Part shown: piece by piece, positions 1-24,993 of the stretch | Layout of the letters: every line of letters starts with the position of its first letter | Numbering within the stretch: position 1 is the stretch's first letter | Origin: a virus | Taxonomy: Duplodnaviria > Heunggongvirae > Uroviricota > Caudoviricetes | Virus record (IMG/VR): IMGVR_UViG_2778261537_000018 | Coordinates: 1 to 24,993 of that record | Direction: 5' to 3' (one strand) | Length of the DNA: 24,993 nt | Notes under the pieces: model-generated | Told to the model about the DNA's origin: nothing | Seen by the model: the letters and a program-made list of their open reading frames with translations, nothing else | The model's database searches: none | Position numbers and translations under genes: made by a program

Positions 1-1719
1 ATGATTTTTAGGGATAGCTTGAGAGTATTACCTTATGGTCGAGTAGATAATGATTTCTTCCAGATAGAAGAAAGACGTTCATGGAATGCAGGGCGATATT
101 ATTGGTCTAATAGAAGGATTTTTGGTTATATTGGAATTACTCAATCCAGTAATAAAGAGCTGAAAGATAAGTCGGGGAGAGAGGGATTCATAAGAAACCA
201 GGCTGCAAGAGAACTGAAAACTATTATATCTAATTTGTTAACTGAACTTGCTGATAGATTTTTTGGTTCACGTTCTGATGACCGTAAAGAGCTTTTAGAA
301 CAAGTTAAGCGTGAAAAAGAGTTAAGAAAATCTGCTCAACAACAAGCTCGAAAATCAACACAAAAAAGTTTTTCAGAAGCTTTGAAGAATCAGACACCAG
401 TTCTTGATGCTTCCTTGGAGGCTGTTAAAAGGCTGAAAACTAAGCTTGATAAAACTGATGGTTCGTTAGATTTAAACTATCTTAAAATTATAGACAGTGA
501 TCTTACAAACTTAGATGCGTTGCGCAGTGAAATTAAAACGCCTATCAAACCTCCAAAACTTGGAATGTATGAAGAGAAATATAGAGACTACAGAGATAAA
601 TTTAATGAGTTCTCTGCGTATATTCTACAAATGAAGTTAGCAATTAATAAACTTGATTCTGAATTAAATAAACTTGAGCCTTCATTGTCAGCGAAAAATC
701 ACCTTGAAAAAAATCAAGGTATTATTAATTCTAAACTAACTAAGTTTAATAACACGATAGAGGAGAAGATACATTCTCTTTTAAAAAAATGGGCCGATGA
801 AATAAAGGTTGATCGAAGTGATTATTATGCTAAAACTATATCAGTTGTTGATTCAATAGATAATGATTCACAAATTGAAAATGTGTTTAATTTGCTCGAT
901 AGTTTATATGTTGAGTCAGTTGATACCCTAATTTTCAAATATCAATCAATAATAAAAGGTCTCGATAGATTATTTGAAGGTATAAACTTAGATTCAGCAT
1001 TCTCATTATCTGAAGAAGAACGCTCATATTTTGAAGAAAAAGCTAAAAGTTTAAACGCGCTTGCACAGTTAGGTATTAGTGTTGAGATAATATCTCATGA
1101 ACTTGAAGAAATGGATTCTATGGTAACCAGAGGACTAAACTCTCTTCCTACTTCTGTAAAAGAACACCCTGGTTTTTCATTGGCGTTAAATGCTCACAGA
1201 TCGCTTACTCAACAAATACGTTTCTTATCACCTTTGAAAATATCAGGTTATCAATCCAGGCAGAGAATAACTGGAAAAAATATCATGGATTATGTCCTGA
1301 AGTTCTTTGGGGAGCGTTTCGAACGGCAACGAATAACTATTGAATTTAGTGAAGAGTTTAAGCAAATCGCAATAACAGATATACCATCAAGGATCTATCC
1401 TGTTTTTACTAATATTATCAACAATGCAATGTATTGGGTCAGTCTGTCAAATAATAGGCTCATAAAGATTGGTTTTGTGAATTCTTTGGTTATCATAGCA
1501 AATTCTGGTCCGGCAATTGATACCGATGATATCCCGCGACTATTTGAACTATTTTATAGCAAAAGAGCAAATGGACATGGGGTAGGTCTGTATCTATGTC
1601 GAGAAAACCTTGCTGTTGCACATCATAAAATATGGTATTCAGAACCTGATGAAGGCGATAACTATTTAATAAAAGATGGCGCTAATTTTGTGATCCAGTT
1701 CAATGGAGTGGAGTTCTAA
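1..1719 (+). CDS. Cytoplasmic histidine-kinase-like protein: coiled-coil N-terminal half, HisKA-like H-box, C-terminal HATPase_c (GHKL) domain
   Basis: ATG at 1, stop TAA 1717-1719. H-box-like IISHELEEM about 100 aa upstream of N-box NIINNAMYW; degenerate G1 box NSGPAID, F-box LFELF, G2 box GHGVGL. N-terminal half is K/E/L-rich (coiled-coil-like) with no obvious hydrophobic TM segment. Both window ends coincide with start codons, so the gene is probably complete. Confidence 0.6.
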   Translation: MIFRDSLRVLPYGRVDNDFFQIEERRSWNAGRYYWSNRRIFGYIGITQSSNKELKDKSGREGFIRNQAARELKTIISNLLTELADRFFGSRSDDRKELLEQVKREKELRKSAQQQARKSTQKSFSEALKNQTPVLDASLEAVKRLKTKLDKTDGSLDLNYLKIIDSDLTNLDALRSEIKTPIKPPKLGMYEEKYRDYRDKFNEFSAYILQMKLAINKLDSELNKLEPSLSAKNHLEKNQGIINSKLTKFNNTIEEKIHSLLKKWADEIKVDRSDYYAKTISVVDSIDNDSQIENVFNLLDSLYVESVDTLIFKYQSIIKGLDRLFEGINLDSAFSLSEEERSYFEEKAKSLNALAQLGISVEIISHELEEMDSMVTRGLNSLPTSVKEHPGFSLALNAHRSLTQQIRFLSPLKISGYQSRQRITGKNIMDYVLKFFGERFERQRITIEFSEEFKQIAITDIPSRIYPVFTNIINNAMYWVSLSNNRLIKIGFVNSLVIIANSGPAIDTDDIPRLFELFYSKRANGHGVGLYLCRENLAVAHHKIWYSEPDEGDNYLIKDGANFVIQFNGVEF

Positions 1720-1720
1720 T

Positions 1721-3469
1721 ATGACAGTGGCAAATTATAATTCTCTTGTCCAGAAAACTTTCTGCGAAAATGCAATTCGTTCCGTTGTCATGATTGATGA
1801 CGATTTTCTGACGTATTCTGAATCAATCAGGGCGTTGAATAACGAAGTTGATTTAGACTACAACAAAATTGACTCATCTAAACGAGCCGCTACTCTTGAG
1901 AGCTTTTTTCAATCTAAAAATATGATTTGTGATGTTGACAATGGTTCTGTTAATTTCGATGTGGATCGGATTAGAAAATCAGATCTTATTATTGTAGATT
2001 ATCATCTTGATAATAATGCACCTGATAAAACACTTAAACTATTACAAGATTTGAAAGACTCCGATCATTTAAATATGATTGTAATATATACTAGAGAGAA
2101 TTTAGAAACGGTTTGGATGCAGATATCATCGACTCTCAAAGGTGCTCTGGATATCAACAGCTTGATCATTGACTACGATAATGAAGATGTCCAAAGTTAT
2201 TGGGAAGACGTTGTATTACCGAACTTAAATGATAATGGTAATAAAGCTCTCACAAGAGATGAAACAATAGCCTATATTAAAGACAGTAAGCCTTGTAGAA
2301 GAATTAAAAGATTAATACATGATGATGCTGTGTTGGAGGATCAAAAGGATAAAAACTTCATTGCAAAAATGATTGCAGAATATGCTGTGTCTAGAAATGC
2401 AATTATTTCTAGCAACACATCTGGCTATGTCATTCGGGGTGATGAAAGCGGAGTAAAATGGATTCAATGTGGTAATATCTTTGTCTCCCTATTTCATAAG
2501 GTTCAAGATGATCATGAAAACGATGGAGATAGGATTTGGCAAACTCTCAATGATTCTCTCATTGAATGGAAACCATCTTATTATCAGTTAATAAAATCTG
2601 AAATTCAGAATGCAATCGAAGCTGAGGCTTTATCTTTTGTAAATCATTTGGCTAACGATCATTACGGTCAAGCTGCGTGGTTAAATGAGATATTAAAATC
2701 AGACTCGCCTGATATTAGATGTAGAAATATTGACTTTGTATTTGGTAATTTATCAGAAGAGCTTTATCAAAGACTTAAAAATAATAATACGCTGGATGAA
2801 TTTATCAAAAGTGTTTTTGATAGCTATTCAAATGAATACGCTAACAGCGGAGTTGCTGCATTGCTCCAATATTGCTCTTCAAAAATGGATCTGCCATCAA
2901 ATAATGATACTTATCACGAAATGTATCATGCTTTAAATATGAATTTGTCTTCAAAGAATTTTGAAGATGGTCATATTTCTACTGGCACTATTTTCTTTGA
3001 TACAGAGTCGAACAAATGGTATTTATGTGTGTCTGCGGCATGTGATTTGGTTCCTACTCAGGGTAACGACCCTCACCATGTAAGATTAAGTCCGCACAGG
3101 CTCATTAAAGTTCTGGAGCTTTTTAACGCCAGTCAGAGTAAAGCATTGCCATTTGCTGAACATTCGAAATATATATATGTAATGCATAAAAATCAAAGAA
3201 AATATCTCTCTATTTTCGAAGGGGATAAAACGCTTCCTGTTGTTGATTATATGGTGGTGTTGAATCATGGAACAACAGTTGATGGCGAAGAAAAAAATAT
3301 TATTTCTGCCGTGTTTTTAAGTAATATGGATGGCAACGTGCAAAATGTTCCTGTCCGACTCAAACTTAAATCTCAACTGAGAACTGGTTATGCAGAAAGA
3401 TATCAGGCTATAGCGTCTCAGTATAGCTCAAGGATTGGTGTGGATTATGTATCAATGATGCTACCATAA
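1721..3469 (+). CDS. Receiver (REC) domain protein with large uncharacterised C-terminal domain
   Basis: ATG 1721 preceded by GGAG at 1709-1712, immediately after the upstream stop (operon-like). N-terminal about 120 aa show REC hallmarks: VVMIDDD (acidic pair), DLIIVDYHLD (phospho-acceptor Asp position), MIVIYT (conserved Thr), then Lys. The remaining about 450 aa have no motif I recognise. ORF track start at 1703 overlaps the upstream gene; 1721 preferred. Confidence 0.6.
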   Translation: MTVANYNSLVQKTFCENAIRSVVMIDDDFLTYSESIRALNNEVDLDYNKIDSSKRAATLESFFQSKNMICDVDNGSVNFDVDRIRKSDLIIVDYHLDNNAPDKTLKLLQDLKDSDHLNMIVIYTRENLETVWMQISSTLKGALDINSLIIDYDNEDVQSYWEDVVLPNLNDNGNKALTRDETIAYIKDSKPCRRIKRLIHDDAVLEDQKDKNFIAKMIAEYAVSRNAIISSNTSGYVIRGDESGVKWIQCGNIFVSLFHKVQDDHENDGDRIWQTLNDSLIEWKPSYYQLIKSEIQNAIEAEALSFVNHLANDHYGQAAWLNEILKSDSPDIRCRNIDFVFGNLSEELYQRLKNNNTLDEFIKSVFDSYSNEYANSGVAALLQYCSSKMDLPSNNDTYHEMYHALNMNLSSKNFEDGHISTGTIFFDTESNKWYLCVSAACDLVPTQGNDPHHVRLSPHRLIKVLELFNASQSKALPFAEHSKYIYVMHKNQRKYLSIFEGDKTLPVVDYMVVLNHGTTVDGEEKNIISAVFLSNMDGNVQNVPVRLKLKSQLRTGYAERYQAIASQYSSRIGVDYVSMMLP

Positions 3470-3540
3470 TTATTATATTTTAGGCGTGGTGATTTTTTTT
3501 CGCCATGCCTATTTTATATTTATCATCACAATGATGTTGT

Positions 3541-3957
3541 TTATTTTTGTTTAAGTCTTCTAAGCTTCATGCATTCTAATGAGAATAATAATAGAGTTGT
3601 GCTGTATATAAAGCCAGAGTTAGTTAATAACTTTAAATTTAATGCTTCAGGATTTTCACTGAGAAAGTGAAAGGCATAAACTAAGTATACAGCTAAAGTA
3701 GCCGTTCCAATTGTTGGTCCAATATCGCCTTGATCATGAGGTTCAAGGTTTACATTGAACTTGAAGATTAGCCATTCAAATCCCCAAGTAAAAAAAACAA
3801 CTAATATCATGGCTGCGAATAATTTCGCGATGTTATCTGCTGATGGATTCATCAGAACAGATTGTTTCTGAAAAAATTCACAAAGTGAGAGTCCGAAAAA
3901 AATAAAAAAAAGTGGTCTGGAACTAAATTTTTCAAAAACTTTGAATAGGGTTTCCAT
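3541..3957 (-). CDS. Small hydrophobic protein (about 4 predicted TM segments), function unknown
   Basis: 138-aa ORF 38 bp downstream of the P4-type int on the same strand; hydrophobic stretches FFIFFGLSL, AAMILVVFFTWGF, ATLAVYLVYAF, FIYSTTLLLF; weak SD (GAAGGT) upstream of ATG at 3957. Confidence 0.4.
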   Translation of the reverse strand: METLFKVFEKFSSRPLFFIFFGLSLCEFFQKQSVLMNPSADNIAKLFAAMILVVFFTWGFEWLIFKFNVNLEPHDQGDIGPTIGTATLAVYLVYAFHFLSENPEALNLKLLTNSGFIYSTTLLLFSLECMKLRRLKQK

Positions 3958-3995
3958 TTTCTTTACCTTCAGGATTATATTAGCTATTCTGATAC

Positions 3996-5225
3996 TTAGG
4001 CTACCAGAGCATTTGATCTTTGAGCTTGAACGTAATCACTCCACCATTGCATCAAACTCTGTCGCTCTATCAGATATTCTGCACGATTGTATGCTGCGAT
4101 AATTTCATCTTTTTTCGAGTGGGCAAGCGCTGCCTCAAGAACTTCAGCTCTGAATTTACCAGACTCCTCTGCCGCTGTTCGTGCAATAGAACGCATACCG
4201 TGAGCTACAAGCTCGCCTCCGAACCCCATTCGGATGATAGCTGCGTTGGCTGTTTGTTCATGCATATGATTAAGAGGCGCTTTTATGCTGGGGAAAACCC
4301 ATTCTCTATGCCCACTTATTGATTTCATTAATTCAAGGATGCGCAAAGCTTCTTTACTCAAAGGAACTTTGTGAAGCTTTTTCATTTTCATGAAATCAGC
4401 AGGAATGTTCCAAATGCTGTTGGTTGTATCAATATCAGACCACCTTGCGCGAACGGCTTCACCCGGACGAACCCATGTCAACAATTGCCATTCAATTAGC
4501 ATACGTGTTTCCAACCGGATTGACGCATTCGTCAAAGATTCCATAAACCTTGGCAATTCGCTTGGGGGAAGGGCAGGCATATTTTGCTTTTTTGGTTTAC
4601 TGAATCTTTGACCAAGGTTGTCAGCCGGGTTGAACTCAATAAGTTCTTCAGTAGCTGCCCACCGGAAGATTTCATTCAGACGTGAAATGATACGGCGTAG
4701 AGTTTCCAATACGCCTCGTTGCTCAATAGGATCAAGGTGTTGTTTTAAGAGCTTAGGTCGGATCTCATTGATAGGGACATTACCCAGACCGGGAAAGACA
4801 TTTCTCTCTAAGCTGCGCCAGATGTCTGCTGCATGGTCTTGTGAGATACCTGATGTCTTTACCTTCTCATCTAACCATTTCCGCGCTACGGCTTGGAGAG
4901 TGTGCTCAGTAGCACTCTTTAATGCCTTCGCCTTATCGTTGTTATGGATTTGGGGATCAACACCATTTGCCAGAAAGGAGAGATATTCATCACGTAAGGC
5001 TCTGGCTCTTGCAAGGGTAAGGTGAGGATATGTCCCAAGGCTCATTTTGGTTCTTTTCTTGCTCACTGGTACTGCATACCTGAAATACCAATTTTTCTTG
5101 CCTCCTTTCGCCAAAGGAGCGATTCGTAGAATCAGACCATCACCGTCAAACAAGTTGATTTCTTTATCGGCTGGCTTGGTGCTTTTGATTTCAGTGTCAG
5201 TGAGCTTCTTAGCGATTTTTGCCAT
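3996..5225 (-). CDS. int: P4-type (CP4-57 IntA-like) tyrosine integrase
   Basis: N-terminus MAKIAKKLTDTEIKSTKP... with the arm-binding (DUF4102-like) signature of P4-family integrases; C-terminal catalytic region HGMRSIARTAAEE...AHS...YNRAEY. Start taken at the internal ATG (5223-5225) rather than the ORF-track start 5267. Sits next to the ssrA-derived 45-bp repeat, as intA does next to ssrA in E. coli K-12. Confidence 0.85.
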   Translation of the reverse strand: MAKIAKKLTDTEIKSTKPADKEINLFDGDGLILRIAPLAKGGKKNWYFRYAVPVSKKRTKMSLGTYPHLTLARARALRDEYLSFLANGVDPQIHNNDKAKALKSATEHTLQAVARKWLDEKVKTSGISQDHAADIWRSLERNVFPGLGNVPINEIRPKLLKQHLDPIEQRGVLETLRRIISRLNEIFRWAATEELIEFNPADNLGQRFSKPKKQNMPALPPSELPRFMESLTNASIRLETRMLIEWQLLTWVRPGEAVRARWSDIDTTNSIWNIPADFMKMKKLHKVPLSKEALRILELMKSISGHREWVFPSIKAPLNHMHEQTANAAIIRMGFGGELVAHGMRSIARTAAEESGKFRAEVLEAALAHSKKDEIIAAYNRAEYLIERQSLMQWWSDYVQAQRSNALVA

Positions 5226-5390
5226 TTTGGGACCCTCGGTTTTTGGACCCTTCTTAGTGGGTCCCATTCAGGGTGCCATAACTCGTAGTTCTCAGCAATT
5301 CTCACTGGACGACAATAGACGTAAAAAAGCCCGCAGAGCTTGTGCTGTGTGGGCTTAGTAGACTTCATTGAACTTCAAACAACTAAAAAG

Positions 5391-5435
5391 TGGTGGAGCT
5401 GGCGGGAGTTGAACCCGCGTCCGAAATTCCTACAT
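5391..5435. repeat. 45-bp direct repeat identical to the 3' end of ssrA (att site between tandem elements)
   Basis: tggtggagctggcgggagttgaacccgcgtccgaaattcctacat is identical at 5391-5435 and 23934-23978 (the 3' end of the intact tmRNA gene); sequences diverge immediately beyond on both sides. Confidence 0.85.
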
Positions 5436-5527
5436 ACTATTATTAATGGTTGAGATGCAATAATTTATCAATATTATCATTGATTTAGTGTTTTGGCGTA
5501 TTAGCAAGTGTTATGCATTTTTACTCT

Positions 5528-5550
5528 TCTGTCGCCATTTTGCCGCCACT
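5528..5550. repeat. 23-bp direct repeat, left copy (tctgtcgccattttgccgccact)
   Basis: Exact 23-mer also present at 23865-23887, same orientation; each copy lies just inside the 45-bp ssrA repeats. Confidence 0.8.
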
Positions 5551-5643
5551 TATACTAATGCAATAGAATATCTACCTACGATAATTTATACTGGAAGTGA
5601 TGAAAAAATAAAAAAATATCAATACTTTTCGATGTGGGGATAT

Positions 5644-7386
5644 ATGAAAACACAGAAATTCGTAAGTGAACTTTTTTTAGAAAATGGGCAGTTTATTCTA
5701 GTTGGCTTAACTGGAAGAACTGGTTCTGGTTGTACTACAGCAGCAACTATTTTAGAAAGTAATGAGACAGTATTTCCCGATGTGGATAAATTAACTGATT
5801 TTTATAATGGTTTAGATTTACAGCGTTATAAGATAGTTAAGGATTTCACTGAGAATCATTGGGAGGCATTTTACTCAATCAAGGTTAGTGACTTGCTATC
5901 AGTTTATTTGTTAGCAATGTCACATACTGAACTTTCACACTTCATCACGTCGTCAACTAAAGATAGCATTGATGAAGATAAATTAAACAAGATACTTAAT
6001 GAAGGAGCATTTTCAAAAACACAACTTAGAAAAATAAGGACGGATATATTAAAAGCACTTATTGATCATAGTCAAGAATTAGATCTCGATAATCTAGATG
6101 TATCTAACATAAGAAAAACATTGCATTTGGTTAGGTTTTTCACTAATAACTTCAAAAAAGAACTTAATGAGATAAATACAGGTCTTTATGTATCAACTTA
6201 TCAGGCCGCTGGAAAATCTGTTAGACGGCTTGGTGAAGTAAAAACAAACTATGAAACAGAAGAATTTGATCCAAAATCGGTATTTCATTTGCCTGAAACT
6301 ATTAATAGGGTCATTAAGCTAATTAGAAAAAGCCAAGGTGGTAAGGCATTAGTAGTTATTGATGCTATACGTAATCCATATGAAGCTAAATTCTTTAAAG
6401 ATAGATATGCTGCATTCCATTTGGTATCAATTAATGCTCCTGATGAGCATAGGAAAAAATATTTACAGAAGCTACACAAGTTTTCATCTGAGCGCATTAA
6501 ACACATTGATGATATTGAATCAGGAAAAGGAGATAAAGACAATCAATATAAACATTTAACGAACCCTAATGTAACGAAATGCATAGAAATTTCGGATATA
6601 CATCTTTATAATCCTAAAAATGAGTTTGATAACAATAACATACTTAAAGCACAACTTGCATGGTATATCGCTCTAATGAAGCATCCTGGATTGATCACTC
6701 CTACAGCGATGGAGCGAGTTATGCAGGTCGCATATACTGTTAAATTAAACTCTGGATGTATATCGAGGCAGGTCGGTGCCGTTGTTACAGATAATGATAA
6801 TTCAATTAAATCAGTTGGTTGGAATGATGTAGCTAAAGGGCAGATACCATGTTCAATGAGATCACTCGATGGGTTGATCAATGATTTTGATTCGAAAGTA
6901 TATAGCTCATATGAGCGAAATGATGCTCTTTTTAGAAAGAAAGCTAAAAGTAATTTAATAAAGTTTAGAGCGATTGAATCAAGCTCTGAAATTTTTAAAG
7001 GACGTAATTTGTCATATTGCTTCAAGGATATTCATAATAGTCTTAATGATGATAAAAAAGGGAATCAGGTCCATACCAGAGCTTTACATGCTGAAGAAAA
7101 TGCCTTTTTACAATTATCTAAATATGGTGGCGTTGGTGTCCAAGGTGGTAAGTTGTATACTACAGCAAGTCCTTGTGAACTTTGTGCAAAAAAAGCATAT
7201 CAATTAGAGGTCGCTGAAATAATTTTCATTGATCCTTATCCGGGTATTGCACAAGATCATATTATTAATATAGGTAATAATCCACCTAAATTAATTCAAT
7301 TTAGAGGGGCAATTGGTAAATCATATCATCGATTATATGAACAAATTATTCCTATGAAAGATGAGTTGGATTATTTATCAATGTAA
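5644..7386 (+). CDS. P-loop kinase-like domain fused to cytidine/deoxycytidylate deaminase domain (AvcD/DcdV-like anti-phage dCTP deaminase architecture)
   Basis: N-terminal Walker-A-like GLTGRTGSGCTT; C-terminal zinc-deaminase signature HAEENAF...SPCELCAKK (H-x-E and PC-x-x-C). Start placed at ATG 5644 (GGGGA 3-7 nt upstream); in-frame alternatives at 5632 and 5488. AT-rich relative to phage backbone. Stop 7384-7386 is 9 bp from the convergent int stop. Confidence 0.65.
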   Translation: MKTQKFVSELFLENGQFILVGLTGRTGSGCTTAATILESNETVFPDVDKLTDFYNGLDLQRYKIVKDFTENHWEAFYSIKVSDLLSVYLLAMSHTELSHFITSSTKDSIDEDKLNKILNEGAFSKTQLRKIRTDILKALIDHSQELDLDNLDVSNIRKTLHLVRFFTNNFKKELNEINTGLYVSTYQAAGKSVRRLGEVKTNYETEEFDPKSVFHLPETINRVIKLIRKSQGGKALVVIDAIRNPYEAKFFKDRYAAFHLVSINAPDEHRKKYLQKLHKFSSERIKHIDDIESGKGDKDNQYKHLTNPNVTKCIEISDIHLYNPKNEFDNNNILKAQLAWYIALMKHPGLITPTAMERVMQVAYTVKLNSGCISRQVGAVVTDNDNSIKSVGWNDVAKGQIPCSMRSLDGLINDFDSKVYSSYERNDALFRKKAKSNLIKFRAIESSSEIFKGRNLSYCFKDIHNSLNDDKKGNQVHTRALHAEENAFLQLSKYGGVGVQGGKLYTTASPCELCAKKAYQLEVAEIIFIDPYPGIAQDHIINIGNNPPKLIQFRGAIGKSYHRLYEQIIPMKDELDYLSM

Positions 7387-7395
7387 GTCTGTACA

Positions 7396-8409
7396 TTATA
7401 AAAAGTTGAGTGGGTTTTTATAAACTGCGTCTTCAAGATGATCTGGTGAAAAGTGTGAATATACCATGGTCATCTTGATATCAGAATGACCCAAAATATC
7501 TCTCAAAACAAGTATGTTTCCGCCGTTCATCATAAAATGACTGGCGAAAGTATGGCGTAGCACATGAGTGCATTGTCCCGCTGGTAAGTCTATATTGGCC
7601 CGCTTCACTGCTCGTTCAAAAGCTTTTCTGCATGGCGTGAACAGCTTCCCCCTGTTTTTGGGTAGTTCGTCGTATAGCTCCTGAGATATCGGTACAGTTC
7701 GGTTTTTCTTGCCTTTGGTTTTGGTATAGGTGATCCGATATTTTGATAACTGATGGCCTTGAAGGTTTTCGGCTTCACTCCACCGCGCGCCGGTAGCTAG
7801 GCATACCTTTGCGATCATCAATAGGCTAGGGCTTTGAGAATCAGCGCAGGCATCAAGCAGGCGTTTAATTTCGTCCAAGGCTAAGAATGCCAATTCACCC
7901 TCTGCGATTTTGAATGTCGGTAGCCCGGCGAGTGGGTTAGGCGCTGACCAGTGGCCCAACTTCTTCAGGGTGCCAAAAACGGATGATAAGTTACGCTGTT
8001 CAAGGTTTACCGTGCGTGGTTTTACTGGCGACATTAGCGCGCCTTCTTCGTTACGTACCTCTCCTTTCAACCGTGCTTCACGATATTTCGTAAAGTCACC
8101 GGCGGTTAATTCAGAGGCGACGGGATCGCCTAGGCCATTGCAGATAATATTCAGTTTCGCCATCAGGCGCTTGGGGTCTGCGAGCGTCTGGCCGTAAAGG
8201 GAGTGCCACTGCTCAATCAATTCTGACAAACGCCGCCGATCTTCCTTTTCACCCAGCCACGGCTTTTTGTTCACTTGATCCATGGTGAAGTTTTCGAATG
8301 CTACAGCCTCGCCCTTTGTCGCAAATTGCTTGCGCACGCGCTTGCCGTCACGCCCGTTCGGGTAACACTCGCACAACCATTTTCCGTTCGGCTGTTTTCT
8401 GATGGTCAT
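7396..8409 (-). CDS. int: P2/186-type phage tyrosine integrase
   Basis: 337 aa; N-terminal ...NGKRVRKQFATKGEAVAFE and C-terminal HVLRHTFASHFMMNGGNILVLRDILGHSDIKMTMVYSHF (catalytic His/Arg/Tyr region). Start ATG 1 nt after the cI stop on the same strand (translational coupling). Confidence 0.85.
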   Translation of the reverse strand: MTIRKQPNGKWLCECYPNGRDGKRVRKQFATKGEAVAFENFTMDQVNKKPWLGEKEDRRRLSELIEQWHSLYGQTLADPKRLMAKLNIICNGLGDPVASELTAGDFTKYREARLKGEVRNEEGALMSPVKPRTVNLEQRNLSSVFGTLKKLGHWSAPNPLAGLPTFKIAEGELAFLALDEIKRLLDACADSQSPSLLMIAKVCLATGARWSEAENLQGHQLSKYRITYTKTKGKKNRTVPISQELYDELPKNRGKLFTPCRKAFERAVKRANIDLPAGQCTHVLRHTFASHFMMNGGNILVLRDILGHSDIKMTMVYSHFSPDHLEDAVYKNPLNFL

Positions 8410-8410
8410 A

Positions 8411-9043
8411 TCAAAGGCTCTTAATGATTTTCAATGCGCGGCCAACAACCTCGATATCATCCAGGCTGCACTCAAACGAAGAATCATCTTGATGTACAAC
8501 TAATCTGTTTCCGGGAAGGCGAGTTAGCTTAACAATGCTTTTTATCCCGTCGATATCGACCAACCACATCCCATTCACTGGTAGTGTCTGGTTACGGTCA
8601 ATTAAATATGAATCGCCATTGGTATTTACGAGAAGTAGCTCGCTTGAGTCAGGGGGAAGCAGGCTGCTATCAATGATGGCCTTCCCGGCTTCAATCAACG
8701 AACCTCCGATAAGGCTAGCCTTATCGATCTCTGGCGATACAAGCTCAGAAAGTGGTTTTACTTTGCTAGAGTTCACGAAATTGATACTTTTTCTATCATC
8801 AATTTTTGTTCCTGGTTCGCCTTGTCCTGTAGTTAGCCAGAGTAATGAAACGCCTGTTTCAAGAGCGCATTGGATCACCCATTCTGCAGGGAAGCTATCC
8901 CTTAAGTATCTGTTTGCCATAGTGCTTTTAGATGCGCCTAAGTGATCGCATAGCTGCTGTCGGGACTTGAAATCATAGGCAGCCATCAACCTATGGATAG
9001 CCTCTCTACCCCCTGTATTCTCGCCAGCCTTCACCTGTATCAT
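8411..9043 (-). CDS. CI-like phage repressor (186 cI-like, HTH N-terminal domain)
   Basis: 210 aa immediately upstream of int on the same strand; HTH-like segment QQLCDHLGASKSTMANRYLRDSFPAEWVIQCALETGVSLLWLTTGQG; position and orientation match the 186 cI-int operon. Confidence 0.7.
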   Translation of the reverse strand: MIQVKAGENTGGREAIHRLMAAYDFKSRQQLCDHLGASKSTMANRYLRDSFPAEWVIQCALETGVSLLWLTTGQGEPGTKIDDRKSINFVNSSKVKPLSELVSPEIDKASLIGGSLIEAGKAIIDSSLLPPDSSELLLVNTNGDSYLIDRNQTLPVNGMWLVDIDGIKSIVKLTRLPGNRLVVHQDDSSFECSLDDIEVVGRALKIIKSL

Positions 9044-9055
9044 TTTTTAATCCTA

Positions 9056-9107
9056 TTGACGTATCAAATATTGGATCGTAGTATCTCGATTGTTCAAATA
9101 TTGGATC
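9056..9107 (+). promoter_or_regulatory. Lytic promoter (pR-like) with flanking 14-bp direct-repeat operator candidates
   Basis: TTGACG (9056-9061), 17-nt spacer, TAGTAT (9079-9084); direct repeat tcaaatattggatc at 9064-9077 and 9094-9107. Lies in the divergent intergenic region between cI and the apl-like gene. Confidence 0.4.
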
Positions 9108-9162
9108 ACATAAAACAAGATAAAACGACATAAACCAAACCTTAACTGAGAGATACTGCACT

Positions 9163-9405
9163 ATGAGCACTGATATTTCAATTCGTGTACCAAAAGAGAT
9201 GGCTACGCCTGCAGAGTTCGCTGAATGGGAAGGTATCTCCCGTGGCTCTGTTTACCAGAAAATTCACCATGGCCAGCTCGCCAAGTACATGGTCAAGAAA
9301 GAAAAAAACAAAGGTCGCGTAAGCCTTCGTTACCTGATGTACAAAACCGACCAGGTTCGTGAATCCCTCGGTCATTCCAACTTCCGCGTCATTGTTGGTA
9401 AGTAA
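9163..9405 (+). CDS. Apl/Cox-like small excisionase/regulator
   Basis: 80-aa ORF, first gene of the rightward operon facing cI, as apl is in 186; basic, possible HTH (WEGISRGSVYQKIHHGQL). Assignment is positional plus weak motif. Confidence 0.5.
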   Translation: MSTDISIRVPKEMATPAEFAEWEGISRGSVYQKIHHGQLAKYMVKKEKNKGRVSLRYLMYKTDQVRESLGHSNFRVIVGK

Positions 9406-9437
9406 GTTCAATTATGGGAACTTTCTAAGGGGGCAGC

Positions 9438-9947
9438 ATGTTTGATTACAAGATTTCCAAACATCCGAATTTTGATGAAGCCTGTAGAGCTTTTGCACTA
9501 CGTCACAACATGACGAAGCTGGCAGAACGTGCAGGAATGAATGTTCAGACACTGCGAAACAAACTCAACCCAGATCAACCGCATCAGCTCACAGCGCCAG
9601 AAATCTGGTTGCTCACCGATCTGACTGAAGATTCAACGCTGGTAGATGGCTTTTTGGCACAGATTCACTGCCTGCCATGCGTACCAATTAATGAGGTGGC
9701 AAAAGAGAAACTGCCACATTACGTCATGAGTGCAACCGCAGAGATCGGGCGTGTTGCTGCAGGTGCGGTATCTGGTGATGTAAAAACTAGTGCCGGTCGT
9801 CGTGATGCTATCAGCAGCATTAACTCTGTAACACGACTGATGGCGCTGGCGGCTGTTTCATTGCAGGCCCGTTTACAGGCTAATCCTGCGATGGTGAGTG
9901 CAGTTGATACCGTGACTGGCCTCGGTGCTTCATTCGGTTTGCTGTGA
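9438..9947 (+). CDS. Phage CII-like regulatory protein (186 CII / CP76 family)
   Basis: 169-aa ORF after the apl-like gene; length and position match 186 cII as I recall it; N-terminal HTH-like region. No database check possible. Confidence 0.55.
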   Translation: MFDYKISKHPNFDEACRAFALRHNMTKLAERAGMNVQTLRNKLNPDQPHQLTAPEIWLLTDLTEDSTLVDGFLAQIHCLPCVPINEVAKEKLPHYVMSATAEIGRVAAGAVSGDVKTSAGRRDAISSINSVTRLMALAAVSLQARLQANPAMVSAVDTVTGLGASFGLL

Positions 9948-9954
9948 GGTGCTT

Positions 9955-10251
9955 ATGCTGACGAAAGAACCATCATTTGCATCGCTGCTGGTAAAACAAA
10001 GCCCGGCAATGCACTACGGTCACGGCTGGATCATGGGTGAGGATGGTAAACGCTGGCATCCATGTCATTCACAAGATGAATTGCTGTCTGAATTGACCAC
10101 GAGGAAACGGAGAAAGTCAAAATGTATGCAGCGGAAAGTGAAGTGGTTTATCAGTTTCGTTACAGAGGGGAGAGTTATTCAGTACCTGAAGATGATTTGC
10201 TCTGTTGTTATCCGTCGTTGTCGGGCGATGGCAGTTACTTTTTCACGCTAA
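9955..10251 (+). CDS. Fil-like small phage protein (C-terminal extent uncertain)
   Basis: ATG 9955 with GAGGTG 4 nt upstream, immediately after the cII stop; N-terminus ...HYGHGWIMGEDGKRWHPC resembles enterobacterial prophage Fil proteins as I recall them. Overlaps the next ORF by about 130 nt in another frame. Confidence 0.35.
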   Translation: MLTKEPSFASLLVKQSPAMHYGHGWIMGEDGKRWHPCHSQDELLSELTTRKRRKSKCMQRKVKWFISFVTEGRVIQYLKMICSVVIRRCRAMAVTFSR

Positions 10252-10346
10252 GGGATGGGACGTTTTTACGGGGAGAGCAGGTTAAAGAGACGATACGAAA
10301 AAATGTATCTCCTCTTGAACGTTACCGTAAGAACAAAGAACGATAG
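10122..10346 (+). CDS. Hypothetical small phage protein
   Basis: 74-aa ORF with GGAG about 10 nt upstream; overlaps the 3' part of the Fil-like ORF in a different frame, so one of the two is mis-delimited or there is a frameshift. Confidence 0.3.
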   Translation: MYAAESEVVYQFRYRGESYSVPEDDLLCCYPSLSGDGSYFFTLRDGTFLRGEQVKETIRKNVSPLERYRKNKER

Positions 10347-10368
10347 TTGCGTTTTGGGGATATGAATT

Positions 10369-10710
10369 ATGGCAATTAATGGCGCTGCGGCGACTGTTCC
10401 ATTAAGCCCCGGTGAACGCCTGAATGGACTTAATCACATTGCGGAGTTAAGGGCGAAAGTATTTGGCCTGAATATTGAGTCAGAGCTTGAGCGGTTTATT
10501 AAAGATATGCGTGATCCACGGGATATCAATAACGAACAAAATAAACGAGCACTGGCTGCCATATTCTTTATGGCAAAAATTCCAGCTGAACGTCATAGCA
10601 TCAGCATTAATGAGCTGACCACTGACGAAAAGCGGGAGTTGATTAAAGCAATGAATCATTTTCGTGCAGTGGTGAGCTTATTTCCCAGACGGCTAACCAT
10701 GCCGAATTAA
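10369..10710 (+). CDS. Hypothetical phage early-region protein
   Basis: 113-aa ORF with GGGGA SD 8 nt upstream; same strand and region as P2 orf80-83 / 186 CP genes. Confidence 0.45.
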   Translation: MAINGAAATVPLSPGERLNGLNHIAELRAKVFGLNIESELERFIKDMRDPRDINNEQNKRALAAIFFMAKIPAERHSISINELTTDEKRELIKAMNHFRAVVSLFPRRLTMPN

Positions 10711-10777
10711 GCAACTAATGAAATTAATGGCGTAAACCCGCCGGGCATCCCTTTATCTAAATTCAGGAGAATTGATT

Positions 10778-11011
10778 ATGCGTAATATTGAAACCCTCAC
10801 GACTAAAACCGGACCGGATGATGCAGGGCTTAATATTTTACTGACAGAGGCTCGTCTGGAAGAACGCCGGGCAAGGGCTGAAGCAATGGCAGCTCGCCTT
10901 GATAGCCTGGCGTGTCATATCACATCCCGCCAGCTAAACCACGTCGAAGCGGCAGAACTGCTGCGTGTGACTGCTGAAGCAATCCAGAACGAAGCGCAGG
11001 AGATCCACTAA
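10778..11011 (+). CDS. Hypothetical phage early-region protein
   Basis: ATG 10778 preceded by AGGAGA (10765-10770); 77 aa; stop overlaps the start of the TraR-like gene (TAATG). Confidence 0.45.
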   Translation: MRNIETLTTKTGPDDAGLNILLTEARLEERRARAEAMAARLDSLACHITSRQLNHVEAAELLRVTAEAIQNEAQEIH

Positions 11012-11238
11012 TGGCAGATGCAATGGATCTCGTACAGCAGCGCGTTGAAGAAGAACGCCAGCGCTATATCCGTGCTGCCCGTGCCAAAACACCGGGCGTG
11101 TCTCGTGTGCTTTGTATTGAATGTGAAGCGCCAATTCCGCCAGCACGACGCCGCGCCATTCCTGGAGTGCAGCTTTGCATTACCTGTCAGGAAATCGCAG
11201 AGCTGAAAGGCAAACATTACAACGGAGGTGTTGTATGA
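11011..11238 (+). CDS. TraR/DksA-family C4 zinc-finger protein
   Basis: 75 aa with CIECEAPIPPARRRAIPGVQLCITCQ (C-x2-C...C-x2-C), typical of phage TraR-like proteins; start overlaps the upstream stop and its own stop overlaps the dam start. Confidence 0.65.
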   Translation: MADAMDLVQQRVEEERQRYIRAARAKTPGVSRVLCIECEAPIPPARRRAIPGVQLCITCQEIAELKGKHYNGGVV

Positions 11239-12092
11239 GCACCATCCTGAAATGGGCGGGAAATAAAACCGCCATTATGTCCGAACTGAAAAAACATCTT
11301 CCTGCTGGCCCGCGACTGGTTGAACCTTTCGCGGGTTCCTGTGCTGTGATGATGGAGACGGATTACCCCAGCTATCTTGTTGCGGATATTAATCCTGATT
11401 TAATCAACCTCTATAAAAAGATTGTCGCTGATTGCGAAGCGTTTATATCTCGTGCCAGAGCTTTATTTGAGGAAGCAAACAGGGATGTGGCTTATTACAA
11501 CATAAGGCAGGAGTTTAATTACTCCACTGAAATTACTGATTTCATGAAAGCGGTATATTTCCTGTATCTCAATCGTCATGGTTACCGTGGGTTATGTCGC
11601 TATAACAAGAGCGGGCATTTCAACATTCCGTACGGTAATTATAAAAATCCGTATTTCCCTGAAAAAGAAATTCGCGCATTTGCAGAGAAAGCCCAGCGGG
11701 CAACGTTTATCTGCGCAAGCTTTGATGAAACGCTGGCGATGCTGCAGGTGGGGGATGTGGTGTATTGCGATCCGCCGTATGACGGTACGTTTTCCGGCTA
11801 TCACACTGATGGTTTCACTGAAGATGACCAGTATCACCTGGCATCCGTTCTTGAACATCGGTCATCAGAAGGACATCCGGTCATTGTTTCTAACAGTGAC
11901 ACATCCCTGATCCGTTCGCTGTATCGCAATTTTACTCACCACTACATCAAGGCAAAACGCAGCATCGGTGTGGCAGCTGGTGAGAGTAAATCTGCAACAG
12001 AAATCATCGCTGTTTCCGGGCCGCGCTGCTGGGTGGGATTTGATCCTTCGCGTGGCGTGGATAGTTCAGCCGTGTACGGAGTACGTGCATGA
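11235..12092 (+). CDS. dam: DNA adenine methyltransferase (Dam-like, orphan N6-A MTase)
   Basis: Motif I-like EPFAGSCAV and catalytic motif DPPY ([12 protein letters not shown]); N-terminus [11 protein letters not shown]. Start at ATG 11235 (ORF-track start 11175 is an upstream extension). No adjacent restriction endonuclease gene. Confidence 0.8.
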
Positions 12093-14509
12093 GTCATGCC
12101 GATATGAACAACTGCTGCGGCTTTAACGAGGCTGCCGCAGCGTTCTCATGGAACAGCCCGAAAAAGGCCATTAACCCTTATCTGGACCCGGCGGAAGTTG
12201 CGCCGGTTTCTGCGCTTTCAAACCTGATCACTCTGTACGCTGCCGATAACGAGCAGGAACAACTGCGCCGCGAGGCACTGAGTGATCAGGTCTGGGAGCG
12301 TTATTTTTTTAATGAATCACGTGATCCTGTCCAGCGCGAAATGGAGCAGGATAAGCTCATTAGCCGGGCAAAGCTGGCGCATGAGCAGCAGCGTTTTAAT
12401 CCGGATATGGTCATTCTGGCGGACGTCAACGCCCAGCCTTCCCATATCAGCAAGCCGCTGATGCAACGTATTGAATACTTTAGCAGCCTGGGCAGGCCAA
12501 AGGCTTATTCCCGCTATTTACGTGAGACGATTAAGCCATGTCTGGAACGACTGGAGCATGTACGCGACAGCCAGCTATCTGCATCTTTTCGTTTTATGGC
12601 AAGCCATGAAGGGCTGGACGGCCTGCTTATCCTGCCTGAAATGAGTCAGGATCAGGTGAAGCGCCTGTCTACCCTTGTCGCTGCGCATATGAGCATGTGC
12701 CTTGATGCCGCTTGTGGTGATTTGTATGCCACCGATGACGTTAAGCCAGAAGAAATCCGCAAAACATGGGAAAAGGTGGCAGCGGAAACCCTGCGTCTGG
12801 ATGTTATTCCGCCTGCGTTTGAGCAACTCCGTCGGAAAAGAAACCGCCGTAAACCCGTGCCCTATGAACTCATTCCGGGTTCGCTGGCGCGTATGTTGTG
12901 TGCCGACTGGTGGTATCGGAAATTATGGAAGATGCGTTGCGAATGGCGGGAAGAGCAGTTGCGTGCTGTCTGCCTGGTCAGCAAAAAAGCATCTCCCTAT
13001 GTCAGCTATGAAGCCGTGATGCATAAACGTGAGCAGCGCCGCAAGTCACTGGAGTTTTTCCGTTCTCATGAACTGGTGAACGAAGAGGGCGACACGCTGG
13101 ATATGGAAGACGTGGTAAACGCCAGCAGCAGCAACCCGGCGCACCGCCGCAATGAGATGATGGCCTGTGTTAAAGGTCTGGAGCTTATCGCGGAAATGCG
13201 TGGTGATTGCGCCGTTTTCTACACCATTACCTGTCCGTCACGTTTCCATTCCACGCTCAATAACGGCAGACCAAACCCAACCTGGACAAATGCGACGGTA
13301 AGACAAAGCAGCGATTATCTGGTCGGCATGTTTGCTGCATTTCGTAAGGCGATGCACAAAGCCGGGTTGCGCTGGTATGGCGTGCGGGTGGCTGAGCCGC
13401 ATCATGACGGTACGGTTCACTGGCACCTGTTGTGTTTCATGCGCAAAAAAGACCGCCGTGCCATTACTGCATTGTTGCGTAAGTTTGCCATCCGTGAAGA
13501 CCGCGAGGAACTGGGTAATAACACTGGTCCACGCTTTAAATCTGAGCTGATAAACCCGCGCAAAGGAACACCGACAAGCTACATCGCGAAATACATTAGT
13601 AAGAACATTGACGGGCGTGGTCTGGCTGGCGAGATCAGCAAGGAAACGGGTAAATCCCTGCGTGATAACGCTGAATACGTTAATGCCTGGGCGTCTCTGC
13701 ATCGTGTTCAGCAATTCCGCTTCTTTGGTATTCCGGGGCGTCAGGCTTACCGTGAACTGCGATTGCTGGCTGGTCAGGCGGCAAGGCAACAGGGCGACAA
13801 AAAAGCAGGTGCGCCGGTACTGGATAACCCGCGCCTTGATGCCATCCTGGCTGCTGCTGATGCTGGTTGTTTTGCCACTTACATCATGAAGCAGGGTGGC
13901 GTACTGGTTCCCCGCAAATATCACCTCATCAGAACTGCTTATGAAATTAACGAAGAGCCGACCGCCTATGGCGATCACGGCATTCGTATTTATGGCATCT
14001 GGTCACCCATTGCAGAGGGCAAGATCTGCACTCATGCAGTGAAGTGGAAAATGGTCCGTAAAGCCGTTGACGTTCAGGAGGCGGTAGCCGACCAGGGCGC
14101 TTGCGCCCCTTGGACTCGGACTCGTGGCAATAACTGTCCCCTTGCTGAAAATTTGAACCAACAAGGGAAAGACAAATCAGCTGATGGGGATACCAGAACG
14201 GATATCACCCGCATGGATGACAAGGAGTTGCACGATTACCTGCACAGTATGAGCAAAAAAGAACGCCGGGAACTGGCAGCAAGGTTACACCTGGTTAAAC
14301 CGAAACGGTGTAAAGACTACAAACAGCGAATTACAGACCATCAGCGACAGCAGCTCGTGTATGAGCTGAAGTCCAGAGGGTTTGATGGTAGCGAGAAAGA
14401 GGTCGATTTACTCCTTCGCGGCGGCAGTATTCCGTCAGGAGCAGGCCTGCGTATCTTCTATCGGAACCAGCGTTTGCAGGAAGATGATAAGTGGCGAAAC
14501 CTGTATTAA
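12089..14509 (+). CDS. Phage replication initiation endonuclease (P2 gpA / 186 RepA family, rolling-circle type)
   Basis: 806 aa; start overlaps the dam stop (ATGA); contains the conserved [11 protein letters not shown] region I associate with P2 A-type replication proteins; position matches P2/186 synteny. Confidence 0.8.
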
Positions 14510-14601
14510 TTACGATGGTTAACCATTCGTGCTCTTAATAATACCAGGCATATCAGGCTGATAAACGTAAAAAAACGTTTTACATCAGTAAGATTATTAT
14601 A

Positions 14602-14621
14602 TACTGTAAATATAAACAGTG
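14602..14621 (+). promoter_or_regulatory. LexA (SOS) box upstream of the small ORF / DinI-like operon
   Basis: TACTGTAAATATAAACAGTG fits CTGT-N8-ACAG; lies about 40 bp upstream of a strong SD (AGGAGG 14653-14658) and ATG 14663. Confidence 0.5.
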
Positions 14622-14662
14622 GTTGTACATACAGTATTGCGTGTGGTGTCATAGGAGGAAAG

Positions 14663-14851
14663 ATGCAGGACTATTTTTTGGAGTCTTTGAAGCTCCAGCG
14701 CATTGATTTTTTTCTTAAGCTTGTAGCGGCCAGTGAGTGTAGTGATGAAGAGAAGGGACTGGCTCTGCAGTGGGTTTCTGAATTGACTGATGAACTCATG
14801 GCAAAAATCAGAAGCCACGAATACAACCGCTCAATGGATGTCATCAGCTGA
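14663..14851 (+). CDS. Small SOS-controlled phage protein (possible N-terminal part of a Tum-like antirepressor)
   Basis: 62-aa ORF with strong SD AGGAGG 5 nt upstream and LexA box in its promoter region; followed 10 nt later by the DinI-like ORF in another frame. Confidence 0.45.
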   Translation: MQDYFLESLKLQRIDFFLKLVAASECSDEEKGLALQWVSELTDELMAKIRSHEYNRSMDVIS

Positions 14852-14861
14852 GGTGACTTTT

Positions 14862-15095
14862 ATGCGCATTGAAATAATGATCGATAAAGAGCAGAAGATT
14901 AGCCAGTCTACCCTGGACGCCCTTGAATCCGAGCTTTACCGTAATCTGCGCCCCCTGTATCCCAAAACGGTAATTCGTATCCGCAAAGGTAGCTCTAACG
15001 GTGTGGAACTGACCGGACTGCAACTGGACGAAGAAAGGAAGCAAGTGATGAAAATTATGCAGAAGGTGTGGGAAGACGACAGCTGGCTGCATTAA
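14862..15095 (+). CDS. DinI-family protein (phage Tum/DinI-like)
   Basis: 77 aa starting MRIEIMIDKEQKISQSTLDALESELYRNLRPLYP...KVWEDDSWL, closely resembling E. coli DinI (MRIEVTIAK...AGAIDAL...E.WE..D.W); SD GAGGTG upstream. Confidence 0.7.
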   Translation: MRIEIMIDKEQKISQSTLDALESELYRNLRPLYPKTVIRIRKGSSNGVELTGLQLDEERKQVMKIMQKVWEDDSWLH

Positions 15096-15363
15096 GAAAC
15101 GTTGCTGGCGTCTGAACTTGTTTCTGGCGTCAGCAAGGTTGAACAACGAGCCCTTGCGAGGCGTTAGCTCTGTAGTGCATGTCTATGCCGCATGAGATCG
15201 CATGATCGTTTGAGGATCGTTTTTGCTAAGGCCCGCCAGAACTGGTGGGCTTTTGCGTAGATCATGCAGGTGCATGAAAACCACTACATAAAGCGGGCAG
15301 GCGTGGCGGGGATACGAGCGCGCGCTAACTCATAAATCCTAGATTATTAGTGGATTTATCTCA

Positions 15364-17187
15364 TTGAAATGTGCACTATTCCCAGCATTGAGTTGTACCA
15401 GATGTCTTTATGGAGGGACTGTGGCTTTTGTAACTGATATTCGGCTTGAAGATAATGCTATTGCTGCACCTGCGACAGCACAGGTTATGGCTCAGAGGCT
15501 AGGATCTGTATTACGTAAGAGATATGAAGAATTCATCCATAAAAGAGAGTGTGCACCAGGCCAAGCAGACTATGATGTAAAAATGGCTAGCAGGGCTTTA
15601 GCCGCATTCACTATGTATCAGTTAGGATGTGTGGATGATAAGTATGCAGGGGAGTCTGTATGTGATAGTAGTGAAGATGGTGGTATAGATGGAATAGCAA
15701 TCAACCATAACGAAAAAATCGTTGTTGTTGTTCAATCAAAATTTCACCAATCGGGAAACGGCACTTGGACAAGAGCCGATTTTATGTGTTTTAAGGATGC
15801 TTGTGAGAAGCTACAAAGTGAAAGATACGAATTATTTGATTCCATATTGCAAAATAAAAGCGGGGAAATAAGTGCGGCTTTAAGTAGTTTTGAATACAAG
15901 TTCATCTTTGCGATGGCGCATACAGGTAAAAAAGGTGCTGCAGAGGAAATATTAAATGATATGCGGGAATGGCAATATCAATTAAACGCTGCAGCTTTTA
16001 CACCTGAGGATGAGCCTAAAGAGAACTGGGGATTTCAGGTTCATTTAATATCCTCTGAAGATATGATGCATTGGTTACAGAATGGCTCTCGAAATCAAAT
16101 TGATCTTAACAGGGTTGAAATTGAGCGTTTTGGATTTTTGAATGAACCATATCAAGCTTTTTACGGGGCTATTAGTGGTGATCAAGTTGCAGAATGGTGG
16201 GAAGAGCATGGTGCTCGATTATTTACAAAAAACATAAGGAATATGCTTGGTAAAACAGAAGTGAATGAGGAAATAAAAAAGACAGCTATAGATAATCCTG
16301 ATATGTTTTGGTTTTATAATAATGGGATTACTGTACTGGTTAAGGAAGTTGTTCCTCATAGACGAAACGCAGCTCCTAATATAGAGAGAGGGATTTTTGA
16401 TTTTCGTGATGTAAGTGTCATTAATGGTGCACAAACAGTCAGTAGTATTGGCGCATGTAAAGATGCGCTTGGTGAAAACATATATAGACTCAAAGTGCCA
16501 GCTAGATTCATTGTTATAGATGATGATACTGATAATTTAACTGCAAATGCAATTACAAAAGCTAACAATTTCCAAAATAGAGTATTGGGAAGAGATTTTG
16601 CATCGCAGCAGGCAGATCAACATAGATTGGCAAGGGAGTTAGTGCTTGAAGGATATCAATATCAGTTACTAAGAACAGATGAAGATCATTCACAGACAAA
16701 TACGAAAGTCATTGACTTGGATGAGGCGCTCAATGCACTCGCATGTTTAAGTAAAAATAATACGGTTGTATCGACACTAAAATCAAATCGCGGTAGGTTT
16801 TTTGAAAATTTTGAAGGCTCTCTATATAAAACTATTTTCAATCCAAGATTAAGTGGTTTAAAACTTATCAATACTGTTCTACATTTTAGAGTTATAGATA
16901 AGTTGATCGGTAAAACATTACTATCAGTAGATAAAACGACCCATAGTCGCAAGCATTTAATTATTACGCATGGTAATAGATACTATGCGTCTGTACTATT
17001 GAGCAACGTTTCTGGGATACATAATAGCTCAGAAATTCTTGTTCCAGATGAAAAAAATCTTTCCGAAGAATTAAGTGCATTAATTCAACGTGCTGAAGAG
17101 TACATTGAAGATAATTACCCGAATGCCTATCCGGCAAGATTTTTTGCAAATCCAACGAAAATACAAGAGTTATACGATAATGTTTAA
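15364..17187 (+). CDS. AIPR-like putative abortive-infection protein with N-terminal PD-(D/E)xK-like motif
   Basis: Long AT-rich ORF between repA and the portal gene (the P2 old/tin cargo position). N-terminal DGGIDGIAI...VVVVQSKF resembles a PD-(D/E)xK (Mrr-like) core; FWFYNNGITVLV and VINGAQT resemble AIPR-family motifs as I recall them. True start uncertain (in-frame TTG 15364, GTG 15421, ATG 15487). Confidence 0.5.
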   Translation: MKCALFPALSCTRCLYGGTVAFVTDIRLEDNAIAAPATAQVMAQRLGSVLRKRYEEFIHKRECAPGQADYDVKMASRALAAFTMYQLGCVDDKYAGESVCDSSEDGGIDGIAINHNEKIVVVVQSKFHQSGNGTWTRADFMCFKDACEKLQSERYELFDSILQNKSGEISAALSSFEYKFIFAMAHTGKKGAAEEILNDMREWQYQLNAAAFTPEDEPKENWGFQVHLISSEDMMHWLQNGSRNQIDLNRVEIERFGFLNEPYQAFYGAISGDQVAEWWEEHGARLFTKNIRNMLGKTEVNEEIKKTAIDNPDMFWFYNNGITVLVKEVVPHRRNAAPNIERGIFDFRDVSVINGAQTVSSIGACKDALGENIYRLKVPARFIVIDDDTDNLTANAITKANNFQNRVLGRDFASQQADQHRLARELVLEGYQYQLLRTDEDHSQTNTKVIDLDEALNALACLSKNNTVVSTLKSNRGRFFENFEGSLYKTIFNPRLSGLKLINTVLHFRVIDKLIGKTLLSVDKTTHSRKHLIITHGNRYYASVLLSNVSGIHNSSEILVPDEKNLSEELSALIQRAEEYIEDNYPNAYPARFFANPTKIQELYDNV

Positions 17188-17190
17188 ACT

Positions 17191-17217
17191 AAAGGGAGGT
17201 TGCCTCCCTTTTTTTTA
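17191..17217. terminator. Rho-independent terminator between the AIPR-like gene and the portal gene (bidirectional candidate)
   Basis: aaAGGGAGGttgCCTCCCTttttttttt: 7-bp GC-rich stem (17193-17199 / 17203-17209), 3-nt loop, T-run 17209-17216; lies between convergent stops at 17187 and 17219. Confidence 0.6.
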
Positions 17218-17218
17218 A

Positions 17219-18244
17219 TTAGAAATGGTATTCTTGGAATTCAATAACACCTTCTTTTATGAAATTGTTTATTTCTTGTAATCTTTTTTGCAATGGCAAT
17301 AATTCATTACGTACAAATACTTTACTCGCCTTCTCTACATCTCCAAAGCCCCCGACATTATTAGGCATTATCCCCATCATTTGTGGCGGCACACGATGCG
17401 CCGCCATCATGTCGTCCCGGCTCACGTTCTTGATATTCAGGAACTCATCCTTCGCCGCCACTTCTGACAACGGGATAATCTGAAGCCCGTCCTTTTTACC
17501 GTTAGGCGAGTACATAAACAGGTTACGGAAGTTACCAGGACCTTTGGCGCTTTTCATCGCATTGCGGAGGTTGTTCACATCCTCCTGGTTCTGCGCTGCA
17601 TCGGTCATGTACATGATGAAGCCTGCATGACTGCCGTTAATGTAATACTTGCGGCGGAACAGCGTGGCGGACTCGTTGAGCAAAGCGGATGGGATGGCAG
17701 AAAGATAGCCGGGCAGGCCGTAGATCTCCTGATTAATATCCGGTTCCATCAGATGAAAAATGCTGCCTTTCGTGAACTGATACGGCTGGGTTGTCATACC
17801 GTATTGCACAAACCAGTAGGTATCCAGGTCTAACCCGCGTCGGGTGTATTTTGCCAGAGCAGGCTCAAGGGCGATAACTTCACCGAAGCGGTTCGTGCGT
17901 TTCTCCAGGTAGGCGTTACCAAATACCAGATAGTCCTGCACAAAACGTGAAAAATCCTGCTGGCTGAGCAGCGGGTGAGGGATGTAGGTACTGGTCAGAA
18001 TGTTGCATTTCACTGCAATCGGTGAACTGTGATGCACGGCGGCGCGGAAGGTGCGCGCCAGCCCGTCAAAGCTTACTGGCGGCTCATACCAGCGATCTGT
18101 CTGTACGCATTCCACATAGTCCAGCAGTTCGCGGCGGTCCAGAACAGGAACGGGATCACCGAAGCTGAATGCTTCGGCTGAAGTCTGGCTTTTATGCTGG
18201 ATCTGGTTCGTCGACGCAGCGCGGTTCTTCTTACTCTTTCCCAT
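17219..18244 (-). CDS. Phage portal protein (P2 gpQ family)
   Basis: About 341 aa, same size as P2 Q; directly downstream of and overlapping the terminase large subunit gene by 1 nt on the same strand; position matches the P2 Q-P arrangement. Confidence 0.8.
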   Translation of the reverse strand: MGKSKKNRAASTNQIQHKSQTSAEAFSFGDPVPVLDRRELLDYVECVQTDRWYEPPVSFDGLARTFRAAVHHSSPIAVKCNILTSTYIPHPLLSQQDFSRFVQDYLVFGNAYLEKRTNRFGEVIALEPALAKYTRRGLDLDTYWFVQYGMTTQPYQFTKGSIFHLMEPDINQEIYGLPGYLSAIPSALLNESATLFRRKYYINGSHAGFIMYMTDAAQNQEDVNNLRNAMKSAKGPGNFRNLFMYSPNGKKDGLQIIPLSEVAAKDEFLNIKNVSRDDMMAAHRVPPQMMGIMPNNVGGFGDVEKASKVFVRNELLPLQKRLQEINNFIKEGVIEFQEYHF

Positions 18245-20010
18245 CAAAAAATCTCCACAATATTGCTGGTATTGGCGGACTCGCCCTGCAGCGGTTCGTT
18301 AAACAGTGCGTGCATTGTTGCCCAGGCCAGATCCGCATGGCTGGCTTCTTCGCTGCGGCTGGCTTCATAGGTCGGGCGGTTGCCGCTGGCGGTGGTGGCG
18401 CGACGGATTGCCATAAATGACTGCGCTATGTCGGTGTGTCCGGCGTCAAACTCCAGACGGCGGTGACTGATAATGTCGTAGGCCTTGAGTACCAGGGCGT
18501 TTTTAACATTGGGGTTGTAGACAAACTCCCGGACGGCAGGAAAAAACGCTTTCACGTTCTCGTAAACCCCGTGACCGACGCCGGTTGAGTCGATACCGAT
18601 ATATGTCACGTTGTACTGTTCAGTCAGTTTTTTGATGGCGTCAGCCTGGGCGCGGAAGTCCATCCCGCGCCACTGGTGACGCTCAAGAATGCGGAACTTA
18701 CCACCCGGCACGGCTGGCGGAGCCACTACCACGCATCCGGCACTGTCGCCGTTCTGCGTACCTTTTGCCGGGTCATAACCGATCCACACTTCGCGCCAGC
18801 CAAACGGGCGCAGGGCCAGTGCATGAAAGTCGGTCCAGACTTCCCAGCTGTCCACCATGCACGCCTGCAGTTCGCTGAGCGGGAACACGGACGCGAGATC
18901 GTCCACGAACTCGCACATCAGCAGGTTCTGGTATTCGTCCGGGCTGTACTCCATGCGCAGCTGGTCGAGGTCGAACAGGTTACAGCCGCCGCGCACCGCA
19001 TCTTCCACGGTGACTATCTGGCGGTATTGCCCGTCTGCGCACAGCAGGCCGGGGGCCAGATTGCTGTGGGACAGGTCGATGTCCACCTTGTCAGCTTTGT
19101 TGCGTCCACGGTTGAACAGCGCACCGGACCAGAACGGATAAGCACTGTGGGTCAGGCTGGATGGCGTGGAAAAATAGGTTTGTCGCCATTTCTTGTGAAT
19201 AGCCATCCCGGAAGCCACTTTGCGCAGCTCCTGGAATTTCGGTATCCAGAAATATTCATCCAGATACAGGTTGCCGTGATAACTCTGGGCCGTGCGGGCA
19301 TTGGTGCCGAGGAAGTAAAGCGTGGCTCCGTTAGGAAGCACCATCGGATCGCCTTTTAGCTCCACCTCGACTTCTTTGGCGAAGTCGATGATGTATTGTT
19401 TAAAGACGTGGGCCTGAGCCTTACTGGCAGAAAGGAAAATCTGGTTACGTCCGGTAAGCAGGGCGTCAATCAGGGCTTCACGGGCAAAATAGAAGGTCGC
19501 GCCGATCTGGCGAGACTTCAGCAGGTTGCGGATACGGTTGGTTTTTCCGGCTTCCCACCAGTGGCGCTGGTAGTTGAACATGGAGGAATGGAAGATTTCT
19601 TCCAGCTTCTCAATCTGCTCATCGGTGAAAACATTCTTTTCCGGCTGACGGCGTGGGCCTTTATTGCGGTTGGCGACGTTAGGGTTTAAGTCGGCTTCGT
19701 TGCCGCCATTGTTAAACTTGCCGATCCGCGCGTGGCGCTCAGACTGGCGCGCCAGCAGGTCAATCTCTTTGAAATCTTTCCCTTCTTTGTGCTCCTTCAT
19801 GATGAGCTGGCAGTAGCGTGCGGCGGTGGTGAGCTGCATCTGATCCAGCGGCCCATAGTCACCCCACTTGTCGCGTTTTTTCCAGCTGTGAACGGTTGCA
19901 ACTTTCTCGCCCAGCATTTCAGCAATGCGGGCTACGCGGTATCCCTGAAAGTACAGCAGCATGGCCTGCCGACGGGGATCGAGATCTGCGGGTGTCAGTG
20001 TGGTGTTCAT
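18244..20010 (-). CDS. Terminase large (ATPase) subunit (P2 gpP family)
   Basis: 588 aa, the size of P2 P; divergent from the scaffold gene as in P2 (Q-P leftward, O-N-M-L rightward). Confidence 0.8.
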   Translation of the reverse strand: MNTTLTPADLDPRRQAMLLYFQGYRVARIAEMLGEKVATVHSWKKRDKWGDYGPLDQMQLTTAARYCQLIMKEHKEGKDFKEIDLLARQSERHARIGKFNNGGNEADLNPNVANRNKGPRRQPEKNVFTDEQIEKLEEIFHSSMFNYQRHWWEAGKTNRIRNLLKSRQIGATFYFAREALIDALLTGRNQIFLSASKAQAHVFKQYIIDFAKEVEVELKGDPMVLPNGATLYFLGTNARTAQSYHGNLYLDEYFWIPKFQELRKVASGMAIHKKWRQTYFSTPSSLTHSAYPFWSGALFNRGRNKADKVDIDLSHSNLAPGLLCADGQYRQIVTVEDAVRGGCNLFDLDQLRMEYSPDEYQNLLMCEFVDDLASVFPLSELQACMVDSWEVWTDFHALALRPFGWREVWIGYDPAKGTQNGDSAGCVVVAPPAVPGGKFRILERHQWRGMDFRAQADAIKKLTEQYNVTYIGIDSTGVGHGVYENVKAFFPAVREFVYNPNVKNALVLKAYDIISHRRLEFDAGHTDIAQSFMAIRRATTASGNRPTYEASRSEEASHADLAWATMHALFNEPLQGESANTSNIVEIF

Positions 20011-20152
20011 GGCACAAACCTACAGCCTTGAATGAAGGCTTTCCCCGCCTGCGGTTTGTGTGGTTGTCGGTACAAATACCGCGCATTGTTTCACTGCCCC
20101 CATCACCGCAACCATAAGGCTCCAGTAAGTTTTTTCTAACGGAGCACGGCTC

Positions 20153-20986
20153 ATGACAGTGAAAGCAAAGCGTTTTCGCATCGGGGTGGAAGGTGCCACC
20201 ACCGACGGACGCGAAATCCAGCGTGAATGGCTGGAACAGATGGCAGCCAGCTACAACCCGGCGGTGTATACCGCGCTGATTAACCTTGAGCACATCAAGT
20301 CTTATCTGCCGGACAGCACCTTTAACCGCTACGGCAAGGTGACGGCGCTGTTTGCTGAAGAAATCACGGAAGGTCCGCTGGCAGGCAAGATGGCGCTGTA
20401 TGCCGACGTTGAGCCAACGGAGTCCCTGGTGGAGCTGGTGAAAAAAGGCCAGAAATTATTCACCTCTATGGAAGTCAGCCCGAAGTTTGCTGATACGGGC
20501 AAAGCCTACCTGGTCGGCCTGGCTGCCACTGATGATCCAGCCAGTCTGGGTACGGAAATGCTGACATTCAGCGCCAGTGCAGCCCATAACCCGCTGGCAA
20601 GCCGCAAGCAGAATCCTGCCAATCTCTTTACCGCTGCAGAGGAAACGGTGATCGAACTGGAAGAAATCCAGGATGACAAACCGTCCCTGTTTGCCCGTGT
20701 CACGGCGCTGTTCACCAAAAAAGAGCAGTCCGATGATGCCCGGTTCTCTGATGTGCATAAGGCCGTGGAGCTGGTCGCCACTGAGCAGCAGAACCTGAGC
20801 GCACGCACCGAAAAATCCCTGTCTGAGCAGGAAGAACGCCTGTCTGAACTGGAGACTGCTCTGCAGGAGCAGCAAACCGCTTTTAACGAACTGGTGAATA
20901 AGCTGAGTCATGAAGACAGCCGCCAGGACTACCGCCAGCGTGCAACAGGCGGTAACGCCCCCGCTGACACTCTGACCAATTGCTGA
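20153..20986 (+). CDS. Capsid scaffolding protein (P2 gpO family)
   Basis: 277 aa; N-terminus ...RFRIGVEGATTDGREIQREWLEQMAASYNP...INLEH resembles P2 gpO (FRIGVEG.T.DGR...INLEH); GGAG 8 nt upstream of ATG. Confidence 0.8.
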   Translation: MTVKAKRFRIGVEGATTDGREIQREWLEQMAASYNPAVYTALINLEHIKSYLPDSTFNRYGKVTALFAEEITEGPLAGKMALYADVEPTESLVELVKKGQKLFTSMEVSPKFADTGKAYLVGLAATDDPASLGTEMLTFSASAAHNPLASRKQNPANLFTAAEETVIELEEIQDDKPSLFARVTALFTKKEQSDDARFSDVHKAVELVATEQQNLSARTEKSLSEQEERLSELETALQEQQTAFNELVNKLSHEDSRQDYRQRATGGNAPADTLTNC

Positions 20987-21002
20987 TGGAGCACAAAACC
21001 TG

Positions 21003-22061
21003 ATGAAGAAGAATACCCGCTTTGCTTTTAACGCTTACCTGCAGCAGCTGGCGCGTCTGAACGGTGTGGCAGTTGAAGAACTGTCCAGCAAGTTCACCGT
21101 GGAGCCGTCTGTACAGCAGACGCTGGAAGACCAGATCCAGCAGTCCGCCGCTTTCCTGACGCTGATTAACGTCACGCCAGTGACTGAGCAGTCCGGTCAG
21201 CTGCTGGGGTTGGGTGTTGGCAGCACCATTGCCGGAACCACTGATACCACCGCGAAAGAGCGTGAACCTGTCGATCCGACGCTGATGGTCGATGTGGAAT
21301 ACAAATGCGAGCAGACCAACTTTGACACGGTGCTGACCTACGCGAAGCTGGACCTGTGGGCGAAATTTCAGGATTTCCAGGTGCGTATCCGTGACGCCAT
21401 CGTGAAACGTCAGGCACTGGACCGCATCATGATCGGCTTTAACGGCGTGAAGCGTGCGAAAACCTCCAACCGTAGTGAAAACCCGCTGCTACAGGATGTG
21501 AACAAAGGCTGGCTGCAGAAAATCCGTGAGGATGCACCGGATCACGTCATGGGCAGCACCACCACGGGCGGCGAAACCACACCGGGTGCGGTGAAAGTCG
21601 GGAAAGGTGGCGAATATGCCAACCTGGACGCTGTGGTGATGGATGCGGTCAATGAGCTTATCGACGTGGTCTACCAGGACGATGACGATATGGTGGTGAT
21701 TTGCGGTCGTGAACTGCTGTCTGACAAGTATTTCCCGCTGGTCAACAAAGAGCAGGAAAACAGTGAAAAACTGGCAGCCGATATGATTATCAGTCAGAAA
21801 CGCATGGGCGGTCTGCAGGCCGTGCGTGCGCCGTTCTTCCCGCCGAATGCGCTGCTGATCACCCGTCTGGATAACTTGTCCATCTACTGGCAGGAAGACA
21901 CCCGCCGCCGTTCAGTTATCGACAACCCGAAACGTGACCGGATTGAAAACTTTGAATCCGTTAATGAAGCCTATGTGGTTGAGGACTACCGCTGCGCCGC
22001 ACTGGTGGAAAACATCCAGATTGGTGATTTCAGCACCGCCGCAGCCGAAACCGGAGCGTAA
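21003..22061 (+). CDS. Major capsid protein (P2 gpN family)
   Basis: 352 aa; ...TRFAFNAYLQQLARLNGV...KFTVEPSVQQTL...GFNGVKRA...VGKGGEYANLDA...IISQKR...IGDFS closely matches P2 gpN as I recall it. Confidence 0.85.
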   Translation: MKKNTRFAFNAYLQQLARLNGVAVEELSSKFTVEPSVQQTLEDQIQQSAAFLTLINVTPVTEQSGQLLGLGVGSTIAGTTDTTAKEREPVDPTLMVDVEYKCEQTNFDTVLTYAKLDLWAKFQDFQVRIRDAIVKRQALDRIMIGFNGVKRAKTSNRSENPLLQDVNKGWLQKIREDAPDHVMGSTTTGGETTPGAVKVGKGGEYANLDAVVMDAVNELIDVVYQDDDDMVVICGRELLSDKYFPLVNKEQENSEKLAADMIISQKRMGGLQAVRAPFFPPNALLITRLDNLSIYWQEDTRRRSVIDNPKRDRIENFESVNEAYVVEDYRCAALVENIQIGDFSTAAAETGA

Positions 22062-22064
22062 TCC

Positions 22065-22715
22065 ATGAGCCTGAGTCCCGCACGGCAGCATCGCCTGCGC
22101 GTTCAGGCTGAACAGGCCGCCCGCGAGGGCGGCAGTGTTCGCCACGCATCGGGCTATGACCTGATGCTGCTGCAACTGGCGGAAGACCGCCGCCGTCTCA
22201 AGGGCGTTCAGTCCACGGTCAAAAAAGCGGAAATCAAGGTGGAGCTGCTGCCGAAGTACGCCGCCTGGGCAGAGGGGGTCCTGGCTGCCGGAGGCGCTCA
22301 ACAGGATGACGTGCTGATGTACGTGATGCTGTGGCGCATTGATGCCGGAGATTATGCCGGGGCGCTGGAGATCGGGCGTCATGCCCTGCGTCATGGCTGG
22401 GTGATGCCGCTGGGTAACCGCAACGTGCAGACCGTGCTGGCAGAGGAAATGGCAGACGCCGCGCAGAGCGCAATGCTTGCCGCCACCGGCTTTGATGCCG
22501 ATCTGTTGTTGCAGACGCTGGAGCTGACAGACGGTCTGGATATGCCGGACCAGTCACGGGCGCGTCTGCATAAAGCGATTGGCGCTGTCCTGAGTGAAAG
22601 CAATCCGGCTTCCGCCCTTAATCATCTCAACCATGCGTTACAGCTCGATCCCCGCTGTGGCGTGAAAAAAGACAAACAGCAGCTGGAGCGCAGACTGCGC
22701 AATGACAGCCGCTGA
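22065..22715 (+). CDS. Terminase small/endonuclease subunit (P2 gpM family)
   Basis: 216-aa ORF immediately after the capsid gene; assignment by synteny (O-N-M-L) and size, with weak sequence recollection. Confidence 0.65.
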   Translation: MSLSPARQHRLRVQAEQAAREGGSVRHASGYDLMLLQLAEDRRRLKGVQSTVKKAEIKVELLPKYAAWAEGVLAAGGAQQDDVLMYVMLWRIDAGDYAGALEIGRHALRHGWVMPLGNRNVQTVLAEEMADAAQSAMLAATGFDADLLLQTLELTDGLDMPDQSRARLHKAIGAVLSESNPASALNHLNHALQLDPRCGVKKDKQQLERRLRNDSR

Positions 22716-22810
22716 CAGAACGTGCCCCCGCGCACGGGCGGCACGGGGTGGCGAAAGGCACTGCCACATCAAAACCCCGTCCACCGCCCTCTATTTCAGG
22801 AGAAAGCAGC

Positions 22811-23014
22811 ATGAAGTTTGTTGCGCCAGAACAGGCACCGGAACAGGCGGAAATCATCAGAAATACGCCGTTCTGGCCTGATGTGGACCTGTCGGAGTTT
22901 CGCAGTGTCATGCGCACTGACGGCACGGTGACGCAGCCGCGTTTAAAGCAGGTTGACGGTTTTACAACCAGTATTGAACTCGAAGTGAAGATTGATGATC
23001 TTGAAATGGAGTAA
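22811..23014 (+). pseudogene. Truncated head completion/stabilisation gene (P2 gpL N-terminal fragment)
   Basis: ATG 22811 with AGGAGA SD; MKFVAPEQ...FWPDVDLSEFRSVMRTDGTVTQPRL matches the gpL N-terminus; ORF ends after 67 aa whereas gpL is about 169 aa; the next gene is ogr, so the intervening morphogenetic genes are deleted. Confidence 0.5.
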
Positions 23015-23082
23015 AGTGTTCTCAATATTGATATTTTGTGTATCATTACAATGATTCTGATAGCAAAGGTAGGGATCTGGAT

Positions 23083-23301
23083 ATGATGAATTGTCCAAAG
23101 TGTGGTCATGCGGCACACACAAGGAGCAGTTTTCAAGTAACTGAAAGCACCAAAGAGCGTTACTGCCAGTGCCAAAATATTAACTGCGGGAGTACTTTTG
23201 TTACCCATGAAACAGTGGTCCGGTTTATTGTGACACCCGCACTGATTGCTACTGCTCCTCCACATCCATTGCCAGGTGGTCAGGGGCATATGAATTTTTG
23301 A
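23083..23301 (+). CDS. Ogr/Delta/B-family zinc-finger late-gene transcriptional activator
   Basis: 72 aa from ATG 23083: MMNCPKCGHAAHTRSS...TKERYCQCQNINCGSTFVTHETVVRFIV...PHPLPGGQ, near-colinear with P2 Ogr (CPLCQHAAHARTS...KERYHQCQNVNCSATF...PHPLPSGQ). Confidence 0.8.
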   Translation: MMNCPKCGHAAHTRSSFQVTESTKERYCQCQNINCGSTFVTHETVVRFIVTPALIATAPPHPLPGGQGHMNF

Positions 23302-23327
23302 GAAAGAGAACCTGCTACGGCAGGTTT

Positions 23328-23810
23328 TTATTCATCTGGGATCTCACCCGTTTCAAGAAAATGTATAAAGCCAGGCTCATCTATGATGATTGTGCCTTTC
23401 ATCCTGGCTGCCGATACTTTTGATGGGCCTGCATTGTAACCGCAACAGAGCATCTGAAGGCTTTGGGTTACAGAGGTTCTTACCGTTAATCCTTGTTCAT
23501 TCGCCTTATCAACCAATCTTTCTTTATCTGCTTTCTTAAATCCGGTGAAACACACATCGAATGTATTTTTTTTCGGACCAGACTGCTTGGTGAGATGTGA
23601 GTAGTTTTCGGGGAGGAATGACGCGCACTCCTGAATGGCTTGTTCTGGTGAATCGTACTGTTTAAGAATGCGGTCTTTTCGGAAGGTTTTTATTCGATCG
23701 GTGTTCTTACAAATGCCCTGTATATGATTTTCGCTATAACTGATGCTCTGTATAGAGTGAACACCGATACGACCATTTGCATTGATGTAAACAAAGTGAA
23801 GTTCTTCCAT
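23328..23810 (-). CDS. Small WYL-like / BRCT-domain protein, function unknown
   Basis: 160-aa AT-rich ORF between ogr and ssrA. C-terminal 75 aa fit a BRCT fold pattern (CFTGF...RLV...GLTVRTSVTQSLQMLCCGYNAGPSKVSAARMKGTIIIDEPGF, compare LigA BRCT VLTGSL...[41 protein letters not shown]). N-terminal part has an R-x-F-R-x-D-R-I-like motif (KTFRKDRI) reminiscent of WYL domains. Confidence 0.4.
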   Translation of the reverse strand: MEELHFVYINANGRIGVHSIQSISYSENHIQGICKNTDRIKTFRKDRILKQYDSPEQAIQECASFLPENYSHLTKQSGPKKNTFDVCFTGFKKADKERLVDKANEQGLTVRTSVTQSLQMLCCGYNAGPSKVSAARMKGTIIIDEPGFIHFLETGEIPDE

Positions 23811-23864
23811 GTGAAACCTCTTTGCATGATTTCAAGATGGCGACAGGCAAGATAGACGCAAAAG

Positions 23865-23887
23865 TCTGTCGCCATTTTGCCGCCACT
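23865..23887. repeat. 23-bp direct repeat, right copy, forming the 3' arm of a 10-bp inverted repeat
   Basis: tctgtcgccattttgccgccact identical to 5528-5550; atggcgacag (23837-23846) is the exact reverse complement of ctgtcgccat (23866-23875), giving a hairpin with a 19-nt loop. Confidence 0.8.
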
Positions 23888-23933
23888 ACTAAAGAAAAAG
23901 GGGCTACGCTTTCACGTAACCCCTTGATTTATT

Positions 23934-24296
23934 TGGTGGAGCTGGCGGGAGTTGAACCCGCGTCCGAAATTCCTACATCCTCGGTACTACATGCTTAGTC
24001 AGTCTTTACATTCGCTTGCCAGCTGCGGACGGACACGCCACTAACAAACTAGCCTGATTAAGTTTTAACGCTTCAACCCCAGGCAGGGCTTCCACGCGAT
24101 CTCTTTTGGGTTTGACCTCTCTTGATCCCCGTCCTAAGAGCGGAGGCTAGGGAGAGAGGGCTCTAAGCAGGTTATTAAGCTGCTAAAGCGTAGTTTTCGT
24201 CGTTTGCGACTATTTTTTGCGGCTTTTTACGAGGCCAACCGCCCCTCGGCATGCACCTTGGGTTTCGCAAATCCCGTCGAATCCAGAATCAGCCCC
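23934..24296 (-). ncRNA. ssrA: tmRNA (SsrA), intact 363-nt gene
   Basis: Reverse complement reads GGGGCTGATTCTGGATTCGACGGGATTTGCG...TAAAAACTTAATCAGGCTAGTTTGTTAGTGG...GGGTTCAACTCCCGCCAGCTCCACCA, matching E. coli tmRNA as I recall it; lies immediately downstream of smpB on the same strand. Confidence 0.95.
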
Positions 24297-24510
24297 AATG
24301 TGTAAAGGTAAGTATACCAGATTTATGAGCGCCATGACCAGCCTCAATGGCGTTATCGTTAAAGATTTAGCACCCATGTAGCCTGATTTTTATTCGATTA
24401 AGCAATGGGATGGCAACATTTGTGTCGGATGTGATAGCCAATAAGATGTTCATTCGCGCCGCCGGAGAGGGAGGCGCGGTGAGGAACTGGTCAATAATTG
24501 GAGTGCAGGT

Positions 24511-24993
24511 TTAACGGTGGGCGTTTTTCATGATACGTGCTTTATCCACCTGCCATTCGCGTTCTTTGATATCTGAACGTTTATCGTGCTGTTTTTTACC
24601 TTTGGCGACGCCGATTTTCACTTTGCACCAGGCATTTTTCCAGTACAGGGAGAGCGCCACTACGGTATAGCCTTCTCGATTGACGCGACCGTACAATGAG
24701 TCCAGTTCGCGCTGGTTGAGAAGTAACTTGCGGGTACGGGTAGGATCGCACACCACATGCGTGGAGGCCACGGCCATTGGCGTGATGTTAGCGCCAAACA
24801 GAAATGCCTCTCCGTCACGCAGAAGGACGTAGCTGTCGCTGATATTGGCTTTTCCTGCGCGCAGGGATTTAACCTCCCAGCCTTGCAGGGCAAGTCCCGC
24901 TTCGAACTCTTCTTCGATAAAGTATTCGTGACGGGCGCGCTTGTTAAGCGCGATGGTCGCTGAACCAGGTTTATGTGCTTTTTTCTTCGTCAT
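24511..24993 (-). CDS. smpB: SsrA-binding protein SmpB
   Basis: 160-aa [58 protein letters not shown]...NAHR, essentially the E. coli SmpB sequence; start codon is the last three bases of the window. Confidence 0.95.

Follow-up and report, generated by a model that had tools for sequence, protein, structure and literature searches.

Background

[quoted passage not shown] In that work the linkage of the two genes was put at 91.6 %, an N-terminal HATPase_c_3 domain was reported for 83 % of the members, a minority architecture devoid of HATPase_c_3 was listed, E. coli members were already included and the pair was treated as a possible regulator of restriction-modification systems. Ambrosia (AbrR-AbrA-AbrB-AbrC-AbrD) has been validated experimentally as an anti-phage system that requires the Asp residue of its REC protein; in this system phages were not protected by methylation, and an action on transcription was put forward for the REC protein (van den Berg et al., bioRxiv 10.1101/2025.09.30.679545).

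The window, i.e. the whole stretch of 24,993 nt that was analyzed, carries at one end a kinase-like and a receiver gene that an earlier note, made from the sequence alone, had presented as a possibly undescribed module. Both domains proved to belong to the Pfam families named above, and the proteins are already named at NCBI.

Organization of the locus

The features of the locus are as follows:

1-1719, plus strand: kinase-remnant ORF of 572 aa with the stop codon TAA at 1717-1719; 3' remnant (codons 417-988 of 988) of a paraMORC-GHKL/histidine-kinase fusion gene
1066-1242, plus strand: HEF_HK DHp/H-box, with His366 at 1096-1098
1384-1659, plus strand: HATPase_c catalytic domain (Pfam match)
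1721-3469, plus strand: receiver-protein ORF of 582 aa, full length, with ATG at 1721
1775-2245, plus strand: Response_reg_2 REC domain with a helical insert; phospho-acceptor D93 at 1997-1999
2570-3466, plus strand: C-terminal module specific to the family (residues 284-582), which comprises a helical bundle and a beta-rich domain
3481-3511, plus strand: terminator-like hairpin with a stem of 12 bp and a T run behind it, 12 nt past the receiver stop codon
3541-3957, minus strand: gene for a predicted membrane protein of 138 aa, which accompanies the enterobacterial island version and lies outside the conserved core
3996-5267, minus strand: P4-family tyrosine integrase (Pfam Arm-DNA-bind_3, Phage_int_M and Phage_integrase)
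5391-5435, no strand: direct repeat of 45 nt, an exact copy of 23934-23978 at the 3' end of ssrA
23934-24296: ssrA, 18.5 kb off

The two leading ORFs are adjacent, encoded on the same strand and AT-rich (32-35 % GC), as the earlier note had it. A single nucleotide separates them, and GGAGTGGAG is located 7-15 nt upstream of the receiver-gene ATG. The hairpin behind the receiver gene probably marks the end of the operon. A promoter scan of the IS3 junction (see below) and of the inside of the operon gave counts not above those of shuffled controls. The 138-aa gene is found downstream in seven other loci (L002, L005, L012-L014, L016 and L017) and is absent from more distant ones; its product had no family match except a PHROG of unknown function.

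The three Pfam domains of the integrase and the 45-nt ssrA repeat place a P4-family integrase beside a tmRNA att site, as is typical of P4-like satellites. The repeat is the att scar that delimits the island remnant on its ssrA-proximal side. The stretch from there to ssrA contains a P2/186-like prophage remnant. The P4-type integrase at ssrA reported earlier stands as far as the adjacent integrase and the ssrA island are concerned, but ssrA itself is 18.5 kb away. A P4 satellite proper is not demonstrable: where P4 hallmark genes (alpha primase-helicase, psu, sid and delta) would be expected, the annotated genes of the intact island L002 are a relaxase and extra tyrosine recombinases, besides several ORFs without a Pfam match, and the intact element is classed as an integrative mobilisable island. 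Support was obtained for describing the pair as a two-component-like module that is cytoplasmic and borne by a mobile island at the ssrA hotspot. Other defence genes nearby are a dCTP deaminase gene and an AIPR/AbiU-like gene.

The kinase gene and its truncation

The H-box and the GHKL catalytic domain claimed for the first protein were recovered by Pfam. PF19191 (HEF_HK) matched residues 356-414 with 26.0 bits against a cutoff of 24.1 (H-box ISHELEE, His366) and PF02518 (HATPase_c) matched residues 462-553 with 44.9 bits; HEF_HK followed by a C-terminal HATPase_c is the arrangement of the kinase in the published pair. Part of a post-GHKL domain (RVLPYG motif) and a coiled-coil region are also retained in the 572-aa ORF. 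The protein is, however, not the complete sensor-less kinase that it had been taken for, but what remains of a gene of 988 codons, namely the last 572. Orthologues of 988 aa are 99 % identical to it over all 572 residues and begin with a PF13589 (HATPase_c_3, paraMORC) domain that the window ORF does not have. The seeming absence of a sensor is therefore an artefact of the 5' truncation, and since HATPase_c_3 was lost by deletion, the window copy is a degraded member of the HEF_HK/Response_reg_2 family. A natural isoform of 572 aa was considered and rejected, since the Salmonella ORF (L005) is uninterrupted over 994 codons; for the same reason the 572-aa annotations in Salmonella, Klebsiella and Pectobacterium are start-site artefacts.

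When the E. coli locus (L001) was compared with the intact L002, the homology began exactly at an IS3 inverted repeat, at L002 nt 11127 and codon ~376. The locus, with ~574 E. coli carriers, is present in about a tenth (10 %) of the complete genomes of this species, and the IS3 junction was found in 483 complete E. coli genomes. Of the 5,426 complete genomes searched, not one has the methylase and the N-terminal part of the kinase of this allele. Upstream of the locus, near-identical genomes contain IS3 or an amylase pseudogene, and it is from these genomes, not from the window itself, that the IS3 junction is placed ahead of position 1. By these alignments it is shown that, in the lineage of E. 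coli, the methylase gene was lost together with the initial ~375 codons of the fusion gene through an IS3-associated deletion; what is left is an intact receiver gene and a 572-codon ORF that starts from an internal Met. In the window no methylase is encoded from position 1 to the integrase. The joint loss of the methylase and the GHKL sensor half is as would be expected if an unprotected sensor were toxic.

Gene order in the intact family

In both L002 and L003 the order is methylase, 988-aa kinase, 582-aa receiver, the 138-aa gene on the minus strand and integrase; the contig of L002 is long enough to show smpB as the next gene. A scan of one genome per species gave 40 loci of other species with enough flank. 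Directly upstream of the receiver gene, all 40 encode a kinase of ~980-1070 aa with both GHKL ends, and a C5 methyltransferase gene is located immediately upstream or downstream in all 40 as well. The triad recurs in E. coli SE15, at ECSF_RS22155-RS26660, and, at 25-45 % identity, in loci whose contexts are unrelated, a prophage among them. Judged by gene order, the conserved unit of the family is a strict methylase-kinase-receiver triad, which argues for self/non-self logic over generic regulation. The advice of the earlier note to inspect the upstream side for a third gene proved to be the decisive check. Such a gene does exist in the relatives, but it encodes a C5 methyltransferase and not an Hpt protein, and it was lost here in the same deletion as the sensor half. 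A separate nuclease gene was rejected as the effector; SBD-HNH genes occur near only 5 loci (L005, L010, L014, L023 and L050) and are hence accessory.

The receiver protein

The second protein matched PF19192 (Response_reg_2) with 109 bits, and D26, D27, D93, T124 and K260 are invariant across 47 sequences, so that the adjacent gene encodes a Response_reg_2 domain complete with its conserved residues (DD, D, T and K), as in the published pair. The earlier description of a canonical REC domain followed by a C-terminus without a recognised motif was correct. The ~300-aa C-terminal module had no match in Pfam, NCBIfam, PADLOC or PDB sequences. Pfam and NCBIfam scans of 20 diverse members and a profile search of PDB sequences supported no assignment, nor was there support in hhalign comparisons with MazF, Kid and CcdB, for which the toxin sequences were entered by hand. 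A profile of the module searched against 1.84 billion representative proteins retrieved 646 clusters. Among the 150 clusters listed, nearly all have the module at about residue 270-600 of proteins of ~560-680 aa and none has an alternative fusion, the shorter entries looking like fragments. As the only part of the conserved core without an assignment, the module is the presumed effector, and the best candidate for that role.

Proposed function and alternative readings

The intact cassette would act as a restriction-modification-like defence gated by a phosphorelay. The C5 methylase would mark self DNA, and the GHKL/MORC-like module would sense unmodified or foreign DNA or another infection cue. 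Sensing could make the kinase phosphorylate itself on the H-box His, which is His782 of the full-length protein and His366 of the window ORF; from there the phosphate may pass to Asp93 of the receiver and switch on the C-terminal module, presumably a toxin or a nuclease. A defence role is plausible for the family. Positions 1-5435 of the window are read as the ssrA-proximal stump of an integrative mobilisable island, the cargo of which was formerly the three-gene cassette. This explanation as a whole, comprising the stump, the deletion, the mechanism outlined above and an inert window copy, is considered likely. Since the methylase, and with it self-marking, and the sensing half are gone, the window copy is most likely an inert, decaying relic.

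The two genes as they stand could instead form a self-sufficient phosphorelay defence or abortive-infection module, in which a sensor-less cytoplasmic kinase phosphorylates the receiver-effector on infection. Such a module would be compatible with the intact DHp and catalytic domains, the whole and translationally coupled receiver gene, the neighbouring defence genes and the published minority of members without HATPase_c_3. However, the kinase ORF begins inside a conserved domain of the 988-aa protein at an IS3-associated breakpoint, a full-length kinase and a methylase accompany the receiver in 40 of 40 loci of other species, the 572-aa forms in Salmonella and other species are annotation artefacts, and the E. 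coli copies gather disruptions and mostly nonsynonymous SNPs. With a truncated kinase and a missing methylase, the distinct working defence module proposed for the window in the earlier note is very unlikely. That the genes are an ordinary housekeeping two-component pair of the core genome is suggested by their kinase and receiver domain types, but is extremely improbable for a locus confined to about a tenth of complete E. coli genomes, situated inside an ssrA island, low in GC content and devoid of a DNA-binding output domain. The survey of gene neighbourhoods, in which homologues were sporadic across phyla, in mobile contexts and always beside a methylase, effectively refutes this alternative by distribution and context.

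The state of the E. coli copies bears on a further reading, according to which the receiver protein alone was kept for a new role, as an orphan regulator or as an effector that takes its phosphate from another kinase or from acetyl-phosphate. The receiver gene is full length in the window; it is frameshifted in strain ET300 and IS-interrupted in O103 strain WL1467, and it is split at that site in 12 of 560 complete E. coli carriers and intact there in 548 (~98 %). Between the window and L002 it shows 13 synonymous and 2 nonsynonymous changes, and given this proportion the window copy may retain a residual function. These substitutions may, however, predate the truncation or sit on the other lineage. 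Among 8 E. coli copies, a small sample taken from a ranked spread and therefore biased, 8 nonsynonymous SNPs stand against 3 synonymous ones; the receiver gene accounts for 6 of the former and all 3 of the latter, the kinase remnant for the other 2 nonsynonymous SNPs. Together with the frameshift and the IS insertions, these SNPs speak for further decay within E. coli. Since no E. coli copy is less than 99 % identical to the others, the intact state of the receiver gene may just reflect recency, and its retention for a role of its own is regarded as improbable.

The deletion-remnant reading can also be extended. The intact cassette might represent a distinct restriction-modification-like immunity, in which DNA sensing is connected to a new effector fold through a His-Asp phosphorelay instead of directly, and the E. 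coli remnant, in which the effector gene and the kinase core are intact, might keep a methylase-independent activity, e.g. a toxin that the truncated kinase restrains by working as a phosphatase. We regard this extension as speculative and unlikely. For the window locus the outcome is mainly a correction, the apparent novel sensor-less pair being a deletion remnant of a catalogued family. The intact cassettes, e.g. in E. coli SE15 or in the ssrA islands of Serratia and Klebsiella, are good experimental targets.

Comparison with known systems

The published HEF_HK/Response_reg_2 pair (PMC8011034) and the present locus are alike in the adjacent genes, the cytoplasmic kinase, the linkage of the family to C5 methylases and restriction-modification genes and the scores above threshold with both Pfam models; the window copy differs in the loss of HATPase_c_3 and the methylase through deletion. 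That paper did not go as far as defining the C-terminal module, the strict core of three genes or the truncated allele of E. coli. A literature search by protein accession and domain names retrieved no experimental work on exactly this family.

The BbrUII/HgiDII Type II restriction enzymes and the paraMORC GHKL ATPases of restriction-modification systems (Iyer, Abhiman & Aravind 2008; PMC2292703) have the same GHKL subtype, the pairing with a C5 methylase and the mobile cassette in common with the family. The N-terminal GHKL domain of the intact orthologue matched the BbrUII/HgiDII model NF050001 (1.5e-13), with 50 bits against a cutoff of 550 and over the first ~125 residues (the GHKL N-terminus) only, which is short of a full-length match, and the GHKL domain of the SE15 orthologue matched the PADLOC REase_II model (5e-13). 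The rest of the fusion kinase consists of a coiled coil and a histidine-kinase core, not of a nuclease region.

Detocs is composed of the kinase DtcA, the Hpt protein DtcB and the REC-PNP protein DtcC. The common logic is a phosphorelay that ends in a REC-fused effector; the present family has a methylase partner and a GHKL sensor instead of Hpt and PNP. Between the abutting kinase and receiver genes there is no ORF and no Hpt match, and residues 284-582 gave no Pfam, PADLOC or NCBIfam match indicative of a PNP-like effector, the fold not being PNP-like. The missing Hpt gene and PNP-like domain had been recognized correctly, whereas the likeness to Detocs itself is unsupported; with no PADLOC Detocs match either, membership was rejected.

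AbrC of Ambrosia showed no similarity to the receiver protein by hhalign, and no AbrD-like HNH gene was found in the 46 scan loci and in L002, L005 and L007-L010. The differences extend to the gene content: Ambrosia has an N6-adenine methylase (AbrA), a 747-aa AbrB, a 209-aa REC protein with a proposed wHTH, a separate HNH nuclease (AbrD) and an XRE regulator, in contrast to the C5 methylase and the 582-aa REC protein with an orphan C-terminal module in the intact family. The two are alike in combining a methylase, a kinase-like HATPase_c_3...HATPase_c protein and a REC protein. When the first ~400 of the 747 aa of AbrB were compared with the full-length kinase, two collinear blocks were obtained, at residues 12-124 and 320-395 (E 6e-11 and 4e-6), so this part of AbrB has its homologue in the N-terminal portion of that kinase, which the window copy has lost. 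Ambrosia is a partial and more distant precedent for the intact family.

The gene pair and its family

The earlier note had recognised two adjacent plus-strand ORFs beside a P4-family integrase, an arrangement borne out by the ORF calls and Pfam matches:

1-1719, + strand: protein 1 ORF (572 aa), TAA at 1717-1719
1721-3469, + strand: protein 2 ORF (582 aa), ATG one base past the protein 1 stop, GGAGTGGAG just 5'
3481-3511: strong terminator-like hairpin, 3' of the protein 2 ORF
3541-3957, - strand: predicted membrane protein (138 aa), directly 3' of the receiver gene and in opposite orientation
3996-5267, - strand: P4-family integrase (Pfam)

Since the ORF layout, the Pfam domains and the integrase were confirmed, the physical observation is sound. 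The GC content of the two-ORF region is 32-35 % vs ~45-58 % in most of the remaining window. Protein 1 comprises Pfam domains HEF_HK (residues 356-414, H-box ISHELEE with His366) and HATPase_c (residues 462-553), and protein 2 contains Response_reg_2 (residues 19-175, 3.4e-31). The definitions of HEF_HK (PF19191) and Response_reg_2 (PF19192) go back to Bellieny-Rabelo et al. 2021 (PMC8011034), who reported a cytoplasmic two-component-like pair with a gene linkage of 91.6 %, enriched beside C5 methylases and restriction-modification genes, whose kinase usually has an N-terminal HATPase_c_3 (paraMORC-type GHKL) domain. The pair is therefore not an undescribed module, both domains being families described in that work. 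The family identity of the pair is established, and the window locus is a degraded copy of a described family. RefSeq names the E. coli proteins "ATP-binding protein" and "response regulator receiver domain".

The 138-aa gene is kept in enterobacterial islands (loci L002, L005, L012-L014, L016 and L017) and, among the loci compared, is absent from the distant relatives.

Island and prophage at ssrA

The remaining features of the window are as follows:

1-5435: island stump; its last 45 nt (5391-5435) repeat the ssrA 3' end
5436 to ~23933: P2/186-like prophage remnant between the island stump and ssrA, phage genes at 7396-22715
5488-7386, + strand: anti-phage dCTP deaminase (PADLOC dCTPase, 2.5e-140; NCBIfam antiphage_deaminase, 415 bits, cutoff 400)
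15364-17187, + strand: AIPR-family/AbiU-like protein (Pfam AIPR, 7e-35; PADLOC AbiU, 7e-25, and MzaE-like, 1.5e-13)
22627-23289 and 23328-23810, - strand: two ORFs, flanked by the truncated P2 late genes and by ssrA
23934-24296: ssrA, with smpB next

In view of these positions, the reading of the pair as cargo beside a P4-type integrase at ssrA was right in spirit: the integrase and the ssrA 3' copy are present, but the element is an integrative mobilisable island and a prophage now separates it from ssrA. The island of L002 (a Serratia/Klebsiella locus) has a relaxase and extra recombinases. In the window the incoming prophage displaced the island from ssrA. Its remnant encodes integrase, CI, CII, Fil, DUF5347, Dam, gpA, DinI, portal, terminase, scaffold, capsid and small terminase, and stops past the small-terminase gene, without tail genes.

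On one side of the AT-rich dCTP deaminase gene lies the 45-nt ssrA repeat and on the other the P2/186-like integrase gene, a position suggestive of cargo at the prophage remnant's att-proximal end; this arrangement is common to only 3-4 complete E. coli genomes. The AIPR-family gene (GC 35-38 %) sits between gpA/DinI and portal, a gap of the P2-like prophage known to harbour defence cargo. Near ssrA, the 160-aa product of the two-ORF pair matched phrog_2561 'DNA ligase' (2e-77) and the C-terminus of PADLOC candidate PDC-S48 (1.8e-7), and the 220-aa product was without a match.

Truncation of the kinase gene

Protein 1 had been regarded as a sensor-less kinase. Homologues of 988 aa with an N-terminal HATPase_c_3 domain, found in Klebsiella, Serratia and Salmonella and 99 % identical across all 572 residues, show that it is incomplete. 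The gene order in the intact loci L002 and L003 is C5 DNA methylase (402 aa), the 988-aa protein overlapping the methylase, the 582-aa receiver, the 138-aa gene (- strand) and the P4-family integrase, followed by smpB in L002, whose contig reaches further. Inspection of these loci for an upstream third gene revealed one, which encodes the C5 methylase and not an Hpt protein. Window positions 1-5434 align with L002 11249-16681 at 98.9 % identity.

The E. coli 2014C-3307 locus (L001) is 99.9 % identical to the window and has an IS3 element upstream. Its homology to L002 starts exactly at the IS3 inverted repeat (L002 nt 11127, codon ~376), with ...GGGTAGGATCA joined to CGCAGGGGTCGGCCC, and the 572-aa ORF starts at the next in-frame ATG, window position 1. 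Protein 1 is truncated, with the breakpoint at codon ~376, and the methylase was lost. The locus is carried by 574 of the 5,426 complete E. coli genomes searched and the exact L001-type IS3 junction by 483, and the methylase plus N-terminal segment of the window allele by none (0/5,426). In others, e.g. O103:H2 12009, the same breakpoint is joined straight to a flanking amylase pseudogene without IS3. The O103:H2-type flank (L058 60-225 vs L001 10595-11900) reads ...GGTTTTCC joined to CGCAGGGG, and IS3-bearing genomes read ...GGTTTTCCCATTC, IS3, CGCAGGGG. The events may have been an IS3-mediated deletion and then IS3 loss, or the reverse.

The 572-aa forms in Salmonella and other species are probably not truncated independently; the ORF of the Salmonella locus L005 is 994 codons long and uninterrupted. 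Start sites were probably mis-set in many database entries of exactly 572 aa (P0163-P0182; Salmonella, Klebsiella, Pectobacterium, Yersinia and Morganella), whose genes would be intact and ~990 codons long. A check of one locus (Salmonella L005 3993-6977) bore this out, and for this reason the 'group 2' architecture of PMC8011034 (without HATPase_c_3) may have been overcounted.

A 5.6-kb contig labelled as a Bacteroidales MAG (L011, DAIPZW010000118.1) carries the E. coli remnant, begins inside the IS3 end and encodes essentially the receiver protein of the window (one substitution, G448D). The contig almost certainly comes from E. coli and was placed in the wrong bin.

The receiver protein and the state of the remnant

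The receiver catalytic set (D26, D27, D93, T124, K260) is kept in 47 homologues, as are N406, G422, C436, C441, P445, Q552, R554, Y557, R571, G573 and D575 in the C-terminal part, where H403, T423 and D442 are nearly invariant. The lack of a recognisable motif there was corroborated: residues 284-582, modelled separately (pLDDT 85), gave no significant Foldseek match in the PDB and found no support from Pfam, NCBIfam, PDB sequence profiles or hhalign. The module occurs in 646 clusters among 1.84 billion representative proteins, almost always in the same place after the REC domain (150 matches listed of the 646 clusters). A toxin-like fold suggested for the model is a lead only.

Between the window and L002, the kinase remnant shows 3 synonymous and 6 nonsynonymous codon differences and the receiver gene 13 and 2, respectively. 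Among eight E. coli copies, all younger than the truncation and forming a small sample biased to weaker matches, the corresponding numbers are 0 and 2 for the kinase remnant and 3 and 6 for the receiver gene. A frameshift disrupts the receiver gene in ET300, and in O103 strain WL1467 the gene contains an IS3-family element, at a site where it is split in 12/560 genomes; strain 44 has IS1 in the 138-aa gene. These sequence changes show continuing decay and point to relaxed constraint among E. coli copies. The window locus is most likely inert.

The intact triad in other genomes

A scan with the receiver-protein profile, one genome per species, gave 46 loci from Gamma-, Alpha- and Betaproteobacteria, Planctomycetota, Verrucomicrobiota and Myxococcota, six of them uninformative (five on contigs too short for neighbours, and L011, the E. 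coli remnant copy). In all 40 informative loci the receiver gene is directly preceded by the gene of a ~980-1070-aa kinase that has both GHKL ends, and a C5 methyltransferase is encoded either immediately upstream or just past the receiver gene. At 25-45 % identity, the triad was found at a chromosomal site, on a metagenomic contig and in a lambdoid prophage of Aeromonas. Prophage, ICE-like region and ssrA islands occur as settings of homologues, and the consistent partner is the C5 methyltransferase. Among the loci compared, the window-type E. coli locus is the sole copy without methylase and sensor half; outside it the triad is obligate.

A divergent intact triad is probably present in ~205 E. 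coli genomes, the number of complete genomes giving the same weak DNA match, confirmed in SE15. The SE15 triad (L010 7697-14889, NC_013654.1; cytosine methylase, 989-aa ATP-binding protein and 607-aa receiver protein) lies within an ICE-like region with ArdC and MobH relaxase and would be a convenient native E. coli source of the intact version. An SBD-HNH 'phosphorothioated DNA-binding restriction endonuclease' is encoded 3' of it; such nuclease genes are near only five loci and are therefore accessory.

The intact triad could act as a restriction-modification-like defence gated by a phosphorelay, with the C-terminal module of the receiver protein as its putative effector. The methylase and sensor may have been lost together because the unprotected sensor would be toxic.

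Comparison with known systems

Detocs was excluded, as the earlier note's reservations about this likeness had foreshadowed: the locus has no Hpt gene, PNP domain or PADLOC match. Models of restriction enzymes recognise the GHKL domain both in the full-length kinase (N-terminal; NCBIfam BbrUII/HgiDII, 1.5e-13) and in the SE15 orthologue (PADLOC Type II REase, 5e-13), in agreement with the association of paraMORC and restriction described by Iyer et al. 2008 (PMC2292703). Ambrosia, a validated P. aeruginosa anti-phage cluster (2025 preprint, bioRxiv 10.1101/2025.09.30.679545), comprises an N6 methylase, the HATPase_c_3...HATPase_c protein AbrB, the REC protein AbrC, an HNH nuclease and an XRE regulator; D60 of AbrC is required. 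Two collinear blocks (E 6e-11 and 4e-6) of AbrB (first 400 residues, from preprint Table S1) aligned to the full-length kinase, yet AbrC (209 aa) showed no similarity to the 582-aa receiver protein, and the methylase is N6 whereas that of the triad is C5. Ambrosia is therefore the closest tested analogue of the triad, but a separate system.

Follow-up and report, generated by a model that had tools for sequence, protein, structure and literature searches.

The 24,993-nt stretch of viral-record DNA analysed here (the window) is best read as two mobile elements acquired in succession at the ssrA (tmRNA) hotspot of an Escherichia coli-type chromosome, followed by a deletion within the second of them, a reading to which we assign a probability of about 0.9. 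We infer that the first arrival was an island remnant, designated element B, which lies directly downstream of ssrA and carries a P4-family integrase and three cargo genes. A temperate phage of the Fels-2/SopEPhi group, that is, a P2-family phage with a 186-type switch and integrase, would then have integrated at the same gene, its Int recombining the phage attP (a 45-bp core equal to the ssrA 3' end, with 186-type arm sites) with the ssrA 3' end. Integration would leave the 45 bp at both ends of the prophage, at 5391–5435 beside element B and at 23934–23978, where it completes ssrA. Three cargo genes would have come with the phage, specifying a dCTP deaminase between attL and int, an AIPR/Abi-like protein between A and Q, and a BRCT-domain protein between ogr and attR. 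A deletion of 17.2 kb, which would be later still, has removed the genes from L through D, with the loss of tails and lysis.

The ssrA gene and the prophage boundary

An intact ssrA gene (23934–24296, minus strand) was detected by ARAGORN, which gives a tag peptide of ANDENYALAA, and by Rfam (RF00023, 295.8 bits, model positions 1–374). tmRNA was the sole family that the Rfam scan detected in the window. The adjoining chromosomal flank contains smpB (24511–24993, minus strand), a gene annotated under that name in relatives. The flank has 99.7% identity to E. coli K-12, which identifies the host as E. coli or something very closely related to it.

The sequence TGGTGGAGCTGGCGGGAGTTGAACCCGCGTCCGAAATTCCTACAT, 45 bp in length, occurs at both 5391–5435 and 23934–23978 with zero mismatches, which confirms the exact duplication of the ssrA 3' end reported in a preliminary description of this DNA. 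Identity stops at the 46th base, which is A for the left copy and C for the right. Because an exact 45-mer is present twice within 25 kb, chance is excluded. The right copy forms the last 45 nt of the intact ssrA gene and is the attR core. The left copy (minus strand) is a displaced ssrA 3' fragment and is the attL core of the prophage; its left flank matches strain 503025, and its right flank is the phage P' arm. An intrinsic terminator (23898–23925, minus strand), consisting of a 12-pair stem followed by a T run, lies within the phage P arm and is kept in strains 600468 and C21 and in SopEPhi. Given its position inside the P arm, it is the phage that provides the regenerated ssrA with a terminator. 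The displaced ssrA fragment has a terminator-like hairpin downstream of it (5327–5341, minus strand), the sequence of which, in strain 503025, lies directly downstream of the intact ssrA gene.

When positions 5391–23933 were removed in silico, the remaining 6450 nt matched the ssrA locus of strain 503025 with 99.94% identity (4 mismatches, 0 gaps), and an exact span of 1600 nt bridged the excision junction. The 503025 locus has no prophage, and consists, in order, of an IS3, genes for an ATPase, a receiver-domain protein, a hypothetical protein and an integrase, and then ssrA and smpB. Excision should not alter ssrA, given the identity of the two copies of the 45 bp. Strain LF4-1 has a complete prophage at ssrA and lacks element B, its attL adjoining a K-12-type chromosomal flank before ypjA, and strains 600468 and C21 carry the same element B together with complete prophages, i.e. 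they are stacked. The comparison of ssrA loci proposed in the preliminary description therefore recovers phage-free, single-element and tandem states among the relatives. Rather than being contiguous in all of them, the DNA flanking the repeat differs in its state at ssrA from one relative to another. Two earlier suggestions agree with these results: the repeat at 5391–5435 is an island boundary, excision at which recreates the 503025 locus, and two integrase-bearing elements are stacked at ssrA, as seen from the excised (503025), phage-only (LF4-1) and stacked (600468, C21) states. The gene layout is also as first described, with the P2/186-type integrase gene distal to ssrA, the deaminase gene between it and the repeat, and the P4-family integrase gene reading away from the left copy.

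In a set of 5426 complete E. coli genomes, the 5' region of the element B integrase gene lies beside an ssrA 3' copy in 1291, the integrase gene abuts an intact ssrA in 965, and the phage P arm abuts ssrA in 230. The stacked state is estimated to occur in about 200–330 of the 5426 genomes, a range that represents differences between coverage-thresholded BLAST counts rather than a per-genome intersection. The stacked arrangement at ssrA is real but ordinary, and is already well described.

The prophage, its attachment sites and its cargo

Matches to the Pfam, NCBIfam and PHROG databases identify the DNA between the repeats as a P2-family prophage of the Fels-2/SopEPhi type (186-like). The gene for a full-length 186-type integrase (7396–8409, minus strand; Pfam Int_N and Phage_integrase, PHROG 1 and 11531) is 1014 nt, the same length as in relatives. 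Beside it are genes for a 186-type CI repressor (8411–9043, minus strand; Phage_CI_repr, 6.2e-31, and Phage_CI_C, 5.9e-29) and an Apl/Cox-like excisionase-repressor (9163–9405, plus strand; PHROG 6912, excisionase, 4.1e-39, and PHROG 575, Cox-like). The early operon (9438–14509, plus strand) specifies CII, Fil, DUF5347, DUF2732, TraR/DksA zinc-finger and Dam methylase proteins and the replication endonuclease A (12089–14509, plus strand), with Pfam matches to Phage_CP76, Phage_186_Fil, DUF5347, DUF2732, zf-dskA_traR, MethyltransfD12 and, for A, Phage_GPA. It is followed by a small hypothetical gene and a DinI-like gene (14663–15095, plus strand), which were assigned from a Pfam DinI match (1.2e-22) and the annotation of relatives. 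DNA matches to the early region were found in Salmonella SopEPhi, SEN8, several Klebsiella phages and one Yersinia phage.

The head and packaging genes code for the portal Q (17219–18247, minus strand; PHROG 68, 2.5e-175) and the large terminase P (18244–20010, minus strand; PHROG 3746, 6.1e-161), which are divergent from those for the capsid scaffold O, major capsid protein N and small terminase M (20153–22715, plus strand; PHROG 73, 70 and 74), the E-values of the module spanning 1.4e-88 to 2.5e-175. An ogr/Delta-like late transcription activator gene (23083–23301, plus strand) was recognized from PHROG 603, the annotation of relatives and NCBIfam NF007241 (1.9e-32), where its score of 111.6 is just under the cutoff of 116. 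The prophage thus has the P2-type head module, the 186-type lysogeny module with A, and the ssrA-derived att core of the group; of the complete late region, 17.2 kb is missing when compared to C21. An ORF on the minus strand at 22627–23289, considered as a possible ssrA-adjacent gene, is spurious, as it has no family matches and overlaps the D'-ogr region of relatives. A search of the window with the P2 cos sequence (up to 3 mismatches allowed) gave no match.

The missing late genes are accounted for by a deletion scar (22811–23014, plus strand) that was revealed by alignment to C21. At 22955/22956, the first 145 nt of the head-completion gene L are joined in frame to the last 59 nt of the late-control gene D, forming an L'-D' fusion. 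Window position 22955 corresponds to 28163 of the C21 locus, within L, and position 22956 corresponds to 45402; about 17.2 kb from L to D is gone, including lysis, baseplate, tail-fibre, sheath, tube and tape-measure functions. Microhomology is not evident at the junction. When a query that bridges the L-D junction was compared with the 5426 complete E. coli genomes, none covered 80% or more of it, and the junction was not found among GTDB representative genomes. The deletion is private to this DNA, and is the sole private feature of the locus. Family matches extending from int to M, along with the deletion, bear out the earlier description of a P2/186-type remnant between the repeat copies, and the prophage is a defective remnant of a member of the Fels-2/SopEPhi group. 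Both att sites, int, apl, cI, A and the head and packaging genes have been kept, with gene lengths as in complete relatives; the losses are confined to the tail, lysis and late-control D functions. There is a slim chance that the remnant may function as an excisable, replicating defence cassette of dCTP deaminase, AIPR and BRCT genes, dependent on a helper and mobilized by a co-infecting phage of the Fels-2/P2 type; if so, it would represent a satellite-like element that arose directly from its own helper lineage.

An exact 23-nt repeat, TCTGTCGCCATTTTGCCGCCACT, is found at 5528–5550 and again at 23865–23887 (plus strand). The left copy lies at the end of the phage P' arm of attL (5436–5550, plus strand), which finishes in two predicted Int arm sites, the repeats TGTCGCCATTT and TGCCGCCACTT at 5530–5550 (TGCCGCCACTT being 5540–5550), and the right copy would provide the corresponding arm-site repeats of the P arm. 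For integrases of the 186 type, the arm-binding sites are direct repeats with the consensus tgccGCCActt, and they flank the core on either side (Nilsson et al. 2011, PMC3448106). The motif T[GC][CT]CGCCA-N3-TGCCGCCA occurs at +139 from the core start in the window, in four E. coli relatives and in SopEPhi, and at -67 from the core start on the P-arm side in the window, the E. coli relatives and SopEPhi. It was found at no other position in the window, relative or SopEPhi loci, and is absent from phage-free loci. Conserved blocks are common to the five attL arms compared, and every related attL has degenerate copies of the 23-nt repeat at a matching distance from the core, regardless of the gene that follows. 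Based on the published 186-type consensus and these conserved offsets, we infer that the 23-nt repeat, with its TGTCGCCATTTTGCCGCCACT repeats, represents the Int arm sites of the P and P' arms. A different origin for the repeat, as the scar of a third element or of a cassette exchange, was rejected, as it has the same offset whatever the cargo, is present in SopEPhi and fits the consensus. Both att sites appear to be intact. The separation of int from the left repeat had earlier been taken as a sign that the attL-int junction was remodelled, and this no longer holds: the P' arm is intact, its arm sites are at the SopEPhi offset, the deaminase gene lies beyond the arm, and an identical deaminase gene is present in the complete LF4-1 prophage, which has no second element adjoining it.

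The gene occupying the att-int slot (5644–7386, plus strand) is predicted to code for an anti-phage dCTP deaminase (PADLOC dCTPase, 2.5e-140; Pfam dCMP_cyt_deam_1, PF00383, 2.1e-14), and its product, with a zinc-dependent cytidine/dCMP deaminase domain, matches over its full length the curated family model for such proteins, the NCBIfam equivalog NF041025 (score 415.5, cutoff 400). In the 1-kb intervals that cover the gene, the GC content is 31.9–33.1%. Over 5391–7500, an interval that includes this gene, the complete LF4-1 prophage has a sequence of 100% identity at the corresponding position. The slot is variable, being occupied by a gene for a 222-aa hypothetical protein in C21, by orfY in SopEPhi, and by diverged dCTP deaminase alleles in 600468 and other genomes. 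A passage on P2-like phages in PMC13586616 (2026) reports an att-int defence hotspot that holds 3% of P2 defence systems, and the deaminase gene lies in this reported slot. It lies between the P' arm and the 3' end of int, and is read as phage cargo in that described slot. Comparisons between prophages point to its being packaged with the phage. No close homologue was detected in deposited phage genomes (tblastn), and among the matches listed there were distant dCMP-deaminase relatives with 27% identity or less.

The hotspot between A and Q (tin/old) carries a gene (15364–17187, plus strand) for a putative abortive-infection-like protein of the AIPR family (Pfam AIPR, 7.3e-35; PADLOC AbiU, 7.4e-25; PHROG 1841, Abi-alpha-like, 8e-173). 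This region has 35–38% GC, the slot is filled by other genes in relatives, and it is the same A-Q hotspot that was described in P2-like phages by Rousset et al. 2022 (PMC9122126). The slot between ogr and attR carries a gene for a candidate BRCT-domain protein (23328–23810, minus strand), with a weak match to Pfam BRCT (0.0011), a match to PHROG 2561 and a weak match to the PADLOC candidate PDC-S48 (1.8e-07). A different gene is found there in 600468, the slot is empty in SopEPhi, and it is not named in the passage on P2 hotspots in PMC13586616. Judging from their family and PADLOC matches, the products of these cargo genes would act in defence.

Element B and the order of arrival

The window starts inside element B (1–5390), and the distal, IS3 end of the element is extrapolated from relatives that are 99.9% identical. 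In these, element B is 5.3 kb, with an IS3 after four genes and then a truncated chromosomal ygaQ'. The first gene (1–1719, plus strand) specifies a GHKL ATPase/histidine-kinase-like protein (Pfam HATPase_c, 1.8e-11; HEF_HK, 1.3e-05), has no PADLOC match, and is 99.9% identical in 600468, C21 and 503025, where it is annotated as coding for an ATP-binding protein. The second (1721–3469, plus strand, the start coordinate being taken from the RefSeq annotation of relatives) specifies a Response_reg_2 receiver-domain protein (Pfam PF19192, 3.5e-31). HEF_HK and Response_reg_2 genes are genetically linked and are enriched near restriction-modification systems (PMC8011034). The third gene (3541–3957, minus strand) codes for a hypothetical protein of 138 aa that belongs to PHROG 6556, of unknown function, and has no match in Pfam, PADLOC or NCBIfam. 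Taken together, the three cargo genes gave no significant PADLOC match, the sole one recorded being to a trans-membrane model (E = 0.0029). A role for the element B cargo in defence is plausible, and in this respect the earlier view that both elements carry defence-like genes is in keeping with the family and PADLOC matches.

The fourth gene of element B codes for a tyrosine integrase (3996–5225, minus strand, with the ORF readable to 5267) with Arm-DNA-bind_3, Phage_int_M and Phage_integrase domains. These domains and NCBIfam NF007246 (score 440.4, cutoff 434) place it in the P4 family, which upholds one part of an earlier proposal that the left element is a P4-type satellite. The rest of that proposal finds no support here. 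[quoted passage not shown] In strain 027_SK3, a related integrase gene at ssrA heads an island of regulators and DUF6387, SIR2 and ankyrin genes, and no P4 genes are annotated in it. From these matches, the identification of the left element as a satellite is not supported. Nor is there support for the helper and satellite families at ssrA forming a functional pair, since the supposed helper is also without the tail and lysis genes that a satellite would exploit; they represent two integrase families using one popular site.

Strains with prophages that vary in sequence (about 80–97% identity) and in cargo share element B at 99.9% identity. No further copy of the ssrA 3' end was found in the 15–20 kb to the left of element B in relatives (allowing up to 4 mismatches per 20 nt). 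The early region of the prophage (5391–15166), including the identical deaminase gene, is 99.5% identical to that of LF4-1, which occupies a site free of element B. Because of its 99.9% identity under different prophages, the lack of a second att and the IS3 end in relatives, element B is regarded as a vertically inherited, immobile stump that was resident before the Fels-2-type phages, and there was probably more than one integration, in different lineages.

Three other explanations bear on this order of events and on the status of the repeat itself. In the first, the phage entered an empty ssrA and element B arrived later, inserting into the displaced 45-bp fragment at attL. This is very improbable, even though a P4-family integrase could in principle use such a fragment as attB and phage-only configurations exist (LF4-1). 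Element B abuts an intact ssrA in the 965 genomes mentioned above, one of which is identical over the whole 508-nt junction query, and its near invariance under differing prophages fits a resident element with repeated phage arrival. In addition, element B of relatives lacks a second copy of att and is cut short by an IS3, which indicates that it is not currently mobile. A second alternative, in which the repeat stems from an artefact of assembly or duplication, or from chance resemblance, instead of being left by integration, has a probability close to nil. It is a general possibility with nothing further in support, and it must be set against a repeat that is exact over 45 bp and ends precisely at the tmRNA 3' end, a SopEPhi genome bounded by the same core, and the same junctions in many independent complete genomes.

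The remaining explanation combines a helper prophage and a P4-type satellite as a meaningful pair with remodelling of the attL-int region by insertion of the deaminase gene after integration. Much of the evidence against it has been given already: the P4 genes psu, delta, sid, alpA and alpha are missing from element B, where no regulatory RNA family was found either, the element is a 5.3-kb stump ending at IS3 in relatives, and the prophage has no tail and lysis genes of the kind a satellite needs. In its favour, one integrase is of the P2/186 family and the other of the P4 family, int adjoins att in many integrated elements, and the low GC content of the deaminase region (31.9–33.1%, compared to 40–50% for the integrase region) would be consistent with an insertion. 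However, the core is separated from the deaminase gene by the P' arm, in which the arm sites have the offset typical of the family. A complete prophage at an ssrA free of element B has the identical deaminase gene in that position, and in SopEPhi, which was sequenced as a complete phage genome, a gene likewise separates att from int. We consider this explanation highly unlikely.

The succession of element B, phage and deletion makes this locus a clean worked example of a tmRNA gene gathering mobile elements one after another. It also illustrates that a gene between att and int can be real phage cargo rather than a scar, and that a single P2-family prophage can carry predicted defence genes in three separate slots. 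For annotation, two cautions apply: the family of an integrase is by itself insufficient to call a P4 satellite, and the arm sites should be located before a gap between att and int is read as remodelling.

Comparison with known systems

The principles that underlie this locus are all known already, namely ssrA as a shared hotspot, the integration of Fels-2 and SopEPhi, the 186-type arm sites, and the P2 hotspots including att-int. The tmRNA gene was reportedly described as a heavily used integration target by Williams in 2003, under the title 'Traffic at the tmRNA gene', a paper cited in PMC10121019. Genes for tmRNA and tRNA carry tandem island arrays, with an intact tDNA, islands that each have an integrase, and displaced fragments (Islander, PMC4383910), and of these features the window has an intact tDNA, one displaced fragment and two integrases. 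No qualitative difference from the published arrays is apparent; the outer member here, element B, appears to be a truncated stump without a distal fragment, judging from relatives, in which no copy of its own ssrA fragment is seen (the window ends inside the element). The tmRNA locus is also E. coli defence hotspot #9, where prophages, elements with P4-type integrases and defence genes are found (PMC10121019).

CP4-57 of E. coli K-12 resembles element B in being an island with a P4-family integrase just downstream of ssrA, reading away from it and carrying defence genes. The two are not the same element, as the element B integrase has 48% aa identity to IntA of CP4-57 and there is no shared gene content. 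Beyond ssrA-smpB, the matches between the window and the K-12 locus consist of a weak match at the 3' end of ssrA and in the spacer downstream of it, together with a 75-bp phage-arm relic. The distal repeat of CP4-57 is imperfect and, as a consequence, excision deletes T357 of ssrA (PMC10107115), whereas the 45-bp copies of the window are identical, and ssrA would survive excision unchanged.

Among E. coli relatives, the prophages of LF4-1, 600468 and C21 (RefSeq) are full length, unlike that of the window. The early region is about 95% identical to those of 600468 and C21 (99.5% to LF4-1), and the late region is about 96–97% identical. In 600468 and C21, as in the window, the left neighbour of the prophage is the same element B. 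All three differ from the window in the genes found between A and Q, and the att-int slot also contains other genes, except in LF4-1.

For SopEPhi, which is classified in Felsduovirus, and for Fels-2, ssrA is a known site of integration (Pelludat et al. 2003, cited in PMC3448106). The window differs from SopEPhi in its E. coli-type host and in sharing about 80% DNA identity over the early region, and from both phages in being without 17.2 kb of late genes. Its cargo consists of the dCTP deaminase, AIPR and BRCT genes instead of the orfY and sopE of SopEPhi. In other respects the correspondence is close. The same 45-bp core is present at both ends of the SopEPhi record (3–47 and 35111–35155), the same arm-site motif is found at the same offsets, a gene lies between att and int, and SopEPhi and Fels-2 share with the window the gene order att, cargo, int, cI, apl, cII, fil, dam, A, hotspot, Q, P, O, N, M ... 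D, ogr, att.

Cargo genes near the attachment sites

Like the other cargo slots, the one between ogr and attR varies in content, and here it holds the BRCT-domain gene (23328–23810, minus strand). This gene was found in 164 genomes; for comparison, the phage P arm lies at ssrA in 230. In strain 600468, the same slot carries a different gene, of 237 aa, while in SopEPhi no gene is annotated there. The sole defence match of the BRCT-domain gene is a weak one, to the PADLOC candidate PDC-S48, and the slot is not among the P2 hotspots named in the passage of PMC13586616 that deals with them.

At the opposite end, a sigma-70-like match (5540–5569, plus strand; TTGCCG and TAGAAT separated by an 18-nt spacer) precedes the start of the deaminase gene by about 75 nt, such matches being no more numerous in the region than in shuffled sequence. 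Since it overlaps the left arm-site repeat, Int binding at this predicted site and transcription of the deaminase gene could interfere with each other. Among the matches listed for the deaminase, the closest named phage is Burkholderia phage phiE094, a P2-like phage, which specifies a distant homologue of the deaminase domain region (positions 32378–33223, 25% identity); ranked above it are two unannotated faecal contigs labeled 'Bacteriophage sp.'.

A non-coding segment in the A-Q hotspot

Within the A-Q cargo hotspot there is a 153-nt non-coding segment (15174–15326) that is 90–92% conserved in three related loci, with differing cargo on both sides, and that in a fourth related locus runs on uninterrupted from the conserved early region. 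The segment terminates in GGCGTGGCGGGGA, which resembles the P2/186 cohesive-end sequence, and because of this resemblance it may be cos. A search using the P2 cos sequence, allowing up to 3 mismatches, gave no match, and the cos reading is therefore offered as a lead only. Elsewhere in the prophage, replication gene A contains, close to its 5' end, an imperfect inverted repeat (12213–12300), with 24-nt arms that are 83% complementary and a 40-nt spacer.

The genes of element B

Adjoining the ssrA integrase of element B are genes for an HEF_HK-type ATPase, a Response_reg_2 protein and a 138-aa protein of unknown function (1–3957), and the trio is 99.9% conserved across several E. coli strains. 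The three genes are a candidate defence or conflict system, classed as paraMORC-related on the basis of PMC8011034. PADLOC returned no significant match for them, the only hit being to a trans-membrane model (E = 0.0029). In E. coli TW10598, the left neighbour of the related prophage carries, behind a related P4-family integrase, genes for a recombinase and two ParB-like proteins.

Deletion, rearrangement and a relic in K-12

The deletion in the prophage created an in-frame L'-D' fusion ORF of 67 codons (22811–23014, plus strand; 48 aa of L' and 19 aa of D'), and no microhomology is evident at the junction. The related prophage of TW10598 is likewise deleted and ends beside rplS, not ssrA (41729–42201 of locus L005); the prophage locus is rearranged in this strain. 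In E. coli K-12 (NC_000913.3), a 75-bp stretch (28971–29044 of locus L006) matches window positions 23872–23946 with 89% identity, and consists of a relic of the Fels-2-type P arm (arm site and terminator) fused to the final 13 nt of ssrA. It lies between pinH' and ypjB, adjoining the invertase pseudogene pinH, about 27 kb downstream of ssrA and past CP4-57 and ypjA, and has the appearance of a scar left at the ssrA locus by an ancient P2-like prophage.

Follow-up and report, generated by a model that had tools for sequence, protein, structure and literature searches.

The non-coding region upstream of a prophage-borne anti-phage deaminase gene: a probable composite of an ssrA attachment-site arm and a short gene leader

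Layout of the locus

The window, i.e., the whole stretch of 24,993 nucleotides that was analysed here, was 100% identical to E. coli ETEC strain TW10598 throughout the region. Between two copies of an ssrA core it carries a phage-186/P2-like element (window 5391-23981), the features of which are compiled in Table 1. The left copy of this att core matches the 3' end of the intact tmRNA gene (ssrA; 23934-23981) with 98% identity and forms the junction common to the 186-type prophage on its right and an island with a P4-like integrase on its left. The same core was found in the ssrA-integrating P2-like phages SopEPhi, RE2010, SEN8, and Cartapus; for SopEPhi and Fels-2, integration in ssrA has been described (Nilsson et al. 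2011).

Table 1. Features of the window around the deaminase gene and at the two ends of the prophage.
Feature	Position	Strand	Remarks
P4-like integrase	3996-5267	-	second island left of 5391, uses the same ssrA core
att core, duplicate of the ssrA (tmRNA) 3' end	5391-5438	-	48-nt direct repeat
AT-rich spacer, int-proximal att arm	5439-5527	.	homology extends to phages with other cargo or none
Two tandem predicted Int arm-type sites	5530-5551	+	consensus match, position independent of cargo
Deaminase-specific leader, 92 nt, 26% GC	5552-5643	+	arm homology ends just before; co-inherited with the gene
Anti-phage dCTP/dCMP deaminase (AvcD/DcdV family), 580 aa	5644-7386	+	Pfam, PADLOC, PGAP
186-type tyrosine integrase	7396-8409	-	Pfam Int_N (arm-binding N-domain) and Phage_integrase
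CI repressor	8411-9043		next to the integrase, as in phage 186; followed by Apl-position gene and CII
Three arm-type sites, other att arm	23835-23888	.	inverted site 23835-23845 and tandem pair 23867-23888
Intrinsic terminator, phage-supplied	23898-23925	-	12-bp stem, then T-run; just 3' of the restored ssrA end
IHF-consensus match, distal arm	23917-23929		pattern match
Intact tmRNA (ssrA) gene	23934-24296	-	ARAGORN; Rfam RF00023, 295.8 bits

The gene order of the prophage continues after CI with the Apl-position gene, CII, a methylase, replication protein A, and an AIPR/AbiU-like gene, followed by portal, terminase, scaffold, capsid, small terminase, two small ORFs, and the att site. At the prophage end (22065-23933), the small terminase gene (22065-22715) precedes an ORF of 220 aa without a family, an ORF of 160 aa, and the att arm; the 160-aa ORF belongs to phrog_2561, with the annotation ‘putative exonuclease’ in Cartapus. 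The prophage displayed no tail, lysis, or ogr/B genes, and it is regarded as defective because the tail and lysis genes are missing. The AIPR-domain protein of 607 aa (window 15364-17187, plus strand; Pfam PF10592; PADLOC AbiU, E = 7e-25) has its gene flanked by replication gene A and the portal gene, the classical P2 old/tin cargo position, and because of this position it is a likely second defence gene of the prophage.

Two further observations concern the neighbouring island with the P4-like integrase. Its part within window 1-3469 (plus strand) carries a gene pair coding for a protein with HEF_HK and HATPase_c domains, whose ORF runs off the window, and for a Response_reg_2 protein of 588 aa. 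Neither gene of the pair had a PADLOC match, and together they possibly form a conflict-system pair. Between the att core and the P4-like integrase, Rfam returned a sub-threshold match to the Salmonella island sRNA IsrM (window 5323-5400, minus strand; 53 bits compared to a gathering score of 376, E = 1e-13), which overlaps a terminator-like hairpin at 5327-5341.

The gene next to the att site encodes a protein with an N-terminal P-loop kinase-like domain including the Walker A motif GLTGRTGSGCTT, and a C-terminal dCMP deaminase domain with the zinc motif HAEENA...PCELC. Matches to the Pfam profile dCMP_cyt_deam_1 (PF00383, E = 1.7e-14) and to the PADLOC dCTP-deaminase model (E = 6.3e-140) were obtained, and the two-domain architecture together with the latter match bore out the original prediction of a deaminase of the AvcID/DcdV-DifV kind. 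In the PGAP annotation of TW10598, the start of this ‘anti-phage dCTP deaminase’ corresponds to the ATG at window 5644; the N-termini of homologues align to the same codon, and a Shine-Dalgarno sequence, GGGGA, lies at 5636-5640.

From the ssrA-derived att core to this ATG, a non-coding stretch of 205 nt (5439-5643) with a GC content of 29% extends, so the placement of such a stretch between the att repeat and the deaminase start, as originally proposed, was confirmed. The description as AT-rich holds as well, although it is not a distinguishing feature, the deaminase gene itself having a GC content of 32.5%; the rest of the prophage shows 49%. What did not stand is the view of a single leader of about 200 bp, as the stretch falls into two units, namely 5439-5551, which belongs to the phage backbone, and 5552-5643, which belongs to the deaminase cargo.

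The attachment-site arm

Both ends of the prophage share an exact 23-bp repeat (5528-5550 and 23865-23887), the two copies flanking the duplicated ssrA core on both sides. The presence of one copy in the stretch upstream of the deaminase gene had been recognized before and was verified at 5528-5550. The repeat resolves into two tandem 11-bp units, TGTCGCCATTT and TGCCGCCACTT, which follow the consensus TGYCGCCAYTT with an 11-bp period, and 0 matches of this tandem motif are expected by chance (100 shuffles). Nilsson et al. (2011) described the direct repeat in the arm sites of 186-type integrases as tgccGCCActt. In the annotation of phage 186 (NC_001317), ‘Int arm-type recognition sequences’ with the consensus YAYCGCCAYTY are given, three of them left of attP and two to the right. 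The left arm is further annotated with a terminator and an IHF footprint; a second IHF footprint and five sites for the excisionase Apl separate the core from the right arm sites, and a small ORF, Orf69, lies between that arm and int. In the phage 186 sequence, the left sites were located as a tandem pair and a single inverted site, and those on the right as a tandem pair that starts 96 nt after the core. In the window, the right tandem pair starts 92 nt after the core, and the distal arm also comprises one inverted site plus a tandem pair, with the sites at -106, -77, and -66 from the core, a geometry that phage Cartapus shares. A search for the strict IHF consensus gave no match in 5439-5643 and one in the other arm (Table 1); the assignment of 5439-5527 to IHF and Apl is based on its position relative to the footprints of phage 186.

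Four features of a 186-type att arm were found at this site: a duplicated tRNA-like core, arm-type sites, a linked Int_N integrase together with CI, and a conservation that does not depend on the cargo. With high confidence, the attachment site of a 186-type (P2-like, Peduoviridae) prophage in ssrA is predicted to have its int-proximal arm at 5439-5551, and 55% of 5439-5643 would accordingly be an arm bound by Int, IHF, and excisionase, the binding being assigned by homology. The int-proximal arm is the P' arm in lambda nomenclature, and the junction is therefore attL. As to its function, the N-terminal domain of the integrase would bind the two tandem arm-type sites next to the deaminase leader, and the same integrase would bind the three sites of the other arm. 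The AT-rich spacer would serve as the segment to which IHF and excisionase bind and at which the DNA is bent; on the bent DNA, arm-bound and core-bound integrase could then assemble the recombination complex.

That this arm belongs to the phage and not to the deaminase was evident from a comparison of seven loci, which have the ssrA core and a related integrase in common and whose att-int intervals have different contents. The tandem pair is located at +129/+140 from the core start in all seven of these ssrA-type phage loci, with homology throughout from the core to the second site, which is lost 3-5 nt past that site. Three versions of the deaminase (window, L002, and L004), the genes of which are 72-76% identical in nucleotides, occupy the slot between att and int in three loci; a RES-domain gene is found there in Cartapus, other ORFs in a Klebsiella phage and in strain E7476, and in strain S1 the slot is empty, the int stop codon lying 4 bp past the second arm site. 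Across all 178 fetched loci, the tandem motif was present in 23, all of them P2-like att contexts, and in none of the 155 other deaminase loci. Four haplotypes of the window-type deaminase, originating from E. coli, Serratia, and Klebsiella, displayed 31% variable columns in the arm spacer, 19% at third codon positions, and 16% in the leader; the difference between the arm and the third codon positions fits a separate history of backbone and cargo. In decayed prophage remnants of Klebsiella and Serratia, the arm is still found beside the deaminase gene, with int gone or truncated.

Some of these decayed prophages (L082-L089, ~2911-2925, equivalent to window 5541-5551) have lost one arm repeat by an exact 11-bp deletion, a slippage between the tandem units, with the deaminase and its 92-nt leader intact. 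The slot itself spans window 5552-7395 and was also seen in loci L002, L004, L008, L009, L010, and L011, and in phage 186 (L179:1158-1409). The paper on P2/P4 hotspots (PMC9122126) makes no mention of the att-int slot or of a deaminase. Given the very different cargo found in it, the att-int slot of ssrA-integrating 186-type phages is useful for the mining of defence genes.

The deaminase leader and the question of an antitoxin RNA

The 92 nt that follow the arm were inherited together with the deaminase in all four haplotypes. With 16% variable columns, the leader is about as variable as the synonymous sites of the deaminase (third positions, see above), and a block at 5626-5649 as well as several internal blocks are invariant in 4/4 haplotypes. 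The three prophage-borne deaminase types have leaders of 92, 83, and 108 nt, respectively. Covariance and sequence comparisons with known AvcI/DifV RNAs had been proposed originally as a check on an antitoxin RNA. The comparisons made here yielded nothing in favour of such an RNA: alignment of the leader with those of the two sister prophage-borne deaminases revealed no homology, RNAalifold on the four leader haplotypes returned 0 compensatory pairs and an unfavourable covariation term, and Rfam searches of 5439-5643 at gathering and permissive thresholds gave a tmRNA fragment and noise only. Folding was no better than that of shuffled sequences on either strand, with z-scores of +1.05 (5439-5643), -0.38 (5552-5660), and +0.92 (minus strand), the fold and covariation tests being low-powered on a sequence of 26% GC with four haplotypes only. 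A weak helix was predicted between 5568-5580 and the Shine-Dalgarno region at 5633-5643.

A terminator scan found no terminator between the leader and the coding sequence. Promoter-like matches occurred at chance frequency, and in the window, L002, and L004 neither promoter nor terminator scans exceeded the level expected by chance. One promoter-like match, TTGCCG-N18-TAGAAT, has its -35 box (5540-5545) in the second arm site and its -10 box at 5564-5569, and this promoter is weakened as a candidate by the Serratia haplotype, which reads TAGAAC. A 20-bp imperfect palindrome at 5551-5570 was considered as an operator and rejected, since its symmetry, judged by eye, degrades in the other haplotypes. 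A mini-ORF, ATG AAA AAA TAA (window 5601-5612, plus strand), is preceded by GGAAG and keeps 3-4 codons in 4/4 haplotypes despite indels in the A-run; it may well be a product of chance in an A-rich sequence. Most likely, the leader consists of a promoter, a 5' untranslated region, and a Shine-Dalgarno sequence, and it would provide the deaminase with a sigma-70 promoter, a short 5' UTR, and a ribosome-binding site. The alternative of a regulatory region, also put forward originally, holds in a generic sense: these last 92 nt must carry expression signals, and the rest is a predicted arm for the binding of recombination proteins.

For the characterised AvcID/DcdV-DifV systems, the statement that a small RNA is encoded directly upstream of the deaminase was borne out, the RNAs being located 5' of the gene and in the same orientation. 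In V. cholerae, the DifV RNA directly precedes dcdV on the same strand, and the two are co-transcribed; 152-174 nt are needed for a functional RNA, and the 174-nt DifV is inactive after trimming of 18 nt at the 5' or 4 nt at the 3' end. The AvcI transcript of V. parahaemolyticus is nearly 300 nt long, and no terminator is predicted before avcD. The four AvcI RNAs tested show no sequence similarity to each other, and two of them act on their cognate enzyme only; the PDB contains no structure of AvcD or of an AvcD-RNA complex. Because the known AvcI RNAs are dissimilar and lack a predicted terminator, the absence of homology, Rfam matches, and terminators is a weak negative here. Size and cognate co-evolution are informative, since the private part, 92 nucleotides, is too short and the remaining 113 also occur in phages without a deaminase. 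A dedicated RNA gene would comprise at least about 152-174 nt, 5' of the deaminase and in the same orientation, and the deaminase-specific sequence amounts to 92 nt. With 113 of the 205 nt belonging to the phage att arm and a private leader shorter than 152-174 nt, the analogous antitoxin sRNA suggested in the original prediction found no support, and the comparisons do not support a separate AvcI/DifV-like antitoxin RNA gene in 5439-5643.

An AvcI/DifV-like RNA of ~160-200 nt might still be imagined to start from a promoter inside the att arm (for example, -35 at 5450, -10 ending at 5477), to extend across the arm sites and the leader as far as the mRNA or into it, to bind the deaminase and keep it inactive, and to decay when a phage shuts off transcription. 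The enzyme belongs to the AvcD family, AvcI is encoded and co-transcribed 5' of avcD as described above, the total non-coding length of 205 nt is within the range of 152-300 nt, and a start at the promoter-like match (10/12 at 5450-5477) would produce a leader of ~160 nt, which is in the size range of AvcI. Furthermore, remnants that have lost int still carry the arm next to the deaminase, and the homologue of strain AW1.7 is triggered via phage interference with host transcription, a behaviour expected of a labile inhibitor. However, the arm cannot have evolved as the cognate partner of the deaminase because it is common to phages with unrelated or no cargo. Moreover, the promoter-like sequence is not conserved in L002 or L004 and such matches are at chance frequency, the arm is more variable than synonymous sites and has a fold z-score of +1.05, and L082-type relatives have lost one arm repeat while keeping the deaminase intact, making an RNA from within the arm very unlikely in our opinion. 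We consider quite unlikely a miniature AvcI, in which the leader or 5' UTR (5552-5643), perhaps together with the first codons, would serve as a short RNA inhibiting the deaminase. It is true that no other upstream element is always inherited together with the window-type deaminase, that the leader includes the invariant blocks (5626-5649 and internal ones, 4/4 haplotypes), and that its 5568-5580 segment is weakly predicted to pair with the Shine-Dalgarno region. But 92 nt is below the minimal functional AvcI, DifV being intolerant even of the trimming mentioned above, the overall variability of the leader is at the level of synonymous sites, consensus folding gave no compensatory changes and an unfavourable covariation term, the leaders of sister deaminases are unrelated, and those of integron-cassette homologues measure only ~30-40 nt. 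Two further arrangements were weighed jointly: either the leader, with or without arm sequence, is the source of a short and labile RNA restraining the enzyme, i.e., a miniaturised AvcI overlapping the recombination site, or the second Int arm site supplies the -35 box (TTGCCG) of the deaminase, whereby occupancy by Int or excisionase would couple expression to the state of the prophage. Even taken together, they appear unlikely.

A coding function of the region is hardly conceivable. It would require translation of the ORF from GTG 5488, resulting in a deaminase of 632 aa with an N-terminal extension of 52 residues, and an open frame from 5488 is indeed present, with one ENA gene call of 622 aa among close relatives. 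Against it, homologue N-termini and the PGAP start both point to ATG 5644, directly before which the Shine-Dalgarno sequence is located, the extension would read across the conserved arm sites, and Klebsiella-type relatives with an intact deaminase have a deletion of 11 nt and an indel of 1 nt that disrupt its frame. Based on homologue alignment, frame breaks, and read-through of the arm sites, the translated extension was rejected, in agreement with the earlier view that it is probably untranslated. The reading we prefer is that of a composite region, with 5439-5551 as the prophage attachment arm and 5552-5643 as the deaminase leader and with no separate antitoxin RNA gene, and we regard it as likely. 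The region is an ordinary one in that it combines a recombination arm of a known kind with a short expression leader.

Upstream conservation in the wider deaminase family

The deaminase family is very large, and many of its clades display a start-anchored upstream conservation of 120-270 nt, which makes AvcI-like elements plausible in these other clades. In the metagenomic homologues L120 and L129, the upstream sequence from -161 to -1 is 84% identical, compared to 77% for the coding sequence, and this is a better candidate for an AvcI-like RNA than anything in the window. The Pseudomonas loci L037, L146, and L147 have 180-270 nt of upstream sequence in common. A Proteus homologue (57% aa identity; L080:2064-2982) is preceded by a gap of ~919 nt without ORFs of at least 80 aa, the last 300 nt of which have a GC content of 16%, and this gap may be relevant to the AvcI of P. 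mirabilis. At the other end of the range are homologues in Vibrio integron cassettes (66-67% aa identity), where only ~30-40 nt separate the end of one attC from the ATG, and the following attC begins at the stop codon. Since the attC repeats abut start and stop, there is no room for a flanking RNA gene; as integron cassettes may be silent, such cassettes do not prove that the enzyme is harmless alone. Vibrio homologues (43-67% aa identity) were seen in superintegrons with attC-like repeats of ~122 nt (L019:434-4772, L018:2054-2094, and L044:295-6740). Several clade members leave little or no room for a flanking RNA, which raises the question of whether control by an RNA antitoxin is universal in the AvcD family.

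For the locus in the window, an annotation as an AvcI-type antitoxin is plausible but misleading, over half of the ‘leader’ being a predicted integrase-binding arm. The 92 nt upstream that belong to the deaminase provide the defence module with a clean cloning boundary.

Comparison with known systems

[quoted passage not shown] Those systems have a dedicated RNA of at least 152-174 nt (with a transcript of ~300 nt) in an intergenic region of up to ~500 nt, whereas at the locus described here 92 nt are deaminase-specific and the other 113 nt are a phage recombination arm.

With the anti-phage dCTP deaminase of E. coli AW1.7, the deaminase of the window shares 70% aa identity. The AW1.7 enzyme is an experimentally validated single-gene defence, the cloned fragment including the gene's own promoter region; mutations by which phages escape it map to T7 gp5.7, which inhibits the host RNA polymerase (Tal et al.). 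In contrast to the gene in the window, that of AW1.7 resides in a tRNA-Phe island behind a different integrase, and the conserved leader of its clade, ~95 nt, is not homologous to the leader described here. Within this clade, the region from -95 to -1 (L003, L012, L013, L015, L016, L108, L109, and L111) includes a promoter-like TTGAtt-N17-TAATAAT and a 5' UTR hairpin, CCACA...TGTGATGTG (CCACA..TGTG). Common to all members are only these ~95 nt; some conserve up to 158-220 nt, the part from -220 to -95 being limited to a subset.

The attP of phage 186 (NC_001317, 20889-21147), whose Int arm-type, IHF, and Apl sites are footprinted or predicted, is similar to the site in the window in its CGCCA-centred 11-bp repeats in tandem with an 11-bp period, in having one inverted and two direct sites in the int-distal and two direct sites in the int-proximal arm, in the position of the right pair about 92-96 nt after the core, and in the terminator and IHF site of the distal arm. 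Both have the 3' end of a tRNA-like gene as their core, followed by the order arm, small cargo slot, int, and cI. Differences concern the core, which is ssrA here and tRNA-Ile (ileY) in 186, the arm-type site, TGYCGCCAYTT compared to YAYCGCCAYTY, and the slot, filled by a deaminase gene of 1.7 kb on the opposite strand here and by Orf69 in 186. The prophage described here is also without tail and lysis genes, and binding to its arm is predicted from the sequence.

A close correspondence was also found with the ssrA-integrating P2-like phages Fels-2, SopEPhi, RE2010, SEN8, Cartapus, and ST437-OXA245phi4.1, which have the same att core and identical offsets of the arm sites. Unlike in the window, their slot carries a RES-domain protein gene, genes of hypothetical proteins, or no cargo at all, and in this set the AT-rich spacer of the window is the most divergent one. 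The arm is homologous to that of the Klebsiella phage ST437-OXA245phi4.1, with 77.6% identity over 158 nt, and the window and Cartapus are almost identical in the distal arm.

Follow-up and report, generated by a model that had tools for sequence, protein, structure and literature searches.

What is a 580-residue protein that joins a kinase-like domain to a zinc deaminase doing between the attachment site and the integrase gene of a prophage? Does it serve the phage, the cell's housekeeping, or defence against other phages? The gene lies at 5644..7386 on the plus strand (580 aa plus stop) of the window, by which we mean the whole stretch of 24,993 nucleotides that was analysed. The answer argued here is that it very probably encodes a single-protein anti-phage dCTP deaminase, carried as lysogenic-conversion cargo by a P2-like prophage at the 3' end of ssrA. 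As such the find is already known and ordinary, an intact copy of a described bacterial anti-virus enzyme: published work covers the family, the reaction (dCTP/dCMP to dUTP/dUMP), the trigger and the weight of the P-loop cysteine, and RefSeq names the protein.

Translation of the window gives an intact 580-aa reading frame at 5644-7386 (+) with no interruption. Its ATG at 5644 is also the start chosen by PGAP for the near-identical genes of E. coli LF4-1 and TW10598. A start 52 codons upstream (GTG 5488, in frame), used by some gene callers, was rejected: the frame is broken by stop codons in the sister allele, all homologues begin MxxxKF, and PGAP places the start at 5644. The composition of the gene is foreign, with a GC content of 32.5% (GC3 22%) against 48.6% (GC3 52%) in the adjacent int. 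The AT-richness noticed in the sequence-only reading that preceded this analysis is thus borne out, and so is the convergence with int that it described, with stops 9 bp apart: the deaminase stop ends at 7386, the int stop occupies 7396-7398 (-), and the 9-nt spacer between them is GTCTGTACA.

To which family does the protein belong? It matches the equivalog model NF041025, 'anti-phage dCTP deaminase', with 415.5 bits over model positions 1-437 of 437, above the cut-off of 400; the margin is slim because the model has only 437 positions and the deaminase carries about 120 aa of insertions. The PADLOC dCTPase profile matches at 6.3e-140, and with E-values of 1e-124 to 1e-140 chance homology is ruled out. 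The AlphaFold model has an N-domain resembling NMP and dephospho-CoA kinases and a dCMP-deaminase C-domain, and the kinase-like/deaminase fusion proposed from the letters alone is supported. A member of the published family is a single polypeptide longer than 350 aa, with a kinase-like domain at its N-terminus and a zinc-dependent cytidine/dCMP deaminase domain at its C-terminus, and is encoded on a mobile element or beside defence genes. The window protein has this architecture, its gene is prophage cargo, and the prophage also carries an AbiU/AIPR-like gene. Judged by its sequence, the protein belongs to the anti-phage dCTP deaminase family (Tal et al. / AvcD). RefSeq WP_096960926.1, named 'anti-phage dCTP deaminase', differs from it by one residue (N468D), and four complete E. 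coli genomes hold genes 99.8-99.9% identical under the same RefSeq name. Some sources call homologues 'ComE operon protein 2' or 'deoxycytidylate deaminase'.

Could it then be a housekeeping dCMP deaminase, a ComEB-like enzyme, or an inactive remnant? Such labels agree with a housekeeping role, as does Pfam, which recognises only a generic dCMP_cyt_deam_1 domain in the protein. The ComEB model TIGR02571, however, gives 34.4 bits against a cut-off of 219.45 and matches only 55 residues (aa 478-532). A protein of 580 aa with a second domain, and with GWND where such enzymes have G[YW]NG, does not fit either, and a homologue of any kind is found in only 44 of 5426 complete E. coli genomes, the window allele in 4 of them. 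The TIGR02571 score and this rarity refute the housekeeping reading; against a remnant stand the intact frame and the retention of every invariant residue. We give these readings next to no credence. The sequence-only reading had itself named two ways in which it could fail, membership of a housekeeping dCMP deaminase/ComEB family and loss of catalytic residues; what was found is a protein that fails that family (34 against 219 bits) and has both HAE and PCELC.

How do the two domains look in detail? The P-loop NMP-kinase/dephospho-CoA-kinase-like domain covers 5659..6648 (+; about aa 6-335) and includes a helical insertion. Its Walker-A-like loop GLTGRTGSGCTT lies at 5704..5739 (+; aa 21-32), with Cys30 at the position of the canonical lysine. 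Residues 21-30 are invariant in both family alignments, and T31/T32 are invariant in one and nearly so in the other. Among 150 divergent family representatives (50%-identity cluster representatives), 137 align at this loop, and nearly all of these have cysteine at the lysine position in the pattern GxTGxTGxGC[ST][ST]. The Walker-A cysteine is a hallmark of the whole family and not a peculiarity of the window gene. The domain, whose P-loop lacks the lysine, most likely binds a nucleotide or a regulatory ligand and transfers no phosphate.

The C-terminal zinc-dependent CMP/dCMP-type deaminase domain spans 6691..7308 (+; about aa 350-555). It contains some 75 inserted residues at about aa 404-476. 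Its sequence places the catalytic zinc site at 7087..7185 (+), formed by H482-A-E484 (7087-7095) and P510-C511-E-L-C514 (7171-7185); HAE and PCxxC are retained in nearly all of the 150 representatives. Upstream lie Cys372 (6757-6759) and Cys403 (6850-6852), together bounding 6757..6852 (+), and between them the divergent allosteric-site motif GWND (6817-6828, +; aa 392-395), all in invariant columns. C372 and C403 align with C19 and C49 of the T4 dCMP deaminase. The alignments find every invariant family residue in the window ORF, and the motifs read earlier from the letters, GRTGSGCTT with Cys for Lys, HAE and PCxxC, are located at aa 24-32 (nt 5713-5739), 482-484 and 510-514. A PDB sequence search returned only single-domain dCMP deaminases and no solved full-length homologue, and a literature search found no AvcID structure paper.

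The relative that carries most of the argument is the enzyme of E. coli AW1.7 (WP_045268677.1), studied by Tal et al. (bioRxiv 10.1101/2021.04.26.441389; later published in Nat Microbiol 2022). It depletes dCTP and defends against phages, and it confers this defence when expressed alone in E. coli. PADLOC/DefenseFinder list the system as 'dCTPdeaminase'. Defence was abolished by G29A and C30A, mutated together, so the P-loop is needed, and also by C370A and C401A (same source). Alignment to this deaminase, proposed earlier as a check on homology and on the state of the Walker A motif, gives 70% identity and 83% positives over 579 aligned residues, end to end, with C30 shared. The four residues G29, C30, C370 and C401 of AW1.7 correspond to G29, C30, C372 and C403 in the window protein and are all conserved. 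By sequence, the closest validated relative appears to be this Tal-type enzyme.

Since the gene is located on a phage genome, one may ask whether the enzyme serves the phage. It would then resemble T4 cd or the PBCV-1 bi-DCD and turn dC into dU/dT precursors for the P2-like phage. By sequence and fold, the deaminase domain is indeed nearest to T4 1vq2, cyanophage S-TIM5 and PBCV-1 bi-DCD. But those enzymes are single-domain proteins of 130-190 aa with G[YW]NG, unlike the window protein with its kinase-like domain and GWND; the protein reaches the cut-off of the defence family NF041025, and its 70%-identical AW1.7 homologue defends alone. The gene is moreover dispensable cargo, as sister prophages with an Int 92-96% identical hold other genes in its place. 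Its GC content of 32.5% stands against about 49% in the phage backbone, and the phage genome is too little AT-rich to need a dC-to-dT conversion. Only a very slight chance is left for a phage-serving role.

What, then, is the element that carries the defence gene? Its left junction is an att core at 5391..5438 (-), a displaced 48-nt copy of the ssrA (tmRNA) 3' end. It is a direct repeat of 23934-23981, identical at 47 of 48 positions, and gives a weak Rfam tmRNA match; the att repeat claimed in the sequence-only reading is therefore real. The intact ssrA/tmRNA gene occupies 23934-24296 (-). The right junction, 23838..23981 (-), consists of the ssrA 3' end (23934-23981), the ssrA terminator hairpin and three TGYCGCCA repeats (23838-23845 inverted, 23867-23874 and 23878-23885). 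On the left arm two direct 8-mers, TGTCGCCA and TGCCGCCA, lie at 5530..5548 (+), 11 bp start to start, within 23 nt that recur exactly on the other arm, at 23865-23887. The window holds 10 copies of TGYCGCCA against 1.65 expected, 5 of them no more than about 100 nt from the att cores, and the motif also occurs on both arms of a sister prophage. The 8-mers are probably arm-type sites at which the integrase binds the phage att arm. The integrase itself, at 7396..8409 (-), is convergent with the deaminase and matches Pfam Int_N and Phage_integrase. A P2-type CI repressor, a cox/Rha-like gene, CII, gpA, Q, P, O, N and M follow beyond it. The prophage is defective, having lost about 16 kb of late genes, tail and lysis genes included.

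The deaminase lies within the prophage boundaries, in the slot between att and int (5551 to about 7405). Sister prophages have either a second deaminase allele or an unrelated gene at this place, and the window Int is 92-96% identical in amino acids to the Int of prophages with other cargo there. Among P2-like prophages integrated at ssrA, the cargo between att and int varies. A second slot, between A and Q (about 15167-17285), holds the AbiU/AIPR-like gene, and at sister loci PD-T4-2 and a retron-type RT are found beside the homologous prophage. The deaminase itself is placed outside the hotspot between replication gene A and portal gene Q.

How is the gene expressed, and is there an antitoxin RNA in front of it? 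AvcI is an RNA of 152-174 nt, immediately 5' and on the same strand, that inhibits its cognate deaminase (Hsueh et al.; PMC10511110). It is known in V. cholerae, V. parahaemolyticus, P. mirabilis and ETEC H10407, and these RNAs share no sequence similarity (PMC10511110). The window locus could thus be a full AvcID type III toxin-antitoxin pair, in which an AvcI-like RNA from the spacer inhibits the enzyme and decays after transcription shut-off, freeing its activity; this would refine the preferred explanation and not contradict it. The validated homologues in four hosts all have such an RNA, and the window gene too is preceded by a non-coding spacer on its own strand, 205 nt from att core to ATG, where a promoter-like site at 5450-5477 would yield a leader of about 160 nt. 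Members of the AW1.7 clade from different genera share, along with the gene, at least 220 nt of upstream DNA that is 72-99% identical.

On the other side, 112 nt of the 205-nt leader (5439-5550) are DNA of the phage att arm, and only 93 nt are cassette-specific. This part is 97.8% identical to a prophage with an unrelated, oppositely oriented gene in the same slot; being common to a prophage with other cargo and containing the repeats of both arms, it is att arm and not deaminase-specific. A conserved block at 5482-5552, considered as a candidate AvcI, was largely rejected on the same grounds: it flanks other cargo too, and its repeats occur on both att arms. Folding of 5480-5650 gave a z-score of 0.14, no better than shuffles. 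Rfam, searched with the whole window at the gathering threshold and with 5380-5800 at E <= 1, returned only tmRNA and a fragment of it, and no leader sRNA. Blastn of the leader against 74 loci found matches only in two sister E. coli alleles and not in AW1.7, and a profile of AW1.7-type leaders run against the window with nhmmer found no similarity. An upstream ORF in frame with the gene is not kept in the sister allele. A DNA search (blastn) for the AvcD of ETEC H10407 (WP_096882215.1) in the E. coli genome collection gave no match. Because the published AvcI RNAs lack sequence similarity, we do not conclude from failed matches that AvcI is absent; an AvcI-like RNA at this locus is unlikely, though far from negligible. 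The AvcD/DcdV-like label of the sequence-only reading therefore stands for the two domains, the Lys-less Walker A and GWND, and not for a cognate 5' RNA, which was not demonstrated.

Within this short leader a consensus scan points to a candidate promoter at 5540..5569 (+), with -35 TTGCCG, an 18-nt spacer and -10 TAGAAT, although the total number of sites in the scan is not above the shuffled expectation. Its -35 overlaps the second arm repeat, and the leader would be about 65-70 nt long. The -10 TAGAA(T/C) and its spacing to the TGCCGCCA repeat are retained in all five aligned prophage-borne alleles, and this site may drive the deaminase gene. Just 5' of the ATG the sequence reads GTGGGGA (5634..5640, +), which resembles a Shine-Dalgarno signal; GTG at 5634-5636 is invariant in six of six aligned leaders, and GTGGG is present in five, Serratia being the exception. 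The overlap of the -35 with the arm-type repeats, together with a 3' end 9 bp from int, makes an Int/C-int coupling possible, in which Int occupancy or C-int read-through could make expression of the deaminase depend on whether the prophage is lysogenic or excising. That all of this holds jointly, the att-int junction as an undescribed cargo hotspot, control of the deaminase free of AvcI, and Int/C-int coupling of its expression, we consider decidedly improbable.

How would the single-protein dCTP deaminase work? For the window gene, family membership and the conservation of all residues known to matter are established; the steps of the mechanism are those of published work on homologues, and the window allele is 30% different from the tested enzyme. 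By analogy, the enzyme would be produced in the lysogen and held inactive. Its activation by transcription shut-off has been reported (Hsueh et al., PMC10511110; Tal et al., bioRxiv 10.1101/2021.04.26.441389), and it would become active when a lytic phage infects and shuts down host transcription. The zinc centre H482/E484/C511/C514 would then convert dCTP, and probably dCMP, to dUTP/dUMP, and as the dC pool is emptied, phage DNA replication would stall. The kinase-fold N-domain with its C30 P-loop would be required for this activity. An antitoxin RNA of the V. cholerae type, 150-170 nt long, has little room: only 93 nt upstream are cassette-specific, and the leader predicted from the conserved promoter-like site is about 65-70 nt long. 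Then why is the prophage not a victim of its own cargo? P2-like phages rely on host RNA polymerase, and for this reason the enzyme should not be set off by the prophage that carries it.

Although the enzyme is a known one, the locus is of use in three respects. It is a clean natural example of a nucleotide-depletion defence gene in a temperate phage, kept despite the loss of tail and lysis genes. It shows the growth of a defence island at ssrA by the stacking of P2-like and P4-type elements. And with a cassette-specific leader of only 93 nt, the clade is handy for asking whether Tal-type deaminases need an AvcI-like RNA.

It remains to compare the locus with known systems. The dCMP deaminases of T4 (Cd, 1vq2), S. 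mutans (2hvv) and human (DCTD, 2w4l) and the PBCV-1 bi-DCD (7fh4) are single-domain proteins of 130-190 aa with allosteric control via G[YW]NG and a biosynthetic role, and they have neither the kinase-like domain nor the insertion of about 75 aa of the window protein. In its genomic setting the locus resembles the P2-like prophages of Rousset et al. 2022 (PMC9122126), where defence cargo sits in fixed, variable slots and also in neighbouring islands with P4-type integrases. The AbiU/AIPR-like gene of the window lies at the described A-Q (tin/old) hotspot, whereas the deaminase lies in the att-int slot, which is not the described one; a term search of PMC9122126 turned up no mention of deaminases, nor of an att-int slot in P2-like phages of E. 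coli.

The V. cholerae AvcD/DcdV (VC0175, on VSP-1, with the RNA AvcI/DifV; Hsueh et al., bioRxiv 10.1101/2021.03.31.437871 and PMC10511110) likewise combines a P-loop kinase-like domain with a dCMP-deaminase domain, and its Walker A also lacks the lysine; the variant tested was S52K, which we read as a native serine. This S52K variant of DcdV did not induce filamentation. The allosteric motif is divergent in both, GCND in V. cholerae DcdV and GWND in the window protein, and by analogy activation by transcription shut-off would be expected for the window enzyme as well. The V. cholerae protein appears shorter, with its catalytic glutamate at E384 and not E484, and its AvcI inhibitor is experimentally defined, whereas the window locus has only the 93-nt cassette-specific leader.

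From the AW1.7 enzyme the window protein differs as another allele of another clade, 30% divergent and 580 against 576 aa long; it has 2-residue insertions at two places (around aa 298-299 and 468-470), and in the variable N-domain insert there are two differences of a single residue. The AW1.7 gene is located in a tRNA-Phe-linked integrase island and not in a P2-like prophage, and no similarity could be detected between the 205-nt leader of the window and the conserved stretch of at least 220 nt upstream of the AW1.7 gene. The two nevertheless share the two-domain architecture, the P-loop GLTGRTGSGCTT with identical G29/C30 numbering, the cysteine pair, HAE and PCELC, and each is a single-gene system carried on a mobile element.

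The deaminase gene lies at 5644-7386 (+), as 580 codons without interruption. Where does it begin? The longest mechanical ORF opens at GTG 5488, but the true start is ATG 5644, because a Shine-Dalgarno-like GTGGGGA stands just 5' of this ATG, every homologue starts at the aligned MxxxKF, PGAP calls this same codon for both E. coli LF4-1 and TW10598, and stops interrupt the upstream frame of the sister allele. The last three points rule out the GTG. The sequence-only reading had described an AT-rich gene with three motifs, placed between an att repeat and a P2-type integrase and convergent with the latter, and this observation is borne out in every detail. GRTGSGCTT is found at aa 24-32, HAE at aa 482-484 and the PCxxC motif, as PCELC, at aa 510-514. 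The GC content is 32.5% (GC3 22%), against 48.6% (GC3 52%) in the adjoining int gene (7396-8409, -), and a 9-nt gap (7387-7395) lies between the two stop codons. The repeated att sequence, 5391-5438, is identical at 47/48 positions to the 3' end of the tmRNA gene, which is intact at 23934-24296 (-). Note that no terminator-like hairpin was found on either strand in the vicinity of 7387-7395. With so short a gap, the deaminase and int transcripts must therefore each terminate within the neighbouring gene or traverse it in antisense.

To which family does the protein belong? Pfam gives only the generic dCMP_cyt_deam_1 (aa 356-528, 1.7e-14). Yet the protein belongs firmly to the dCTP-deaminase family, and the earlier interpretation, which matched it to published anti-phage enzymes, is supported. 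It scores 415.5 bits against NF041025, the NCBIfam equivalog 'anti-phage dCTP deaminase' (cut-off 400), over the whole model length, and 6.3e-140 against the PADLOC dCTPase model. The alternative of a ComEB enzyme fails, with 34 bits against TIGR02571, whose cut-off is 219. At E <= 1e-10, 4341 homologues came from a word-indexed protein search, many with the NCBI name 'anti-phage dCTP deaminase', and an exhaustive representative search returned 441 clusters (50% identity) at E <= 1e-30. Among 5426 complete E. coli genomes, 44 have a blastn-detectable homologue and 4 carry the window allele at 99.8-99.9% identity. The genes of these four genomes are all annotated 'anti-phage dCTP deaminase', and RefSeq WP_096960926.1 from LF4-1 differs from the window protein by a single residue, N468D. 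This is a defence gene already known and already annotated.

The closest validated point of reference is the 576-aa enzyme of E. coli AW1.7 (WP_045268677.1), to which the window protein shows 70% identity and 83% positives over 579 aligned residues. [quoted passage not shown] Pairwise alignment places the essential AW1.7 residues at G29, C30, C372 and C403 of the window protein, so all those known are conserved, and the P-loop cysteine spotted in the sequence-only reading is therefore the published C30. In GLTGRTGSGCTT, residues 21-30 never vary in alignments that reach down to 58% identity, and GxTGxTGxGC[ST][ST] occurs in nearly all of the 137 representatives aligning across the motif (150 examined, 37-58% identity). 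Judging from these alignments, Cys does stand in place of the canonical Walker-A Lys, and it is not peculiar to this gene. The loop looks like that of dephospho-CoA kinase (G-L-T-G-G-I-G-S-G-K-S-T) with Lys changed to Cys; one homologue bears the JGI label 'deoxycytidylate deaminase/dephospho-CoA kinase'. Such a Lys-less P-loop may bind nucleotide rather than hydrolyse it. The fold was obtained from an AlphaFold2 model built on a 40-sequence alignment (mean pLDDT 78, pTM 0.80), with low confidence at the N-terminus, aa 462-480 and the short C-terminal loops 533-535 and 564-566. The PDB copy searched held no solved structure for a full-length two-domain homologue. In alignment with T4 dCMP deaminase, C372 and C403 fall opposite its C19 and C49, which is consistent with a second, structural metal site.

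The gene is prophage cargo. LF4-1 carries in the homologous region a complete P2-like prophage, about 34 kb long, with the order ssrA, BRCT-domain gene, ogr, D, tail/lysis/head genes, Q, P, A-Q slot, A, cox-like gene, CI, int, deaminase and att copy, and this order puts the deaminase inside the prophage, in the int-att slot. The window prophage has an internal deletion (junction 22955/22956) and lacks about 16 kb present in LF4-1, between the head-completion gene and the 3' end of gene D. It is thus defective, with its cargo genes still kept. Retained are int, CI, the replication genes, the Q to M capsid genes, the 5' part of the head-completion gene, ogr and all cargo genes; the ORF 22627-23289 (-) across the junction is probably spurious.

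Is the att-int slot variable? P2-type integrases 92-96% identical to the window Int adjoin three different cargoes: the window deaminase allele; a second deaminase allele with 74% protein identity (WP_000660070.1 in E. coli, with relatives in Siccibacter and Citrobacter); and, in E. coli MS1665, an unrelated 363-aa gene without assigned function (5192-6283, -, of its locus), whose protein had no Pfam or PADLOC match. The MS1665 gene fills a slot otherwise holding a defence gene, and it lies on the int strand, its 3' end sharing 4 nt (6280-6283) with the int start. A window-type integrase stood beside the deaminase in 0 of 70 species-representative loci from other taxa, so the P2 context is specific to this enterobacterial sub-clade. 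Rousset et al. (PMC9122126) described cargo hotspots at A-Q in P2-like phages and at psu-int in P4-like satellites, and mention neither deaminases nor any att-int slot in E. coli. The variable slot, based on a handful of loci, is the one mildly new point.

Other cargo was also seen. An AT-rich gene at 15364-17187 (+), in the A-Q (tin/old) hotspot, encodes a 607-aa AIPR-domain protein (PF10592 7e-35, PADLOC AbiU 7e-25); LF4-1 and TW10598 have other genes there. Between ogr and ssrA, a second att-proximal cargo slot, 23328-23810 (-) encodes a protein of 160 aa that matches BRCT weakly (Pfam 1e-3; PADLOC PDC-S48 2e-7), and the sister prophage of E. coli 2020N21-246 has a retron-type reverse transcriptase gene in this slot (11076-11849 of its locus). 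Left of the att copy, on the opposite side from the prophage, is an older island, whose integrase (3996-5267, -) is of the P4 type. Adjoining it is an AT-rich two-gene pair within 1-3469 (+), with 3541-3957 (-) nearby. The first ORF, 1-1719 (+), counts 572 aa from window position 1 and has HATPase_c and HEF_HK (PF19191); the second ORF encodes 588 aa with Response_reg_2 (PF19192). PADLOC matched neither protein. The same pair is present in MS1665, where the homologue of the first ORF runs upstream beyond the fetched region, and another strain has at the equivalent position a P4-like satellite (psu, ogr/delta) with PD-T4-2. The two genes are candidates for an uncatalogued defence pair, placed in a hotspot of satellite type.

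How far does the deaminase cassette extend? MS1665 and the window share 97.8% identity from window position 3900 up to exactly 5550, and 81% from 7406 onwards; between the two stretches MS1665 has its unrelated gene, on the opposite strand to the deaminase. This sets the cassette at 5551 to about 7405, and just 93 nt of upstream DNA are its own. The shared stretch 5439-5550 holds two TGYCGCCA 8-mers 11 bp apart (5530-5548), inside an exact 23-nt repeat, 5528-5550, that recurs on the other arm at 23865-23887 (8-mers at 23867-23885, and one more at 23838-23845). The window has 10 copies against 1.65 expected, 5 of them no more than about 100 nt from an att core, and the sister prophage has them on both arms as well. 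They are probably integrase arm-type sites. A promoter-like TTGCCG-18-TAGAAT at 5540-5569 has its -35 element overlapping the second repeat and its -10 element kept in 5/5 prophage-borne alleles (E. coli, Siccibacter, Citrobacter). From this candidate promoter the leader would be about 65-70 nt long. Expression of the deaminase may be tied to Int or to convergent transcription of int.

There is a further question, whether an antitoxin RNA accompanies the gene as in the V. cholerae system AvcD/AvcI, or DcdV/DifV (Hsueh et al., bioRxiv 10.1101/2021.03.31.437871; PMC10511110). There, AvcI is a 152-174-nt inhibitor RNA directly 5' of the deaminase, co-transcribed on the same strand; phage-induced transcription shut-off leads to its decay, and the enzyme becomes active. 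Cognate RNAs from three other species bear no sequence resemblance to AvcI and are mostly specific to their own enzyme. At the window leader there was no positive sign of an AvcI-like RNA: Rfam matched no family, folding gave a z-score of 0.14, no better than shuffled sequence, and no similarity was found to the well conserved AW1.7-type leader. The cassette-specific space is also little. Since AvcI RNAs are unconserved in sequence, such an RNA may still be encoded at this locus. In the AW1.7-type clade, 220-320 nt 5' of the deaminase travel with the gene (L075 5673-5992; homologue loci L003-L006), at least 96.5% identical among E. coli, Buttiauxella, Pseudocitrobacter and Erwinia and 72-75% in Yersinia; this region is a better place to search for an AvcI-like RNA than the window locus.

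By analogy with the published homologues, the window enzyme would deaminate dCTP/dCMP, deplete the dC pool, be activated upon transcription shut-off and require both domains. The resident P2-like phage would not trigger it, presumably because such a phage relies on host RNA polymerase. DcdV/AvcD likewise combines a P-loop kinase-like domain with a dCMP-deaminase domain, and its Walker-A variant S52K is inactive, which implies that the native residue there is not Lys (Hsueh et al.). Its allosteric motif is divergent, GCND replacing G[YW]NG (Hsueh et al.). At aa 392-395 the window protein reads GWND, a motif invariant in the family.

Follow-up and report, generated by a model that had tools for sequence, protein, structure and literature searches.

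An AIPR/AbiU-family gene carried as cos-portal cargo by a P2-like prophage remnant and predicted to encode a gated nuclease

Results

A P2-like prophage remnant with a single gene between cos and the portal gene

The window, that is, the whole stretch of 24,993 nt analysed here, contains a P2-like prophage of ~18.5 kb, whose two ends are marked by identical, directly repeated 45-bp copies of the ssrA 3' end. Between its cos site and the portal gene Q, an open reading frame on the plus strand (15364-17187) encodes a protein of the AIPR family. The features of the locus are as follows.

5391-5435 and 23934-23978: att sites, ssrA 3'-end repeats
~15168-15174, unstranded: second cargo slot, from the DinI-like gene to cos, empty here (sister prophages)
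15300-15318, plus: homolog of the P2 cos site, GGCGTGGCGGGGATACGAG, just ahead of the cargo (aligned with the cos junction of circularised P2; P2 annotation)
15327-17272, unstranded: cargo slot from cos to the portal gene Q (homology breaks against strain 600468, blastn; GC 36.2%)
15364-15420, plus: upstream in-frame extension, probably an untranslated leader with the ribosome-binding site (sequence; homologs)
15421-17187, plus: AIPR/AbiU-family gene, GTG start, 588 aa plus stop (ORF, homolog start, identity to WP_021542068)
15553-16092, plus: putative N-terminal PD-(D/E)xK-like nuclease domain, about aa 45-224
15688-15690, 15733-15735 and 15739-15741, plus: putative catalytic residues D90, Q105 and K107
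16222-17109, plus: AIPR domain PF10592, aa 268-563, a putative ParB/sulfiredoxin-like core followed by a helical C-terminal part
16306-16332 and 16420-16437, plus: core motifs FWFYNNGIT and INGAQT within the AIPR domain
17191-17219, plus: intrinsic terminator (hairpin with T run), lying between the AIPR gene and the convergent portal gene (repeat search, RNA fold)
17219-18247, minus: portal gene
23934-24296, minus: ssrA tmRNA gene

The prophage carries a deletion junction at 22955/22956, where the head-completion gene, cut in its middle, is joined to the final ~59 nt of gene D; the junction was called where homology to intact P2-like prophages jumps from the former gene to the end of the latter. 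The tail and lysis genes have therefore all been lost and the element is a defective remnant, in which the head genes, the packaging genes and both defence genes are intact. An Rfam search over the whole window found the tmRNA and nothing else.

Several other genes of the window were recorded in passing. The second defence gene of the prophage, at 5488-7386 (plus), encodes an anti-phage dCTP deaminase of 632 aa (PADLOC dCTPase, E 2.5e-140; Pfam dCMP_cyt_deam_1); it is AT-rich, lies within the att boundaries and adjoins the P2-type integrase. At the right end of the prophage, between ogr and ssrA, a 160-aa ORF (23328-23810, minus) has a weak BRCT-domain match, and its counterparts in other E. 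coli genomes are annotated as BRCT domain-containing proteins. A second integrase island sits in tandem at ssrA (1-3469, plus; 3541-3957 and 3996-5267, minus). With a GC content of 29-37%, it encodes an HEF_HK/HATPase_c protein of 572 aa, whose gene overlaps that of a 588-aa Response_reg_2 protein, together with a 138-aa ORF without a family match. Against PADLOC this island gave nothing significant, with one chance-level match (E 0.003), and it could be an uncharacterised conflict system.

Start codon, composition and terminator of the AIPR gene

The open reading frame can be opened at TTG 15364, the start given in a preliminary description of this DNA, or 57 nt downstream at GTG 15421. The TTG start was rejected: homologs begin at the position of GTG 15421, and a GGAGGG stretch (15412-15417) lies just upstream of the latter codon. 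In an alignment of 35 sequences, 34 of them full-length homologs at 52-87% identity, MAF, MAL or MPI opens every sequence at this position and none of the homologs extends upstream of MAFV; moreover, the PGAP start in near-identical E. coli genes is the equivalent of GTG 15421. The GTG codon is thus almost certainly the real start, so that the product would have 588 rather than 607 residues. The reading frame and its stop at 17187 stand as first described, with the start moved downstream.

The other compositional claims made for the gene hold. It is AT-rich, the cargo segment having a GC content of 36.2% compared with 52.6% for repA and 54.7% for the portal and terminase genes. It is also followed by a clean terminator, formed by a 9-bp stem at 17191-17211 with five G-C pairs and a succeeding T run (RNA fold -15.5 kcal/mol, z -3.4). 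A promoter scan returned 7 sites against 8.7 expected in shuffled sequence, and hence no promoter signal above chance.

The gene is replaceable cargo at one of two insertion points flanking cos

The AIPR gene lies between gene A and gene Q, adjoins cos and is the sole occupant of the cos-Q slot. The ends of this slot, 15327 and 17272, are the points at which homology to a related prophage with other cargo breaks; in that prophage, of strain 600468, an AAA ATPase and an S8 peptidase occupy the same place (blastn). In prophages encoding the identical AIPR protein, the slot between the DinI-like gene and cos holds a DUF2971 gene, a ComF gene plus a hypothetical gene, or AAA plus HNH genes. Because this slot is filled variably in sister prophages, the A-to-Q hotspot consists of two insertion points flanking cos. 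P2 itself has old and tin in the interval from gene A to cos, and leaves only about 170 bp from cos to Q. The AIPR gene was initially assigned to the old/tin position; the assignment holds for the hotspot as a whole, yet not for the literal slot, since old and tin are on the A side of cos and the AIPR gene is on the Q side. No flanking repeats suggesting transposition or site-specific insertion were found around the cargo, the terminator hairpin being the sole meaningful match.

Among 5,426 complete E. coli genomes, the AIPR gene is present in 12 and its left flank in 1,276. The identical protein adjoins four different neighbouring cargos, and prophage backbones that differ in their portal proteins carry the same intact frame. 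Five alleles differ at 9 nucleotide sites, all of which (9/9) are synonymous, arguing for purifying selection. These data show that the AIPR gene is replaceable cargo, and the proposed comparison of hotspot content across P2-like prophages has thereby confirmed that the content of the hotspot varies, both in the slot itself (strain 600468) and in the neighbouring cargos.

Gene, location and domain logic have all been reported before. The protein is identical in amino-acid sequence to RefSeq WP_021542068, annotated as an AIPR family protein, and the P2-hotspot Table S5A of Rousset et al. (2022) catalogues it in at least 12 entries with varying neighbours. Rousset et al. (2022) also define the A-to-Q variable region of P2-like prophages, and AIPR figures among the systems that they show as abundant at the P4 hotspot.

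Family membership and genomic contexts of homologs

The protein was suspected from its motifs to be AIPR-like, and the Pfam search places it in that family far above chance: AIPR (PF10592) matched with 121.5 bits (cut-off 25; E 7.3e-35) over model positions 1-305 of 308, and the same domain was found in all 35 aligned homologs. The PADLOC AbiU profile (PDLC02357) matched aa 96-582 of the 607-aa ORF query over profile positions 45-512 of 537 (E 7.4e-25, 86 bits), and PHROG 1841, described as 'Abi alpha-like abortive infection', matched with E 8e-173. MzaE models hit only the AIPR core, at aa 267-415 of the 607-aa query (PADLOC 1.5e-13, NCBIfam 5.5e-16). The score of 58 bits is far below the MzaE equivalog cut-off of 1050, the AIPR gene is single in its slot, and no MzaA-D neighbours were found in the cos-Q slot. 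A literature search joining MzaE with AIPR found nothing relevant.

Full-length homologs at 52-87% identity span Gammaproteobacteria and cyanobacteria and share ~130 invariant positions. The family has divergent members on 115 plasmids and in further P2-like phages, and homologs are also found in non-phage islands. In Pectobacterium, Vibrio and Pseudomonas, the homologs are lone genes in integrase-linked islands; all their neighbours differ, and no conserved partner gene was found across these three distant contexts. Judged from its genomic contexts, the AIPR gene thus appears to be a single-gene system without an obligatory partner. The Pectobacterium island (L009/L010, genes at 1083-2204 and 3666-4919) also carries PDDEXK_4 and RES-domain genes and an Hcp gene, and looks like a defence or toxin island.

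Domain architecture and conserved residues

The motifs first noticed in the sequence (DGGID...VVQSK, FWFYNNGIT and NGAQT) were all found and are invariant or nearly so across the homologs at 52-87% identity, in the forms D86-G-G-I-D90...V-V-Q105-S-K107, F296-W-x-x-N-N-G-x-T304 and I334-N-G-A-Q-T339. D90, Q105 and K107 are invariant in the 35 aligned sequences and are kept in a P4-borne AIPR protein at 33% identity as well. An AlphaFold2 model built from the 35-sequence alignment (mean pLDDT 82.6) gives the N-terminal domain a restriction-endonuclease-like alpha/beta core fold, with the conserved D...(D/E/Q)xK residues on core strands, just ahead of strand 91-95 and inside strand 100-107. The best-ranked structural match was the FokI cleavage domain, as a 2026 review also reports for lactococcal AbiUi; in a Foldseek search of the full model against the PDB, no match reached E<=0.001, and a profile search of PDB sequences returned only chance melanocortin-receptor matches.

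The Mrr_cat profile aligned exactly to the D...QxK stretch but scored only 12.4 bits where 21 are required (E 0.17). Over the 35 homologs, Mrr_cat matched in 3 and Mrr_cat_2 in 2, every match again being sub-threshold. The nuclease-like N-terminus put forward in the preliminary description is therefore favoured by the fold and the conserved residues, and not by the Mrr profile search proposed for it. Taken together, the fold and the conserved residues support a putative PD-(D/E)xK nuclease.

Within the AIPR domain, the invariant I-N-G-A-Q-T lies at a place analogous to the DGQQR/DGQHR motif, with threonine instead of arginine, the structural equivalence being presumed. In distant homologs, the AIPR core is conserved and the N-terminus does not align. 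In a profile search, no domain that reads DNA modifications, such as SRA or YTH, was detected. A ParB-plus-nuclease architecture for AbiU1/AIPR was published in 2013 (Makarova et al.).

Discussion

A predicted gated nuclease and its alternatives

We consider it fairly probable (roughly 60%) that the gene is a stand-alone AbiU-type anti-phage gene, carried as exchangeable cos-portal cargo of a P2-like remnant at ssrA and encoding a predicted gated DNA nuclease. In this model, expression of the AIPR gene would be driven by its own short upstream region. The effector would be the N-terminal FokI/MspJI/Mrr-like PD-(D/E)xK domain (D90, Q105-x-K107). Its cleavage would be licensed upon infection by a switch that senses nucleotides or DNA, made up of the central ParB/DUF262-like module (NNGIT...NGAQT) and the helical C-terminal domain. 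Damage to the DNA of the invading phage or of the infected cell may then delay phage transcription and cause a modest plaquing defect, as in lactococcal AbiU. For the latter, the 2026 review lists the mechanism as unknown and reports delayed phage transcription with plaquing down only 10- to 100-fold; the view of the AIPR family as mechanistically uncharacterised is thus borne out by the literature on AbiU/AIPR. A narrower version, in which this AIPR subfamily would be an NTP-gated FokI/MspJI-like nuclease with the ParB-type module as nucleotide switch or DNA clamp, we regard as doubtful.

Several points weigh against a gated nuclease: Mrr_cat stays sub-threshold, neither the Foldseek search nor the profile search of the PDB gave a significant match, the ParB-type motif NGAQT is without the arginine, the AbiU effect is small, and the P4-hotspot AIPR gene of E. 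coli E1167, cloned as pFR77 among the 'additional tested systems', was not validated against eight coliphages (Rousset et al. 2022). That this 33%-identical homolog was not validated would also fit a gene without a phage-defence role in E. coli, either a selfish or addiction-type nuclease toxin or a passenger in decay, maintained solely by its place in a recombination hotspot, and so would the rarity of the gene (12 of 5,426 genomes) and the fact that its host prophage is a deletion remnant. We think this rather unlikely: an intact, identical frame across different backbones with only synonymous allelic differences, full-length homologs (52-87% identity) that reach from Gammaproteobacteria to cyanobacteria and keep some 130 positions invariant, and the absence of an antitoxin-like partner all argue against it. 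A different kind of defence, a type IV-like, modification-dependent restriction enzyme that destroys modified phage DNA instead of acting as an abortive-infection or suicide factor, is unlikely too; the profile search detected no modification reader domain such as SRA or YTH.

The division of labour within the protein might also be reversed, the ParB-like AIPR core being the catalytic nuclease or NTPase and the FokI-like N-terminus, with glutamine for the usual acidic residue, serving only in DNA binding or dimerisation. We find this improbable: a purely structural N-terminal domain would not be expected to keep D90, Q105 and K107 without variation across the subfamily and also in the P4 homolog. 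QxK is, moreover, an accepted catalytic variant among Mrr-type enzymes. On the other side stand the conservation of the core, and not of the N-terminus, in distant homologs, and the label 'ParB superfamily nuclease domain' that Makarova et al. gave to the AIPR/COG1479 core. That the gene is instead a conserved core gene of the phage, such as an accessory protein in cos packaging, is suggested by its position right beside cos and would have overturned the preliminary description. It is extremely improbable, and we rejected it on account of the distribution: the gene is absent from P2 (cos to Q about 170 bp) and from most flank-sharing P2-like prophages, is replaced by unrelated genes in strain 600468, and has homologs in non-phage islands and on plasmids.

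AbiU/AIPR proteins are found widely on prophages, satellites, plasmids and genomic islands. If the NTP-gated nuclease were true, it would be the first mechanism for the family; if type IV-like targeting of modified or P2-competing phage DNA were true, it might explain why the eight-phage panel missed the P4 homolog. As a genome-scan result the gain is small, since both the type of gene and the hotspot were already known, and the interest lies in tractability only: an E. coli member in which candidates for the catalytic residues (D90/Q105/K107) and for the switch motif (NGAQT) can be named would serve well as a model for the family.

Comparison with known systems

In its design, the gated nuclease that we infer would be analogous, not homologous, to GmrSD, BrxU and SspE, which join a nuclease to a DUF262 ParB-like domain that controls it. 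The domain order differs, the nuclease of the AIPR protein being N-terminal, and the nuclease domain there is DUF1524, which is HNH-type, in contrast to the PD-(D/E)xK domain predicted here. NGAQT also differs from DGQQR in lacking the arginine, and no significant sequence match was obtained. MzaE of the MZA system shares the AIPR core, whereas its score (58 bits against the equivalog cut-off of 1050) and the absence of MzaA-D neighbours around the AIPR gene set it apart. P2 old and tin have no homology to the AIPR gene and lie on the A side of cos rather than the Q side, while all of them are non-essential cargo, anti-phage in P2 and probably here, of the same A-to-Q variable region (Rousset et al. 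2022).

Closer relatives are the carriers of WP_021542068, which have the identical protein in the same cos-portal position; the prophage of the window differs in its vacant DinI-cos slot and in the loss of its tail and lysis genes. The pFR77 AIPR gene differs in its carrier, a P4 satellite, and in its divergent sequence; it is likewise cos-adjacent cargo with the same architecture, and the two proteins share 33% identity over about 400 aa (E 1e-72) and the motifs D...QSK, FWYYNNGIT and NGAQT. Compared with AbiU of Lactococcus lactis (AbiU1/AbiUi), the gene described here is Gram-negative and prophage-borne and is without an adjoining AbiU2 (HEPN) partner gene. Both are nonetheless single proteins of similar size borne on mobile elements, linked by a near full-length HMM match through the PADLOC profile (E 7.4e-25) and by the same structural match to the FokI cleavage domain.

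Follow-up and report, generated by a model that had tools for sequence, protein, structure and literature searches.

The window, by which we mean the whole stretch of DNA analysed here (24,993 nucleotides), has an E. coli chromosomal setting, with smpB (24511–24993) and the tmRNA gene ssrA (23934–24296) at its right end, both on the minus strand. Two copies of a 45-bp sequence from the 3′ end of ssrA, in direct orientation and identical at 45 of 45 positions, bound an 18,543-bp element and represent the att cores of a P2/186-type prophage. The right core (23934–23978) is the 3′ end of the functional ssrA gene, as recognized by ARAGORN and Rfam (tmRNA, 295.8 bits), and homology to phage Cartapus (NC_070909) stops at 23978; the left, int-proximal core (5391–5435) starts at the very position, 5391, where homology to the E. 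coli prophage LF4-1 begins. To the left of the prophage, positions 1–5390 belong to another island associated with ssrA, which encodes an integrase of its own (3996–5267, minus strand). That island adjoins ssrA directly in many E. coli genomes, which indicates that the prophage was inserted between the island and ssrA in a tandem integration. The island also carries a gene pair encoding a histidine-kinase-like ATPase (HATPase_c/HEF_HK, 1–1719) and a Response_reg_2 protein (1703–3469), a pairing presumably of the sort assigned to predicted conflict systems; the PADLOC search returned no match for this pair.

Core genes of the prophage

The integrase gene (7396–8409, minus strand) encodes an intact protein of 337 aa with the Pfam domains Phage_integrase and Int_N that matches the LF4-1 integrase from end to end with 100% identity. 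It is followed by the 186-type immunity and early region (8411–15095), which comprises CI on the minus strand and Apl, CII, Fil, DUF5347, DUF2732, TraR, Dam, A (the replication endonuclease), a 62-aa ORF and a DinI-like gene on the plus strand, all aligned with LF4-1 at 98–100%. The cos region (15268–15326) has been kept, with 58 of its 59 bases identical to the annotated ‘putative cos site’ of Cartapus (positions 1–59). The head and packaging genes (17219–22715), assigned from Pfam matches and comparison with LF4-1, are Q (portal) and P (large terminase) on the minus strand and O (scaffold), N (capsid) and M (small terminase) on the plus strand. Pfam matches in this region include Phage_cap_P2 (E = 1.5e-151) and Phage_term_smal (E = 2e-40), and Phage_portal, the terminase domains, Phage_GPO_N and Phage_GPA were found on the precomputed gene calls. 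The P, O, N and M products align with those of LF4-1 over their full length without gaps; the 342-aa portal Q (341–348 aa in the relatives) is 92.5% identical and has a variable C-terminus that is unlike that of LF4-1. At the right end, ogr (23083–23301, plus strand) encodes an intact 72-aa late-gene activator of the 186 B type (Pfam Ogr_Delta, E = 9e-21) that is 100% identical to the Ogr of the defective E. coli prophage E1433.

When compared with the annotated genes of intact or sister prophages (LF4-1 and E1433), the dCTP deaminase gene (see below), int, every gene from CI to the DinI-like gene in the order given above, P, O, N, M, ogr and the BRCT-domain gene (see below) align over their full length at 98–100% and contain no stops. 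Gene A differs from its relatives in length by two residues; a 6-bp in-frame indel at 14112–14117 is polymorphic both among the carriers of the deletion described below and between the relatives (806 vs 804 aa). The claim of an earlier note on this DNA that int, the immunity region, replication, the head module and three cargo genes had all been kept is thus confirmed by full-length alignments to relatives, complemented for the AIPR cargo gene by its match to phrog_1841.

A TGT-N12-ACA element, which we take to be the form of the Ogr site in P2 late promoters, is found at 20057–20074 in the P–O intergenic region, ∼ 79 bp ahead of the gpO start; it is at such a position that a late promoter dependent on Ogr would presumably be expected. 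A second copy (19999–20016) overlaps the gpP start codon. A motif scan showed that the number of such elements in the window is not above chance, and their presence serves as a weak consistency check only.

The gene order Q, P on one strand and O, N, M, L on the other, an Ogr/Delta zinc finger encoded next to att, a gpA replication endonuclease, a tyrosine integrase and flanking att repeats are all features of the P2 family, with L represented by codons 1–48 only. The contractile-tail, baseplate, tail-fibre and lysis modules, which make up the block at Cartapus 6615–22440, are absent, so the element is a defective derivative rather than a functional member of the Peduoviridae. With all three references, the picture is that expected of a defective prophage, in which collinearity with intact phages is interrupted at one breakpoint and the essential genes that belong there are missing.

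Cargo genes

All three cargo genes are intact and two of them match recognized defence families. The first (5644–7386, plus strand), located between att and int, encodes an anti-phage dCTP deaminase (PADLOC dCTPase, E = 6e-140; Pfam dCMP_cyt_deam_1) that is 99.8% identical over 580 aa to the product of an LF4-1 gene named ‘anti-phage dCTP deaminase’ by RefSeq. The second (15421–17187, plus strand) occupies the cos-proximal gpA–gpQ hotspot and encodes an AIPR/AbiU-like abortive-infection protein (Pfam AIPR, E = 7e-35; PADLOC AbiU, E = 6e-25); this 588-aa ORF covers nearly the entire phrog_1841 ‘Abi alpha-like’ profile (E = 7e-173) and has no counterpart in LF4-1 or E1433, the two relatives compared. 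The gpA–gpQ locus is a known defence hotspot of P2 (PMC9122126), and the int–att position has been described as a minor one (PMC13586616).

The third gene (23328–23810, minus strand), between ogr and att, encodes a 160-aa BRCT-domain protein. It matches phrog_2561 (‘DNA ligase’ family, E = 2e-77) and, more weakly, two PHROGs of NAD-dependent ligases, in the C-terminal part of those profiles; the Pfam BRCT match is sub-threshold (E = 1e-3), and the E1433 gene is named ‘BRCT domain-containing protein’ in RefSeq. There is also a weak PADLOC match to PDC-S48, and the gene is labelled ‘putative exonuclease’ in Cartapus. A gene in the same position is found in Cartapus and, with ∼ 70–73% identity, in 5 of the 18 ogr loci from other species. 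The BRCT-domain gene may be an accessory gene that is conserved and not variable cargo.

Anatomy of the L–D junction

The earlier note had described a 67-aa gpL-like ORF followed after 68 bp by ogr, and the sequence bears this out. Read directly from the window, the ORF with its stop codon occupies positions 22811–23014 and encodes MKFVAPEQ...LKQVDGFTTSIELEVKIDDLEME; ogr begins with an ATG at 23083, 68 bp downstream of the stop; and the two products match the Pfam profiles Phage_GPL (profile positions 1–32 of 139 aligned with residues 16–47, E = 5e-9) and Ogr_Delta, respectively. The note took this ORF for a truncated gpL with a deletion junction at its end. The C-terminal two thirds of gpL are indeed lost and a deletion junction does lie here, but the break falls inside the ORF (22955/22956), 59 nt ahead of its stop, and the product, rather than being simply truncated, is an in-frame chimera of gpL residues 1–48 and the C-terminal 18 aa of gpD.

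This breakpoint comes from the alignment to intact relatives that the note had proposed. Cartapus 6261–6614 corresponds to window positions 22602–22955 (99.7% identity), covering the end of gpM and gpL codons 1–48, and Cartapus 22441–23463 corresponds to 22956–23978 (96.9%), covering the last codons of D, the 68-bp D–ogr spacer, ogr and the BRCT-domain gene. Because the Cartapus flanks are collinear on both sides, the 15,826 bp between them (Cartapus 6615–22440) are absent from the window element. This segment amounts to 47% of the 33,368-bp Cartapus genome.

On the Cartapus map, the sequence breaks off on the left one base into L codon 49 and resumes on the right at the second base of D codon 348. 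Given these phases, the fusion is in frame and consists of L codons 1–48, a hybrid Asp codon, D codons 349–366 and the stop of D itself (the frame being computed from the Cartapus coordinates). The gpL part (head completion protein or head–tail adaptor; codons 1–48 and the first base of codon 49, 22811–22955, plus strand) is 100% identical to residues 1–48 of the 154-aa gpL of LF4-1. The 3′ end of D (two bases of codon 348, codons 349–366 and the native stop, 22956–23014, plus strand) begins exactly where homology to Cartapus (22441 onward) and to D of E1433 begins. It is followed by the native 68-bp D–ogr spacer (23015–23082, plus strand), equal in length to and collinear with Cartapus 22500–22567. 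Accordingly, the last 19 residues of the ORF, its stop codon and the spacer are all native gpD and D–ogr sequence. A scan of PHROG profiles independently matched aa 1–47 to a head–tail adaptor family and aa 48–67 to the C-terminus of a tail protein family. The position of the breakpoint also agrees with LF4-1 on the L side and with E1433 on the D side, and a megablast search of phage records showed the matches to P2-like phages (42 of Klebsiella and several of Escherichia and Salmonella) ending at 22955.

According to the Cartapus gene list, the deletion removed the last 106 codons of gpL, 22 complete genes and the first 347 codons of D. The complete genes are X, holin, endolysin, spanin, R, S, a hypothetical gene, V, W, J, I, the tail fibre and assembly genes, the invertase, FI, FII, E, E′, T and U. 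Of these, X encodes a tail protein, R and S tail completion proteins, V, W, J and I baseplate proteins, FI the sheath, FII the tube and T the tape measure. The 67-aa ORF is best annotated as an L′-′D fusion pseudogene and the whole element as a defective prophage.

Two further observations concern this region. The 46-position profile phrog_36898 (function unknown) matches gpL residues 1–46 (window 22811–22948, E = 6e-38), which suggests that N-terminal ORFs of a truncated gpL have also been annotated in phage or prophage sequences deposited elsewhere. Around the D–ogr spacer, at 23001–23055, a scan for consensus sequences alone gave three sigma-70-like matches, that is, promoter-like hexamers. 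No non-coding RNA was found at the joint, as the only Rfam matches were to tmRNA.

The possibility that L naturally adjoins ogr in this lineage was considered and rejected. In both Cartapus and LF4-1, ∼ 15.8 kb separate the gene for a 154-aa gpL from ogr, and this interval holds the genes for lysis, tail completion, baseplate, fibre, sheath and tube, tape measure, U and D. In 16 of the 18 loci from other species, ogr is directly preceded by a D that is complete or nearly so (the weakest alignment covering residues 24–359 of 366).

Distribution of the junction

The exact 67-aa fusion protein is recorded on 13–14 contigs. We read five of these carrier contigs, from five separately assembled samples, and all five have the identical junction (41 nt). 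One carrier contig is identical to the window, and the four Logan contigs differ from it by 1–5 SNPs per ∼ 10 kb, or by 2 SNPs in the case of a single 1.4-kb contig; some SNPs are common to several samples (23011 G>A in four, 22502 T>A in two). Over 12.2 kb, contig NMHQ01000048.1 of the NCBI assembly GCA_002511735.1 matches the window at 100% identity, and the other carriers come from Logan assemblies of several sequencing runs; SRR9002320, SRR32927086 and SRR23061417 derive from carrier isolates. The carrier contigs are continuous from gpA across the junction into the host smpB gene and past it. Since the five carriers differ by only 0–5 SNPs, the junction is genuine and has been passed on by descent in a small clone; the deletion is older than the slight diversification of these contigs and confined to that one clone.

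Of the 5,426 complete E. coli genomes, 1,012 contain related L or D–ogr sequence but none spans the junction, and the 34-nt junction had no exact match in the GTDB set of one genome per species or in the JGI metagenomes. Many E. coli prophages seemed at first sight to span it within ∼ 17 kb, but these cases resulted from the att-core repeat being joined in place, and LF4-1 is intact.

Origin of the deletion

Microhomology and an IS scar at the joint, both suggested by the earlier note as things to look for, were sought and neither was found. There is no microhomology (0 nt) in comparison with Cartapus on both sides, with LF4-1 on the L side or with E1433 on the D side; this zero count and the 15.8-kb size rest on close relatives of the true parent phage, all three of which agree at the joint. 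At 22955/22956 we found no IS, inverted repeat, foreign sequence or target-site duplication, each base being either L or D sequence. A deletion mediated by an IS or transposon, or by repeats, was rejected for lack of any IS, terminal inverted repeats, target-site duplication or repeats at the joint, and a microhomology-mediated (slippage-type) deletion for lack of bases shared at the joint with the three references. The simplest reading of the sequence would be a single homology-independent (illegitimate) deletion; a history of several steps, such as an IS insertion, an adjacent deletion and loss of the IS, or two successive deletions, is possible.

Intact and deleted relatives

Cartapus (Peduoviridae, Elveevirus) and LF4-1 are intact ssrA-integrated elements of the P2/186 type that are collinear with the window element and 96–99.7% identical to it on both sides of the junction. 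They share with it the order cos, cargo, Q, P | O, N, M, L ... D, ogr, BRCT gene, att, cargo, int, CI. The D–ogr spacer is the same 68-bp one in Cartapus, and LF4-1 has the same dCTP deaminase gene beside int. The window element differs from Cartapus in being devoid of 22 whole genes and of parts of L and D. The cargo of the gpA–gpQ hotspot also differs: it encodes AIPR in the window element, a DUF4145 protein in Cartapus and two small proteins in LF4-1.

The defective P2-like prophage of E. coli strains E1433 and E1620 is located at the same site as the window element, between the integrase of the ssrA island and ssrA, and carries the same dCTP deaminase and BRCT cargo. It, too, has a large internal deletion in the late region that left ogr, int and the immunity and replication genes, but this deletion is a separate one, in which ∼ 13.2 kb were lost between gpO nt 219 and the 3′ end of FII, the joint showing a 3-nt overlap (in E1433, NZ_CM180511.1, at 18485–18487 of the extracted locus). 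This prophage keeps E, T, U and D but is without N, M and L. In E1433, the cos-proximal hotspot is occupied by IS100 (11503–13304 of the extracted locus). In the metagenome-assembled genome UBA5654 (DIJC01000021.1), gpL nt 429 is joined to E′/T with ∼ 10.9 kb lost and a 2-nt overlap (joint at 1134–1135 of the extracted locus). Enterobacter nematophilus has a cos–cargo–Q′-′D–ogr remnant (4381–6243 of the extracted locus), in which a 184-bp segment inside D is inverted. The breakpoints in E1433, UBA5654 and E. nematophilus are unrelated, which indicates that large internal deletions in the late region recur in this phage family. The 18 loci from other species were chosen through ogr, so that the retention of ogr among them is biased by ascertainment.

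Nature and persistence of the remnant

Taken together, these data make it very probable that an Elveevirus-like prophage of the P2/186 type in ssrA lost ∼ 15.8 kb of lysis and tail genes in one homology-independent deletion and that the defective remnant keeps the cargo. The deletion itself and its exact layout are shown by the alignments, and no observation speaks against them. An intact 186-type prophage of the P2 family would first have integrated at the 3′ end of ssrA, and one internal deletion of ∼ 15.8 kb would then have joined the first base of gpL codon 49 to the second base of gpD codon 348. That the joint was in frame would have been a matter of chance, yielding the 67-aa L′-′D chimera that ends at the stop of D and is followed by the untouched D–ogr spacer and ogr. 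The resulting 18.5-kb remnant, unable to build tails or complete heads or to lyse the cell, would be inherited vertically as a defective prophage.

The head completion, tail and lysis genes are essential in P2. As the holin, endolysin and spanin, all tail genes and most of gpL have been lost, gene content and established P2 genetics lead us to infer that the remnant cannot make infectious particles or lyse its host. It retains both att cores, int, Apl, CI, A, cos, both terminase subunits, portal, scaffold, capsid and ogr, and with this gene set it may still be able to excise, to replicate and to express its head genes upon induction. The three cargo genes, judging by their sequences, presumably still act for the host.

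The earlier note suggested that the element persists as a carrier of defence genes, which is plausible as a reasonable inference and consistent with published work (PMC13586616). One could go on to regard the remnant as a domesticated defence island under selection, in which the loss of the lysis and tail genes cut the cost of induction while the protective cargo was kept; we consider this possible but rather doubtful. All three cargo genes are intact, two of them in recognized defence families, but so are the head, terminase, replication and int genes, and because genes without a role in defence are equally well preserved, intactness shows that the deletion is young and not that the cargo was selectively preserved. 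The junction is common to samples that have since diverged by a few SNPs, sister elements with other deletions in the late region likewise keep the dCTP deaminase and BRCT genes, and defective P2 elements with near-identical defence genes are on record (PMC13586616). Nevertheless, the carriers of this particular junction are few and closely related, being limited to the 13–14 contigs, with none among the complete E. coli genomes or in the JGI metagenomes, and their divergence is too small for any dN/dS test. With all genes equally intact and the carriers forming one small clone, these data do not separate selection from a recent neutral deletion.

Alternatively, the remnant might be a helper-dependent satellite that encodes its own capsid, by a logic like that of capsid-forming PICIs, using its own cos and terminase and obtaining gpL, tails and lysis functions from a co-resident or superinfecting P2-like helper. 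This we regard as very unlikely. In such a scheme, SOS induction or a superinfecting P2-like phage would trigger excision, replication and packaging into capsids made by the element itself, with the helper supplying gpL, tails and lysis; these steps are just as improbable. The retained cos, terminase, portal, scaffold, capsid, ogr, replication, int, Apl and att functions are what such a satellite would need, and a TGT-N12-ACA element is in place between P and O, although its frequency in the window is not above chance. However, gpL has been destroyed, no size-redirecting or helper-sensing genes were seen in the element, and its nearest relatives (96–99.5%) are full-length phages. Moreover, an 18.5-kb monomer would come to ∼ 55% of the size of a P2 genome and a dimer to ∼ 110%; judging from known P2 and P4 packaging, neither would obviously suit a T=7 head as substrate. 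The reduced architecture is found in one small clone (13–14 carrier contigs, the five that were read being near-identical) and not across a diversified lineage, and the breakpoints of the independent remnants are different and unrelated, which fits random decay better than a selected architecture. If true, this scheme would mean a newborn capsid-encoding satellite that spreads three defence-type genes, a satellite born from a phage by a single deletion.

Finally, an assembly artefact, in which a draft assembly had collapsed sequences or joined them wrongly, is practically excluded: the best-matching public record, NMHQ01000048.1, is a draft contig and the other carriers are automated Logan assemblies, but the same 41-nt junction was assembled separately five times in contigs that differ elsewhere by SNPs and run unbroken from gpA into smpB and beyond, and the joint contains no repeat that might mislead an assembler.

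The loss of the late region by deletion from an ssrA prophage is ordinary prophage decay of a known kind, and defective P2 prophages that keep defence genes have already been described. Together with the three other independently deleted relatives, the element shows that P2-type elements can lose the late region yet keep their hotspot cargo, in agreement with recent reports that defective P2 elements stabilize defence genes in chromosomes. Because its remaining genes are intact, the carrier strain offers a handy natural system for studying excision and replication, or mobilization by a helper, of a tail-less P2 derivative.

Comparison with known systems

Capsid-forming PICIs and P4-type satellites have integration, replication, packaging and capsid genes and are devoid of tail or lysis genes. 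The gene set of the window element is superficially like theirs. Unlike these satellites, it shows no sign of an evolved lineage, helper sensing or capsid-size control, its gpL is broken and its nearest relatives are complete phages.

There is also a precedent among the P2 elements themselves. Defective P2 elements with conserved, near-identical defence genes have been described and the question of their domestication has been raised (PMC13586616, NAR 2026). The cargo of the window element is located in the two hotspots named in these studies, gpA–gpQ and int–att (PMC13586616; PMC9122126). The defective elements described there are recognized mainly by pseudogenized core genes in uncharacterized regions, whereas the window element has undergone one clean deletion and its remaining genes are intact.

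What the first reader, a model, noticed from the sequence alone, without database searches (positions are those of the whole stretch)
23328..23810. Small WYL-like + BRCT protein encoded between ogr and ssrA
An AT-rich, oppositely oriented 160-aa gene occupies the attR-proximal end of the prophage, a position with no gene in P2 as far as I recall. Its C-terminus has a BRCT-like pattern and its N-terminus an R-x-F-R-x-D-R-I-like motif typical of ligand-binding WYL domains, which are common in regulators of defence systems. A WYL-BRCT fusion this small is not something I recognise as characterised. It could be a sensor/regulator, an anti-defence protein, or a stand-alone cargo factor.
Basis: partly seen in the sequence, partly recalled or inferred. 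Interest (0 to 1): 0.6.

Follow-up and report, generated by a model that had tools for sequence, protein, structure and literature searches.

The report
Prophage WYL–BRCT protein beside ssrA
A small, well-conserved prophage gene next to ssrA encodes a WYL domain joined to a DNA-end-type BRCT domain; across many temperate phages it travels with the immunity repressor gene, and its function has never been tested.

Summary
The ORF is real: 23328..23810 (-), 160 aa, between an ogr-like gene and intact ssrA, just inside attR of a deleted 186-like prophage. It is under strong purifying selection.

The family is PHROG 2561, labelled "DNA ligase". It has no ligase or nuclease domains.

New here: in Peduoviridae of several genera and in a Pseudomonas lambdoid phage, the gene lies directly downstream of the cI repressor on the same strand (cI-X-int, or cI-int-attP-X as in this lineage). 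Many relatives carry N-terminal membrane helices. None carries an HTH or a recognisable enzyme domain.

Best reading, inferred: a non-enzymatic binder of ssDNA and 5'-phosphate ends or nicks, expressed with the repressor, most likely excluding foreign DNA. A damage-sensing role in the lysis-lysogeny switch is the main rival.

I found no experimental characterisation. Verdict: a new variant of a known kind, of moderate interest.

The parts
23328..23810 (-). CDS, 160 aa WYL-BRCT protein (RefSeq WP_000391794.1-type 'BRCT domain-containing protein'; PHROG 2561)
23649..23810 (-). WYL domain (aa 1-54): five-stranded Sm/SH3-like barrel carrying the conserved Y8 and T42-F43-R44-K45-D46-R47-I48 motif
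23562..23648 (-). two short helices (aa 55-73) followed by a lower-confidence linker (aa 74-83)
23346..23561 (-). BRCT domain (aa 84-155) of the RFC1/LigA class. T89-G90, K96 and K131 align with yeast Rfc1 T166-G167, R174 and K209.
23817..23821 (-). Shine-Dalgarno AGAGG, 7 nt upstream of the ATG
   Evidence: read directly
23309..23326 (.). hairpin between the convergent ogr and WYL-BRCT genes, a likely bidirectional terminator
23865..23887 (.). 23-nt motif TCTGTCGCCATTTTGCCGCCACT in the attP arm upstream of the gene. It is repeated at 5528-5550 on the other arm and conserved in relatives. Probably an Int arm-type site (inferred).
23898..23925 (-). phage-supplied intrinsic terminator directly after the ssrA 3' end. 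It separates ssrA transcription from the gene.
23934..23981 (.). attR core (3' end of ssrA); the attL copy is at 5391-5438
23083..23301 (+). ogr/Delta-like late activator gene, convergent neighbour
8411..9043 (-). 186-type cI repressor. In the circular phage genome it lies upstream of the gene on the same strand, in the order cI, int, (dCTP deaminase, opposite strand), attP, WYL-BRCT.
7396..8409 (-). prophage integrase

Best explanation
This is a genuine, selected prophage gene for a two-domain protein with no recognisable catalytic domain. It has an N-terminal WYL barrel, the fold that binds ssDNA in CapW, DriD and PafBC. It has a C-terminal single BRCT domain of the RFC1/LigA class, which grips DNA backbones and 5'-phosphate ends.

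It belongs to the lysogeny module of temperate phages. In most lineages it is the gene immediately after the cI repressor, on the same strand and 2-56 bp away, so it is presumably made from the repressor transcript. In this ssrA-integrating enterobacterial lineage the order is cI-int-attP-X. Integration therefore moves the gene to the far (attR) end of the prophage, behind the ssrA terminator.

Most likely mechanism (inferred, not shown): the two domains together recognise a DNA structure that offers ssDNA next to a 5'-phosphorylated end or nick. Such structures include gapped, nicked or resected DNA, injected linear genomes and rolling-circle intermediates. Having no effector domain, the protein would act by occupancy or by recruiting a host factor.

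Three context features favour a lysogenic-conversion or superinfection-exclusion role against incoming or replicating foreign DNA. The gene is co-expressed with the repressor. It sits in an interval known to be a defence hotspot. Many relatives are tethered to the inner membrane.

What is shown: gene reality, both folds, synteny, membrane-anchored relatives. What is inferred: DNA ligands, expression, biological role.
For: Coding and selection.

Folds:
- AlphaFold model with pLDDT 92.
- PDB profile hits to the Rfc1 and LigA BRCT domains.
- WYL evidence.

Conserved basic/phosphate residues: T89, G90 and K131 are invariant and K96 is at least 90% conserved. They align to yeast Rfc1 T166-G167, R174 and K209. 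R174 and K209 are listed among residues lining the DNA channel, and the isolated domain prefers 5'-phosphate ends with ssDNA overhangs (PMC9293009).

The WYL domain is an ssDNA sensor in CapW (PMC11662680).

Synteny:
- Mannheimia PHL101 and Vibrio PV94: cI then X.
- Metagenomic 186-like phage: cI-X-int with 2 and 14 bp gaps.
- Yersinia MLG42: cI-int-attP-X.
- Pseudomonas lambdoid phage: S24-type cI, a 99-aa ORF, then X.
- One-per-species genome loci: about 16 of 24 same-strand upstream neighbours are CI or HTH repressors of two unrelated C-terminal types.

The cI-int interval of K139-like P2 relatives is a described defence hotspot (PMC9122126). In this window the other attP flank carries a dCTP-deaminase defence gene (PADLOC E 2.5e-140).

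Most of the N-terminally extended relatives examined have 1-4 N-terminal TM helices ahead of WYL-BRCT. These forms also sit right after cI.
Against: - No experiment exists for any family member. No paper found characterises it.
- There is no effector domain, and no conserved partner gene downstream.
- PADLOC has no model for the family. Only the BRCT part matches the candidate PDC-S48.
- Within E. coli the gene is fixed with its ogr allele (176 versus 175 genomes). It is not swapped for other cargo as true hotspot genes are.
- The arginines that flank the WYL motif and contact ssDNA in CapW (RWHVR) are not conserved here (consensus H-x-Q-G-I-C). The ligand could therefore differ.
- No sigma-70-like promoter was found in the 87 bp between the ssrA terminator and the start codon. 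Expression in the integrated E. coli prophage is uncertain.
- The 160-aa protein in this window is soluble, not membrane-anchored.
Confidence: 0.4

Rival explanations
1. DNA-damage or ssDNA sensor that tunes the lysis-lysogeny switch. The WYL domain detects ssDNA, and the BRCT domain contacts the CI repressor or another switch component. This would be analogous to repressor-plus-sensor pairs such as ImmR/ImmA or CapH/CapP, or to a 'split' HTH-WYL regulator.
For: - Tight, conserved adjacency to cI across two unrelated repressor classes (186-type and S24/LexA-type) and across phage families.
- WYL domains are ssDNA-responsive sensors in DNA-damage regulators (PMC11662680; PMC12041258, listed).
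- A 2026 preprint notes cI- and BRCT-encoding modules replacing quorum-sensing modules in Roseobacter prophages and assumes they respond to DNA damage (PMC13345283).
Against: - No HTH fusion was found among about 50 longer relatives. They carry membrane helices instead, which is odd for a repressor partner.
- S24-type repressors already sense RecA*.
- This prophage carries a DinI-domain (Tum-like) gene.
- In the integrated enterobacterial form the gene is separated from cI by the whole prophage.
- The family also occurs in non-phage islands next to Mrr or AbiGi-like genes.
Confidence: 0.2
2. Helper for the phage's own DNA during establishment or maintenance of lysogeny. It would bind nicks, gaps or ssDNA on the phage or host chromosome. 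This could damp rolling-circle replication or RecA loading (an anti-SOS, lysogeny-stabilising effect), or protect cos-joined nicks.
For: - Co-expression with cI and int is inferred from synteny.
- In this lineage the gene is linked to the cI-int transcript only in the circular genome, that is, during establishment.
- The BRCT class recognises nicks and 5'-phosphate ends.
- P2-like phages carry other SOS modulators, such as the DinI-like gene here.
Against: - P2 and 186 establish lysogeny without it.
- Membrane-anchored relatives do not fit a chromosome-bound role.
- A dCTP-deaminase gene on the opposite strand lies between int and attP in this window, so read-through from cI-int is doubtful here.
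Confidence: 0.15
3. Anti-defence protein. It would mask phage ssDNA or DNA ends from host sensors that respond to such structures, or act as a decoy of the LigA BRCT domain.
For: - The predicted ligands are the kind of DNA structures some host defence systems are thought to sense (my own knowledge, not checked here).
- The protein is small and has no recognisable catalytic domain.
- The BRCT domain resembles that of LigA.
Against: - The gene sits in the repressor operon rather than the early lytic operon.
- Membrane-anchored relatives do not fit this role.
- It is also present on non-phage islands.
Confidence: 0.08
4. It is an enzyme, as database labels say: an NAD-dependent DNA ligase (PHROG 2561 and several RefSeq phage records) or an exonuclease (phage Cartapus).
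For: Labels seen. NCBIfam LigA and DEDDh exonuclease models give weak hits.
Against: - The hits cover only the C-terminal BRCT segments of those models: LigA positions 549-650 of 652, and exonuclease positions 229-307 of 331.
- The scores are 19.6 and 26.1 bits against cut-offs of 444 and 389.
- At 160 aa the protein is fully accounted for by WYL, linker and BRCT.
- There is no adenylation, OB, Zn, HhH or DEDD domain.
Confidence: 0.01

Closest known systems
wHTH-WYL-WCX regulators (CapW, BrxR, PafBC, DriD)
   Different: This protein has no winged-helix DNA-binding domain and no WCX domain; a BRCT domain follows instead. The arginines that flank the WYL motif and contact ssDNA in CapW are not conserved. 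There is no evidence that it regulates transcription.
BRCT domains of RFC1 (p140/Rfc1) and bacterial NAD-dependent ligase LigA
   Same: These are the closest sequence class. The T-G, K/R and K positions line up with yeast Rfc1 T166-G167, R174 and K209. Like them, it is a single BRCT domain rather than a tandem phosphopeptide reader.
   Different: There are no clamp-loader or ligase modules. DNA binding has not been tested.
PHROG 2561 / RefSeq 'BRCT domain-containing protein' WP_000391794.1, and homologues in phages 500465-1, Cartapus, MLG42, PHL101 and PV94
   Same: This is the same family at full length (E 2e-77; 99% identity to phages 500465-1 and Cartapus).
   Different: The 'DNA ligase' and 'exonuclease' names attached to the family are not supported by its domain content.
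Genes carried next to cI in temperate phages (lambda rexAB, K139 glo, and cargo of the cI-int defence hotspot)
   Same: It has the same genomic niche: downstream of the repressor, on the same strand, before or around int and attP. The lambda rexAB and K139 glo comparison is from my own knowledge. The hotspot is from PMC9122126.
   Different: The sequence and fold are unrelated. Unlike hotspot cargo, it keeps its place next to cI across genera while the genes after it vary.
Repressor-plus-sensor pairs (ImmR/ImmA, CapH/CapP)
   Same: The gene order is a repressor followed by a small sensor-like protein. CapP is stimulated by ssDNA (PMC13228613, listed).
   Different: There is no peptidase domain here, and no evidence that it acts on the repressor.

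Membership tests
WYL domain (Pfam PF13280) | Sm/SH3-like five-stranded beta-barrel fold | tested here: met
WYL domain (Pfam PF13280) | Significant match to the family's sequence model | tested here: inconclusive
   The query alone gives no WYL hit at E<=10. However, 6 of 47 close relatives and 20 of 37 longer relatives hit PF13280 (best E 1.5e-7). The N-terminal profile finds only WYL proteins in the PDB (E 4.8e-4 to 0.09).
WYL domain (Pfam PF13280) | Conserved basic motif after strand 4 (R-x-F-R-x-D-R-I) | tested here: met
   K41-T42-F43-R44-K45-D46-R47-I48. T42 is invariant and F43 is at least 90% conserved.
WYL domain (Pfam PF13280) | ssDNA-contacting arginines flanking the WYL motif, as in CapW RWHVR | tested here: not met
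   The equivalent strand reads N-H-I-Q-G-I-C-K (consensus H-x-Q-G-I-C). The CapW residues are described in PMC11662680. The register is by strand position only; no structural superposition was available.
WYL domain (Pfam PF13280) | Binds ssDNA or another anionic ligand | not testable with these tools
   This needs a biochemical assay.
BRCT domain (Pfam PF00533), RFC1/LigA DNA-binding class | BRCT alpha/beta fold | tested here: met
BRCT domain (Pfam PF00533), RFC1/LigA DNA-binding class | Match to the family model | tested here: met
   The query scores 19.5 bits against a gathering score of 21.3. 41 of 47 homologues hit the model. The family profile against the PDB finds Rfc1 at E 2.6e-5 and LigA at 5e-5.
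BRCT domain (Pfam PF00533), RFC1/LigA DNA-binding class | Phosphate/DNA-contact residues (T-G after strand 1, a basic residue in helix 1, and the Lys of the G-x-x-K motif) | tested here: met
   T89, G90 and K131 are invariant and K96 is at least 90% conserved. They align with yeast Rfc1 T166-G167, R174 and K209. The roles of R174 and K209 are from PMC9293009.
NAD-dependent DNA ligase (LigA; the label on PHROG 2561) | Adenylation (nucleotidyltransferase), OB, Zn-finger and HhH domains | tested here: not met
   Only model positions 549-650 of 652 (the BRCT part) match, at 19.6 bits against a cut-off of 444. The 160 aa are fully taken up by WYL and BRCT.
DEDDh exonuclease with BRCT (NF004719; the label in phage Cartapus) | DEDD exonuclease domain | tested here: not met
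   Only model positions 229-307 of 331 match, at 26.1 bits against a cut-off of 389.
wHTH-WYL-WCX transcription regulators | N-terminal winged HTH and C-terminal WCX domain | tested here: not met
   The WYL domain starts at residue 1. No HTH family is found in the query or in 52 longer relatives.
Known anti-phage defence systems (PADLOC-DB v2) | Full-length match to a system component | tested here: not met
   Only residues 83-153 match the C-terminal end of the candidate PDC-S48 (E 1.8e-7).
Prophage lysogeny-module gene (co-transcribed with cI) | Same strand as the repressor gene and immediately downstream of it | tested here: met
   In this window's lineage the link runs across attP. Transcription itself was not tested.

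The most novel reading that the evidence does not exclude
WYL-BRCT proteins are a widespread, unrecognised class of effector-less prophage factors that read DNA structure (ssDNA plus a 5'-phosphate end). They would work in one of two ways. One is as a new kind of superinfection-exclusion protein that captures incoming or replicating foreign DNA, at the membrane in the anchored forms. The other is as a RecA-independent ssDNA sensor that feeds DNA-damage information to CI-type repressors. In the ssrA-integrating lineage, integration would additionally switch the gene's transcriptional wiring, because attP lies between it and the cI-int transcript.
Probability: 0.2. Interest if true: 0.75.

Novelty: new variant of a known kind. 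Interest (0 to 1): 0.45.

Why it matters
WYL domains are currently understood as ssDNA-sensing modules that switch HTH regulators of defence and DNA-damage regulons. Here the same sensor is joined to a DNA-end-type BRCT domain instead. It has no DNA-sequence-reading or catalytic part, and it is kept next to the immunity repressor in temperate phages of several bacterial orders.

The family is large. The profile search found 2738 cluster representatives at E<=1e-3 and 204 at E<=1e-30. It is mislabelled as a ligase or exonuclease in phage databases.

Working out what it does would fill a blank in the lysogeny module of P2/186-like and other phages. It could reveal either a new exclusion mechanism or a new input to the lysis-lysogeny decision. 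At the least, the annotation should be corrected.

Tried and rejected
- **Literature.** Searches for BRCT with P2-like prophage, anti-phage defence, lysogen or prophage defence found no characterisation. One apparent hit was 'BRiC', not BRCT.
- **Fusion partners.** I looked for an informative catalytic or HTH partner among 52 longer relatives. None was found: only TM helices, duplications of the module, extra BRCT domains, or an unknown C-terminal domain of about 200 aa.
- **Conserved downstream partner.** Downstream neighbours are heterogeneous.
- **Variable hotspot cargo in E. coli.** Rejected. The gene and its ogr allele co-occur almost 1:1, in 176 and 175 of 5426 genomes.
- **Own promoter.** No sigma-70-like site lies between the ssrA terminator and the ATG in this window. 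Relatives have a TGTAAT box about 22 nt upstream that this allele lacks.
- **Ligase or exonuclease annotation.** Rejected on domain content.
- **Viral-contig scan.** It returned only near-identical prophage ends and gave no help for distant synteny.

Full report
**Observation**

The ORF is exactly as reported: 23328..23810 on the minus strand, ATG start, 160 aa. An AGAGG ribosome-binding site lies 7 nt upstream (sequence).

On the plus-strand map it lies between an Ogr/Delta zinc-finger gene and an intact tmRNA gene. The ogr gene is at 23083..23301 (Pfam E 1.5e-20). The tmRNA gene is at 23934..24296 on the minus strand, followed by smpB. The ORF is convergent with ogr and shares a hairpin terminator with it at 23309-23326.

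The 48-nt 3' end of ssrA is repeated at 5391-5438 and 23934-23981. The element is therefore bounded by attL and attR, and the ORF is the last gene inside attR.

GC content is 41.8% against 55.5% for the late genes. The neighbouring ogr gene is also low, at 46.1%.

**Is it a gene?**

Yes. RefSeq annotates the same ORF in other E. coli as 'BRCT domain-containing protein' WP_000391794.1 or as 'hypothetical protein'. It occurs in 176 of 5426 complete E. coli genomes.

Full-length homologues run from 99% down to about 30% identity. They are found in Enterobacterales, Vibrionales, Pasteurellales, Pseudomonadales, Burkholderia phages and marine lineages. A profile search of 1.84 billion cluster representatives gives 2738 hits at E<=1e-3 and 204 at E<=1e-30.

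Against orthologues from Yersinia, Erwinia, Klebsiella, Plesiomonas and Tatumella, synonymous sites are saturated (pS 0.73-0.90) while pN is 0.15-0.19. This shows strong purifying selection on the protein.

**Domains**

The AlphaFold2 model, built from a 47-sequence alignment, is confident (mean pLDDT 92). It shows three parts:
- a five-stranded barrel at residues 3-52;
- two short helices and a lower-confidence linker up to about residue 83;
- an alpha/beta domain at residues 85-154.

*C-terminal domain: BRCT.*
- The query's own Pfam hit is just under threshold (E 1e-3).
- 41 of 47 homologues hit BRCT.
- The family profile finds Rfc1 and LigA BRCT domains in the PDB at E 2.6e-5 to 5e-5.
- The best Foldseek hits are LigA and RFC1.

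The invariant T89-G90 and K131 and the near-invariant K96 align with yeast Rfc1 T166-G167, K209 and R174. R174 and K209 are named among the basic residues lining the DNA channel. The isolated RFC1 BRCT domain prefers 5'-phosphorylated ends with an ssDNA overhang (PMC9293009).

*N-terminal domain: WYL.*
- The query alone does not reach the Pfam WYL model.
- 6 of 47 close relatives and 20 of 37 longer relatives do.
- A profile of the N-terminal domain retrieves only WYL proteins from the PDB: 8bnv_A at 4.8e-4, PafBC at 1.6e-3 and PafC at 3.7e-3.

One caveat applies. The arginines that flank the WYL motif and touch ssDNA in CapW (RWHVR; PMC11662680) are not conserved here.

**What it is not**

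The family is PHROG 2561, annotated 'DNA ligase' (E 2e-77). Phage records call it 'DNA ligase' or 'putative exonuclease'.

The NCBIfam LigA and DEDDh-exonuclease models match only through their C-terminal BRCT segments. The scores are 19.6 and 26.1 bits against cut-offs of 444 and 389. The 160 residues leave no room for a catalytic domain, so these labels are annotation carry-over.

PADLOC has no model for the family. Only the BRCT part touches the candidate PDC-S48.

**Context in this window**

The prophage is 186-like rather than P2-like. It has int, a 186-type cI (Phage_CI_repr plus Phage_CI_C), cII/CP76, Fil, a Dam-type methylase and gpA. It also has a DinI-domain gene, an AIPR/AbiU-like gene in the old/tin hotspot, and then Q, P, O, N and M.

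The prophage is defective. An ORF at 22748..23014 joins about 33 codons of gpL to the last 59 bp of gpD. Intact relatives have D directly upstream of ogr. All lysis and tail genes are therefore gone, and the element is only about 18.5 kb.

A dCTP-deaminase defence gene lies between attL and int (5645..7386; PADLOC E 2.5e-140). In the circular phage genome, attP is thus flanked by two accessory genes pointing outward. Left of attL is a P4-type integrase from an older ssrA island.

**Context elsewhere: the key new finding**

The gene lies downstream of the immunity repressor, on the same strand, in every phage examined:
- Mannheimia phage PHL101 and Vibrio phage PV94: directly downstream of the CI-like repressor.
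- A metagenomic 186-like phage: cI, then X after 2 bp, then int after 14 bp.
- Yersinia phage MLG42, a circular genome whose protein is 73% identical: cI, int, a 287-bp attP gap, then X, all on one strand. This is the arrangement of the window's lineage before integration.
- A Pseudomonas lambdoid phage: an S24-type CI, a 99-aa ORF, then X.
- Burkholderia P2-like phages: an XRE regulator and one further gene precede it.

In a one-genome-per-species scan I examined 24 same-strand upstream neighbours of at least 80 aa. Eight carry Phage_CI_repr, eight carry HTH_3 and six carry Peptidase_S24. So two unrelated repressor types are followed by this gene, with gaps of 4-56 bp.

The genes after it are heterogeneous. 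Some family members sit on non-phage islands next to Mrr- or AbiGi-type genes.

Enterobacterial relatives all share the same layout: ssrA 3' end, terminator, a conserved GTGGCGGCAAAATGGCG motif, then the gene. That motif is repeated on the other attP arm in this window and is probably an Int arm site.

Within E. coli the gene is fixed with its ogr allele (176 versus 175 genomes). It is a stable lineage feature, not swappable cargo.

**Relatives with extra parts**

About a third of the top 150 representatives are longer than the query. None has an HTH or a recognisable enzyme domain. The additions are:
- one to four N-terminal transmembrane helices plus a low-complexity linker, in most of the N-terminally extended ones examined;
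- tandem repeats of the WYL or WYL-BRCT unit;
- an extra BRCT domain;
- an uncharacterised C-terminal domain of about 200 aa, which in one genome is a separate downstream gene.

Membrane-anchored forms also sit directly after cI in Pasteurellaceae and a betaproteobacterium.

**Mechanism**

*Shown:* a selected protein made of a WYL barrel and an RFC1/LigA-type BRCT domain; linkage to the repressor gene; frequent membrane tethering in relatives.

*From published work:* WYL domains bind ssDNA in CapW, DriD and PafBC. This BRCT class binds DNA backbones and 5'-phosphate ends. The cI-int interval of K139-like P2 relatives is a defence hotspot (PMC9122126).

*Inferred:* the protein recognises DNA that offers ssDNA beside a 5'-phosphate end or nick. 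It is made together with the repressor. Lacking an effector, it would work by occupancy or by recruiting a host factor.

I rank a lysogenic-conversion or exclusion role first, at about 0.4. The reasons are the niche, the AT-rich accessory-gene character, the defence gene on the other attP flank, and the membrane-anchored relatives.

The main rival, at about 0.2, is an ssDNA/DNA-damage input to the CI switch. The tight pairing with cI and a passing remark in a 2026 preprint (PMC13345283) favour it. The lack of HTH fusions and the presence of membrane anchors weaken it.

Two further roles remain possible: handling the phage's own DNA during establishment of lysogeny, and anti-defence.

Expression in the integrated E. 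coli prophage is uncertain. The gene lies behind the phage-supplied ssrA terminator, and no sigma-70-like promoter is detected.

**Novelty**

The WYL+BRCT architecture is listed in a 2014 domain survey (PMC4012209), and the family exists in PHROGs and RefSeq. I found no functional study.

The conserved position after cI, the membrane-anchored branch and the mis-annotation are, as far as I can tell from the searchable literature, not described. I rate it a new variant of a known kind: a WYL sensor module in a new, HTH-less architecture. Interest is moderate.

Noticed in passing
window 22748-23014 (junction near 22956): The prophage is defective. A hybrid ORF fuses the first ~33 codons of head-completion gene L to the last 59 bp of late-control gene D, deleting all lysis, baseplate and tail genes. 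The element between attL and attR is only about 18.5 kb. Intact relatives have D directly upstream of ogr.
   Followed up: partly
window 5645-7386 (+): A dCTP-deaminase-type anti-phage defence gene (PADLOC dCTPase, E 2.5e-140; GC 32.5%) sits between attL and int. In the circular phage genome, attP is therefore flanked by two outward-facing accessory genes: this one and the WYL-BRCT gene.
   Followed up: partly
window 5528-5550 and 23865-23887: An identical 23-nt sequence (TCTGTCGCCATTTTGCCGCCACT) lies on each arm of attP. On the WYL-BRCT side it is conserved in Yersinia, Klebsiella, Citrobacter, Erwinia, Tatumella and Plesiomonas relatives. These are probably Int arm-type binding sites, and they overlap the gene's upstream region.
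   Followed up: partly
window 15364-17187 (+) and 14790-15095 (+): An AIPR/AbiU-like abortive-infection gene (GC 36.7%) occupies the P2 old/tin hotspot between gpA and the portal gene. It is preceded by a DinI-domain protein that may be the counterpart of the 186 Tum antirepressor.
   Followed up: no
window 1-5267: An older ssrA island lies in tandem to the left of attL. It has a P4-type integrase (3996-5267, -) next to the duplicated ssrA 3' end. It also has two large genes with HEF_HK histidine-kinase/HATPase and Response_reg_2 domains (1-1719, 1703-3469). My recollection is that this pair belongs to a described conflict-system class; no PADLOC model matched.
   Followed up: no
L103 5502-6098; proteins P0129, P0151, P0172, P0178, P0189: An uncharacterised domain of about 200 aa (motif ...DGYAAGW.FAV....LDIK...) is fused to the C-terminus of WYL-BRCT in several marine and Vibrio-type proteins, and is encoded as a separate gene just downstream in one genome. 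It is a possible functional partner. It has no Pfam match.
   Followed up: partly
L005 3644-3943; L123 and L132 downstream ORFs: A small protein of about 80-99 aa (MSLTKPNQ...) accompanies the WYL-BRCT gene in Pseudomonas prophages. It lies either just upstream or just downstream of it.
   Followed up: no
window 23811-23897 compared with alignment A5: Relatives in other enterobacteria carry a TGTAAT box about 22 nt upstream of the start codon. The E. coli allele in this window has replaced that roughly 50-bp segment and lacks the box, so promoter strength may differ between lineages.
   Followed up: partly

Follow-up and report, generated by a model that had tools for sequence, protein, structure and literature searches.

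An exact 23-bp direct repeat lies just inside both ends of an island integrated in the ssrA gene, and the question raised by this locus is what the repeat represents: binding sites for the integrase of the element, the core of a second integration event, or a regulatory motif shared by the two flanking genes. The window analyzed here, i.e., the whole stretch of 24,993 nt from the IMG/VR record IMGVR_UViG_2778261537_000018, contains a P2-like (Peduoviridae) prophage as the segment between its two ssrA repeats. The 23-mer TCTGTCGCCATTTTGCCGCCACT, described in an earlier note as occurring in the same orientation at 5528–5550 and 23865–23887, was re-found as exactly two copies at these positions, both on the plus strand and with 0 mismatches. 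A search of the window allowing up to 3 mismatches revealed no further copy, and the 23-mer was matched in 0 of 100 dinucleotide-preserving shuffles; the repeat is real and non-random.

Each copy is built of two tandem 8-mers that begin one helical turn (11 bp) apart, in the order TGTCGCCA-ttt-TGCCGCCA. Counted on both strands of the window, the motif TGYCGCCA occurs 10 times, compared to 2.9 ± 1.6 times in 300 simulations under a third-order Markov model. Of these copies, five are no more than 150 bp away from the two att cores, and the two 23-mers are the only places at which the tandem form TGYCGCCA-N3-TGYCGCCA is present. The inverted repeat reported for the ssrA-proximal copy (arms of 10 bp, loop of 19 nt) is likewise there, read from the sequence as atggcgacag (23837–23846) and ctgtcgccat (23866–23875), and the partner at 23837–23846 carries TGTCGCCA on the minus strand (23838–23845), which makes a third 8-mer copy. 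The earlier note had seen the repeat and the inverted repeat correctly, but had missed both the tandem 8-mers within the 23-mer and the third 8-mer copy.

The intact ssrA gene (tmRNA, tag ANDENYALAA) was located by ARAGORN at 23934–24296 on the minus strand. Its 3' end is duplicated (5391–5438 and 23934–23981, with 45 identical bases), so defining an attR core at 23934–23978, which is the 3' end of intact ssrA, and an attL core at 5391–5435, which is the displaced copy and also forms the junction with a CP4-57-type island on the left. The 23-mers lie 92 and 46 bp inside these 45-bp repeats, as the earlier note had measured, with intervening spans of 5436–5527 and 23888–23933, respectively. The copy at 23865–23887, on the ogr side of the phage and in attR of the prophage, is the predicted P arm of attP, with tandem sites TGTCGCCA at 23867–23874 and TGCCGCCA at 23878–23885 in an 11-bp period; the copy at 5528–5550, on the int side and in attL, is the predicted P' arm, with the same two sites at 5530–5537 and 5541–5548. 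Positions 5541–5551 of the P' arm read tgccgccactt, which is identical to the published 186-type consensus, and YCGCCA is contained in all four direct sites and in the inverted site.

An exact match to the IHF consensus WATCAANNNNTTR (AATCAAGGGGTTA), assigned by consensus match only, is located between the P arm and the core (23917–23929, minus strand); it is one of four matches in the whole window, none of which was found on the P' side. The 92-bp spacer between core and P' arm (5436–5527) is A+T-rich, its length is fixed in relatives, and its mean column conservation amounts to 78%, with conserved islands. By analogy, sites for Apl/Cox and IHF would be expected in this spacer. The ATAAAAC-like repeats of the cI–apl switch region (see below) were sought in it, and no convincing match was obtained.

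An intrinsic terminator hairpin, predicted from 12 pairs followed by a T run, also lies between the P arm and the core (23898–23925, minus strand), and is kept in all ssrA-type P arms. In the lysogen, this phage-borne terminator lands directly downstream of ssrA and replaces the native one, which is displaced by 18.5 kb and persists at 5327–5341 on the minus strand; the phage-borne terminator is conserved in ssrA-integrating phages of four genera. The minus-strand RNA from 23933 to 23811 folds well (z = −5.8). Reading the inverted repeat as an RNA hairpin was considered and rejected, since the 12-bp terminator apparently accounts for most of the fold signal, and conservation of the inverted-repeat hairpin is lacking among relatives.

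In related phages, the tandem pair keeps a fixed position. Relative to the core marker, its sites start at −81/−70 and +125/+136 in the window as well as in phage Cartapus, Salmonella SEN8, Yersinia MLG42, and Klebsiella ST437-OXA245phi4.1. The ogr-side arm of Escherichia 500465-1, from which only the ogr-side stretch was covered, is at −81/−70, and so is the P-arm pair of a further locus (L087). From IMG/VR, 80 loci with an integrase at least 89% identical were collected, 58 of which contained the core. YGYCGCCA-N3-YGYCGCCA was present at exactly +125 from the core marker in 57 of these 58 loci, in 41 distinct variants of the 23-mer. Column conservation, calculated from 54 distinct sequences, was 96.5% for the 8-mers, 33–80% for the 3-nt internal spacer, and 46% beyond the arm. 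Scanning IMG/VR with the P-arm 17-mer retrieved 71 P arms with 43 distinct upstream contexts, the pair being placed at −81. In the contiguous attP of Cartapus, the ogr-side arm is the identical 23-mer at a distance of 46 bp from the ssrA core, and the int-side arm reads TGCCGCCA-aaa-TGTCGCCA and is 91 bp away from it; the cargo of Cartapus is a RES protein, unlike the deaminase of the window.

The third site is less regular. Among the 71 P arms, it is inverted in 30, direct in 9, and absent in 32. All 30 P arms with an inverted third site have the E. coli version of a 160-aa gene located next to the arm, while the 9 direct third sites occur 17–18 bp upstream, where the ogr terminator directly precedes the arm. 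Judged from this distribution, the third site is recurrent yet dispensable, and its role in the prophage studied here is uncertain.

The same tandem pair also adjoins other cores in IMG/VR contigs, namely 186-type tRNA-Ile(CAT), tRNA-Leu(TAA), and ssrA of other species, or it abuts the 3' end of int. From these sequence contexts, the motif tracks the arm-binding type of the integrase and not its core specificity. Eleven individual loci were noted in which the arm pair (…CGCCATTTTGCCGCCAC…) precedes differing att cores, comprising tRNA-Ile(CAT), tRNA-Leu(TAA), another tRNA, and ssrA of other species; in 10 of the 11, a terminator-like hairpin follows the arm pair. A constant arm module combined with varied cores illustrates modular exchange of core specificity.

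The integrase encoded at 7396–8409 on the minus strand is an intact tyrosine recombinase of the 186/HP1/P2 type with 337 aa. Its catalytic part matches the HP1 integrase (1AIH, E = 2.5e-66), and it is 55% identical to 186 Int. Its N-terminal arm-binding domain carries W11, E14, and Y16, as is typical of the 186 type, whereas P2 Int has Y, D, and R there; this difference (W/E/Y versus Y/D/R) has been proposed to discriminate 186-type from P2-type arm recognition (PMC3448106). No solved structure was found over residues 1–47 of the window Int, which comprise the N-terminal arm-binding domain. The CI repressor is encoded at 8411–9043 (minus strand), and an 80-aa protein encoded at 9163–9405 (plus strand) was assigned, from its position and the annotation of homologues in Cartapus, SEN8, and MLG42, as an Apl/Cox-like excisionase and repressor, i.e., the recombination directionality factor. 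The cI–apl switch region at 9060–9140 contains TCAAATATTGGATC twice, at about 9064 and about 9095, likely representing CI operators, and three ATAAAAC-like repeats with a period of about 11 bp, which are likely Apl/Cox sites.

Nilsson et al. (2011, PMC3448106) gave the arm consensus as tgccGCCActt for the 186 type and tgTGGaCa for the P2 type, and reported Fels-2 and SopEPhi to integrate in ssrA. The record of phage 186 (NC_001317) annotates "predicted Int arm-type recognition sequences" with the consensus YAYCGCCAYTY, three sites to the left of attP and two to the right. As read from the 186 sequence, the B/ogr side holds two direct sites spaced by 11 bp together with one in inverted orientation, and the int side holds a further direct pair. 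The window shares this predicted layout, including the inverted third site that underlies the inverted repeat, as well as the repeat core YCGCCA, the W, E, Y type of the Int N-terminus, and a terminator between P arm and core, annotated in 186 as "terminator of lysogenic operon". It differs in its core (3' end of ssrA, as opposed to tRNA-Ile in 186), in the first two bases of the site (TG versus YA), in the distance from the P arm to the identity segment (46 bp versus about 75 bp), in the spacing between the inverted third site and the first direct site (19 nt versus 7–9 nt), and in having cargo genes outside both arms.

Similarity is also seen to the group of Fels-2, SopEPhi, and SEN8 (Felsduovirus, Elveevirus, Wadgaonvirus), which share the ssrA core and both arm offsets, and whose block of P arm, terminator, and core has essentially the same sequence as that of the window. 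In most of these phages, however, P' differs from P in the order of TGTC and TGCC, in the spacer, and in the flanks, whereas the window arms are identical over 23 bp; the window prophage also differs from the group in that its lysis and tail genes are deleted.

In the P2 record (NC_001895), protein_bind features for Int mark the P and P' arms, and the P' arm contains TGTGGACA twice in an 11-bp period at the equivalent position. P2 thus resembles the window in its tandem 8-bp direct repeats, as read for the P' arm, and in the placement of the P arm by ogr and the P' arm by int; P2 also has IHF and Cox sites between arms and core, as would be expected for the window, and IHF footprints between P arm and core are recorded for both 186 and P2. 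However, the sequence recognized in P2, TGTGGACA, is a different one, matching the differing N-terminal residues Y, D, and R of its integrase, the core is short and lies outside any RNA gene, and the P' arm overlaps the 3' end of int. The arms of P2 attP were reportedly footprinted by Yu and Haggard-Ljungquist in 1993. The arm sites of phage lambda (P1, P2, P'1–3) are alike in principle, a heterobivalent tyrosine integrase bridging arm and core together with IHF and excisionase, but their sequence, number, and orientation are unrelated to those in the window, and the N-terminal domain of lambda Int has no detectable sequence relationship. When the literature was searched for direct evidence that 186 Int binds arm sites, nothing beyond consensus statements was obtained.

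From these sequence comparisons, we consider it highly probable that the 23-mers are the P and P' arm-type Int sites in the attP of a 186-type, P2-like (Peduoviridae) phage integrated in the 3' end of ssrA. The arm-type option, one of those raised in the earlier note, is supported by the agreement with the consensus, by the constant geometry among relatives, and by the type of the integrase. The feature itself is the already known arm-type architecture of 186-type P2-like integrases. In the circular phage, the arms would flank the 45-bp core, the P arm 46 bp off on the ogr side and the P' arm 92 bp off on the int side. Integration would split attP at the core, so that the P' arm enters attL (5528–5550) and the P arm attR (23865–23887); one arm would come to lie in each att site, which would explain why the direct repeat is found just inside both island ends. 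As presumed from P2, 186, and lambda, Int would contact the arm sites with its small N-terminal domain and the core with its core-binding and catalytic domains, while IHF, together with Apl/Cox in excision, would bend the DNA and allow Int to bridge arm and core in the intasome. By analogy with the prediction for 186, the inverted third 8-mer (23838–23845) would probably serve as an accessory arm site.

This assignment fixes the true limits and the anatomy of attL and attR in an ssrA-integrated 186-type prophage and matters mainly for annotation: the repeat is not a second element boundary, and no new biology is implied.

The genes outside the arms differ between relatives. In the window, an anti-phage dCTP deaminase gene (5644–7386, plus strand; PADLOC dCTPase model, E = 6e-140; RefSeq name "anti-phage dCTP deaminase") has been inserted precisely into the gap that separates the P' arm from the stop codon of int. 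In the 57 related loci, this gap is 2 bp in 15 and comprises 0.65–2.2 kb of varied cargo in 42; since the gap varies while the offset of the pair is fixed, cargo is inserted outside the arm, and the arm–core distance stays constant. The pair is also present in SEN8, MLG42, and the 15 IMG/VR loci without int-side cargo. The int–att region of P2-like phages has already been listed as a minor defence hotspot (PMC13586616), to which the insertion point outside the arm site is a new detail. On the other side, a 160-aa gene (23328–23810, minus strand) lies between the P arm and ogr (23083–23301), which makes the ogr side of attP a second slot for cargo. The product of this gene is weakly BRCT-like, with weak matches to PADLOC PDC-S48 (E = 1.8e-7) and to the BRCT-like C-terminal parts of LigA and a DEDDh exonuclease; in phage records, the gene is labelled "DNA ligase" or "exonuclease". 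The prophage carries defence cargo on both sides of attP. For this phage group, a practical rule results, namely that cargo, often defence genes, goes just outside the arms while the arm–core distance is constant, and this helps to delimit attP and the int–att defence hotspot in other genomes.

The position of both 23-mers next to cargo genes raises the possibility that the arm sites serve a double duty. The P-arm pair and the inverted 8-mer would then form a hairpin-capable operator 27–75 bp upstream of the BRCT-like gene, the P' arm would overlap a weak −35-like hexamer upstream of the deaminase gene, Int occupancy, which differs between the integrated, excising, and free states, would gate the defence cargo, and the 23-bp identity would have arisen by conversion during cargo acquisition. 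We regard this extended scheme as unlikely.

A regulatory role as the primary function, with the 23-mer acting as a shared promoter or operator that co-regulates the dCTP deaminase and the 160-aa gene, is very improbable. A cargo gene indeed follows downstream of each copy, the left copy is overlapped by a weak sigma-70-like match at 5540–5569 (TTGCCG-18-TAGAAT, 9 of 12 positions), and the inverted third site precedes the start codon of the 160-aa gene by 27–36 bp. However, the motif is oriented oppositely relative to the two genes, promoter-like matches were not above those in shuffled sequences, and the pair is kept at identical offsets in phages with other cargo (RES protein, 516-aa protein) or none, which argues against the shared regulatory motif considered in the earlier note. 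As a secondary effect, Int occupancy may modulate cargo expression.

There is even less reason to attribute the 8-mers to another phage protein (CI, Apl/Cox, or Ogr/B) instead of Int, and we give this very little credence. Such binding would have a precedent in 186, where, according to the record annotation, attP also contains binding sites for Apl and IHF and is flanked distally by sites for CI, but the likely CI and Apl repeats of the switch region are unlike TGYCGCCA, and the motif both agrees with the published arm consensus for Int of the 186 group and follows the Int type across differing cores.

The least tenable proposal, likewise from the earlier note, takes the 23-mers as the att core of a second, nested integration, the real element being 5551–23864 within an older island scar. 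The repeat is direct, exact, and near both ends, as this would demand. Two constructs were searched in 5,426 complete E. coli genomes, a scar composed of attL flank, 23-mer, and attR flank, and an empty site joined at the 45-bp core: the scar occurred in 0 of the 5,426, whereas the core-joined empty site was 100% identical in many genomes including K-12 DH5alpha and covered to at least 80% in 965. Given furthermore that the phage records Cartapus, SEN8, and MLG42 have a contiguous attP with the pair on either side of one ssrA core, that the element contains a single integrase, and that the arms of relatives usually differ outside the 8-mers (the 41 variants mentioned above) and so offer no identity segment for strand exchange, a nested integration can be practically dismissed. 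The absence of the scar, the frequent core-joined empty site, and the independence of the pair from cargo thus led us to reject both the nested-integration and the cargo-regulator reading.

Under the arm-site assignment, the exact identity of the two 23-mers calls for a comment of its own. Among the relatives compared, constraint is confined to the 16 bases that make up the 8-mers; the full identity of 23 of 23 bases is, on this sequence evidence, a detail of the lineage that exceeds functional need. In ssrA-type phages, the P arm is nearly invariant and the P' arm variable. The window belongs to a small sub-lineage with a P' arm resembling the P arm, in which one locus (L127) is identical and two others (L068 and L111) are one base off; the attL–deaminase context is common to four complete E. 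coli genomes. The identity may be due to conversion between the arms, or to simple descent and shared ancestry with the sub-lineage.

The remaining prophage genes comprise the replication gene A (12089–14509), portal and terminase genes (17219–20010, minus strand), and the genes for scaffold, capsid, and small terminase (20153–22715). An AIPR/AbiU-like cargo gene (15364–17187, plus strand; Pfam AIPR, E = 7e-35; PADLOC AbiU, E = 7e-25) is located between gene A and the portal gene, at the site of the classical old/tin defence hotspot of P2. The prophage is derived by a deletion, with its junction at 22955–22958, that removed lysis and tail genes over about 15.9 kb. Positions 21900–22955 match 12095–13150 of phage 500465-1 (capsid, small terminase, and the start of the head-completion gene L), and from about 22956 the window matches the last approximately 56 bp of gene D, followed by ogr. 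The deletion junction was found in none of the 5,426 complete E. coli genomes. A 220-aa ORF at 22627–23289 (minus strand) spans this junction and lacks family matches, and is therefore probably spurious.

Directly to the left of the displaced ssrA fragment, a CP4-57-type (P4-like) integrase is encoded at 3996–5267 on the minus strand. Taken together with the 100% match of the empty-site construct in K-12 DH5alpha, this indicates two elements in tandem at ssrA, and 5391–5435 is the junction for both stacked elements. E. coli TW10598 (NZ_CP035846.1, 3866500–3909000) has in common with the window the left approximately 13 kb of the latter, including the dCTP deaminase, int, and cI genes and reaching into gene A. 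Beyond this part, differing phage genes follow, and after about 27 kb the chromosomal genes rplS to smpB–ssrA appear in inverted order, which suggests a chromosomal inversion between two P2-like prophages.
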